Notes: generated by a model not told the origin, from the letters alone. 44,906 nucleotides of DNA from Alphaproteobacteria bacterium 16-39-46 (GCA_002257235.1 NCGZ01000003.1:1-44906), one strand, 5' to 3'; shown: positions 1-44,906, counted from the first letter of the stretch. Translations and numbers: made by a program.

Positions 1-287
1 AAACAAAAATTACAAAAATTGGCTGTGTCTTTCAACTCTATTTTTTATGGTGATATAAGATTCAAATTTTTACGCCATGAAAAGTTGAGAATCGCGTTAT
101 AATTATTTATGAAGCACTTGTTTGTGTCAAGAATTTAAATTTTTGCGTAAACCAGAGTAAATTAAGGCGGAAAATTTTGTTTCACAGCTTTTTCTTGTCT
201 TGAACGTTTAATAGATGTATTTGATGAGAGAGTTGTTGTAATTTTATTGAAAATTTGAGGATGTGTTGGTTTAAGGAAATCTAAGAA

Positions 288-3071
288 ATGTTGAGTTATA
301 AAGAAACCGTTTTTTTGCCCCAGACTTCTTTTCCCATGAAAGGGAATTTGCCCGCTCTTGAGCCAAAAATACTCGAAATGTGGCAGAGTGAAAATCTCTA
401 TGAAAAAATTCAGGAGAAGGCAGAAGGTAAGCCTTCTTATATTCTCCATGATGGACCTCCCTATGCCAATGGGCATCTTCATATGGGACATGCTCTCAAC
501 AAAATTCTAAAAGATGTCATTTTAAAATTTTATCATCTCTATGGGTATCGTGTTCCTTTTATTCCTGGTTGGGATTGTCATGGTCTCCCCATTGAGTGGA
601 AAATTGAAGAAGAATATCGCAAAAAGGGCATTTCAAAGGAAGAAATTCCCGTTGTGGCGTTTCGGGCTGAATGCAGAGCTTACGCTCAAAAATGGGTTGA
701 GATACAATCTCAAGAGCTCCAACGTCTTGGTGTCTTAGGGGATTGGAAACACCCTTATATTACCATGGATTTTAGATCTGAGGCTTTGGTTGTGAAGGAA
801 ATCTTTTCTTTTTTACAAAAGGGGCTTCTCTATCGCGGCGTCAGACCTGTTTTTTGGTCCGTGGTGGAAAAGACAGCCTTGGCAGAAGCTGAGGTTGAAT
901 ATCATGATCATGTTTCGCCAAGTATTTATGTGGCTTTCCCGATTTCAAAATCAGATGATCCTCTTTTTAAGGAGAGGACTTCTGTTGTGATCTGGACAAC
1001 GACACCGTGGACGCTTCCTGGAAACAGGGCGGTTGCCTATGGAGAAGATATTGATTATGTGCTCTTTGAAGAAGAAAATGGGCAACGATACATTATTGGG
1101 GCCGATCTTCTTCAGAATTTTCAGGAAAAAACCAATGCCCAAGGAAAAGTCCTTAAGACGTTTAAAGGTCATGATTTAAAAGATATTCTTGTGCGTCATC
1201 CTCTCTATAAGGAGGGATATCCTTTAGACGTTCCTCTTTTGCCAGGGGAGCATGTCACAACAGTGCAAGGAACTGGGCTTGTTCATATTGCACCTGGTCA
1301 TGGCGAAGAAGATTTCAGTGTTGGAAAAAAATTTGGATTGGAAATTCCAGAAACGGTGGGGGGAGACGGGCTTTTTTATGCACATGTTCCTCTTTTTAAA
1401 GGAGAGCATGTTTTTAAGGTTAATCCAAAAGTCATTGAAGCTCTCCAAAGAGAAGGAACGCTCCTTCACGCAGAGACGCTCACCCATAGTTACCCCCATT
1501 CTTGGCGCTCAAAAGCGCCTCTTATCTATAGAACTACCCCTCAATGGTTTATTAGCCTAGATAAAGACGGGCTTCGAAAACGTGCTCTTGATCTTATTGA
1601 TCATGATGTCAAGTGGATCCCGGCTCAAGGGAAGAACAGAATAAGGTCCATGGTTGAAAACAGGCCTGACTGGTGCCTGTCTCGGCAACGCACATGGGGG
1701 GTTCCGATTGCAATTTTTACAAATGTTCAAACGGGAGAGACTTTAAACGATCCACGTGTGAACACCCTTATTCTGAAAGCCATTGAAACTGAAGGTGGTG
1801 ATGCTTGGTATAAGGGAGATCCAAAGCGATTTTTGGAAGGTCTTTATGACGAAGATCTCTATGAGCCTGTTATGGATTGTGTGGATGTATGGTTTGATAG
1901 CGGATCTTCCCATTCTTATGTATTGGAAGATCGTGAAGGGTTGTACAGTCCTGCAGATCTGTATGTCGAGGGATCCGATCAACATCGTGGATGGTTTCAA
2001 AGCTCTCTTTTGGAATGCTGCGGAACGCGGGACCATGCCCCTTTTAAAACAGTTTTAACCCATGGATTTGTTTTAGATGAAAAGGGATATAAGATGTCAA
2101 AATCCCTTGGAAATACCGTTCTTCCTCAGAAAATTATTGATGAAATGGGGGCAGATATCTTAAGGCTGTGGGTGGTTAATTCTGACTACAGTGAAGACTT
2201 GCGTGTTGGGGCTGGTATTTTAAAGCATCAACAAGAAATCTATCGCCGGTTTCGCAATACATTACGGTATCTCTTGGGTGCCCTTCAAGGATTCTCCCAA
2301 ACAGAAAAGGTTTCTTATGAAGATTTAGGATCTTTGGAGCGCTATATTTTACATAAGATTTTTGAACTTGAAGCATTGGCTCAAAAAACACGCGAAACTT
2401 TTGATTTTCATCGTTTCTATACAGAGCTCCATACGTTTGTTTCTTCTGATTTATCAGCCTTTTACTTTGATATTCGAAAAGACGTCCTTTATTGTGATTC
2501 TCCCAGTTCGTTGAGACGGCGGTCTGTTCGGACGGTGATGGATATTCTGTTTAATGTTCTTGTTCTTTGGATTTCTCCTGTTTTGAGTTTTACAGCAGAA
2601 GAAGCTTTTAAGAGCAGAGAAGAAAATAAAGAAAGTGTCTTTTTAGAAGAATTGCCTGAAATTCCAAAGGAATGGAAAAATGATAAACTTGGTTTGGTGT
2701 GGGAAGATCTTAGAAATTTGCGACGTGTGTTAACAGGAGCTCTAGAGCTTGAACGCTCAAAGGGAACTTTAGGATCGAGCTTGGAGGCAAATTTGATGGT
2801 GTATGTTGATGATGAAAGAGCCGGTCTTTTTAAAGATACGGATCTTGCAGAGTTTGCCATTGTTTCTCAAGCGTCTCTTATTGAGGAAAATATTCCTGAA
2901 GATGCCTTTACGCTCTCAGATGTCCCTGGAATTGGTGTTCATGTTCTCTTGAGTGAGTATCCAAAATGTGAAAGATGTTGGAAACTGTCTCCTGATATTA
3001 TGTCAGAAGGAGATCATTCAAAGATTTGCGGACGTTGCTCTGATGCTGTTGAGGTTTTTCTAAAGCAATAG
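288..3071 (+). CDS. ileS: Isoleucyl-tRNA synthetase (type 1)
   Basis: 927 aa; LHDGPPYANGHLHMGH (HIGH), GWDCHGLPIE, WCLSRQRTWG, KMSKS and a C-terminal zinc finger (KCERCWK..ICGRC); adjacent to lspA. Confidence 0.99.
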   Translation: MLSYKETVFLPQTSFPMKGNLPALEPKILEMWQSENLYEKIQEKAEGKPSYILHDGPPYANGHLHMGHALNKILKDVILKFYHLYGYRVPFIPGWDCHGLPIEWKIEEEYRKKGISKEEIPVVAFRAECRAYAQKWVEIQSQELQRLGVLGDWKHPYITMDFRSEALVVKEIFSFLQKGLLYRGVRPVFWSVVEKTALAEAEVEYHDHVSPSIYVAFPISKSDDPLFKERTSVVIWTTTPWTLPGNRAVAYGEDIDYVLFEEENGQRYIIGADLLQNFQEKTNAQGKVLKTFKGHDLKDILVRHPLYKEGYPLDVPLLPGEHVTTVQGTGLVHIAPGHGEEDFSVGKKFGLEIPETVGGDGLFYAHVPLFKGEHVFKVNPKVIEALQREGTLLHAETLTHSYPHSWRSKAPLIYRTTPQWFISLDKDGLRKRALDLIDHDVKWIPAQGKNRIRSMVENRPDWCLSRQRTWGVPIAIFTNVQTGETLNDPRVNTLILKAIETEGGDAWYKGDPKRFLEGLYDEDLYEPVMDCVDVWFDSGSSHSYVLEDREGLYSPADLYVEGSDQHRGWFQSSLLECCGTRDHAPFKTVLTHGFVLDEKGYKMSKSLGNTVLPQKIIDEMGADILRLWVVNSDYSEDLRVGAGILKHQQEIYRRFRNTLRYLLGALQGFSQTEKVSYEDLGSLERYILHKIFELEALAQKTRETFDFHRFYTELHTFVSSDLSAFYFDIRKDVLYCDSPSSLRRRSVRTVMDILFNVLVLWISPVLSFTAEEAFKSREENKESVFLEELPEIPKEWKNDKLGLVWEDLRNLRRVLTGALELERSKGTLGSSLEANLMVYVDDERAGLFKDTDLAEFAIVSQASLIEENIPEDAFTLSDVPGIGVHVLLSEYPKCERCWKLSPDIMSEGDHSKICGRCSDAVEVFLKQ

Positions 3072-3104
3072 GTTTGTTTAAAAAATTGATGTTTAAAGGA
3101 GATT

Positions 3105-3638
3105 TTGGGAATGGAATGCACTGGATGCCGGACTAAAATTGTTATCGTTATTGGATTTTTAGGCTCTTTTTTACCCGTCCTCTTTTTAGACCAATTGAGT
3201 AAAATTAAGATTTTAGAGCTTTTAAAGAAAGGATCTTTTGTTGATCCTGTGACGTCCTTTTTTAATATTGTCGAACGTTGGAATAGAGGGATAAGTTTTG
3301 GAATGTTGGGAGATCAGAATCTTTCTCCTTATCTCTTTGTTTCTTTGACAGGCATGATCTGCCTTCTTCTTTTTGTATGGTTTCTCAAAGAAAAAACTCC
3401 CCTGATGGCCGTTTCCATTGGCTTGATTATGGGAGGGGCTCTGAGTAATGCATATGATCGGTTGACAATTGGGGCAGTTTTTGATTTTTTAGAGTTTCAC
3501 TTGTCTCATTATTATTGGCCGGCGTTTAATTTGGCAGATAGTGCAATTGTTTTAGGAGTAGGCTTGCTTTTTTTTAAAAGCCTTATTAAAACAAAACAAG
3601 ATAAAAGGTCTTTTGGACCACAAATGGATGGGAAGTAA
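3105..3638 (+). CDS. lspA: Lipoprotein signal peptidase (signal peptidase II)
   Basis: DQLSK, WNRGISFG, GGALSNAYDR, VFDF and WPAFNLAD motifs; follows ileS. Start could be ATG 3111 rather than TTG 3105. Confidence 0.97.
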   Translation: MGMECTGCRTKIVIVIGFLGSFLPVLFLDQLSKIKILELLKKGSFVDPVTSFFNIVERWNRGISFGMLGDQNLSPYLFVSLTGMICLLLFVWFLKEKTPLMAVSIGLIMGGALSNAYDRLTIGAVFDFLEFHLSHYYWPAFNLADSAIVLGVGLLFFKSLIKTKQDKRSFGPQMDGK

Positions 3639-3640
3639 AA

Positions 3641-4213
3641 ATGCGTCAACGGTTGATCTTAAGTCTTGCTGCTATGGGTGTTGTTCTTTCAGGATGTGAT
3701 GGTGTCCGAAAAACGTTAGGACTCGAGAGAGATCCTCCGGATGAATTCGCCGTGGTCTCGCGGGCTCCTATTTCTTTACCGCCAGATTTTAACACGTTGC
3801 CCACGCCTCAAACGCCAAAACATGGCCATGACGGCAAAAAAGATGTTATTGGGGCCCCGGATAAACGTCCTCAAGAAGATAGTCCTCAACTAAAGGCTCA
3901 AAAAACGGTGTTGGGTCAATCTTCCGTTTTACCCATACCCCACAAGGGAATGATAACAGCCGGGGAGCGCGCGTTTATTCAACGTATCGACCAAAGTCTT
4001 GAAGCGCAGGGTATAGCGCGGGATTCCGTGCCTGATGTTCGAGGCGCTGTCGATCAGGAAACGCATTTCCAGACGGGTAATAAAAAATCATGGGTTCAAG
4101 AGCTTTTATTTTGGCAAAAAGGGGCCGCTCATAAAAAAGAGGCGATTAATCCATCCGAGGAGTACAAAAATCTCCATGGAACTTTGCCAGGGGAAGATGC
4201 TGTCACGCAATAA
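3641..4213 (+). CDS. DUF3035-family lipoprotein
   Basis: Lipobox LSGC; PDEFAVVSRAPISLPPDFNTLPTP is the DUF3035 signature; typical position after lspA in Alphaproteobacteria. Confidence 0.9.
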   Translation: MRQRLILSLAAMGVVLSGCDGVRKTLGLERDPPDEFAVVSRAPISLPPDFNTLPTPQTPKHGHDGKKDVIGAPDKRPQEDSPQLKAQKTVLGQSSVLPIPHKGMITAGERAFIQRIDQSLEAQGIARDSVPDVRGAVDQETHFQTGNKKSWVQELLFWQKGAAHKKEAINPSEEYKNLHGTLPGEDAVTQ

Positions 4214-4250
4214 GCTCTTTTCGAGGGGCTAAAAAAGGATTTCAGTCTTT

Positions 4251-5555
4251 ATGATTTATCAAGATATTTCCGGGTTGTTTCAGACTGGAAAGGAGCATGT
4301 TGGGCTCCATAAAATTGATCTTGAACGGTCCATTCTTCAGGTTTCTCGCGTTTCAGAAAAACTTCGAGAAAATATTGTTCAAAATGCATATCCCTTTTTG
4401 ACAAGTGTTCAAGAAACGGAAGATATCAAGCGTCTTCTCCCTGTTCTTAAGCGATTTTCTGAAAATCTTGAGACGATTATTGTTCTTGGAACGGGAGGAT
4501 CTTCTTTAGGGGGGCAAACTGTAACAGCCCTCCGGGATGGGGGTGTGGGATTTCATTTTTCAAAGCCTTCCCTCTACTTTCTTGAAAATATAGATCCCTT
4601 TACGCTGAATCTTCTCATCAATCATGTTGATCTTGAAAAGACCGGTCTTCTGGTGATTTCAAAGTCGGGGACGACTTCAGAAACGCTTGCGCAGGTTCTC
4701 ACCTGCGAAAAACTCTGGGCACAAAAGAATCTCTCTCCTTTTTTTATCAAAAATACCCTTGTGGTGACGGAGGCCAAATCAAGTCCGCTCCGGCGGTTTG
4801 CGCAATATCTTGGAATTTTATGTCTTGATCATGACCCTAAAGTGGGAGGGCGTTTTTCTGTCTTTTCATTGGTCGGACTTATTCCTTTGATGTGTGCGAA
4901 TTTAGACCCCCTTAAATTGAGACGCGGGGGATACCAAGTTCTTGAAAAGTTTTTAACCAAGAGTATTACAGAATCAACGCCAGCTTTAGGAGCTGCGGCT
5001 CTTTATGCCTTGATGATGGAACGCGGTATTACACAAACTGTTTTAATGCCCTACGTCGATCGTCTCGCGCCTTTTGGACTTTGGTTCAGGCAACTCTGGG
5101 CAGAAAGTCTTGGAAAAGATGGGATTGGACAAACACCGATTCGAGCGATGGGGACCGTCGATCAGCATTCACAACTTCAGCTTTATCTTGATGGGCCAAA
5201 AGATAAGGTTTTTACACTTCTTGGGCTTGAGGGAAAAACAGCTTTTGAAGATAAAGCTCTTTTAAGCTCTAAAGATCCTGAGCTTGACTACCTCGATGAA
5301 ATGTCCTTGGGGTCTCTTTTAAAAGCGGAAGAGCACGCAACCTTTCAAAGCCTCCTTCAAAAAGGATGTCCTGTCCGGCGTCTTTCCTTTAATCGGTTAG
5401 ATGAGGAAGTCTTAGGGGAACTTTTTATGCATTTCATGTTGGAGACCCTTTTAATGGGAACGCTTCTTAAAATAGATCCTTTAACACAACCGGCGGTTGA
5501 GGAAATAAAGCGGCTGACAAAGGTGTATTTGACAGAGGCGAAAAAAGTTAAGTAA
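4251..5555 (+). CDS. pgi: Glucose-6-phosphate isomerase
   Basis: GTGGSSLG, VISKSGTTSET, VGGRFSVFS, QLWAESLGK, GTVDQHSQLQ and QPAVEEIK motifs. Confidence 0.96.
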   Translation: MIYQDISGLFQTGKEHVGLHKIDLERSILQVSRVSEKLRENIVQNAYPFLTSVQETEDIKRLLPVLKRFSENLETIIVLGTGGSSLGGQTVTALRDGGVGFHFSKPSLYFLENIDPFTLNLLINHVDLEKTGLLVISKSGTTSETLAQVLTCEKLWAQKNLSPFFIKNTLVVTEAKSSPLRRFAQYLGILCLDHDPKVGGRFSVFSLVGLIPLMCANLDPLKLRRGGYQVLEKFLTKSITESTPALGAAALYALMMERGITQTVLMPYVDRLAPFGLWFRQLWAESLGKDGIGQTPIRAMGTVDQHSQLQLYLDGPKDKVFTLLGLEGKTAFEDKALLSSKDPELDYLDEMSLGSLLKAEEHATFQSLLQKGCPVRRLSFNRLDEEVLGELFMHFMLETLLMGTLLKIDPLTQPAVEEIKRLTKVYLTEAKKVK

Positions 5556-5644
5556 TTTCTTTTAGTGAGAAAGAAAAGGTGCTATAAAGCTGATTATACT
5601 TTTTAATATCTTTAGTTAAATTCCTTCTTCAAGGATGAATAAGA

Positions 5645-8600
5645 ATGATTTTTTTTAATTTTTTATTTACGAATCGTCCCATTTTTAGAGCTGTTTTAGG
5701 AAGTATTCTTATTTTTCCATGTGCTCTCTATGGACTTGAAGAGAAAGCACCTGAGGTTCAAACCCATAGACCTCTCCCTTCTCAAAGGCAAAAAGACCCC
5801 CAGAAGCCAACTCTTAGCGATCTTGTTATGCGTTCTGGAAATATGTCGGGTGGTTTTCGTGAAGAAAGAGAAGCGCAAAAAAAATTCTTGAAGGACATAC
5901 AACACAAGGCAGAGGCACCCCTTTCAGAAAGGATGCAGGCCGCTCGTGTTTTTCTTTGGCAACATTCTGAGGATGACCTAGAGGATAAACAGGACGCTCT
6001 CAATTTTTTCAGAATGCTTCAACAAGAAGCTGGAATATCCGTGCAAACTAAGATCGAAATCGCTCAAAATTTTCTATCTCCTGGCTTGTTTGAGGAAGAA
6101 GAAAAAGAAAGACAACTTTCTTTTTTTAGAAATTTCTTTCACGAAAGAAAAGGGGAAGAACAAGATCTTATTCGTGTTGCAAGGTTCCTTGCCTCTTATG
6201 AAAAGAGTGAGGATGAGACAAGAACACTTCTTAAATATCTCGAGGAAGCTCTTCGTACAAAACGAGGCTCTCAAGACGGACAAATTGATATTGCGATAGC
6301 TTTTTTATTTCAAGAAAAGAATGCTGGACAAAAAACATTGGGACGAACTTTTCTTTTCTCTTTTTTTAAAGAGCATCAAGACTCTTTAGATGATGTTGAT
6401 GATGTTTTATATCCTCTTCTTCATTATGGGAGTGAAGAACAAAAAGAGGAGATTTATTCTTTTCTTCTAAATCTTATTAAAAATGAGAGAGCTTCTGAGG
6501 AAAACCGAAAAAGTGCTGCAAGTAGTCTTTCTTTCAGTTATTGTCATGCACCTCCTCAATACCAATTACAAGGATATGAATTTCTTTTGGCTCTGTTAGA
6601 AAGAGAGAACGCTTTGTTTTTTGAAGAAATTTGGCTTCAACAAAGTATGAATGATCTTTCTTATAAGTCTTCTCCCCTAAACAGACGTCTCTGTTCTCTT
6701 TTATGTTCTCTTGTACAAAACCCTGAAGCCTCCGCCGAGGACCTTATAGCATGCATTGAGATTCTCAATAATATTGCCGCTCAAGATGACATTACAGAAA
6801 ATAAAGAAGAAGCTTGCAAGGGTTTACTTTTAGCACTTGAAAAGAAAGCAGAGTCCTTCTGTTTTGAACGCCGACTAAAGATTGCAGAAAAGGTCTTTGA
6901 ATTTGGAAATACTTTTCAAAGAGAGCGCTGCGCCCGTCTTTTAAAATCTTTTATTAGAAATGACGCCTCTTTTTCTGAGCATTTTGATATGTATGTTGAG
7001 TTTATTCATTCTTTTAAATATACATCTTTTAGACATAAATCATCTCTGGAGCGAGCTTATATTTTTGACATTTCTCTCTTTATTCTTGAGAGAAGAGGGT
7101 CTACTCTGTCTTTTGAATCACGTCATAAATTTTTAGAAGATTTAAAATATCGGGGTACTCCCTCTCAAAAAGAACGTTGTTGTCACTTGTTTCTTCCTTT
7201 TATTGAAAAAGAGGCAACACCTACCGAACATCTTAAATTTTATGGAGATTTTGTTGAGCAGGTTATGTCTGAGAGTTCTCCATCAGAGGGCTCACAAGGG
7301 TCATTGAGTCCTGTTTTGTTAAGTCTCATGCGGAACGAAAAAACGCCCCTTGAAATCTATAAAAAAAGCTTGCGTTTGCTTTGTGAGAAGGGAACATTAG
7401 AGGAGAAGAAAGCAGCAGAAGCACATTTTTTTTCTCTTTCTTTTGAAAGGCGTCTCACGGTTATAAGAGATTTTTTAGCCTCTATAACAGAAAAAGAAAT
7501 CAATTTGGGGTACGCTTTTTTGATAATGTCACTAGAGGATGAAAGTACTTCTTCTGAAGATCTTGAAGCTTATGTGACTCTTATACAGGATATTCTGTCC
7601 CGTGGCTCCTTTGTGGCTCGTATACAGAATTTTCTGTCTCCTGGCTCCTTTTTGTACTCTGATCTTAAAAGTTCTTTCTGTGAGACCTTATTAAAAATTC
7701 TGAAAAATTCTAAAACATCCTTGGAGGCATGGGACATATGCGTGAGAAACATTTTCCAATTTGGTGAGTTGGAACAAAAGAAAAGAGTGGGAGAAATATT
7801 AAACGAAAATACTTCTCCTGATAAGCTTGAAGCTTGTGGGGCTTATATGAATAATATTCTTTCGGGTAATAGTTTCTTAAATATCAATACCAGTCCTTGC
7901 TGCGAAACCTTGTTAAATATTTTGCGCATTCCTAACACATCCTTAGAGCTGTGGGGAGTCTGTGTAAGAAATATTTTTCGATTTGGTGAATTGGAACAAA
8001 AACAAAGAGCAGGAACGATATTATTAGAAAATGCTCTAGATTCTGAATTAAATCTTGACCGTCGCATAAAGGCCGCCACAAGAATTATTATTTCTGGGCA
8101 GAGAAGAGTTCTTGAAGAGGCAGTTGTGAATGAGGCGCTTTCATTTTTAATGAGCGTCACGCAAAATACAGAAACCCCACAAACGCTCCGAACAGAGGGA
8201 GCACAGGTGCTCCATAATTATGGTAACCAGATTCAAAAAATTTGGGCATATATTGTTTTGTGGACCCCTTTAGAACAAATGCCTTTAGCAAGCCAAATAG
8301 AATTACATACCCTTATAACACATCTTGTACCTGATATTACACAAGCGGCGGGAGAAAATTTTGCAAGAAATTTGTCTCATTGCCCGAGAGAAAATTGGGA
8401 AGATCAGCTTCAAAGAGAACGACGATTTTTACATCTCGAAGCGCATTTTATGAATGTGGATATTCAAACGCGTTATAGGGTAGGAGGACTGATACAGGCA
8501 ATAAGAAATTTGACTCCCGTTGAACAGAATAATTTGTTGGAAAATTCTATACTTGTCTGCGAAGAATATTTACGCCTCGCAAGAGAGGCAACTTTGACCC

Positions 8601-9382
8601 AAGAAAGAGAGATGCCTTTACCGCTTAGGTTACCAGAAGAGGTTGCTTTTGAGATCCATAATTATTCAAATAATATTCATCGGGATATCGTAACATATTT
8701 AGATTCTCAATTACAAAAAGCCTCTTATCCTTACCTTTCTTATGAAGAAGCTATGCGCACCATTCAAGAATGGATTAGAACTGCTAAAAATATTCAGGCT
8801 GAAAATCAAGACGTGGCTTTACAGGCTATAGTTCATGGAATGAATGGCCCTGAATCTCAAGATTGCCTTAGGCGTTGTCTTACATTTGTGACAAAACTCC
8901 ATCCGGATACACTTAATGTCTATATGAATGGATTTATTACAGAATCTATCACAGCTTATCTAGGAAGAAATAATCCTGAAAGTTGTGCAAAAGGCGTGAG
9001 CGAACGCGCTTTAACTGGGCTGCGCGGCACAGATGAATCTCTTGAAGTTTTTTTTCATAAAGCAGAAGCTCTTCAATCTGCAAAAGCATTTTTCGCCATG
9101 TGTAATTTTGGGTATTCTGAAGAAAAAAATCACTGGATGGTAAAAAAACTGCTCGAGCTCGGAATCACCGTTGAAACTCTTCCAAGAGAAGCAGCGCAAC
9201 GATTTGGTGAATATGCTAACGCACACATAAGAAGCTTAAATCTCCAGGAAAATGAATCAGAATATTTAGGGCAGGTGGTTGCGATCGTATCATCTATTGA
9301 AGATTTTTACGATTACCTTCAAGACGGAATTTCTCAATCAATTCAAGCTTCTGCTGATAACACCGAATCTCTACCTTCTTAA
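5645..9382 (+). CDS. Large secreted alpha-helical (HEAT-like) repeat protein, putative effector with a distinct C-terminal domain
   Basis: 1245 aa; N-terminal signal-like segment ending ALYG-LEE; degenerate ~75-85 aa helical repeats; C-terminal AFEIHN...AY...SCAKGVSER region. Confidence 0.75.
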   Translation: MIFFNFLFTNRPIFRAVLGSILIFPCALYGLEEKAPEVQTHRPLPSQRQKDPQKPTLSDLVMRSGNMSGGFREEREAQKKFLKDIQHKAEAPLSERMQAARVFLWQHSEDDLEDKQDALNFFRMLQQEAGISVQTKIEIAQNFLSPGLFEEEEKERQLSFFRNFFHERKGEEQDLIRVARFLASYEKSEDETRTLLKYLEEALRTKRGSQDGQIDIAIAFLFQEKNAGQKTLGRTFLFSFFKEHQDSLDDVDDVLYPLLHYGSEEQKEEIYSFLLNLIKNERASEENRKSAASSLSFSYCHAPPQYQLQGYEFLLALLERENALFFEEIWLQQSMNDLSYKSSPLNRRLCSLLCSLVQNPEASAEDLIACIEILNNIAAQDDITENKEEACKGLLLALEKKAESFCFERRLKIAEKVFEFGNTFQRERCARLLKSFIRNDASFSEHFDMYVEFIHSFKYTSFRHKSSLERAYIFDISLFILERRGSTLSFESRHKFLEDLKYRGTPSQKERCCHLFLPFIEKEATPTEHLKFYGDFVEQVMSESSPSEGSQGSLSPVLLSLMRNEKTPLEIYKKSLRLLCEKGTLEEKKAAEAHFFSLSFERRLTVIRDFLASITEKEINLGYAFLIMSLEDESTSSEDLEAYVTLIQDILSRGSFVARIQNFLSPGSFLYSDLKSSFCETLLKILKNSKTSLEAWDICVRNIFQFGELEQKKRVGEILNENTSPDKLEACGAYMNNILSGNSFLNINTSPCCETLLNILRIPNTSLELWGVCVRNIFRFGELEQKQRAGTILLENALDSELNLDRRIKAATRIIISGQRRVLEEAVVNEALSFLMSVTQNTETPQTLRTEGAQVLHNYGNQIQKIWAYIVLWTPLEQMPLASQIELHTLITHLVPDITQAAGENFARNLSHCPRENWEDQLQRERRFLHLEAHFMNVDIQTRYRVGGLIQAIRNLTPVEQNNLLENSILVCEEYLRLAREATLTQEREMPLPLRLPEEVAFEIHNYSNNIHRDIVTYLDSQLQKASYPYLSYEEAMRTIQEWIRTAKNIQAENQDVALQAIVHGMNGPESQDCLRRCLTFVTKLHPDTLNVYMNGFITESITAYLGRNNPESCAKGVSERALTGLRGTDESLEVFFHKAEALQSAKAFFAMCNFGYSEEKNHWMVKKLLELGITVETLPREAAQRFGEYANAHIRSLNLQENESEYLGQVVAIVSSIEDFYDYLQDGISQSIQASADNTESLPS
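7538..8023 (+). repeat. Intragenic tandem duplication (two ~75-88 aa units) with a nested 39-bp duplication
   Basis: CETLLKILKNSKTSLEAWDICVRNIFQFGELEQKKR vs CETLLNILRIPNTSLELWGVCVRNIFRFGELEQKQR; 7582-7615 vs 7621-7654 match at 29/34 nt. Confidence 0.9.
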
Positions 9383-9502
9383 AAGAAGACACTAACTCTG
9401 ATTAAGGCGAAGAGGACAGTGGATCCGCTTTTTCTTCCTTGCTAGATCCAAAGGAGTGAGGAAACCCAAATGGTTCTTCTTCTGTTGTACTTTATTTTTG
9501 AA

Positions 9503-9547
9503 TCATTGAATTAAAAAAAAGAATATGCGATTATCATTTTTAGTTTC
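9503..9547 (+). repeat. 45-bp direct repeat, copy 1 (promoter-like, TTGAAT-17 bp-GATTAT)
   Basis: tcattgaattaaaaaaaagaatatgcgattatcatttttagtttc; 40/45 identical to 10198-10242. Confidence 0.85.
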
Positions 9548-9583
9548 GCCGATCAAAATAAAGTAGTTGAGGAGAGAAGTAAT

Positions 9584-10102
9584 ATGACTCAATTTCCAAT
9601 TTCATATATCTATAAGCCCAAGATATCAGGCATGATTTTTGGTTTATGTTTTTCTGCATTCTGTGCTTACTTTTATATGGAAATGGCACTCACGAAGGAT
9701 CAAGGATTAAAACTTAAAGTTCCTTTTGGATGGGCGTTTTCATTTTCTCCTTCTGAAGCAACTTTATTTTATTGGATTTTATTCATCATCTGTTGTGGGC
9801 TGTCCCTCTTAAGCCTTTTAGGATTTATATGCATTTATCGTTCTTCAAAGGTAGAGGCAAAAATTATTTTTACAAACAAGGAAATGCTTATTCCTTCAAG
9901 TATATTTAATCCTCGTAAAACTTTAGTCATTCCATATATTAACATTCTTTCTTTGCACCTTCATCAAGTAGGTAGAATTCGGTTATTAAAAATTGTTCAT
10001 CAAAAGGGAAAAATATATGTGAGGGAAAGTTTCTTACCCCAAAAATTCATGTTTGATGAAATTATTAATATCCTCAATCACGAAAAATGCAATCTGAAAT
10101 AA
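9584..10102 (+). CDS. Hypothetical membrane protein (two TM helices plus a small beta-rich C-terminal domain)
   Basis: 172 aa ORF with RBS gaggag; two hydrophobic stretches; very AT-rich codons. Confidence 0.7.
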   Translation: MTQFPISYIYKPKISGMIFGLCFSAFCAYFYMEMALTKDQGLKLKVPFGWAFSFSPSEATLFYWILFIICCGLSLLSLLGFICIYRSSKVEAKIIFTNKEMLIPSSIFNPRKTLVIPYINILSLHLHQVGRIRLLKIVHQKGKIYVRESFLPQKFMFDEIINILNHEKCNLK

Positions 10103-10197
10103 TCAAAGAACGACTTCCTTTTCCATCCTATATTCAAAGCAGGTGATATCACCGGGTATTTTCAATTTCTTCAAGAACTCCTGATCGTAAAATGATC

Positions 10198-10242
10198 TCA
10201 TTGAATTAAAAAAAGGAATATGCAATTGTCATTTTAGGTTTC
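10198..10242 (+). repeat. 45-bp direct repeat, copy 2 (probable mutL promoter)
   Basis: tcattgaattaaaaaaaggaatatgcaattgtcattttaggtttc, ending 39 nt upstream of the mutL ATG. Confidence 0.85.
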
Positions 10243-10281
10243 TAAAAAAAAGAATTATGATCGGTGTAAGGGGTTTTATTC

Positions 10282-12129
10282 ATGGCATTAAGAGCGTTAC
10301 CAGAGAATCTTATTAATCAAATTGCAGCGGGCGAGGTTGTTGAGCGGCCGGCTTCTGCATTGAAAGAGCTTGTGGAAAATGCTCTTGATGCAGGTGCAAC
10401 TCGGCTTGATGTTCAGATTCGAGGCGGGGGAAAGACGCTTTTATCGGTTCAAGATAATGGAAGTGGGATGACACCCGAAGAACTTAACCTGGCTGTTGAA
10501 AGGCACACAACGTCAAAGTTATCGGATGAGGACCTTTGGAACATTAATACGTTTGGATTTCGGGGGGAAGCACTTCCTTCCATTGGAGCCATAAGCCGTC
10601 TTCTCATTTCATCGCGCGTCTCCAATCAAGATATGGGGTGGAAGCTGAAGGTGGAGGGAGGCCTTAAGTCTGAAGTTGAACCGTTGCCTCATTCTCAAGG
10701 AACACGGGTTGAAATTAGGGACCTTTTTTTTGCGACCCCAGCACGGTTAAAGTTTTTAAAAACAGATGCGACCGAGACGGCGCACGCCCTTGAAATCATA
10801 ACCCGTATTGCCATGGCGCATCCCCATGTTTCGTTTTCCATGAAAGAAGACGATCGAGATCTTTTAACTGTGTCAGGTGTTTCAGAGGCTCTTTTTTCAG
10901 GAGAAGATCAGTTTTTTCAGAGGATTCGCGATATTATGGGAAAAGAATTCTCGGAAAATGCTTTGCCGCTTTCCATGGACCGAAATGGGATTCGTCTTTT
11001 TGGATTGATCAGTCTTCCAACGCTGCATCGGGGAGGGGCGAGTCATCAATATCTTTTCGTAAATAAAAGACCCGTTAAAGATCGCATGATTCAAGCTGCA
11101 ATTCGGGACTCCTATCAAGATTTAATTCCCCACGGACGCTATCCCCTCTATGCCCTTTTTCTCGAAGTTCCAAATGAGATTGTAGACGTGAACGTCCATC
11201 CCTCAAAAACCGAAGTGCGTTTTCGAGAAGGGGGAATGATTCGAGGGAGTGTCACAGGGGCTCTTAAAACAACGCTTGGATCCGCCTATCATAAAACGTC
11301 GTCTACCATTGCTCAAGAGACTCTTGAGTCCTTTAAAAGACCTTCCTTTCAACGCGAGAGCTTTTCAAAAGAGATGTTTTCAAGGGGACCTTCCTCTTCA
11401 GCATCTTCGTATGGTGCATTTGACCTAAAACGCGCGCCTATGTCAGAGTCACAAAATACATCTCCCTCCCTCACTGGAATGGACCTGCCGATGGGGCGAA
11501 CCTTTTTTAAAGAAGAAGCCTCTTTTGAAAAGGAACATGAAAATATGGCCTATCCTTTGGGAATGGCTATTGCTCAGTTTCATGAGACGTATGTTGTGGC
11601 TCAAACACAAGATGGGATTGTTATTGTGGATCAACATGCGGCCCATGAACGCCTTGTCTATGAAAAGCTTAAAAAGCTTTTTTCTGGGGAAAGTATAGAG
11701 CGACAAAGTCTTCTTATTCCTGAAGTAATTGAGTTGCAGCCCGAAGAGGTAACGTGTCTTTTACAGCATCTGGATGATCTTGCATATTTTGGACTTATTC
11801 TTGAGCCTTTTGGGGGAAATGCTGTTCTTGTTCGAGAAGCGCCAGCGCTTTTAGGAAATTTTGATATGAAAGGACTTGTGAAGGATCTTGTGGACGAGCT
11901 TAAAGAGCTTGAGACGCATCATACCCTGAAGGAGAGATTGCATGAGGTCTGTTCTTCGATGGCGTGTCATGGCAGTGTGCGCGCCGGAAAACGCATGAAT
12001 CTTCCTGAAATGAATGCGCTTTTGCGAGAAATGGAAAAGACACCGTTTTCAGGGCAGTGTAATCATGGAAGGCCCACCTATGTGGAACTCAAATTAAAAG
12101 ATATTGAACGTCTGTTTGGACGCTCTTAG
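10282..12129 (+). CDS. mutL: DNA mismatch repair protein MutL
   Basis: NQIAAGEVVERPASALKELVENALDAG, GFRGEAL, DVNVHPSK, endonuclease motif DQHAAHER, ACHGS and CNHGRP. Confidence 0.99.
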   Translation: MALRALPENLINQIAAGEVVERPASALKELVENALDAGATRLDVQIRGGGKTLLSVQDNGSGMTPEELNLAVERHTTSKLSDEDLWNINTFGFRGEALPSIGAISRLLISSRVSNQDMGWKLKVEGGLKSEVEPLPHSQGTRVEIRDLFFATPARLKFLKTDATETAHALEIITRIAMAHPHVSFSMKEDDRDLLTVSGVSEALFSGEDQFFQRIRDIMGKEFSENALPLSMDRNGIRLFGLISLPTLHRGGASHQYLFVNKRPVKDRMIQAAIRDSYQDLIPHGRYPLYALFLEVPNEIVDVNVHPSKTEVRFREGGMIRGSVTGALKTTLGSAYHKTSSTIAQETLESFKRPSFQRESFSKEMFSRGPSSSASSYGAFDLKRAPMSESQNTSPSLTGMDLPMGRTFFKEEASFEKEHENMAYPLGMAIAQFHETYVVAQTQDGIVIVDQHAAHERLVYEKLKKLFSGESIERQSLLIPEVIELQPEEVTCLLQHLDDLAYFGLILEPFGGNAVLVREAPALLGNFDMKGLVKDLVDELKELETHHTLKERLHEVCSSMACHGSVRAGKRMNLPEMNALLREMEKTPFSGQCNHGRPTYVELKLKDIERLFGRS

Positions 12130-12277
12130 AAAAAATCTCTTTTTGAAAGACCTCGTTGACGTTTTAAAGAAAGGCATGGTACCTTATCAATAAAGGAGCT
12201 TTAAAAAAATAGTGTTAATTTTAAGGTTTGAATAGGTAAATAATTTAAAAAAAAGATCAAAAAGAGGAGATAAGGGT

Positions 12278-12529
12278 ATGATTCAAAAAATAAAAGGCCG
12301 TGGATTTATTTTGGGAGCATTGATTTTTGGTGTAATCTTGAGCAGTGGGGGCGTATGTAATTTGAATGCCGATCCTGTGCAAACTGAGGTCCAGGATGTT
12401 GAAGCTGAATTCAAAGATCTTGAAACAGATTTAAAGAATTATGAAGAGGAAACAGACACTGCATTTGGGGATGCTCTTCCAAATACGTATTCTCTTGATG
12501 CTGGTGACCCAGTGGGTGAGGGCGTCTAA
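12278..12529 (+). CDS. Small secreted acidic hypothetical protein
   Basis: 83 aa; RBS gaggag; signal peptide ending LNA-DP; upstream TTGACG promoter-like element and its own terminator. Confidence 0.7.
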   Translation: MIQKIKGRGFILGALIFGVILSSGGVCNLNADPVQTEVQDVEAEFKDLETDLKNYEEETDTAFGDALPNTYSLDAGDPVGEGV

Positions 12530-12559
12530 ATCTTCAACAGGTTCTGTTTTAGGTATGTG

Positions 12560-12592
12560 AGGGAGAGTTGTTTACTCTCCCTTTTTATTTTT
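12560..12592 (+). terminator. Rho-independent terminator
   Basis: agggagagt-tgttt-actctccct stem followed by a T-rich tract, between convergent genes. Confidence 0.8.
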
Positions 12593-12596
12593 GATC

Positions 12597-15500
12597 TCAA
12601 ACGGGTGAAAAAAATCTAAACTGAATTCTGTTCCCTGTGTCTTTTTCAAGTAGTCTTTTCATCGAGGCATGACTCTCGTCACTTCTTGTATAATTACCAG
12701 CATTAACATGAGCAAGATTTGGACTCTTTGCAAAATGAAGAAGAGCCTCATAAACTTGACGACTGGGAACATCCCAAGCCGCTTTTATTCTGTCCGCGAC
12801 AGAACCTGAAAATCCTCCAACGGCACCTGCTGTGGCGCCTGAGGCCCCTGTAATCCCAGCAATTAACGGTAGTCCTACTGCTGCTGTTCCACCTGAGAAA
12901 AATACGGCTGCGACAGCCGCTCCAGAACCGAGGGTGCCACCTATTATTGTGCGTATGAGTTTGTGATTATCTCGGTTTGGGAGCTCGATGGAAAGTTCTC
13001 TCAGGAAGGGGGAGGTCGATAGAACAGCCGCGAGGGCGTGAAAGGTGTCACGGTCAAAAACGTGTTCAATATGGAGGCTTTGAAGGGGAAGTTTTGAGAT
13101 CTCGGTAAAAAACGAAAGAAGTGATCTTTTTCCCATTCCTTCAAAGCATCTGCTGAGGGTTAAAGATTTATTAAAGCGCGTCGATTTAAGGCCGTTTAAG
13201 ACGGGAGGTATCGTTGTCGCATCCAGAACGGCGTCCTGAATAATAATATGATTGAAGACATAGTTTTCAATGGATCCAAAAAAATATATCGACTCCCCTG
13301 AAAACATCTTTGTATTTTCAGGGGCTGATGCTGGATTGATGAAAAGCCGGTAAGGTTTATCTGCGGCTGTGGGGAGTTCAAATGTTTGGATTTCAGGGAT
13401 TGAGGACTTTCCGGAGCTCGCTCCTACTTTAATCCATTCGATACGATTTTTGTCTTTTTCCGTGAAAATAATTTTTTGAAGCGAAGGTTTAGACTGAAAG
13501 AGTGAGAGAAGAAACCATTTAAATTGAGCATATGAATTTCTTTCAGAATTGAAAAGGGATTCAAAATCGTTCTCTGAAAAGTCAATATGTTGAAGATCAT
13601 TTAAAGATAAGCCATTTAAAAATCGACAAACAAATTCAAACGATCTTCGTATTTGAAAGCTTCTTACGAAGCCAAGATGTGTGATTGTTGGGAGTTTACT
13701 CTGAACACAACTGCATACATTTTCTATTACATCTGGATCCATCCTCTGAAACTCAACAGAACGGGGAGAAGGGAGATGGTGATTGTGCAAAAGCGTTCTG
13801 AAAATATGATGAAGTGAACTTTCCACAGCAGCCTGCGTTAAAAGATCTCCTGAAAAATTAAGGCGAACAGTCTCAAAAGGAATTTTATCTTCTGCAAATT
13901 TACCAGAAGGATCAACGACAGCATAGAGAATTTCTCCCCGAAAGGCTTTTAAGTACAAATTTTTTGGCTCCAAGGTGAGTCTCTTAAAATCAGTGTCACT
14001 TGAATAAAAATTGAGCCTATATCCCGGATCGAGAGGACGTGAATCAAGAAGAAGAGAAAGATTAAGGGGTGTGACGATGATTTTTTCATTCTCTTCCCCT
14101 GTTAAGTTAAGAAAAATTCTGTGATAATGAGGATTCTCTGGAGGATTTTCTTCTCCAACGTAAAGAGCCGATGGGCTCACGGCTTTCATTGTTTTTATAA
14201 AGGACGCGTAGCGTCTTTGGAGTTCATAGGTTTCTTTTGGGTGAGAAGCAACCGTTATATAAAAATGCTTAAGATTTGGGAGAGCTCTTAGGGCTTCTGC
14301 GATTATGTCTAAAGGAAGCGTCTGAAATATCCCTGACAGGTTCAGATCTTCGAGGGAAGAAGGCAATAGCTTAAAAGAAGCTGGGTCAGTTTCAGAAGAA
14401 AGGACATTACAAGAAAGATCGAGCGTTTTTAGGGGGACAAATTTTAACTCTGAGAAAACAAGGTTGCAATTTAAAGGGTTCTCTTGTTTAAAACATCCTC
14501 TCAAAATTAAGGTGGTTAAAAGTGGATATTTGGAATTCAAGGAGGTTAAGCATGGAAATCCCCCCTCCAAGGGAAGAAGTGGCGTTCCAGAAAGGTCTAA
14601 TGTATGAAAGGTTTTTCCTGTAACAAAATTAAAAAATTCCGGAGGAAGACCTTTTCCAAAGCAGTTTGTAATACATAAATGATCGAGGTGGGGAGATTCT
14701 ATTATTAATCCCGAAAGCAAGCCTATAAAGTCAAGCGGAGTCATTGTTTGAGGGGTGAGCGCGTCTTGTTCTGATTCAGAAAAGAAGATATCCTGAAAGG
14801 TGAGTTTTTTTAAAGAAGACAGCAAATTTTCCCGCATCAGTTTTTTTAAAAAGGGAAGATTATGGCTGTTTATCTCTAATCTATCCCCATAGAAAGATGT
14901 GAAAGAGAGACGTCCCTCTTTTTTTAGAATTTTTTGAGAGAGACCCAGGGTTCCTGAAAAGGTGAGGGCGGTGAGGGTCCTATGATGGGTTATAAAATTC
15001 TCGAGCGTTGTTTTAAAATCTACGGGCGGGCGCTGATCATCAGAGACATCATCTCTAAAATAGCTTTGCGTTAGGTCGACGTGGGTTATGTTTTTCGTGT
15101 TGAGAGCTGTCATGAGACGCGGAAGAAATCCCGCATTAAAGGTACATCCTGTGAGCGTTACAGAAGAGAGATGTAAAGACGTCTCGAGTATTTTTAATAA
15201 AGAGGCCTCTGCTTGAGACGAGAAGACCATATTATTGATGATGAGAGAAGAGACATTTGTAGGCAGTTCTTCAAAGGTTTCAAGTCGTTGTCTTTCTCGA
15301 TCATTCAAGGCGTCTTCGTCTGGTGTTTGCTCCGAAGGAAAGGTGCCAAAACAGAGATTAAATTTATATGTTACAGGAAAAAAAGTGTGAGAGGATGCTT
15401 CCCCAGTTTGAGAAAGAGCCTTCCATAGAAATTGTCCTTCTTCCCCTTTTGTTTCCAAATAATAACCCTCAGGAGGGATGCCTCTTTCAAAGATTGGCAA

Positions 15501-17198
15501 GCGTGTTGGAGACGTGAAGGGAGCGTTGAGATGTGCTTTTTGAGAGCACCGATCAAGGCACCTTTCTAAAAATATCTGAAAATCATGCTGCTCAGGTCCT
15601 TGTTCTTGAATCCCCCACAGCTCTTTCCACTCTGAATTAATGGAATAGGTGACTTTCTCCCCTTTTCGAAGACTGCCTTGTAACACGAGAGGTGGCATCA
15701 TTGGGTTAAATTCGACGTGAAAAGCCTGACGCGTATTTTTTTGTAAAACGTACTCGGAAACCTTTTGTTTGATTTCTTGAAGAAGTTGATGCTTTTCGAG
15801 TCCTTCCTCTAAGAGAGAAGCTCTCTGCCTCAGAGTGCTTAGGGTGGCATGAAAGAGAGCCTCTTCTTGTTTAAAAGCATCTTCTGATGTTCGATGATGA
15901 CAAAAATAGATAAGGCCTGGTATCTCTTCTTTTGTCTTTGTAAAAGAAAAAGAGGGAGGAATGCTTGGAACGCCGGGGAGAGAAGAAGATGTTGCTGCGG
16001 ATTGTTCCTCTTCTTGGTCTATCATCTCCCAATCGCCGTCACCGTATTCTGAGGGGTCGTCTTCTGTTTTAAAGGAAAGCGTTTGAGACGCTTCTATTTT
16101 GATAAGTTGCTCTCCAAAAGGAGGAGGAAGATCGGTTAGAACAAAGACGTCAAGTTGGTCTTCAGAATTAAGAGCATAAACATATTTGCGCGGCGTGAAA
16201 ATTATATGATGGGTATGTTTTTCTCTTGACGTAATTTTAAGAATTTCAGAGAGATAAACGTCGAAGTGTTCTTTGCGTGAAGACTTCTTATATGGAAACG
16301 GGAGGTTTTTTTTGTTAATGGTTTTCCGTTCAATTTTACCAGAGGGCCCTTTGACGGCATAGGACAGAGTCGTTTTTTCAGGGGTTAGGTAGATCATATT
16401 TGGCTCGAAATTTTCCTCGTTCTCAGGAACATTTAAAGAGAGCTGATAACCGACATGGGTATTAAACATTCCGAGGATATCGACTTCCAAAAATCCAAGC
16501 TTTTCAGACGTAAGTGTGGTTCTAAACGAAAATCTTTTTTGAGGAAAACGCGGTAAATCTTCATAAGCTTTGAGGGAAGGAGCATGTCCTCTTAAAAAAC
16601 ACCCTGTCTGGACGGCGCAAATTTCCTGTGCGGGAGATGAAAGAGTTGATTTAACCTTAAGCGAAAAAGGGTCATGTTGAAAAAAAGAATTTTCGTGTTG
16701 CTCTAAATAAAAATTTGGATTTTTTAGAATAGAAAACTGTTCTTGAGAAATTGGATGCTTTCGAGGATTTAAAAAATCAAGGCCCGTAAAATTTCTGAGA
16801 AGAGAAGCCTCTGAGATAAAAAAATCCTCTCGGTCACGAGGCTTCCAGAAAGTATTTCCAGCTTCATCCGTTGTTTTTGTAAGAGGAACGCCATTTTGCT
16901 GAATGCCTTCAAGGGTATAGAAAATGCTCTGGGTCATTGATGGAGATGAAGGATCCCTCCTTAAATCCTCGGAGAAGATATAATTTGCGGAATACAGTTT
17001 CCCTGTTTGATGGTTCAGTCTCTCCACCAATTCTCGGCGAACCCTCTGAATTTGAGATTCGGTGGCGTTGCTTGATTGATCTGGATCCATCATGGAAAAT
17101 GCAGTGTGCCAAAATAAAAGGAAAAAGCTGCAGACGATAATTTTTTTGAAGGACATGTTTGAAAATTTCCTTGGAATACTATTTTTATTAGTTGTCAT
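12597..17198 (-). CDS. Giant secreted LRR (RI-like) protein with glycine zipper, putative effector
   Basis: 1533 aa; signal peptide (MSFKKIIVCSFFLLFWHTAFS-MMD; true start may be Met15); LRRs such as FHTLDLSGTPL, LKTLDLSCNVL, LEDLNLSG and LQHIDFSENDF; C-terminal Gly/Ala-rich hydrophobic segment. Confidence 0.8.
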   Translation of the reverse strand: MTTNKNSIPRKFSNMSFKKIIVCSFFLLFWHTAFSMMDPDQSSNATESQIQRVRRELVERLNHQTGKLYSANYIFSEDLRRDPSSPSMTQSIFYTLEGIQQNGVPLTKTTDEAGNTFWKPRDREDFFISEASLLRNFTGLDFLNPRKHPISQEQFSILKNPNFYLEQHENSFFQHDPFSLKVKSTLSSPAQEICAVQTGCFLRGHAPSLKAYEDLPRFPQKRFSFRTTLTSEKLGFLEVDILGMFNTHVGYQLSLNVPENEENFEPNMIYLTPEKTTLSYAVKGPSGKIERKTINKKNLPFPYKKSSRKEHFDVYLSEILKITSREKHTHHIIFTPRKYVYALNSEDQLDVFVLTDLPPPFGEQLIKIEASQTLSFKTEDDPSEYGDGDWEMIDQEEEQSAATSSSLPGVPSIPPSFSFTKTKEEIPGLIYFCHHRTSEDAFKQEEALFHATLSTLRQRASLLEEGLEKHQLLQEIKQKVSEYVLQKNTRQAFHVEFNPMMPPLVLQGSLRKGEKVTYSINSEWKELWGIQEQGPEQHDFQIFLERCLDRCSQKAHLNAPFTSPTRLPIFERGIPPEGYYLETKGEEGQFLWKALSQTGEASSHTFFPVTYKFNLCFGTFPSEQTPDEDALNDRERQRLETFEELPTNVSSLIINNMVFSSQAEASLLKILETSLHLSSVTLTGCTFNAGFLPRLMTALNTKNITHVDLTQSYFRDDVSDDQRPPVDFKTTLENFITHHRTLTALTFSGTLGLSQKILKKEGRLSFTSFYGDRLEINSHNLPFLKKLMRENLLSSLKKLTFQDIFFSESEQDALTPQTMTPLDFIGLLSGLIIESPHLDHLCITNCFGKGLPPEFFNFVTGKTFHTLDLSGTPLLPLEGGFPCLTSLNSKYPLLTTLILRGCFKQENPLNCNLVFSELKFVPLKTLDLSCNVLSSETDPASFKLLPSSLEDLNLSGIFQTLPLDIIAEALRALPNLKHFYITVASHPKETYELQRRYASFIKTMKAVSPSALYVGEENPPENPHYHRIFLNLTGEENEKIIVTPLNLSLLLDSRPLDPGYRLNFYSSDTDFKRLTLEPKNLYLKAFRGEILYAVVDPSGKFAEDKIPFETVRLNFSGDLLTQAAVESSLHHIFRTLLHNHHLPSPRSVEFQRMDPDVIENVCSCVQSKLPTITHLGFVRSFQIRRSFEFVCRFLNGLSLNDLQHIDFSENDFESLFNSERNSYAQFKWFLLSLFQSKPSLQKIIFTEKDKNRIEWIKVGASSGKSSIPEIQTFELPTAADKPYRLFINPASAPENTKMFSGESIYFFGSIENYVFNHIIIQDAVLDATTIPPVLNGLKSTRFNKSLTLSRCFEGMGKRSLLSFFTEISKLPLQSLHIEHVFDRDTFHALAAVLSTSPFLRELSIELPNRDNHKLIRTIIGGTLGSGAAVAAVFFSGGTAAVGLPLIAGITGASGATAGAVGGFSGSVADRIKAAWDVPSRQVYEALLHFAKSPNLAHVNAGNYTRSDESHASMKRLLEKDTGNRIQFRFFSPV

Positions 17199-17347
17199 AA
17201 TGCTTTTAGGAAAGCTTCTGAGGGGGCCATTCTATCTAAAAAAAAAGATAAAAGATAGATCTTAGATGAAAGGGTCAGAGCATCTCACCCTCCAAAAGGT
17301 CTCTCGAAAAAGAGTTCAGGGTTTACTTTTAGGGTGCTCTTGACCTT

Positions 17348-20300
17348 CTATTCATCGTCTTCTGAGGAAGGGTTCACATCTTCTCCCTCCTTTTCGACAT
17401 TTTCCCAGTCTCCAATGTCGTCATCAGAAGCCTTCTCTTCGAGGGGTTTTAAGGTGAGGGCTTTTTCTTCTATAACCTTTTTCGGTAATACTTGAATTTC
17501 CAAGGGTGTTCTGTAGAGCGCCTGAAGTCTTACATTGAGAAGGGCTTGGTTTGTTTTAACGCATCCTGTCTCACTTCTATTAACGTTGTGTATGGAAAGC
17601 TTTCTGAGGTCACCCCAGGTTCTCACGATGTCTTCAAAAGTTTTCACCGTAAAGTCACTTTTTTTATCTCTTTTCGCAAAAGCCCGTGCGTCACTTGCTT
17701 TTGCTCCTGAGATTCCTCCAGCAATGGCCCCAATCAAACCTCCTGCAGCAGCTCCAACTGGTCCGGCTACGACAAACCCTGCTGCTGCGCCCGACGTAGC
17801 TCCGCCAAAAGCACCTGCAGCCCCTCTTTTTTTTGCGGAGCTCTTTTTTCGGGGGGCATTTATAGAAAGTTCTTGAAGCGTTGAAGAGGAAAGAGCTCGT
17901 ATGAGCAGTTTAAAAGAATCTTCAGAGATGGGATTTCCTGAAAAATCAAATCGTTTCAGACTATTTAGTCCTTCTATAAACTCAAAAAAATCAGCTGGTA
18001 AGTCCCCTTTTAAACCACAGTCTTTAAAAGAAAAGTCAGAAAGAGGAGCGCGCAACTGTTTGAGCACCTCGAGATGTTCTAAGACGTGAGGGGCTCCGAT
18101 AATGTGCAATTCTGTCAGGAAAGGTGTGTATTGTGCTTCTTTTAACGTTTCTTGGACCTGAGAATCTAAAGATAAGTCTTCTTCATAACTCATTTTAAAC
18201 CCAAAAGGCTCATTTTGATCTGTTTTTTCAATTCTTCTTATGCCGCTTTCAGGACTGCCCACTGGATCCAATTCGTCTGCGGATGCAGATGCTCCAGTCG
18301 TTTTCTCTGCAGGCTCTGCCCTTAAAGATTTCCATGTCATATATGGATTTGCTGCTGCATGTATAATTTCATAAAATCCGGAAGGCAGATCTTCAGGAAT
18401 CTCAAAATTTAAAGGCGTTATTTTTGAGTTTCCCTTCATACATATCAAAGTATGGACTTGATCAAGAGAATATTTTGGCCTTAAGGAAGAAGGGGATGTT
18501 TTCACCGTTCTTAATTGATGATTTTCAGTGTGAACGATATTTGAAGAAAAACGCGAATTTCTCAAAATTTTATAAAGGCCATCCTTATCTTTTGGTCGTT
18601 CATCAGGTGATATTCCAAAGACTCTTCCTTTCGTTTTTTTACCTTTCAACAAAGAATCGTAAAAACGAAGAAGGAATTGGTTTACATCTCTGTCTTCCAA
18701 GACCCAATTTTGCCACCAGTTTATATCGTACGCAAAGGTAGGATTTTTATATCCGACTTCATACAAGCGATTCCCTTCCCAATAAATCCAGTCGGGTAGT
18801 AACTGAGAGGTATTTTCGATTTTTATCGGCAGTGTTTGAGAGGCGTGTACGAAATAAGTGCCTCCTAAAAAAGAAGCCTCCGCATGAAAATAGACAGATA
18901 TCTCTTTTGTAAAAGGATTTGTTACGTAAAAAATTCCTTTAATTTTAGCCATAAGCGCGTCCTGATGGCTTGTTTCTATTAATAGGCTACAGGTCCTTTG
19001 ATCGCTTAAAGATCCTGAAAATATTGTTACATGACTCGTAATTTCGCAAAGCCCTTCCTCCAGGGATTTTTCGAGGGAAGTCTTTGAACGGCTTTCGACC
19101 CATCTGTGTTTTTTAAGTGTAAAAACCTCTTCTAAGGGTGATCGACTTCCTGATATTAAGGAAAGCGTAAATTGGGGGGAAGGGTCTGACTGCGCAAAAT
19201 AATGCCCTGTTTCTGTTACAAGGCTCTGAATAAGATTCCAGGGGGCCTCTTTAACGTTCTGGAGTGATCGATTCTCCCACAAATTTATTTTCTTCTCCTT
19301 CTCCTCTTCTTTCTTTTTATCTGCGGCACTCGATTGAGTTCTCTTACCAGTTTTCCACTCTTCTCGGTTTATTTCAAGAATTTTATACTCGGGCACAACA
19401 TCGGAGACAGAGGGGACTCCGCTTCCTACGTCAGGCGCCTCATGGTAGAAAATATGACTCTCGTTGAAGGCATTCCCCCTTTCTTGCCGGTTCAACATCT
19501 CTATGAATCGCGTTCTTTCTTGCTGTTCGACAGAAGGGGGAGGATTTTCTGCTGCAGCTGCCCCCCGTGCGCCTGGAGGAGGAGCTACATCGGTATCTAA
19601 GACAAGTCCCGTAACGTCTTCTTCTTCATCTTCATCTTCTTTTTCTATAATTAAGCGTTCTTGTTTTTTTAAAAGAGCGTAGTATCGACTTTCCTCCTCT
19701 TCTATTTGTTTGAAAAAAGGGGGAAGCGTCTGTAGGTTTCCACTTCTGAATACTTCAATTCGATAAGGTTTGTTGTGATCTCTTTTTCTGATATTATAAG
19801 AAGTACCATTTCTTCCAGTCCAGATTAAAGAAAGATTTCCAAGAAAAGAATGAGCCCCGTGTTCTTCTTCAGCAGACGGAGAGGGACGCTGAACGTTACA
19901 GGAATACATATCAGGAGGGAGATCTTTTGGAATAAGACAGTTTAAAAAATTAATTTCTTCTGGGGTTACGTTTAAGACAGGTGTCGAGAAGAACTCTTCT
20001 GTTTCTGCGCGGCGCATCCATCGTTGGGATCCCTCTGCACGCAAAATTTTACCACTGGACTCTGGTCCAGAGTAATAGATATAACTGCTGTCGAGGGGCA
20101 TCTTAAATAAAGTTTCATAAAATCCAGGTGTTGGCGCCTCCAAAAGGGCCTCTCCAATCGTTCGGTTAGGATTTTTTTTGAGCGCAGGCTGAAACACTTC
20201 CGCAAATTGTCGTAAGCTTGAGGATAAGTTTAGAGTCTTATCCAAAATTTCAGAATACTGAGTCCAATTCTCCCACCATCGTTTATCGTAAAAGGTACGA

Positions 20301-21214
20301 TTAAAGTTCTGCATTTTGGGCTCAACGCCGGTCATCTTACTCCCTTCCCAATAAACCCAGTCAGAAAAAGGGGTGGGATCTGGCCAACTGGTGATGATAC
20401 TTTTTGACGCTTTTATAAATTGAAGCGCTTGAACTTCTGGAAAATGAACATGAAAATAAACAGAAACCTCACTCATTTCAGGGATTCCGATATAAGACAC
20501 TCCTTGGATTTTTCCCGAAAAGGGAAATTCTGTTTTAGTTTCGACATGAATCTCTATTTTATGTCCATTGGGTAAGAGACCTTTTAGAATGATGTCTTGT
20601 TTTTGCGCAAAACACGTGCCTCTTTCTAAAAAGCTCTTTAAAGAAGCCTCGTTTCTTTGAAAATCAGGAATTTCAAAACATCTTGTGATGTGACTTATAG
20701 GGAAATGATGATAAGGACTTGTTCTCTCCGAGGATAAAGAAAGAGATTGTTCAGAAAAATTTGAACCATAAAAATTAATGAGGTCACGCAAACTCCCAAA
20801 AAAAGAGCCATTTTTTTTTGCCTCATTTGTTATTCTTAAGCTTTCTTCTCCTAATTTTTTAAAATCTTGTTCGTGGGGCTCAAATACATTTATTCCTTTA
20901 ATAGCAAGTATTGAAAAAGAGGGGAGCGGTAACTCCTGAACTTGATCTCCGTTACAATTAAGCGCTCCATAAAAAATCTCTCTTGGAGAAACTGTCCTAT
21001 GACTTTGTGTTTGTAAAAAAGGAAACAATGCTTCTAAATTGCCTTTCTCTTCTCGTCCTTCTGCTAAAGGCGCGGGAGGAGAGGCGGCTATAGAGGCCGG
21101 AGGGGTTGCTCCCTCATGCGTTTCCTCCATTGCCCCGCACACGAAAAATCCTGAGCTCATCAAGAGGAGGCTTATCCTAAGAAATAGTGGAGGGATCTTG
21201 TTTAGGGGGGTCAT
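17348..21214 (-). CDS. Giant secreted protein with a duplicated novel domain, LRRs and glycine zipper; paralog of the 1533-aa protein
   Basis: 1288 aa; signal peptide ending VCGA-MEE; internal duplication (DWVYWEG..WWENW vs DWIYWEG..WWQNW); LRR LKRFDFSGNPIS; GAAGAFGG...GGLIGAIAGG zipper; acidic tail. Confidence 0.8.
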   Translation of the reverse strand: MTPLNKIPPLFLRISLLLMSSGFFVCGAMEETHEGATPPASIAASPPAPLAEGREEKGNLEALFPFLQTQSHRTVSPREIFYGALNCNGDQVQELPLPSFSILAIKGINVFEPHEQDFKKLGEESLRITNEAKKNGSFFGSLRDLINFYGSNFSEQSLSLSSERTSPYHHFPISHITRCFEIPDFQRNEASLKSFLERGTCFAQKQDIILKGLLPNGHKIEIHVETKTEFPFSGKIQGVSYIGIPEMSEVSVYFHVHFPEVQALQFIKASKSIITSWPDPTPFSDWVYWEGSKMTGVEPKMQNFNRTFYDKRWWENWTQYSEILDKTLNLSSSLRQFAEVFQPALKKNPNRTIGEALLEAPTPGFYETLFKMPLDSSYIYYSGPESSGKILRAEGSQRWMRRAETEEFFSTPVLNVTPEEINFLNCLIPKDLPPDMYSCNVQRPSPSAEEEHGAHSFLGNLSLIWTGRNGTSYNIRKRDHNKPYRIEVFRSGNLQTLPPFFKQIEEEESRYYALLKKQERLIIEKEDEDEEEDVTGLVLDTDVAPPPGARGAAAAENPPPSVEQQERTRFIEMLNRQERGNAFNESHIFYHEAPDVGSGVPSVSDVVPEYKILEINREEWKTGKRTQSSAADKKKEEEKEKKINLWENRSLQNVKEAPWNLIQSLVTETGHYFAQSDPSPQFTLSLISGSRSPLEEVFTLKKHRWVESRSKTSLEKSLEEGLCEITSHVTIFSGSLSDQRTCSLLIETSHQDALMAKIKGIFYVTNPFTKEISVYFHAEASFLGGTYFVHASQTLPIKIENTSQLLPDWIYWEGNRLYEVGYKNPTFAYDINWWQNWVLEDRDVNQFLLRFYDSLLKGKKTKGRVFGISPDERPKDKDGLYKILRNSRFSSNIVHTENHQLRTVKTSPSSLRPKYSLDQVHTLICMKGNSKITPLNFEIPEDLPSGFYEIIHAAANPYMTWKSLRAEPAEKTTGASASADELDPVGSPESGIRRIEKTDQNEPFGFKMSYEEDLSLDSQVQETLKEAQYTPFLTELHIIGAPHVLEHLEVLKQLRAPLSDFSFKDCGLKGDLPADFFEFIEGLNSLKRFDFSGNPISEDSFKLLIRALSSSTLQELSINAPRKKSSAKKRGAAGAFGGATSGAAAGFVVAGPVGAAAGGLIGAIAGGISGAKASDARAFAKRDKKSDFTVKTFEDIVRTWGDLRKLSIHNVNRSETGCVKTNQALLNVRLQALYRTPLEIQVLPKKVIEEKALTLKPLEEKASDDDIGDWENVEKEGEDVNPSSEDDE

Positions 21215-21242
21215 TTTTTTATGCTCTTTATTTTTAATTCAT

Positions 21243-21691
21243 TCAATAAATAATATACGCGTTACCCTGTTCTATAAATCGTATAACCCTCTTTGATTTT
21301 TCAAAAGAGTTATGCGCGTCGTGTTGATGCACTTTTTGAAGAGAGAATGTCTTCACACAGTCTAAAAACAAGAACTCTTATTTTCTTCTGGACATCATCA
21401 TGCTGTAAGCAGAAGCCTTAAAAAGAGGTTTTCCTTCAAATGCTTATTTTCCTTTTAATTCCGTAATACGGTGATCTAATTCTTCTACCTCCTTATCTAT
21501 TGGCTTTGACGAGTGAGAGAGGTCGACGTCGTCACGAGGGACTATTTCTAAATCAATTCTCTTTTCTCCATTTCGGAGGTCTTAAACATTTCAGATGAAG
21601 ACTGTATCATTGAATCGCTTGCGGAGACAGTCCGCTCGAAAGTCATGAAGGTACCCAAGGCAAGGAGAGGGGTCAAAAATTTATACATCAT
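21243..21691 (-). pseudogene. Probable degraded secreted-protein gene (not in the ORF track)
   Basis: MMYKFLTPLLALGTFMTFERTVSA-SDS (signal-like) stops after 47 codons at 21548. A shifted frame continues protein-like (RIDLEIVPRDDVDLSHSSKPIDKEVEELDHRITELKGK*) with further in-frame stops. Confidence 0.5.
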
Positions 21692-21953
21692 TGTTATTTC
21701 TTTCTTTTTATGTTGATGATTTCTTAAGTTTTGAATTTTTTGAAACTATTGTCAATAAGGAAAAAGCCTTTTTTGGGGATAAATCTTGCTGATTTTCATG
21801 CAAAATATAAAGATCGCTCTAAAGGAGGAGAAATAGTATTCTTGGAAATCAGGGGAATAAATGCAGAATGTATCTTTTTTCTAAAGATATTTAAAATCGT
21901 CTGTTAAAATAAACATAAGACTCAAAAAAAATAATAAAACAGGAGAAAACGAG

Positions 21954-22223
21954 ATGAAACCTAATCGAAAAATGTTGTCGCTTTCAGGTGTTGCAGGTGT
22001 ATTAAGTATCTTGTGCTTTTCAAGCATGGGAATGTGCAGTGGAGAGGTGCGCTTTTATGAAAAGCCAAAGGAGGCTTTTATTGATCATAAAAAGAAAGCT
22101 CTTGTCATAGGATCAAAAGGAACGCTTGCTAAAATATTCCCTGTTTCTCCAAAGACAGAACAGGAAGGAATTAAGGAGAGTGTTGATAGAGCCATAGTTG
22201 CCGTATTGAACGAGAAGCAATAA
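21954..22223 (+). CDS. Small secreted hypothetical protein
   Basis: 89 aa; RBS aggag; N-terminal signal-like hydrophobic segment. Confidence 0.7.
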   Translation: MKPNRKMLSLSGVAGVLSILCFSSMGMCSGEVRFYEKPKEAFIDHKKKALVIGSKGTLAKIFPVSPKTEQEGIKESVDRAIVAVLNEKQ

Positions 22224-22458
22224 ATGGTGTTTAGTGAACAAGAGTAGGATGAATCTTGACCTTGGATTGGACGTCCGAAGGCCTTTTAAGTGTCGTGACG
22301 GTTCGCAGGTCTTCTTTTCTTAGGCGATTATTCTTTTCTTTTTTTTTAAAAAAATAAAACTTCGATCTCCCTCTTCACAAGAGCACTTTGGTCGCACGCA
22401 ACAGAATATTTGCATATTGCGTCTGGAATAAGAGGTATTTTTCTTAATTTGACCGCAA

Positions 22459-23136
22459 TCACTCTGATTCATCTGTTGCTTCCATTGACGGAAAGTCTGG
22501 AAACTGAGGCGTTTCCAAGGTCCAGATGACGATTTCTTTCCCAACACGATTTGTTGCAGTGAGAAAAGCGTCTATGACTTCTTTAAAAGAATCTTGGGGG
22601 ATAGGGACCATGCTCTCAAAGGTCTTTGCTCCCACAATCTCACGGTCTTTGAGACGCATTATTTTTCCAAAGATGCGGATGCGCACTTCTTTGGATTCTC
22701 TGACCATGAGCTCAAAATCTCGAATGTCAATGAGGAGGACATAATCTGCGTCGAGTCCATCGAGAGATGTCCCGACGCCTTTGATTTGCCCAGAGTTTTC
22801 AAAGAGATTCAGAAGCAATTGTTGAATAAGATTGGGAAGACGATCGACCCACCTTGCGCCTGAGACATGGGTGATCTCTGCTGAAGATGTTTGAACAACG
22901 ATGCGATCTGTGTTGAGGCGTCCGTCACAGGACGGATCTTCCAGGATAAGCTGCCATTTAACAGGATGAAGGCTTGCACGTTCTTTTTCAGAGAAAGGAA
23001 GCGTTTTGAGGTAAAAGAGCTTATACTTTTCAGAGTTTTTAGGAAGGTTCATACAGCCCGACAAGATCAAAAGAGAAAAGCAGCCGAGGAAGACCGTTGA
23101 AACGCGCATAAAAATACTTCTTTTAGTTAAGAACAT
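22459..23136 (-). CDS. ABC-type transport auxiliary lipoprotein (PqiC-like)
   Basis: Lipobox LSGC; LNTDRIVV, GARWVD and ADYVLLIDIRDFE; last gene of the Mla/MCE operon. Start re-called at MFLTKR (23136) downstream of aggag, overlapping the mlaD stop. Confidence 0.88.
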   Translation of the reverse strand: MFLTKRSIFMRVSTVFLGCFSLLILSGCMNLPKNSEKYKLFYLKTLPFSEKERASLHPVKWQLILEDPSCDGRLNTDRIVVQTSSAEITHVSGARWVDRLPNLIQQLLLNLFENSGQIKGVGTSLDGLDADYVLLIDIRDFELMVRESKEVRIRIFGKIMRLKDREIVGAKTFESMVPIPQDSFKEVIDAFLTATNRVGKEIVIWTLETPQFPDFPSMEATDESE

Positions 23137-24034
23137 ATCCATCATCTCCTGTTCCAAATATGAAAGCCCAAGGGTCTCTTTCAAGGCTTGTGCTCACGCG
23201 ATTAATACTTTCCAAAGTAATCCGGAATTCTGACATCACATTCGAGAATTCATAAAGTCCAGATGTTAAGAACGTTTGAAGGGGGATTTTGTTTTGGTTC
23301 AAGAAATCACGAGACTCTTGGAAGAAGTCGTGGGCGCTTTGTGAGAGAGGAAGGAGCTCATCTTGTAAAGTTTGAGCAAAGGATCTGAATGATTTAGATG
23401 TCTCTGAAATCTCTTTAAAGGCTGTATCCGCGTTTTCAAGGAACTGGTCGATGGTATGCGCTTTGTTTGCAAATGTTTGTGTGAGGATTTTAAGATTCTC
23501 TAAAATAGAAGCTAAGTTTTGAGTATTGCTTGTGTTCAGGATTAAATCTAAATCTTGAGAAAGTTTATTTAAGTTTTGAAGAAGCTTGGGAGCTGCTTCA
23601 AATATTTCTTCGATTTTAGAAGGTTTCGAGGGGATGACGGGGTAGTCATCTTTTAAGATCGCTGTGAGAGGGGGGCTTCCAGGAGATCCTCCTGTTAGCT
23701 GAACAAAGGCAATGCCTGTGATGCCCTGCATTTCAAGAGAAGCTTCTGTGTCTTTTCGAATGGGTGTGCTCGGCACAAGGTTAATACGAACACGAATTTG
23801 CTCGATATTCTTGGGGTCAATAACAATAGATTTGACACTTCCCACAGGCACACCGCGATAAAGGACCTGAGCGCCGAGTTTTAACCCCGTTACCGACCCT
23901 TGAAAATAAATATCATAAAGATTATCGGTTCCGCTAAATTCTTTTTTGCCCATCCAGAGGACAAATCCTAAAGCTCCAAGAAGGAGGATAAGAACAAAAG
24001 TCCCAACAGTCAAATAACGTGCTTGTGTTTCCAT
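23123..24034 (-). CDS. mlaD: MCE/MlaD family protein
   Basis: METQARYLTVGTFV N-terminal anchor; SVTGLKLGAQVLYRGVPVGSV and QGITGIAFVQLTGG MCE motifs; helical tail. Confidence 0.92.
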   Translation of the reverse strand: METQARYLTVGTFVLILLLGALGFVLWMGKKEFSGTDNLYDIYFQGSVTGLKLGAQVLYRGVPVGSVKSIVIDPKNIEQIRVRINLVPSTPIRKDTEASLEMQGITGIAFVQLTGGSPGSPPLTAILKDDYPVIPSKPSKIEEIFEAAPKLLQNLNKLSQDLDLILNTSNTQNLASILENLKILTQTFANKAHTIDQFLENADTAFKEISETSKSFRSFAQTLQDELLPLSQSAHDFFQESRDFLNQNKIPLQTFLTSGLYEFSNVMSEFRITLESINRVSTSLERDPWAFIFGTGDDGYVLN

Positions 24035-24829
24035 TTAAAACCCTTTTCCAAAGATTTTACGGGCTCTATTTCCATGAAAATAGTCATGGATCCAAGGGTC
24101 TTCCATTTTTTTGAGCTCTTCAAAGGTTCCAAGGAAGAGTTTTTTATGCAGAAGGACCCCAATACGAGTGCAGACTGACTTTATAGTATCAAGATCATGT
24201 GTAATCATAAAGACGGTAAATCCTAAATGAGCATGTAATTTTTTAAGGAGTGTATCAAAAGCCTCAGCTGAAATTGGGTCAAGTCCAGATGTTGGCTCAT
24301 CCAGAAAGAGAATGCTGGGATCAAGAGCGAGTGCCCGCGCGAGACCGACACGTTTTGTCATCCCTCCAGAGAGCTCAGAGGGGTATTTTAAGGCCGTGTC
24401 CAAAGGAAGCCCGACCATCCCAAGTTTTAAGGCAACGATTGAATCTGCAAAGGGTGGATAAATCTGAGCGACTTCCTTTAAGGGGACGAGGATGTTTTCA
24501 CGGACCGTGAGAGACGTATAGAGAGCGCCATTTTGAAACAAAACTCCGCAAGATTTATCAACTTGTTCTTGAGCGCTTTCAGGGGCCTGATAAATATCTT
24601 TTCCGAGAAGTCTGATCGATCCTGACTGAGGTGGCTTAAGTCCTAAGATCGTCCTTAAAAGGACAGATTTTCCGGAACCAGATCCTCCAATAATACCGAT
24701 AATCTCGCCTTTGAAGATAGTTAAATTTAAATTTTCATGAATGAGCGTTGACCCAAAGTTTGTCACCAGGTTTTTTATGTCTATGACGGGTTTTTCAGGG
24801 CTGAGAGAAAGCGCGGGGGGATGCATCAT
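24035..24829 (-). CDS. mlaF: ABC transporter ATP-binding protein, MlaF family
   Basis: Walker A GGSGSGKS, LSGGMTKRVGLARALALDP and FLDEPTSGLDP; within the MCE operon. Confidence 0.93.
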   Translation of the reverse strand: MMHPPALSLSPEKPVIDIKNLVTNFGSTLIHENLNLTIFKGEIIGIIGGSGSGKSVLLRTILGLKPPQSGSIRLLGKDIYQAPESAQEQVDKSCGVLFQNGALYTSLTVRENILVPLKEVAQIYPPFADSIVALKLGMVGLPLDTALKYPSELSGGMTKRVGLARALALDPSILFLDEPTSGLDPISAEAFDTLLKKLHAHLGFTVFMITHDLDTIKSVCTRIGVLLHKKLFLGTFEELKKMEDPWIHDYFHGNRARKIFGKGF

Positions 24830-25963
24830 TTAAATTCCTAAATACGAAAAAAGAATTGAAAATGCCGCATCGGCAACAATGACCAAGAAAATTGATTCGA
24901 CAACCGACTTGGTGGTGTGTTGTCCGATGCTTTCGGCGCTTCCAGATACCTGAAGACCTTCAAAGCATCCCACAAGACCAATGAGAAAAGCAAAAAAAGG
25001 AGACTTTACCATACCGACCCAAAACGTTGTGGGCGTTATGGCGAGTTTGAGTTGCTCTATGAACTGAACATAGCTGAGGTCCATTAAAGTATGCGTCATA
25101 AAGGCTCCCCCTAAAAGTCCAACGATGTCAGAAAAAAAAGTGAGGAGAGGGAGTGCAATCATAAGCGCCATAATTCGTGGAATGACGAGAACATTTACAG
25201 GATCAAGACCCATGGTTTGCATGGCATCAACTTCCTCGTTGAGAACCATAGTTCCAATTTGAGCGGTAAAAGCACTTCCAGATCTTCCAGCAACAACAAT
25301 TGCCGTAATAAGAATTCCAACCTCCCTCAGAATTCCCAACGCCAGAAGATTAACTGTAAAAATCTCGGTTCCAAAACGTTTGAGTTGGGTTACGCCTTGA
25401 TAGGCAAGAACAACACCAATTAAGAATGAAATAAGGCCAACAATGGGAAGGGCATTCACCCCCACATCTTGCAAATGGGAACAAAAAGATATGAGACGGA
25501 ATGAGGAGCGCTTCCTAAGTGATTGAAGCAGCGTGACAATAACTTCTCCAAAAAAAGAGGTCAGTTGAAGGGTCAAAGAGAAGAGGTTCACGGTGGCCTC
25601 GCCGAGCCTTAAAACAAAAGACCTAAAAGCCGAAGACTTTTTTGGAGTGTCTTCCAAATTAAGAGGGTAGTGATGAACAAGATTCAAGATTTGCAGAGTT
25701 TCGTCGCTTCCGTTCTCAAATTTAACGGAGTATTTTTGATCTTCTAACCGCTTTTTTAAAGAAAGAAGCAACACGGCGCCGCCTGTGTCTATTTTGAAGA
25801 TTTCTGAGAGATCGATAATAACTTTTCGGATCTTCCTGTCCTCAAGATCGATGCTTTGAAGTGTTTGGTAGTGTTTTCCGAGCGTCCAGAGACACCACTC
25901 CCCTTTTGGAAAGAGGACGATTTCAGAGCGGTGTTTTTGAATCGACAAGAAGGGCGCTGACAC
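24830..25963 (-). CDS. mlaE: MlaE family permease with N-terminal STAS domain
   Basis: IDLSEIFKIDTGGA (STAS); REVGILITAIVVAGRSGSAFTAQIGTM and EEVDAMQTMGLDP; GTG start with RBS aaggag. Confidence 0.95.
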   Translation of the reverse strand: MSAPFLSIQKHRSEIVLFPKGEWCLWTLGKHYQTLQSIDLEDRKIRKVIIDLSEIFKIDTGGAVLLLSLKKRLEDQKYSVKFENGSDETLQILNLVHHYPLNLEDTPKKSSAFRSFVLRLGEATVNLFSLTLQLTSFFGEVIVTLLQSLRKRSSFRLISFCSHLQDVGVNALPIVGLISFLIGVVLAYQGVTQLKRFGTEIFTVNLLALGILREVGILITAIVVAGRSGSAFTAQIGTMVLNEEVDAMQTMGLDPVNVLVIPRIMALMIALPLLTFFSDIVGLLGGAFMTHTLMDLSYVQFIEQLKLAITPTTFWVGMVKSPFFAFLIGLVGCFEGLQVSGSAESIGQHTTKSVVESIFLVIVADAAFSILFSYLGI

Positions 25964-26139
25964 TCTTTTTCTCCTTTATTTTTCTTAAGCGTTTTTAGGA
26001 GTCCTTCCCTTATAATGTGAGGGAAAGAGAGACAGAAAGCAATGTCCTTTTTTTAAGTTAAAAAAATAAGGAGGGTTCTTAAGAAAAAAAACAATGTAAA
26101 TGGGTAAGAGAGACTTCAGATTTTTTTTGGTTCAAGTCC

Positions 26140-26469
26140 TTAAAGCGTCTCATAATCAAACGTTTGAGAGGAAAAAGGAAGGGCCGCGTCGATGTCTCCA
26201 ATCTCAAGTTTTTTGTAATAATGGGGAAAAATAACGCCTTTAGCGTTAGGCTCCCATTTGAGATGATCTGTGAGACGGGATTCTTTCATTTTTAAAAGAA
26301 CAAGGTGAAGTGCATCTGCATAATATTTGAGGGCAGTTGCCTTCACTTGAGAAGGGAGACTCATATGAATAAACCCATCCTTTTGATCGCGCTCATTCCC
26401 GAGATAAAAACCAAACTCTTGAGCTTTTTCCCAAGCATTTTGATCTGCGATATGATAAATGTAAGACAT
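26140..26469 (-). CDS. DUF952 family protein
   Basis: IYHI, DGFIHMS, LKWE and FPHYY motifs; start re-called at MSYIYHI (26469). Confidence 0.9.
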   Translation of the reverse strand: MSYIYHIADQNAWEKAQEFGFYLGNERDQKDGFIHMSLPSQVKATALKYYADALHLVLLKMKESRLTDHLKWEPNAKGVIFPHYYKKLEIGDIDAALPFSSQTFDYETL

Positions 26470-26581
26470 TGTTTTTTGCTTGAAAGAAAATGAGGAATGA
26501 GAGCATTGATTGTTCTGTGTCAAAATGGGACTGTTGAGTTAAAACAGAAAATATCTATAATTTACAGAGAGATCAAGGAAA

Positions 26582-27019
26582 ATGTCATTAAAAATTATAT
26601 GCGGCGCAGATCATGCTGGATTTGCTCTCAAAGAGCTTCTTAAATTAAAATTGATTGAGATGGGGCATGAGATTATAGATTGTGGAACCCATTCTGCCGA
26701 AGAGGCTGTTGATTATCCAGACTATGCCTTTAAGGTTGCTGAACTTTTAAAAAAGGATACGGGAGACTTCGGACTTTTGATTTGTGGATCAGGAATTGGG
26801 ATCAGCATTGCAGCCAATCGGTTTCCTGGAATTCGGGCAGCTCTCTGTCATGACGTTACCTCGGCGCGCCTTGCAAGAGTTCATAATGATGCGAACATCC
26901 TTGTCCTTGGAGAACGCCTTATTGGATCTTATACGGCGGAAGAGTGCTTAGAGGTTTTTCTCTCAACGCCCTTTAAGGGAGGGGAGCGTCATCAAAGGCG
27001 TGTTGAGAAGCTTGGGTGA
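26582..27019 (+). CDS. rpiB: Ribose-5-phosphate isomerase B
   Basis: ADHAGFALK, VDYPD, ICGSGIGISIAANR, HNDANIL and RHQRRVEKL. Confidence 0.98.
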   Translation: MSLKIICGADHAGFALKELLKLKLIEMGHEIIDCGTHSAEEAVDYPDYAFKVAELLKKDTGDFGLLICGSGIGISIAANRFPGIRAALCHDVTSARLARVHNDANILVLGERLIGSYTAEECLEVFLSTPFKGGERHQRRVEKLG

Positions 27020-27120
27020 ATTCACATGAAATTCTATTGTTTTTAAGATGTTAAAATCCCAGAAAAGAAGAGTCTAAATCTTTCTTTTCTGGGATTTCAG
27101 AGTGAACTTCGACGTTTTTT

Positions 27121-28185
27121 CTAAGAGCTTGCTTTAGATTTTTCTGCGCGTTGGAGGACGTAGGCACCCACGTATCGTGTATCAAAGGGGCCATATTTAA
27201 ATCCATGCACGCCTTCAACGATCGATTTTCCATCTTGCAGAATGCCTAAACGTGTATAAGTCTCATCCAAGAGACCCATCATGGCGGCATAGAGATGATA
27301 ATTAAAAGGCGTGAGGGTTAGAACTTTGATGTCTTCCCATTCTGTCGTTGGGTAGTAGGCTGTTTTTCCCACTCTCCAAAGTTTCCCAGCGGAGAATTTA
27401 TCACTATCCCCTATGATTTTATCATGACGTCCCTCAAAATATTTTTCTTCTTCTTTCAGAAAATCAGCTTTTTGCATGTTTGGGTTTGACGGAGAGATTT
27501 CATCAAGTTTTTTACTTTCTTCTGTATAATAATTTCCTTTAGACGTAAAATCACTGTTCATTCTTTGATGAAATGAAACTGAAACACGTGGATTTCCACC
27601 ATAAGTTATTGTTAACCCAAACTGATCTCTTAAACTATCTACGCATGTATCCACGGTTGTCTTAATATTTTGAGCAATGGATAAGATTTCAGGGGTGGAA
27701 GAGAGAAGGAGGTTTGTGGAGAAGGTGCTGGAACTTTCACTCTCATCTGAAGGCTTAGAAACGGGAACTGGAGCTGGCAGAGAAGAGTGTGGTCCAGAGG
27801 ATGAAGAGGGGTTTCGCAACGACTCAAGTTGTTCGAAGAGAGCATTTATTGAAACGTGCGATGTATTAATAGTGTCGAAAAGAGATTTTTGATCTTCAGG
27901 GGCTTCAAAAGTTTTCAGTTTCTCTAAAAGGGTTTGAGATGCGCGTCGATCGTCATCTGAAAGTGGAAAAAAATTCCTTGAAAGAGGGAGAGATTCTTTT
28001 GCTGCAGCCTTGTCTTTTACAGCTTCGTTACCTTTTACAATGGCAGCAAAAGTTGCCACTGGTGCAACAGGCTTCGTTTCTCCATCTTCTGTTTCCATTG
28101 CGAAACTGTAAGAAGTAGACAGAGAGAGGCAAATGCAAGAGACTGAAAGAGAGCGTAAAAAAGTATATTGAGATATTTTTAACAT
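27121..28185 (-). CDS. Secreted hypothetical protein, putative effector
   Basis: Start re-called at MLKISQY; signal peptide ending YSFA-METE; Ser/Pro-rich linker followed by an unrecognised globular domain. Confidence 0.72.
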   Translation of the reverse strand: MLKISQYTFLRSLSVSCICLSLSTSYSFAMETEDGETKPVAPVATFAAIVKGNEAVKDKAAAKESLPLSRNFFPLSDDDRRASQTLLEKLKTFEAPEDQKSLFDTINTSHVSINALFEQLESLRNPSSSSGPHSSLPAPVPVSKPSDESESSSTFSTNLLLSSTPEILSIAQNIKTTVDTCVDSLRDQFGLTITYGGNPRVSVSFHQRMNSDFTSKGNYYTEESKKLDEISPSNPNMQKADFLKEEEKYFEGRHDKIIGDSDKFSAGKLWRVGKTAYYPTTEWEDIKVLTLTPFNYHLYAAMMGLLDETYTRLGILQDGKSIVEGVHGFKYGPFDTRYVGAYVLQRAEKSKASS

Positions 28186-28588
28186 GAAAACCCCCAGAAT
28201 TATTATTGTTAAGTTTCCTCTTGATTGGACAAGCATTTAAAAATCCTGTCAATAAAGAATGTCTTCTTAAGACCTTATCTTTTTGATAAATCAAAAAAGT
28301 TTTTATCCATTATAATAAAAAATAATAATTTTTTAGAGGAGATGGGATTTGAGAGGTCGAAAAGGATTCTTATTATTTGAGGAGGAATTATTAAGAAAAA
28401 ATACAATTCCGAATTTTGAAATTTGTCATAATAAATTATTTCATTTCAGAATATTATTTTTTTTAAAATTTAAGGATCTCAAAAAGTTGAATTTAAGGTT
28501 TTTTTCTAAAAAAAAATGAGGTATCCTCAAACAATAAGTAAATATAAATCATAATTCAAAAATACAAAAAATAAACAGGAGATCAAAA

Positions 28589-28927
28589 ATGAAGGTAAGA
28601 AATACAATATGTGCTTCCTTAGCTGCTCTTATTATGGGGGTGACCTTTTCTGAAGCGCAAGCAGTAGTTCACATTACGTCCAGCGAACAAATGCAAGAGT
28701 GTAATGCTAAATTGAAACATCTAAGCGTTCTCAAGAACAATATAGCTAAGCTCAGAAAAAAAATGACGGATCAGAAACAAACTCACAGTGATGGATGGAA
28801 GGCGGCGCTTCAAACCGAGGAAGATGAATATACTAAAGCAGAGAATACGTTTCAGCGTACGTATGGGTCTAATGCATGCTTAAAAAGTGATGAGAGAGTA
28901 AAGTCGCCATCCCGATCACGTAGGTAG
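28589..28927 (+). CDS. Small secreted coiled-coil protein
   Basis: 112 aa; RBS aggag; signal peptide ending AQA-VV; two Cys flanking a helical hairpin; basic KSPSRSRR tail. Confidence 0.75.
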   Translation: MKVRNTICASLAALIMGVTFSEAQAVVHITSSEQMQECNAKLKHLSVLKNNIAKLRKKMTDQKQTHSDGWKAALQTEEDEYTKAENTFQRTYGSNACLKSDERVKSPSRSRR

Positions 28928-28969
28928 AGGGTATAGCTGTTAAAATAAAATAGGTAACTGGTCATAAGG

Positions 28970-29011
28970 AACCCCCGTTGTTTTTTTTGAAGGAAATAAC
29001 GGGGTTTTTTT
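28970..29011 (+). terminator. Rho-independent terminator
   Basis: ccccgttgttt...aaataacgggg stem followed by T7. Confidence 0.8.
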
Positions 29012-29172
29012 GCCTAAATTTAACCTAAGATATTTCTTAACTTTTAATTTTTTCAAAAAGTAATTTTTCTCCTGACAATCCCAAAGAGGATGTTTATTAT
29101 ACGTTTTAAACGGGTAAAAATGCAGTGCTTTAGGAGGAGAGTTTCTTTAATCAGAGCGTTGCGACTTTTTGT

Positions 29173-29201
29173 TTGCATATTAAGGGAGAAAATTTTAAGC
29201 T
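29173..29201 (+). promoter_or_regulatory. Putative sigma70 promoter of glyA
   Basis: TTGCAT-17 bp-TAAGCT, followed by a perfect 10-bp hairpin (29214-29237). Confidence 0.45.
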
Positions 29202-29350
29202 GAGTTTTATTCAAAAACAGAACTTGCGTTCTGTTTTAATCTTTTTCTGAGGTAAGGGAGGAACATAAATTCTCATAAATCGTAAAAATTTCAAAAATAT
29301 CTTCGTTATTTCTTTTAAACGCGCTTGAAATTCAAAAATAGAAGGACTTT

Positions 29351-30616
29351 ATGATGGATTTTTTTAAAACCTCTTTACGCACAATCGACCCAGAAATTTA
29401 TAACGTTATAAAAGATGAACTTGATCGTCAGCAGAATCAAATTGAGCTCATTGCCTCTGAAAATATTGTCTCCCCAGCTGTTCTCGAGGCCCAAGGGTCT
29501 TGTTTGACAAATAAATATGCGGAAGGGTATCCGGGAGCACGGTATTATGGAGGGTGTGAGGTCATTGATGTTGCTGAAAATTTAGCCATCAGTCGTGCTA
29601 AAGAATTGTTTCAGTGTGCTTTTGCAAATGTTCAACCCCATTCTGGATCTCAAGCCAATCAAGCTGTTTTTTTGGCTTTTTTAAAGCCTGGAGATACGAT
29701 TCTCGCGATGGATCTTTCGTCAGGCGGACATCTGACCCATGGATCGTCCGTGAATCTTTCCGGAAAATGGTTTAATCCTGTTTTTTATAATGTTCATCCT
29801 GAAACGGGGCTTATTGATTTAAATGCCGTTGAGCTTTTGGCGCGCGAACACAAACCTAAGCTTATTATTGCGGGAGGATCTGCCTATTCGCGCATCATTG
29901 ATTTTGCAGGGTTTAGAGCCATTGCAGATCAGGTTGGGGCGATATTGATGGTGGATATGGCCCATTTTGCGGGTCTTGTAGCCGGAGGTGTCTATCCGAG
30001 TCCTCTTCCTTTTGCCCACGTGGTGACAACAACGACCCATAAAACTTTGAGGGGCCCAAGAGGAGGCATGATTTTATCTAATGACCTTGATGTTGGAAAG
30101 AAGATTAACTCAGCGATTTTTCCAGGACTTCAGGGGGGGCCTTTGTTGCACATTATTGCAGCTAAAGCGGTGGCATTTAAAGAGGCACTACTGCCGTCTT
30201 TTAAGACATATGCTCAAGATATTGTGGGGAATGCAGAAGCACTCGCCCAGGTTTTTGTGTCGCGGGGTATCCCTTTGGTTTCAGGGGGGACGGATACCCA
30301 TTTGATGACGTTAGATTTGAGGCACCAAGAGATTACGGGACGAGATGCTGAGGTTCTCCTCGATGGCGTTGGTTTTACGTGTAATAAGAATGCCATTCCC
30401 TTTGATCCGCTTCCGCCGCGCGTCACATCTGGCATTCGAATGGGAACGCCTGCGGCGACCACGCGTGGGTTTAAGCTCCCCGAGTTTGTGAGGGTGGGGG
30501 GATGGATTTCAGATTTGCTTGATGCTTTCTCTCATAAATCTGCTGAACTTGACGCGCTCCAGAGGAAAATGCGAGAAGATGTGACAAAATTATGTCAAAA
30601 ATTTCCAATCTACTGA
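29351..30616 (+). CDS. glyA: Serine hydroxymethyltransferase
   Basis: [35 protein letters not shown] and PLP lysine motif [13 protein letters not shown]. Confidence 0.99.
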
Positions 30617-30709
30617 GAGTGAGAAGGAATTAAACAAAACAGTTGTTTTTTCAAAGAAGGTTGGGTCAAAATCTTCTGAACAGTGGTCATGTGAGCAAAG
30701 GATGCGGGA

Positions 30710-31240
30710 ATGCGATGCCCTTTTTGTGGGTTTGAAGATACACAAGTTAAAGATTCGCGTCCGACAGAAGATGGAATGTCCATTAAACGCCGCCGATTTT
30801 GTGGTGGCTGTCAGTCGCGTTTTACAACGTTTGAACGTGTTCAATTGTGTGAATTGACGGTGGTTAAGTCTGATGGCCGAAAAGAGTCTTTTAGCCGTGA
30901 AAAGCTCGCAAGATCGATCTATGTCGCCACCCGTAAGCGTGCCATTCCTTCTGAGAAAGTTGAGCGCATTATTAATGGGCTCCAACATCGTCTTGAAACA
31001 CTTGGAGAATCAGAAATTTCGTCGCGTCTCATTGGTGAAATGATTATGGGTGTTTTATTTGAGCTTGACTCTGTCTCTTATATCAGGTTTGCATCGGTCT
31101 ATAAGAAGTTTAGCGAAATGACAGATTTTCAAGAATTTATTGGAAAGCATTTAGATGATAAGAAGGAAAACCCTCGAAAAAAGAAAGAGTCCCGTAAATA
31201 TCCAAGTTTATTTGAAGGTGTTGATGATGAAGTTAGGTGA
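30710..31240 (+). CDS. nrdR: Transcriptional repressor NrdR
   Basis: MRCPFCG..DTQVKDSR, RRRFCGGCQSRFTTFER, ATP-cone and YIRFASVY. Confidence 0.98.
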   Translation: MRCPFCGFEDTQVKDSRPTEDGMSIKRRRFCGGCQSRFTTFERVQLCELTVVKSDGRKESFSREKLARSIYVATRKRAIPSEKVERIINGLQHRLETLGESEISSRLIGEMIMGVLFELDSVSYIRFASVYKKFSEMTDFQEFIGKHLDDKKENPRKKKESRKYPSLFEGVDDEVR

Positions 31241-31243
31241 AAT

Positions 31244-31711
31244 TTGAAAGACGAAAAAGAATCTAAAGGGATATATCCAAAAAAGAGGTCTGTTTCTCGG
31301 TTGGCAGCCGTTCAGGCACTCTATCAGGTCTTTTTTAGAGGAGAGACCCCGGCTTTGGTCATTCGGCAGTTTATTGAAAATAATATTCTTGAAGAGAACT
31401 TTATCCCAATTTCGGACACGTTAGATGTGAGTCTTTTTTCTCAATTGGTCTTAGGGGTTTCTGAAAAACAAGTAATGCTGGATGATATTTTGCGTCAAAA
31501 TCTGTCTCCTGAATGGCCTTTTGAGAGGATTGACCCTATTATTATTGCGATTTTGAGATGTGGACTCTTTGAGATTTTGACGTTCATCGAGATCCCCATC
31601 CCCGTCATTATATCTGAGTACATTGACGTTGGACATGCCTTTTGTGGCGAAAAAGAAGCACATTTTATCAATGGGCTTTTGGATCGTTTGGCACGGTTAT
31701 TAAGATCTTAA
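31244..31711 (+). CDS. nusB: Transcription antitermination factor NusB
   Basis: RSVSRLAAVQALYQ, WPFERID, AILRCG, VIISEY and FINGLLD. Confidence 0.96.
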   Translation: MKDEKESKGIYPKKRSVSRLAAVQALYQVFFRGETPALVIRQFIENNILEENFIPISDTLDVSLFSQLVLGVSEKQVMLDDILRQNLSPEWPFERIDPIIIAILRCGLFEILTFIEIPIPVIISEYIDVGHAFCGEKEAHFINGLLDRLARLLRS

Positions 31712-31862
31712 TGAAAGATTAAAGAGAAGGAATATTGAAGAAATATTTCTAAAATCCCTTAAAATTATTATTTTCCTTGTAAAAATGAAGTTTGATCTGT
31801 TATAGAAAAGACGGTGATAATCGTGTGTTCTATCTATTAATTTAGGTTTTAAAGGGTTTAAA

Positions 31863-33404
31863 ATGAGTACCAAATCAACTTCTCCGACCGCAGACTTTAC
31901 AGGGTGGCGTGCTGCTCTCTGGCCAATTCATAATTTTGAATTGAAGAAATTTTTGCCGTTGGCTTTTATTATGTTCTGTCTTCTCTTTAACTATACATTG
32001 CTGCGTGATACAAAAGATACGCTCGTGGTGAACTCGGCAGGAGCTGGAGCCATTACGTTCTTGAAACTTTATTGTGTGACGCCAGCTGCTATTTTATTTG
32101 TTATTATCTATGCGAAACTTACAAACATTTTCAGTCGTGAAAATGTTTTTTACATTGTGGTGGGACCCTTCGTGGTCTTTTTTGCATTGTTTGGTTTTGT
32201 TATTTATCCAAATCTTGCAGCTCTGCATCCTTCTCAAGAAGCGGTTATGGCGCTTCAAATCGCCTATCCTCGATTGAGTGGATTCATCGATATTTATGCC
32301 TATTGGGCATTTTCTCTTTTCTATGTTTTTGCAGAAATTTGGGGAAGTGCCATGATTGCGCTGATGTTTTGGCAGTTTGCCAACTATATCGTCCGCATGA
32401 AAGAGTCCAAGCGGTTTTATGGTCTTTTTGCAGTGATTGGAAACTTTTCTCTGGTTCTGTCAGGGCAATTTGTGAGTATTTGTTCCGGAGAAACGGTTCA
32501 ACAATACTTTTCCACAAAGGAAGCGGCCTGGGAATTTTCCGTGTATCTCCTCATGGGGGGTGTGACGGTGTTTGGATTCCTTGCGATGTTTATTTATCGT
32601 TGGATTTATACAAACGTTCTGACAGATAAACGGTATTTTGATCCAGCGGAGCAAAATCATCCGGTTAAGAAGAAAGAAAAGCCTTCGCTCGTGGAAAGTT
32701 GTAAGATTATTTTCCGTTCTCCTGAGCTCGGTCTTATCGCAATTCTTATTATGGCGTATGGGATTACCATCAATCTTGTGGAAGTTCAATTTAAACATCA
32801 ATTGGGTCTTTTTTACAGCGGCGATAAGGGAGGATACAACTTCTTTATGGGGCAGTATTCAACGTTGACGGGTATTCTTACGATTCTCTTTGGCTTGTTT
32901 GTAGGCTCTAATATTTTGCGACGGGTCAGTTGGTTTAAAGCAGCGGTCATTACGCCGCTTGTGATCAGCGTTGGAGGCGGTCTTTTCTTCCTCTTTACTT
33001 TTGCTGAAGAAATTGCTGAATATGCACTCCATACGTTTTCTTTGGGTGCCGTTGTGGCTGCAACGTTTCTGGGAGCTGCGATTGTGATCATCAGCAAGGC
33101 CATCAAATACATCTTATTTGATGCAACGAAGGAAATGGCCTACATCCCTTTAAACGATGAACTTAAGACAAAAGGTAAAGCAGCTGTTGACGTGATTGGT
33201 GGACGGGCTGGTAAAGCCGGTGGTGCCTTTGTTCAAAATATGCTTTTGATTGCTTTTGCAACAAAAGACGTTGTTTTGATTGCACCTTATGCTTTCGTTG
33301 TTTTCGTAGTGATTTGTCTCTTGTGGCTCATTGCGGTGAAGGCTCTCTCCAAACGTGTTGATGCAGCTGTGAAGCTTCGCGAAAAAGAAGCCAAGCATGC
33401 TTAA
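31863..33404 (+). CDS. tlc: ATP/ADP translocase (Tlc/Npt nucleotide transporter family)
   Basis: ELKKFLP, LRDTKDTLV, AEIWGS, FWQFAN, KRFY, NLVE, FDATKEMAYIPL and KGKAAVDVIGGRAGKAGG. Confidence 0.96.
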   Translation: MSTKSTSPTADFTGWRAALWPIHNFELKKFLPLAFIMFCLLFNYTLLRDTKDTLVVNSAGAGAITFLKLYCVTPAAILFVIIYAKLTNIFSRENVFYIVVGPFVVFFALFGFVIYPNLAALHPSQEAVMALQIAYPRLSGFIDIYAYWAFSLFYVFAEIWGSAMIALMFWQFANYIVRMKESKRFYGLFAVIGNFSLVLSGQFVSICSGETVQQYFSTKEAAWEFSVYLLMGGVTVFGFLAMFIYRWIYTNVLTDKRYFDPAEQNHPVKKKEKPSLVESCKIIFRSPELGLIAILIMAYGITINLVEVQFKHQLGLFYSGDKGGYNFFMGQYSTLTGILTILFGLFVGSNILRRVSWFKAAVITPLVISVGGGLFFLFTFAEEIAEYALHTFSLGAVVAATFLGAAIVIISKAIKYILFDATKEMAYIPLNDELKTKGKAAVDVIGGRAGKAGGAFVQNMLLIAFATKDVVLIAPYAFVVFVVICLLWLIAVKALSKRVDAAVKLREKEAKHA

Positions 33405-33427
33405 TCTCTAAATGCGTGGAGTATATT

Positions 33428-33462
33428 AAAAATACGGCAGAGAAATCTGCCGTATTTTTTTT
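33428..33462 (+). terminator. Rho-independent terminator, probably bidirectional
   Basis: aaaaatacggcaga-gaaa-tctgccgtattttt perfect stem between the convergent tlc and ABC genes. Confidence 0.9.
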
Positions 33463-33567
33463 ATGTGTTTTAGAGGACCGGAATGTTAAACAAAACGTCC
33501 TGTGGACCGACAATTAAAAGTACCGTCCGTATTGCATCATCTAAAAATCATTGCCGAATATCCTCTT

Positions 33568-35361
33568 TTACAGAGGCTTATTGGGTAAAAATCCTCCCAC
33601 TTGCGCTTCCCAAAGCGTTTTATAAAGCCCTTCTTTCTTAAGTAACTCATGATGCGTTCCATCCTCTACAATTTTACCATTCTCAAAAACTAAAATCCGA
33701 TCCATATGAAGAAGCGTGGAAAGACGATGGGCGATAACAAGAGAAGTCTTGCCTTTCATTATTTCCCATAAGGATTCTTGAATAAGAGACTCTGTGACAG
33801 AATCAAGCTGGGAAGTAGCCTCATCTAAAATCAATATGGGCGCATTTTTAAGCGTCGCGCGAGCAATCGCAATACGTTGACGCTGTCCCCCAGAAAGTTT
33901 TATACCCCGCTCACCGACAAGAGAGTCGTAACCTTCGGGAAGTTTTGAAATAAATTCATGAGCATGGGCCCGTTTAGCCGCTTCGATGACGGCTTCATCT
34001 GTTGCATCAAGGCATCCATAGCGAATATTATCCGTTAATGAACGATGATATAATGACGGATCCTGTGGAATCATGCCCACTGCATTTCGTAAAGAATCTT
34101 GCGTAATTACTTTTACAATCTGCTTATCAATTAAGATTTTTCCCTCATTGATGTCAAAGAGACGAAGAATTAAATTTGCAAAAGTTGTTTTTCCACACCC
34201 TGAATAACCTACGAGCCCAACCTTTGACCCTCCCTCTATCGTTACGGATAAATTTTGGAAAAGAGGGATTGCTTCCCTATAATGAAATGTAACATTATCA
34301 AAAATGATTTCTCCTTTCGTGATATGTAAGGGCGTTGCATTTGGTTGATCTTGGATTCCAACACTTTTAAATAAGCTACGAATACTTTGATTGCACTTTC
34401 CAACTGCATTATTTAAATTATCAATTTGTTCTGTCACGTACCAAATTGTAAATCCTACTTCAATGCTTAACCCTAAAATCAAAGCAAAATCTCCAATTGT
34501 GACAAGCCCTAGCGTTCTTAATCTTATCAGGGTGTACATCATAAAAGAGAGCATTAAAGTTTGTGAAAAACCTTGAATTAAATGGAGCTTTATCAAAAAC
34601 CACTGTTTTTGTTGAAACTTATTTTTCATGATTTCCAGAGCTTTAAGAATATAAGAGCTTTCGTAGGCAGAGCGTGAAAATAGTCTAATATTTTGAGAGT
34701 TAGAAACGCTATCGACGAGCTGACCCGAGACAAGTGACTCACTTTCAGCATATGTATCCGCAAGTCTCACAATTTTTTTAGAAAATAGCCAGCTTATGAG
34801 GAAAAAAAAGAAAGCCCAGACAGCGAATCCATAAAAAAAGATGGGTCGGACAAAATACATGCTTATAAGCGCTCCGATTAAAAGTACGGCCCCTCTGATA
34901 ATATGGGGGGAAATGTCATGTATTGATTCTTCCATGTTATTGGCCAAGATATTAATGTTATTGGAAATTTTACCACTAAGGTTTTCTTGGAAAAATTGAT
35001 GGGAATGGCTTATCACATATGAAAATGTCTCTCTAATAACCTTATTTTTTATATAAGGTTGAATTTTTTTGTTAATATAGCCAATGCCTCTCCAGGAAAG
35101 ATTATGAATTTCAAAGTTAATTATAAAAAATAAAGCTGGCCAAAAAACTGCGGATGCAATGTTGTTAGAGGACGGCACTCTTTCAAGGGAATCTATAATA
35201 AGTTTAAGCAAGTTTGAGTTAACGACACCATACAATCCGGACGCCATGGAACATAAAATTCCCACCCAAATAAGAAAGGTATAAGGCTTTAAAAAATAAA
35301 GCATGAGAGAAGAAAGTGTTTTCGGGAATTTTTTGTCTGAAGGGTGTAATTCATTAACCAT
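33568..35361 (-). CDS. Fused ABC exporter (TMD+NBD, MdlB/MsbA-like)
   Basis: N-terminal TM domain; GYSGCGKTT, LSGGQRQRIAIAR, ILDEATSQLD and IAHRLST. Start re-called at MVNELHP (35361), downstream of ggag. Confidence 0.93.
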   Translation of the reverse strand: MVNELHPSDKKFPKTLSSLMLYFLKPYTFLIWVGILCSMASGLYGVVNSNLLKLIIDSLERVPSSNNIASAVFWPALFFIINFEIHNLSWRGIGYINKKIQPYIKNKVIRETFSYVISHSHQFFQENLSGKISNNINILANNMEESIHDISPHIIRGAVLLIGALISMYFVRPIFFYGFAVWAFFFFLISWLFSKKIVRLADTYAESESLVSGQLVDSVSNSQNIRLFSRSAYESSYILKALEIMKNKFQQKQWFLIKLHLIQGFSQTLMLSFMMYTLIRLRTLGLVTIGDFALILGLSIEVGFTIWYVTEQIDNLNNAVGKCNQSIRSLFKSVGIQDQPNATPLHITKGEIIFDNVTFHYREAIPLFQNLSVTIEGGSKVGLVGYSGCGKTTFANLILRLFDINEGKILIDKQIVKVITQDSLRNAVGMIPQDPSLYHRSLTDNIRYGCLDATDEAVIEAAKRAHAHEFISKLPEGYDSLVGERGIKLSGGQRQRIAIARATLKNAPILILDEATSQLDSVTESLIQESLWEIMKGKTSLVIAHRLSTLLHMDRILVFENGKIVEDGTHHELLKKEGLYKTLWEAQVGGFLPNKPL

Positions 35362-35725
35362 TTTGAGGCATCTCCTATATTTGGATTTTGCTGGATGGTA
35401 CAATAAAAAAATTAAACGATAATTTAAGAAATCTCCAACCTTCTACAATACTTTTATTTAAACGAAGAATCTAGACAAAATATTTTTTATGGATAAATGC
35501 CGAAAACTTCTCCCTTTAAAGAGGAGAAGATGTCAATTTTTAACTTCTTTTTTAAGTTAATTGATCTGAAAAGGAGGGTGTTAAGCGCTTTATTTGAGGA
35601 CAAAGGCGAGCGAGATTGAAAAGGAGAGCTCAAAAACGTATTGACGTTGAGGCTCAGATAGTCCATGAAAAGAGAGGAGTTTTAAATATGTTTATGGTTG
35701 TCGTTTAAAAAAATGGATCTCTAGA

Positions 35726-37798
35726 ATGCTTTATTATGTAACGCTTGGATGTGCTGGGTTAGCACTTTTATATGGACTTCTTGCAACGCGCTCTGTGCTT
35801 TCTGCAAGTGCGGGAAATGAACGGATGCAAGAAATTGCTGCTGCAATTCAAGAAGGCGCAAACGCCTACTTAAACCGTCAATATACAACGATAGGGGCTG
35901 TTGGCCTTGTGGTTGGAGGACTTTTATGGTTCTTCATGAATACGCCCGTCACCATTGGATTTTTTATCGGGGCCATTTTATCGGGGTTGGCTGGATATAT
36001 TGGAATGAACATTTCTGTTCGTGCCAATGTCAGGACAGCAGAAGCGGCGCGTCATGGTATCAAGCCAGCGCTTGCGCTTGCTTTTAAGTCAGGAGCTATC
36101 ACTGGTCTTTTGGTCGTGGGTCTTGGTCTTCTCGGTGTCACCTCTTATTATATGATCCTCACTGAGTTTGGTTATTCAACGCGGAGCATTCTTGAAGCTC
36201 TTGTAGCGCTTAGTTTTGGGGCCTCTCTTATTTCAATTTTTGCGCGTTTAGGCGGCGGTATCTTTACAAAAGGAGCCGATGTGGGGGCGGATCTTGTTGG
36301 AAAGATTGAAGCTGGAATTCCAGAAGATGATCCCAGAAACCCTGCGGTGATCGCAGACAATGTTGGCGACAATGTCGGGGATTGTGCTGGTATGGCGGCA
36401 GATCTTTTTGAGACCTATGTCGTTACGCTTGTTGCAACCATGCTCCTCGGTGCAATTTCCTTTGTCGGTGCTATTCAAGAAAAGGTTTTGCTTTATCCTC
36501 TTTTAATTGGGGCCGTCTGTATTGTTGGGTCAATATTAGGAACTTTTTTTGTAAAACTCGGTAAAAATGGCTCGATCATGGGAGCTCTTTATAAAGGGCT
36601 TATTTCTTCAGCTGTTATTTCGGGGGGATTTATTGTTGGCCTAACTTACTATCTCTTTGGAGAAGAGACGCTTTATTACGGAGATTTTATCCTTGAAGCT
36701 GATGATCTTATTTTCTGTTCCTTGATAGGATTGGTGGTAACGGGTCTTTTGGTGTGGATTACAGAATATTATACCTCCACATCATATTGCCCTGTGAAAA
36801 GTATTGCTAAATCTTCAACGACAGGACATGCAACAAACATCATTCAGGGGTTGGCTGTTTCGATGGAAGCAACAGCTCTGCCGGTGTTGGTTATTTGTGG
36901 CGGCATTATTGGGGCCCATATGATTGCAGGTCTTTTTGGAATTGCCCTTGCAGCGACAACCATGTTGGCCCTTGCTGGGATCATTGTTGCGCTTGATGCC
37001 TATGGGCCTGTCACAGATAATGCCGGTGGTATTGCTGAGATGTCAAATTTGCCAAAGGAAGTTCGGAAGGTGACGGATGCTTTGGATGCCGTTGGAAATA
37101 CGACGAAAGCCGTTACCAAAGGATATGCGATTGGATCTGCCGCTCTTGCTGCATTGGTTCTTTTTTCCGCCTATACAGAAGACTTGAATCATTATTTTAT
37201 AGGGTTGGACGTAACGTTTTCTCTGCAAGATCCTTTTGTGGTGGTTGGGCTTTTCATTGGGGGGCTTCTGCCGTTTCTCTTTGGCGCTCTTTGCATGAAG
37301 GCGGTTGGTCGTGCTGGTTCCGCTGTTGTGGTCGAAGTTCGTCGCCAATTTAAAGAGATCAAAGGCATCATGGAAGGAACGGCAAAACCTGAGTATGGAA
37401 AGGCCGTTGATCTTTTAACAAAATCAGCCATCAAAGAAATGATCGCACCGTCTTTGCTTCCTGTTTTGTCTCCGATTGTCTTGTATTATTTAGTGCTCTG
37501 GATTGCAGGACAAGCAGCGGCCTTTTCTGCTTTAGGGGCGATGCTGATGGGAACGATTATCACGGGTATTTTTGTGGCAATTTCCATGACTTCTGGTGGT
37601 GGAGCTTGGGATAATGCTAAAAAATACATCGAAGATGGTAATTTAGGCGGAAAAGGATCTCCGGCTCATATGGCTGCCGTTACAGGTGACACAGTGGGTG
37701 ATCCCTATAAAGATACCGCAGGTCCTGCGATTAATCCTATGATTAAGATTATTAACATTGTGGCGCTGCTTTTGCTGGCAGCACTCTCTCATAGTTAA
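35726..37798 (+). CDS. hppA: Membrane-bound H+-translocating pyrophosphatase, K+-independent type
   Basis: [49 protein letters not shown] (Lys variant) and [11 protein letters not shown]. Confidence 0.97.
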
Positions 37799-37816
37799 GA
37801 TTAATCTGATTGAGCT

Positions 37817-37853
37817 AAAAAACCCTTAAGGAGAGATTCTTAAGGGTTTTTTT
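37817..37853 (+). terminator. Rho-independent terminator
   Basis: aaaaaacccttaagga-gaga-ttcttaagggttttttt. Confidence 0.88.
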
Positions 37854-37968
37854 ATGGGTTTTTATTTCAGCTTTGATTTTTTAGGAAAATATGTTTTATT
37901 AAATTTTATAAGAATTCTTTATAACGCTTGTAGATGATTTAAATTCTTCAACTTTCAGAAAGATCAGT

Positions 37969-38394
37969 ATGTTTATAAAAAAATCGTTCCTTTTGCTGAG
38001 TTCATTCTTATTAATTTCCCCAGATCTTTACGCAATGGAAAGTGATAGAGATCTGGAAGGAGAGAAAAATAAGTCTCTCTCCAAAAATCCTTTGAAATTA
38101 TCTCCTTCAAAATATATTTCATCACGTTCTTTTGAATCTCCAGAGGAAGAGAAGTTTTTTCTTAGAACAATGATTCATGAGAAAAAATATGCGTGGTTAT
38201 TAGACGATCAGCGTGACTACCTTTTAGAAATTCTTAACAAAGACAATCTGAGTATTTTTGAAGAATCTCCACACGCCTATTCTGAGAGACTCCTAGGGTC
38301 GTCTAGATTAACTTATTCTGACTTTGTTCAGGGAAGGCGCATGGTCTTGTTTAGTAATGCACTTTATAGTTTTGAAATCAAAAGGAAAAAATAG
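37969..38394 (+). CDS. Secreted hypothetical protein, possibly truncated
   Basis: Signal peptide ending DLYA-MESD; ends in an A-rich run next to the TA modules. Confidence 0.6.
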   Translation: MFIKKSFLLLSSFLLISPDLYAMESDRDLEGEKNKSLSKNPLKLSPSKYISSRSFESPEEEKFFLRTMIHEKKYAWLLDDQRDYLLEILNKDNLSIFEESPHAYSERLLGSSRLTYSDFVQGRRMVLFSNALYSFEIKRKK

Positions 38395-38616
38395 TGGAAA
38401 GAGAGGTCCTTTAAATGATTTTAGGCAATTAAATTTCGATCATGGTGAAGATTGAAGTTGGGTTGACTGATGGATTGATCTTCTTACATCTTAAGCAATA
38501 CAAACCACAAGTCTCGAGAAGTGTCGAGATACCCAAAAAATGGAGATTTTCGCCCGCTCGCGATAAGGACGGATACCTTTGCAGCTCGATGATATTTATG
38601 ACTCTTTTTCAATCAC

Positions 38617-38649
38617 ATAAAATCATATAATATTTTTATATGATTTTAT
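38617..38649. promoter_or_regulatory. Inverted-repeat operator upstream of vapBC
   Basis: Perfect 14-bp arms ataaaatcatataa-tattt-ttatatgattttat immediately before the antitoxin RBS (aggagg). Confidence 0.75.
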
Positions 38650-38665
38650 AGGAGGAAAGAGAATT

Positions 38666-38938
38666 ATGAACCTCATTACGGTAACGCAAGTTGTAAGAAA
38701 TTTTGGTAATATTATTGGGCGCGTTTATTATAAAAGAGAGGAGTTCAATATTAAAAAAGGCTCTCAGATTGTTGCGTGTCTATCTCCACCTAAACGTAAG
38801 TCTGGTCTGTCTATGGCAGGACTCGAAAGAGTTCTTAAGAAGGGTCTTTTTTTATCTTCAAAAGAACTTGAAGATTTTGAAAGAGATATTCAGTTTATGC
38901 GTGAGAAAAAAGAAGAGCTAATTGATAAATGGGATTAA
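38666..38938 (+). CDS. Phd/YefM-like antitoxin
   Basis: ITVTQVVRNFGNIIGRVYYKREEFNIKKGSQIVACLSP resembles the Phd fold; overlaps the PIN toxin start. Confidence 0.8.
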   Translation: MNLITVTQVVRNFGNIIGRVYYKREEFNIKKGSQIVACLSPPKRKSGLSMAGLERVLKKGLFLSSKELEDFERDIQFMREKKEELIDKWD

Positions 38939-39333
38939 TTATTGACACATCTGTTATTATAGAAACAGAAAGAAAAAAAATAAATTTTATGCATTATGAA
39001 AAATATGAGGAAGCTTATATAAGCGTTATTAGTATTTCTAAGCTTCTTGTAAGAGTCTATCGAGCAAACACAGAAGAAAGAAAAATTAAAAGAGCTGCGT
39101 TTGTAGAAAATATTATCAATAATATCCCCTCGTTATCATTTCAGGAAGAGGAAGCACGACTCTATTCAAATTTAATTTATCTTCTTTGGCAAAAAGGAAT
39201 AACAATCGGAGTACATGACATTATGATAGGAGCAACAGCTCTTGTTCATGGATATTCAATCTTAACTTCAAATAGTGCAGATTTTTCAAGAATACCTGGT
39301 CTAAGTGTTATAAATTTTGAATCTAAAATTTAA
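38929..39333 (+). CDS. vapC: VapC-like PIN-domain toxin, likely catalytically impaired
   Basis: IIDTSVII, HDIMIGATA and TSNSADFSRIPGL; the expected catalytic Glu in helix 2 is Lys (SISKLL). Confidence 0.88.
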   Translation: MGLIIDTSVIIETERKKINFMHYEKYEEAYISVISISKLLVRVYRANTEERKIKRAAFVENIINNIPSLSFQEEEARLYSNLIYLLWQKGITIGVHDIMIGATALVHGYSILTSNSADFSRIPGLSVINFESKI

Positions 39334-39450
39334 GTATACAAAAACGCGCTCTAAAGATGAAGAAACGCGTAAAAGCAAGAAAAATTATGTAAAGAATTAT
39401 TTTCCAAATAGAGAGGATTCTCTGGAAAGACCTTTTTAAAACGAAAGAAT

Positions 39451-39762
39451 CTATGCCGAAAAATGATGTCCTTCTGCTTGAATTGTTAAATTAAATCCAG
39501 CGAGATGACACAAGGCTTTAATTGTTTTAAATTCAGGCTTAGAGTGTCCTGAGAAGATACGATACAGGTGTTCACGATTTAAATGAGACTCTTCGGAAAT
39601 TTGTCTCACACTGTAATTGCGTGCTTTAAGCACATTATCGAGGGCAATGCCAGCCATACGGGGATCTTCATCTTCAAAAGCGGCAGCTAAGTAAAGATAG
39701 GCTTCTTGAGGGTCTTTAAGACTTTCAATAAGATAATGGTCATAATTTCGAAGCTTTGGCAT
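39451..39762 (-). CDS. Addiction-module antidote protein (HTH antitoxin)
   Basis: Start re-called at MPKLRNY with RBS aggag; YLIESLKDP..YLAAAFE, LNREHLYR and PEFKTI. The upstream part of the 189-aa ORF is off-frame toxin DNA. Confidence 0.85.
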   Translation of the reverse strand: MPKLRNYDHYLIESLKDPQEAYLYLAAAFEDEDPRMAGIALDNVLKARNYSVRQISEESHLNREHLYRIFSGHSKPEFKTIKALCHLAGFNLTIQAEGHHFSA

Positions 39763-40084
39763 TTGAATTCTCCTGTAATGTCTTAGCATAATTTGTTGCA
39801 ATTTTGATATCTTTTCGTTGTGTTGATTTTTCTCCGGCAGATAACAAGATAATGATATTTTCTTAAGATTTTGCATAATAAACTCTATACCCAGGCCCAT
39901 AATGAATGCGTAATTCAAAAATGTTTGGGCCCAAAGCTTTAGAATCACCAAAGAGACCAAATCTAAGTCAATCAATTCTTGATTTGATAAGAGCAGCCCC
40001 TTTTCTATCTTTAAGATCATCTAGCCACTCAATGAAAGGGGACTTGCCAGAATCAGTTTCAAAATACTGAATAACATAGTTCAT
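39740..40084 (-). pseudogene. RelE/ParE-family addiction-module killer toxin, pseudogene with two nonsense codons
   Basis: MNYVIQYFETDSGKSPFIEWLDDLKDRKGAALIKSRID*LRFGLFGDSKALGPNIFELRIHYGPGYRVYYAKS*ENIIILLSAGEKSTQRKDI; stops at 39968-39970 (TGA) and 39863-39865 (TAA). Confidence 0.9.
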
Positions 40085-40330
40085 TTTTATTGTATCCTAT
40101 AAGCTACCAAAAAGCCGGTGAATTTATTGTGCCTCCCCAAAAATTTTTCTATTAAATTTCCTAAGAAGTGTCAATGTGAGTGGGCTAAAATTTAAGAAGT
40201 TAACTTTTTCTATCAAAAGTTTTGAGGGGTCTTTTTGTCAAAGCGGATCAAACGTTCTTGATCTGAATAAGAATCCCCTATAGGATTTGCCTTGGTTGAA
40301 AAAACAAGAGAAAGAAAGCTCTGAGATCTT

Positions 40331-41404
40331 ATGGCAAAAGCGGATAATATCGATAAAGAGACCCTTAAAACAACGGTGTCACCTTTGACCCAAGAACACC
40401 TCTTGGGACATGAGACTGTTGAAAAAAATTTAAGACGGCTTATCCAAGAGAATAGACTCCCCCATGCCCTTTTAATAACGGGGCCCCAAGGAATCGGAAA
40501 GGCAACGCTTGGGTATCGCTTAAGCCGCTTTTTATGTGCATCAGGGATGGGAGAAGAAGGAGTTCTCGAGAAAGACTCTCTTTATCTTTCTGCTTCTCAT
40601 CCTGTGTTTCGACGGTTTGTTCAACGAAGTTTTGGAGATTTTTTAGCCGTTCCTGAGGGGGAAGAGACTTCTATTTCTGAAATTGGGATTGAGGCGATCC
40701 GGCATCTCATTCAGTTTTTGCATCAAACGCCAAGGGAAGGGAGTGTTCGGTGTGTTTTGATAGATGAGGCCCATTTGATGAACCGAAATGCCGCGAATGC
40801 CCTTTTAAAAATTCTGGAAGCGCCCCCCGCGCATGTTTTCTTAATTCTTGTGACGTCAAAAGAAAATTTCATGTTGCCCACGATCTTATCACGTGTCCAT
40901 AAAATACGTCTGTCTCCCCTCGACAAGAAGATAACGCGCAATATCTTGCGTCAAAATCTTGAAGAGGTGACTGAGGAGGAGATCAATTTCTTAGAGAGCT
41001 TTTCAGAAGGATCTCCGGGATTTGGACAAAACGTTCATGTCTTGGGCGGAAAGGTTTTTTACGATCGTCTTATTTCTTTCTTTGAAGGATGTGCCCTGTC
41101 TCCAAAGGAGCAAGTGATTCCCTTTGACCTGATTCAAGTTTTTTTGGAGAAACATAAGAATGATCGTCTCTCCACGGACGTTATATACGGCTATTTTTTA
41201 AAAGTTCTTGGCATGTTTTTGGGTCTCCAAAAAAATGAATTTTCCTCTCAAAAAAAGATGGTTTTCCTTATGTCTATTGCTGAAAGACTTGGTCTTTGGC
41301 AAAGAGTTCAAGATATATTAAGGGAGGCTTTGGCGTTTGATCTTGATATGAAGCAAGTCTTGAGTTGTGTATTTTTAGAGGTTCATAAGGCATTTTCAGC
41401 TTGA
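40331..41404 (+). CDS. holB: DNA polymerase III delta' subunit
   Basis: RLPHALLITGPQGIGKAT, IDEAHLMNRNAANALLKILE and LPTILSR; holB-metG-tatD-MBL gene order. Confidence 0.93.
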   Translation: MAKADNIDKETLKTTVSPLTQEHLLGHETVEKNLRRLIQENRLPHALLITGPQGIGKATLGYRLSRFLCASGMGEEGVLEKDSLYLSASHPVFRRFVQRSFGDFLAVPEGEETSISEIGIEAIRHLIQFLHQTPREGSVRCVLIDEAHLMNRNAANALLKILEAPPAHVFLILVTSKENFMLPTILSRVHKIRLSPLDKKITRNILRQNLEEVTEEEINFLESFSEGSPGFGQNVHVLGGKVFYDRLISFFEGCALSPKEQVIPFDLIQVFLEKHKNDRLSTDVIYGYFLKVLGMFLGLQKNEFSSQKKMVFLMSIAERLGLWQRVQDILREALAFDLDMKQVLSCVFLEVHKAFSA

Positions 41405-41441
41405 AGTCTTCTGTCTCCTATGAAAAAGTAAGATTTTAAGT

Positions 41442-42974
41442 ATGGAGTTTATAGTGCCTGATCCTTTTTACATTACCACCCCCATTTATTATGTGAATGA
41501 CGTTCCTCATATCGGGAGTGTTTATACCAACGTTGCGTGCGATGTAATGGCACGGTTTGCACGTCTTGATGGGCATGAAGTGAAGTTTTTAACAGGAACA
41601 GATGAGCACGGGCAAAAGGTTGAAAAATCAGCCAAGGATGCCGGTCTTTCTCCTCAAGCTTTTGTGGATAAAATTTCTGAAAATTTTCAGAGTCTGATCC
41701 CCCTCTGTAAACTCTCTTCAGATGATTTTATTCGGACAACAGAAGAGAGGCATATTAAGGGCGTTTTATATTTATGGAACACGCTTGTTGAAAAAGGGTA
41801 TATTTATCTGGACTCTTATAAAGGATGGTATTCTGTTCGAGATGAAGCTTTTTACGGAGAATCGGAGATAAAAGACGGAAAAGCACCGACAGGGGCTCCG
41901 GTGGAATGGGTTGAAGAGCCAAGTTATTTTTTTAAACTTTCAGCGTTTCAGGAAAAACTTCTTAACTATTATGAGAATCATCCAGATTTTATTGGGCCTG
42001 TCTCGCGCCGCAATGAAGTGATCCAATTTGTTAAATCCGGGCTGACAGATCTCTCTGTTTCAAGGACCAGCTTTACATGGGGAATTGAAGTTCCCAATGA
42101 TCCCAAGCATGTTATATATGTATGGCTCGATGCGTTGACAAACTATTTGACGGCTCTTGGGTATCCAGAAAAGACCGAAGATTTTAAAAAATTCTGGCCA
42201 GCCCTACATGTGGTGGGAAAGGATATTTTGAGGTTTCATACGGTTTATTGGCCTGCCTTTTTAATGGCCGCAGATCTCCCCCTTCCAAGCAGAATATTTG
42301 CCCATGGTTTCTGGACAAATGAAGGGCAAAAAATGTCAAAATCTCTTAAAAATACGATTGATCCGGTGGCTTTGATTGAAACGTATGGACTTGATCCCGT
42401 GCGTTATTTTTTAATGCGGGAAATTCCCTTTGGGCAAGACGGAAACTTTTCCAAGGCGCATCTTGTCGGAAGGTTGAATGGGGATTTGGCCAATGATCTT
42501 GGAAACCTGTCGCAGCGTGTTCTTTCTTTCATTCAAAAAAATGCAGAAGGTCGTATTCCGTCAAAAGGTTCTTTGAATCAAGAAGATAAGGACTTGATGG
42601 AAATGTCGTCAAACCTTCTTTCTAAGATCAGACCCATGATTTTAAAAGATCAAGAACTTCATCGTTACATTGAAGAGGTGTGGAAGGTGATTGCGGCATC
42701 AAATCGTTATGTTGATCATCAAGCGCCCTGGGCGCTTAAGAAAACAGATCCAGAGCGCATGGAAACAGTTCTTTATGTACTTTGTACGGCGCTGCAGAAA
42801 ATTGGAATTCTTCTGCAGCCTCTTCTTCCAGATTCAAGTGGAAAAATTTTAGATCAGCTTGCGCTTCCTCTCGACAAAAGAGGATTTGAAGATTTGGAGA
42901 CGCCTCTTCAGACAGGCGTTCTGCTCCCCCCTCCAAGTGTTATTTTTCCAAAATTTAAAGAAGAGAGTGTTTAA
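41442..42974 (+). CDS. metG: Methionyl-tRNA synthetase (short form)
   Basis: FYITTPIYYVNDVPHIGS, TGTDEHGQK, YVWLDAL, GKDILRFH and KMSKS. Confidence 0.99.
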   Translation: MEFIVPDPFYITTPIYYVNDVPHIGSVYTNVACDVMARFARLDGHEVKFLTGTDEHGQKVEKSAKDAGLSPQAFVDKISENFQSLIPLCKLSSDDFIRTTEERHIKGVLYLWNTLVEKGYIYLDSYKGWYSVRDEAFYGESEIKDGKAPTGAPVEWVEEPSYFFKLSAFQEKLLNYYENHPDFIGPVSRRNEVIQFVKSGLTDLSVSRTSFTWGIEVPNDPKHVIYVWLDALTNYLTALGYPEKTEDFKKFWPALHVVGKDILRFHTVYWPAFLMAADLPLPSRIFAHGFWTNEGQKMSKSLKNTIDPVALIETYGLDPVRYFLMREIPFGQDGNFSKAHLVGRLNGDLANDLGNLSQRVLSFIQKNAEGRIPSKGSLNQEDKDLMEMSSNLLSKIRPMILKDQELHRYIEEVWKVIAASNRYVDHQAPWALKKTDPERMETVLYVLCTALQKIGILLQPLLPDSSGKILDQLALPLDKRGFEDLETPLQTGVLLPPPSVIFPKFKEESV

Positions 42975-42976
42975 AC

Positions 42977-43786
42977 GTGGAGAATTCTTATTGGGTTGAT
43001 AGTCATTGTCATCTCTATCCTGATCTTCAAGAAGAAGTGGATCAGGTAATTAAAAATGCGCATGCGGCAAATATTCAAGTGATGCTCTCAATTTGTACCG
43101 ATTTAAAAGAGTTTCCAGGTATCCTCTCTCTTGCCGAAAAGGAGCCGTCTGTTTTCTGTACCATTGGAGCCCATCCCCATGAAACATCTCATCATACTTC
43201 CTTAGCTATTGCTGATTTTTTAGAGGCAACAGTCCATCCAAAAGTTGTGGGAATTGGAGAAACGGGATTGGATTTTTACTACACCCACAGCCCTGAAGAG
43301 ATTCAAAAAGAATCGTTTCGTGTTCATGTTGCTGTCCATAAAGCAACAGGGCTTCCACTTGTGATTCATTCCAGAGACGGTGAAGCTGATCTTTTAAAAA
43401 TTTTAAGAGATGAAAATGTAGGTCCCATAAATGGAAAAGCACCCGGTGTTATTCATTGTTTTAGTGGAACAGAAGAATTTGCTTTTGAGTGTTTAGATCT
43501 TGGGTTTTATATCTCAATTTCAGGCATTGTGACTTTTAAGAAAGCAGATTTTTTGCGTGATATTGTCAAAAAAATTCCCCTTGAAAGAATTCTTGTTGAA
43601 ACGGACGCTCCTTTTTTAGCCCCTGTCCCTTATCGTGGACAAAGAAATGAGCCGGCCTTTATGATTGAGACGGCCAAGTGTGTTGCAGATCTTAAGGGCA
43701 TTTCTTTTGAAGAGTTGCAAACCGTGACAACGGAAAATTTTCATTCTTTATTTTGGAAAGTGCCACGCTGCGCTCCTGAACGATAA
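42977..43786 (+). CDS. tatD: TatD family hydrolase
   Basis: VDSHCHL, GAHPH, IGETGLDF, HSR, IHCFSG and ETDAPFLAP. Confidence 0.97.
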   Translation: MENSYWVDSHCHLYPDLQEEVDQVIKNAHAANIQVMLSICTDLKEFPGILSLAEKEPSVFCTIGAHPHETSHHTSLAIADFLEATVHPKVVGIGETGLDFYYTHSPEEIQKESFRVHVAVHKATGLPLVIHSRDGEADLLKILRDENVGPINGKAPGVIHCFSGTEEFAFECLDLGFYISISGIVTFKKADFLRDIVKKIPLERILVETDAPFLAPVPYRGQRNEPAFMIETAKCVADLKGISFEELQTVTTENFHSLFWKVPRCAPER

Positions 43787-43807
43787 CCTTTTTGAGAGTA
43801 ATTCTAA

Positions 43808-44584
43808 ATGCGCGTGACAATTCTAGGATGTGGTGCGGCTCAAGGAGTTCCTGTATGGGGGCTTGAATGGGGAAAGGGGTGGGGGGCGTGTGATCCTCAA
43901 AACCCTAAAAATAGACGCACCCGTGCTTCTATCTATATTGAAAATAAGGAAGTCTCTCTTTTGGTGGATACGTCCCCAGATCTTAAAGATCAGGGGTTTA
44001 TCAATAAAATTGCCCATATCGATGCTGTTCTTTTTACGCACGCCCATGCAGATCATTGTCATGGGATTAACGATCTTCAATTTTTAGCGCGGACTTGGGA
44101 CAGACTCATTCCTGTTTATGGATCTCAAAAAACGATAAACGCTTTGAAAAACCGCTTTAATTATGCGTTTCAGACACCCGACAGTGCTGCCCCGCATCAC
44201 GGGTCTTTTTTAGCCCCTCACATTATTACTGAGGCCTTTCAGGTTAAAAATGTAACGGTGATTCCCTTTGAACAAGATCATGGATTTGAGATTTCTTTGG
44301 GGTTTCGGGTGCAGAATTTTGCATATTCAACAGATGTTGTTCAACTCAATGATCAGGCCTTTGAAGCGTTGAAGGGCATTGATACTTGGGTCGTTGATTG
44401 TCTTCGGTACGAGCCCAATTTAACCCATGCTCATTTGTCTTTAGCTTTAAGTTGGATCGAACGTGTTCAGCCAAGACGCGCGATCTTAACGCACTTAAAC
44501 TTTGAAATGGACTATGAAGAGCTTTCGAAAAAACTTCCTGCTCACGTCGAAGTAGCCTATGATGGTATGGTTTTCGAGATTTGA
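43808..44584 (+). CDS. MBL-fold metallo-hydrolase (PhnP-like)
   Basis: ILGCG, KNRRTRAS, VDTSPD, THAHADHCHG, AYSTD, LTH and AYDGM. Confidence 0.93.
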   Translation: MRVTILGCGAAQGVPVWGLEWGKGWGACDPQNPKNRRTRASIYIENKEVSLLVDTSPDLKDQGFINKIAHIDAVLFTHAHADHCHGINDLQFLARTWDRLIPVYGSQKTINALKNRFNYAFQTPDSAAPHHGSFLAPHIITEAFQVKNVTVIPFEQDHGFEISLGFRVQNFAYSTDVVQLNDQAFEALKGIDTWVVDCLRYEPNLTHAHLSLALSWIERVQPRRAILTHLNFEMDYEELSKKLPAHVEVAYDGMVFEI

Positions 44585-44906
44585 GGTTCAAGTTAATTGA
44601 ATTTCAAAAAAACAAAAAAACTTGAAAATGAGATATTAATTTATCATGAGGCGCTCGAAAACTCCTTTCTTTAGGGTATTCAGTCTATTTTGAAGGTGGT
44701 TGCTTGAGCCTCATTTCTTATGAACTTAGACATACAGCTGGAGAAGAGTTGAAATCTGATCTTTTATGGGGTAGAATACCTAAATGCGAACGAATAAATA
44801 AATTAACATTATACCTTTCGCGATTGAAGAGTTGGTGTTGTGAGATGGCAACGACCAAGTTAAATTTCTGAAAAAACCCAGACGGAAAAAATTAATGAGT
44901 AGTATC

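Follow-up and report, generated by a model that had tools for sequence, protein, structure and literature searches.

Do two very large tandem genes of Alphaproteobacteria bacterium 16-39-46 encode membrane-anchored effectors that engage the autophagy machinery of a host? A first-pass annotation had proposed so, describing the products as secreted paralogs that combine a novel domain, LRRs, a glycine zipper and an acidic motif suited to recruit or subvert host ATG8. We followed up this proposal computationally in the window, i.e. the whole stretch of DNA that was analysed (44,906 nucleotides; GCA_002257235.1 NCGZ01000003.1:1-44906). The observation on which the proposal was built was partly confirmed, and its interpretation partly supported.

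Gene models and N-terminal leaders

The two genes lie side by side on the minus strand, P0001 at 12597..17198 and P0002 at 17348..21214, and the adjacent, co-oriented ORFs of 1533 and 1288 aa described earlier are present at exactly these positions. Both ORFs are intact, the first figure being that of the longest ORF. The genes are 149 bp apart, and no strong terminator-like site was found between them. Since both also have intact counterparts (1534 and 1263 aa) in G001, another genome of this genus, P0001 and P0002 are real genes. Their products are 49% and 47% identical, respectively, to the G001 counterparts. P0004, the ortholog of P0001 in G001, matches over the full length, and the relatives of P0002 include P0008 (75% identity) and P0009/P0005 (47%). 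The database and Atlas copies of P0001 begin at its residue 15 (nt 17156), as does the ortholog, so the true length of P0001 is probably 1519 aa.

P0001 is composed of a leader, an orphan N-terminal half, a first LRR block, a small β region, a second LRR block with a Gly zipper and a last repeat. P0002 carries a leader, a tandem pair of orphan domains (~450 aa each), a RI-like LRR module with a Gly-zipper insert and an acidic tail. The P0001 leader (17094..17198, minus strand, residues 1-35, hydrophobic core 19-38) ends in TAFS followed by MMDPD, and that of P0002 (21131..21214, minus strand, residues 1-28) in FFVCGA followed by MEETHEG. In both, a basic N-end precedes a hydrophobic stretch of ~20 residues (Kyte-Doolittle (KD) 1.6-2.2), and small residues at -3/-1 are followed by acidic ones (CGA then MEE, AFS then MMD). 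P0004 keeps the P0001-type leader (MHFKKVIILSLFYLVCHPVLS followed by MML), and P0005 and P0008 keep that of P0002. Indeed, the features of a Sec signal peptide (basic n-region, h-region, small residues at -3/-1) are found in 11 of the 11 family proteins listed. These leaders were judged by inspection and hydropathy scan, with putative cleavage sites; on this basis, the signal peptides previously assigned to both proteins are plausible.

Repeat modules, hairpins and orphan domains

The first LRR block of P0001 (14250..15311, minus strand, residues ~630-983) is a RI/NLR/RanGAP/FBXL-like solenoid. Its C-terminal module (12600..13232, minus strand, residues 1323-1533) comprises the last LRRs, the Gly zipper and a closing repeat, and is homologous to the C-terminus of P0002, where the RI-like LRR module extends over 17480..18172 (minus strand, residues ~1015-1245, inserted hairpin included). 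The comparison by hhalign of P0001 1323-1519 with P0002 ~1037-1227 gave 98.1% (E 8.7e-14), and that made from ortholog pairs only gave 95.6% (E 1.3e-8). At the sequence level, this C-terminal LRR/zipper/cap module is the significant part common to the two proteins.

The repeats are of RI type, forming a β-strand/α-helix solenoid with units of ~28 residues. A search of PDB sequences with the family profile A4 recovered RI (1dfj_I, E 1.4e-15), NLRP1 (~1e-8) and RanGAP1 (2e-6), and all 32 of its 32 matches were of RI, NLRP, RanGAP or LRRC34 type. P0001 alone gave no match in a phmmer search against the PDB and reached Pfam LRR_2 at just E 0.7; hhalign does relate its LRR units to the family unit (E 4e-5 to 6e-3). 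The structural neighbours of the family LRRs include Legionella LegL7 and Ralstonia RipG4. As had been noted, RI-like LRRs are interrupted by a Gly/Ala segment at both C-termini; this segment is a hairpin inserted before the last repeat.

The hairpin of P0001 (12804..12950, minus strand, residues 1417-1465) has a central G-L-P turn, a KD of 1.5-1.84, 56% G+A+S and 19 [GAS]xxx[GAS] patterns; that of P0002 (17699..17842, minus strand, residues 1125-1172) has an A-G-P turn, a KD of up to 1.86, 65% G+A+S and 7 GxxxG. Each protein contains one hairpin according to the hydropathy scan. Hairpins are present in P0001, P0004, P0002, P0005, P0008, P0010, P0013, P0015, L021b and C36_668, and all zipper-bearing members share a central GP/LP, with 4-11 GxxxG, 16-24 [GAS]xxx[GAS], 48-65% G+A+S and a KD of 1.5-2.0. 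Since the relatives P0012 and P0014 are devoid of it, the hairpin is an optional insert in an LRR loop. In structural terms, the segments are glycine-zipper hairpins (~45-50 residues, GxxxG-rich, central turn) with putative membrane insertion. They share these traits with Gly-zipper_YMGG, Gly-zipper_Omp, C19orf12-like, PdsO and YiaD, and differ from such families in being embedded in a large LRR protein rather than forming a small lipoprotein, and in scoring only 10.9-23.9 bits against cut-offs of 25-175. For instance, PF13441, PF13488 (Gly-zipper) and PF20721 (C19orf12-like) scored 11.4, 10.9 and 16.2 bits against gathering cut-offs of 28.9, 25 and 30. Weak Gly-zipper/C19orf12/TraT/PdsO matches at P0002 1117-1177 are likewise all under cut-off; PF13441 is listed for P0009 in the precomputed annotation of one source. 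AlphaFold2 modelled the P0002 hairpin segment at pLDDT 22-35. Elsewhere in the same genome, at C47, there is a small glycine-zipper lipoprotein-like ORF.

Upstream of its LRRs, P0002 contains a tandem duplication, with copy 1 at 19580..21127 (residues 30-545) and copy 2 at 18185..19579 (residues 546-1010), both on the minus strand and delimited by hhalign of one against the other (alignment A1); residues 154-437 match 680-948 at 99.5% (E 4.2e-22). The end of copy 2 (LNFEIPEDLPSGFYEII) is reminiscent of the final strands in CARDB/Ig-like domains, and positions 376-412 of the orphan-domain profile match P0016, a protein with seven CARDB. AlphaFold2 gave pLDDT <50 for copy 2 and no confident fold outside the LRRs. 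Searches yielded no Pfam family for this protein family and no recognisable catalytic domain in the family libraries; Pfam showed neither an F-box nor another known module at the N-terminus.

The first-pass annotation had also assigned one novel domain to both proteins on the basis of shared strings. All six quoted strings were recovered in matching order, but the match of the P0001 N-half to the P0002 domain is not significant (hhalign E only 0.02-0.1), 1 of 100 column shuffles reaching the observed local score. It had further named the lack of a significant pairwise alignment as a refutation. This is half borne out, in that default BLASTP of P0001 against P0002 finds no match (best E 1), whereas the C-terminal modules are homologous by profile.

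The acidic tryptophan motif

The acidic WxxI/V motifs reported earlier are indeed present. In P0001, G388-D-W-E-M-I393 (16020..16037, minus strand; YGDGDWEMIDQEEE) is followed by a Ser/Pro-rich low-complexity stretch, and its surroundings are modelled at pLDDT 21-27, as is the entire N-half. In P0002, D1269-W-E-N-V1273 (17396..17410, minus strand, codons checked) belongs to the acidic C-terminal tail (17351..17479, minus strand, residues 1246-1288), modelled as unstructured and devoid of secondary structure (pLDDT 28-34) from a shallow alignment of just 3 informative rows.

Both motifs recur in homologs. P0004, the only full-length ortholog of P0001, keeps it as EEEEDWTLID, and the P0002 motif aligns with EEWQAV, EEWQVV, SDWDIL and EDWEVL in relatives and with DWEFF in P0008. 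Among members with the P0002-type module, 6 of 9 carry [DE]W..[LIVF] within their last 60 residues, for which composition-matched sampling gives a chance of 1-3.5% per member. The conserved tail form is [DE]W[EQD]x[VLF], in members just 21-25% identical whose tails are otherwise unalignable; in A4, it is aligned in 5 of 6 rows with the neighbouring columns unaligned. A strict form, [DE]W[EQDT]x[LIVF][DES], occurs in 7 of 1077 genome ORFs of >=200 aa, the P0001 and P0002 genes among them. Collectively, these comparisons indicate that the acidic W motif did not arise by chance, and the refutation offered in the first-pass annotation, lack of conservation in homologs, fails across orthologs and distant relatives. 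P0015, L021b and C36_668 have no tail motif, so neither the fold nor the function of the core depends on it.

All eight motifs, those inside P0001 and P0004 included, share an acidic -1 position, E/Q/D/T at +1 and L/I/V/F at +3, and in six of them D/E follows the core directly, the exceptions being P0013 (S, DWDILS) and P0008 (F, DWEFFE). A canonical LIR/AIM consists of a [W/F/Y]-x-x-[L/I/V] core after acidic residues. GDWEMI, EDWTLI, EEWQAV, EEWQVV, SDWDIL and EDWEVL fit the extended six-residue LIR pattern of the iLIR work; DWENV of P0002 fits the core only, and WEFF of P0008, with F at +3, is non-canonical. The bare [WFY]xx[LIV] core is a degenerate pattern, with 18-39 occurrences per protein. 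In addition, the P0001 motif may derive from a tryptophan with a structural role in the family domain, for DWEMID falls on the family-invariant DWIYWE in a weak alignment (E 0.069).

Lineage distribution and candidate functions

Among 8 genomes of the order, the family was found solely in genus g1, and a 400-genome sample of the class yielded no member. Copy number and locus vary between close relatives; at L021, for instance, a tandem family pair adjoins lon, whose product is 92% identical to the Lon of G000. Judging from these comparisons, this is a small family that evolves fast and is confined to one lineage, and such behaviour, with restricted distribution and variable copies and loci, is typical of host-facing proteins. 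The genome (1.886 Mb, 99.7% complete) is of intracellular type: it encodes five TLC ATP/ADP translocases, one inside the window, and its uncultured source looks obligately intracellular. It also carries a virB4-B6-B8-B9-B10 cluster, VirD4-like genes, T6SS TssC and VgrG, and a secretin. The neighbours scanned, which were part of the ORFs of the window, encode MutL, Mla-type transporter components and orphans, with no secretion genes among them, and no vgrG, hcp, PAAR or adaptor gene stands alongside P0001/P0002 as would be expected of T6SS cargo.

The reading that we tentatively favour, while holding it somewhat short of probable, is that of an exported, membrane-held LRR family whose tail motif docks a host factor. 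Export would proceed via the Sec-type leader ending in small, then acidic residues, after which the glycine-zipper hairpin (~48 residues, helix-turn-helix) would hold the protein on the bacterial surface or on a host or vacuolar membrane, keeping the two hairpin flanks on one side of it. A host protein would be recognised through the LRR surface and, in the P0002 branch, the motif of the acidic tail would dock onto its factor by β-augmentation. The best candidate partner is an ATG8-family protein, in which case the motif would be a LIR/AIM and the protein a membrane-anchored ATG8 adaptor or decoy. Here we infer export beyond the periplasm, insertion into a membrane and the identity of the motif partner. 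A putatively exported LRR family with a candidate ATG8-docking motif is a promising in-silico lead.

A somewhat unlikely alternative places these proteins in the bacterial envelope. The zipper would anchor in the inner membrane, by stop-transfer or re-insertion, or in the outer membrane as in glycine-zipper lipoproteins; the LRR and orphan domains would be periplasmic or at the surface, as an adhesin or envelope scaffold, and the W motif would be a site for a bacterial partner or a sorting tag. Counting against the favoured reading as well, the default expectation for a Sec leader ahead of two helices of moderate hydrophobicity is an inner-membrane anchor facing the periplasm, out of contact with host ATG8. 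Sec-like leaders occur in every family member, and the leader ending A-M-E-E-E recurs on at least 10 other genome ORFs of >=300 aa, as a general export route predicts. The sole family-library matches to the hydrophobic stretch, all below cut-off, are YMGG, Gly-zipper_Omp, TraT, PdsO, YiaD and CmpA, and the lipoprotein-like ORF at C47 also suits an envelope role. However, LRRs of RI/FBXL/NLR type are mainly eukaryotic or effector-type, LegL7 and RipG4 being among the neighbours here, and lineage restriction, variable copy number and fast divergence are unlike housekeeping envelope parts. Furthermore, the hydrophobicity of the hairpin is modest (KD ~1.5-1.9), and no bacterial system is known to us in which an acidic WxxL tail is recognised.

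It is also conceivable, though unlikely, that the proteins are host-directed effectors whose W motif has some other docking partner in eukaryotes (SUMO, clathrin-adaptor appendages, kinesin light chain and Arp2/3 read acidic/tryptophan motifs) or is a T4SS/T6SS export signal. Conservation of the motif names no partner, and WQVV, WEVL and WDIL resemble acidic-flanked hydrophobic-core SUMO-interaction motifs as well, but WENV and WQAV break that pattern, and the W-acidic motif of kinesin ligands calls for a hydrophobic -2 position, absent here. The combination of L/I/V/F always at +3 with variable +1/+2 is rather the LIR pattern. As for secretion, T4SS genes are present, and a third paralog pair (C36, 668 aa, and the 376-aa P0017) is encoded immediately upstream of the one vgrG detected in this genome, the P0017-vgrG adjacency being kept in G001. 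These vgrG-adjacent paralogs are, however, the ones without the W motif; VirB-type signals are basic, not acidic, and Sec leaders are not expected on T6SS/T4SS cargo. Very improbable, finally, is a purely structural role, the motif being a C-terminal cap or latch on the last LRR, or in P0001 a core-tryptophan relic, with no linear-motif function. In the single-domain members P0012, P0013 and P0014, it starts ~7-9 residues past the last predicted strand, a spacing short enough for it to pack back as a cap, and the weak alignment of DWEMID with DWIYWE points the same way. On the other hand, a cap is not needed, since in P0001/P0004, P0015, L021b and C36_668 the chain stops just past the last strand, without such an element. 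In P0002, P0005 and P0008, moreover, ~25-30 low-complexity residues separate the motif from the LRR and 10-33 more follow it; the P0002 tail is also modelled as unstructured, a point weakened by its shallow alignment.

The proposed membrane-held LRR adaptors would have partial analogues among known effectors. According to two reports, LIR motifs and a separate membrane-targeting domain of Legionella pneumophila RavZ cooperate to reach ATG8-decorated membranes (PMC6941762, PMC8634866). P0001/P0002 would resemble RavZ as bacterial proteins with LIR-type motifs and a membrane element. RavZ differs as a cysteine protease that delipidates ATG8, a Dot/Icm substrate with no Sec leader and a PI3P-binding membrane element, whereas P0001/P0002 have an LRR and orphan-domain scaffold, a glycine-zipper hairpin, no recognisable catalytic domain and no sequence relation to it. 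Phytophthora infestans PexRD54, as described in another report, binds host ATG8 through the AIM WEIV on its disordered C-terminus (PMC5025708). The repeat scaffold with a W-motif tail is alike (DWENV, EWQAV, EWQVV and DWEVL here), but PexRD54 is a non-homologous oomycete RXLR effector of WY domains without membrane anchor. Compared with the bacterial RI/CC-type LRR effectors Legionella LegL7 and Ralstonia GALA/RipG, the present family is much larger, with a hairpin-interrupted LRR, a Sec-type leader and no F-box found.

FAM134B-type ER-phagy receptors, invoked by the first-pass annotation, pair a membrane hairpin with a disordered LIR tail. The likeness is one of analogy only, the single Gly/Ala hairpin here lying inside the LRR domain. 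A reticulon-homology receptor of FAM134 type was rejected, for P0001/P0002 gave no such Pfam match even at E up to 1 and have one hairpin per protein instead of two. Chlamydial Inc proteins, secreted by an intracellular bacterium, use a hydrophobic hairpin as their anchor and expose its two flanks on one side of the membrane; they are type III substrates, and their hairpin, close to the N-terminus, is bilobed, each lobe being strongly hydrophobic and ~20 residues long. They come from a different organism and have no sequence relation to P0001/P0002, the likeness being that of the hairpin anchor. The sequencing runs containing this DNA are labelled mine drainage metagenome.

The tandem gene pair, its surroundings and its leaders

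Both adjacent, co-oriented genes that the first-pass annotation had reported were recovered with exact coordinates: P0001 (1533 aa) occupies 12597-17198 (-) and P0002 (1288 aa) 17348-21214 (-), on C46, a 44.9-kb contig that the window covers in full. C46 belongs to the source genome G000, an assembly of 1.886 Mb in 128 contigs whose completeness is rated 99.7%. They are separated by 149 bp, a strong terminator-like site being absent from the gap, and are framed by a promoter-like site upstream of P0002 and a terminator-like site with a 10-bp stem beyond P0001. In the congeneric genome G001, the pair is intact, adjacent and located beside mutL, as P0004 (1534 aa, 49% identity to P0001) and P0005 (1263 aa, 47% to P0002), indicating that P0001 and P0002 are real genes. 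Since synonymous sites are saturated at 49% protein identity, dN/dS was dropped. The copies of P0001 in databases and in the ESM Atlas begin at residue 15, in agreement with the start of the ortholog P0004. G001 also has, past this pair, an additional ORF exceeding 1262 aa (L006, 15214-18999 (+), contig C78).

The P0002 promoter region is immediately preceded by an mlaE-mlaF-mlaD-auxiliary lipoprotein operon, whose MlaE permease (24830-25963 (-)) carries a fused N-terminal STAS domain. Two further orphans, the 1245-aa P0006 (5645-9382 (+)), helix-rich by eye and with a similar hydrophobic leader, and a 172-aa protein (9584-10102 (+)), sit between a pgi-like gene and mutL. Both are absent from the syntenic G001 site and neither has a Pfam match; this site possibly encodes another lineage-specific secreted protein.

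Leaders like the signal peptides proposed for the pair occur throughout the family: every member begins with a short basic end, continues with about 20 hydrophobic residues and then has small residues at -3/-1 ahead of acidic ones. With a slash marking the junction, the leaders read CGA/MEE, CKA/MEE, SLA/MEE, STA/MEE, AFS/MMD and VLS/MML. Judged from sequence, they have the shape of a Sec signal peptide.

Repeats, membrane hairpin and orphan domain

Default BLASTP of P0001 against P0002 gave nothing significant; without low-complexity filtering and by profiles, their C-terminal ~190 residues are homologous. When profiles were built from the ortholog pairs only, hhalign matched P0001 1381-1525 to P0002 1096-1233 at 95.6% (E 1.3e-8), and the C-terminal module matched an 11-sequence family profile at 98.1% (E 8.7e-14). 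The LRR unit of this module has four further copies in P0001 (E 4e-5 to 6e-3). The module matches ribonuclease inhibitor (RI) by sequence (family profile, E 1.4e-15), all 32 matches of the profile belonging to the RI/NLR/RanGAP/FBXL class, and a structure search with the confident LRR parts returned LRR proteins only, among which the same class predominates. An F-box preceding the LRRs was considered and dropped, with no Pfam match and no conserved F-box pattern seen by eye.

As had been noticed from the sequence, the RI-like repeats are interrupted by a Gly/Ala segment, a putative hairpin at P0001 1417-1465 and P0002 1125-1172. These hairpins contain 48-65% G+A+S, 4-11 GxxxG and a central Gly-Pro or Leu-Pro turn, with moderate hydropathy; their matches to glycine-zipper families are all sub-threshold. 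Two single-domain relatives, P0012 and P0014, lack the hairpin and yet keep the flanking repeats, indicating that it was inserted into the loop preceding the last LRR. Both flanks must then sit on one side of any membrane.

The first-pass annotation was mostly right, but the unrecognised domain that it saw as shared by the two proteins did not reach significance as a common one. Its three motif pairs are present and collinear, whereas the P0001 N-half aligned to the P0002 domain only at E 0.02-0.1. In a column-shuffle control, 1 of 100 shuffles scored at least as high locally as the real alignment (z 3.3). The last of the three pairs, P..G[FY]Y, is of a generic kind seen at the ends of beta-sandwiches, and the profile part covering it also matches a protein built of seven CARDB repeats. 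A feature missed earlier is that the orphan domain is tandem-duplicated within P0002 (154-437 against 680-948, hhalign 99.5%, E 4.2e-22).

Neither P0001 nor P0002 gave anything above cut-off in Pfam or NCBIfam, and the relatives P0012-P0015 and P0017 gave nothing, or one sub-threshold LRR match, in Pfam. There was no phmmer match for P0001 among PDB sequences, and no usable match for P0001 36-640 or P0002 546-1010 in an ESM Atlas feature search. The AlphaFold2 models have a mean pLDDT of 40.1 (P0002 546-1288) and 40.8 (P0001 36-1235), with the LRR parts alone confident; since only these are usable, the orphan domains are left without a fold. A predicted complex of P0001 1291-1533 with P0002 985-1288 scored 0.00, without an answer, and counts neither for nor against an interaction.

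Distribution of the family and probable lifestyle of the bacterium

A word-based search of 5.8 billion proteins retrieved, for P0001, only itself and two C-terminal fragments and, for P0002, the relative P0008 (75%) and the G001 ortholog, which one source annotates as a hypothetical protein of 'Proteobacteria bacterium'. When the orphan-domain profile was run with HMMER against all of 1.84 billion representatives, seven proteins were retrieved at E <=0.001: the two already known, the CARDB protein and four single-domain relatives (P0012-P0015, 722-785 aa, E 1e-31 to 2e-9). Of eight genomes in the order, those of genus g1 alone yielded the family. It was not found in a class sample of ~400 genomes, apart from four weak matches (17-21 bits) to the LRR/zipper part. 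Two candidates were rejected: the one match beyond G000 and G001 in the relatives search (n=41), in a BioY-like membrane protein of G021, was spurious, and the order match in G005 is an unrelated LRR-tailed protein with, by eye, an FAD/NAD-binding-like fingerprint. A narrow literature search on LIR/LRR endosymbiont effectors found no description of such a family.

None of 139 pattern matches in genome contigs was confirmed, and 584 in metagenome contigs led to one confirmed locus. There (contig L021, 84-4532 (+)), P0014 and a second paralog, L021b, lie in tandem beside lon. The Lon of this contig is 92% identical to that of G000, so at least this distant relative, P0014, belongs to an organism closely akin to G000, though at a different locus. 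The L021 pair splits the features of the family, P0014 having the acidic W tail without the zipper and L021b the zipper without the tail. In G000 the contig matching L021 ends 1.1 kb upstream of lon, and searching elsewhere in that genome turned up no fragment of the family.

A third, more distant G000 pair is located on contig C36 (L035, 239-5782 (-)). It comprises a 668-aa protein, C36_668, with leader, GFY motifs, LRR and zipper, and the 376-aa P0017, with leader and domain only. The sole vgrG detected in G000 is directly downstream of the pair, and the adjacency of the short gene to vgrG is conserved in G001 (L039, contig C37, 3758-7212 (-)). It is possible that the wider superfamily is linked to type VI secretion, despite its Sec-like leaders. 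Near this vgrG are also genes for a SOUL haem-binding protein (L035, 6275-6880 (+)) and an alternative oxidase, AOX (L035, 8733-9350 (-), 274 bits), both from families better known from eukaryotes. Contig C56 of G000 (21728-26161 (+)) encodes a 1477-aa protein, weakly related to the P0001/P0002 module, with hydrophobic segments and a long regular RI-type LRR array (...LQTLDLS.N.IG..DS.GT.ALA...).

By gene content, G000 looks like a bacterium that lives obligately inside host cells and can deliver proteins to them. Its G+C is 39%, and it carries five genes for ATP/ADP translocase, a hallmark of energy parasitism, one of them in the window at 31863-33404 (+) (TLC, 561 bits). A virB4-B6-B8-B9-B10 cluster, VirD4-like genes, T6SS sheath and spike genes and a secretin are also present. 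The sequencing runs containing this DNA are four DNA runs of one study, labelled mine drainage metagenome, with no RNA run listed.

The acidic tryptophan motif and its possible partners

The LIR/AIM consensus consists of acidic residues, W, two variable positions and then L, I or V. The acidic W-x-x-[IV] motifs reported for the pair are borne out, as GDWEMID in P0001 (internal, residues 388-394) and GDWENVE in P0002. Their counterparts are EDWTLID in P0004, EEWQAVD in P0005, GDWEFFE in P0008 (with F at +3), EEWQVVD in P0012, SDWDILS in P0013 and EDWEVLD in P0014; P0015, L021b and C36_668 end just past the last strand, where the motif is absent. Conservation across homologs was then assessed: [DE]W..[LIVF] occurs in the last 60 residues of 6/9 members with a P0002-type C-terminus, against 1-3.5% of composition-matched random 60-mers. 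Family members are 21-25% identical overall and their tails are otherwise unalignable; the P0002 tail is unstructured in the AlphaFold2 model. The strict form is found in only 7 of 1077 G000 ORFs (>=200 aa), both window genes included. The conserved acidic W tail thus bears the mark of a short linear motif under selection, and it fits the LIR/AIM consensus. The closest precedent in the literature considered is PexRD54, whose AIM, WEIV, is placed on a disordered C-terminus (PMC5025708). The bacterial effector RavZ shows that LIRs can act together with a membrane-targeting element (PMC6941762, PMC8634866).

The suggestion that these proteins are membrane-anchored effectors engaging host ATG8 appears plausible and is strengthened by the motif conservation. 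The most novel version of this idea casts the family as ATG8 adaptors held on a membrane, by which an intracellular proteobacterium living with protists would have invented its own mimic of autophagy receptors; as a whole it seems rather unlikely to us. According to it, the RI-type LRR would bind a host cargo or regulator, the glycine-zipper hairpin would insert into either the symbiont-containing membrane or that of the bacterial surface, and the C-terminal AIM would recruit or sequester host ATG8. Anchor and AIM could reside in one protein, as in P0002 and P0013, or be divided between tandem paralogs, P0014 providing an AIM without anchor and L021b an anchor without AIM. A serious rival is that the proteins are anchored and face the periplasm, which is the default reading of a Sec leader combined with a hydrophobic hairpin. 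The motif could also have a partner other than ATG8, or a cap role, possible since in short members it follows the last strand by only ~7-9 residues. In P0001, it falls on the family-invariant 'DWIYWE' in a weak alignment. The kinesin-light-chain W-acidic motif and the WxxF adaptor motif were both dropped, since the flanks do not fit the respective patterns.

If the tail does bind ATG8, bacteria would have a second way, unrelated to RavZ, of engaging the autophagy machinery, and the first whose scaffold is an LRR with a membrane hairpin in one of its loops; it would come from an uncultured environmental endosymbiont-like lineage and not from a human pathogen. This would suggest that bacteria associated with protists have long and widely used mimicry of autophagy receptors. 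Since the family is tiny and metagenome-derived, its practical value hinges on heterologous tests. The family is unannotated; each of its components (LRR, glycine zipper, LIR-like motif) belongs to a known kind, and their arrangement is new. Even without ATG8, three elements are new: the unannotated orphan domain of ~450 aa, the placing of a glycine zipper within an LRR domain and an export leader, ending A-M-E-E-E, that recurs across the genome. At least ten other G000 ORFs (>=300 aa) share this '...A-M-E-E-E' ending. These ORFs, whose leaders have small residues followed by M-E-E-E or L-E-E-E, lie on contigs C5, C15, C52, C55, C61, C62, C74, C89 and C97, and one of them encodes 2585 aa; such leaders may serve G000 as a shared signal for export or processing.
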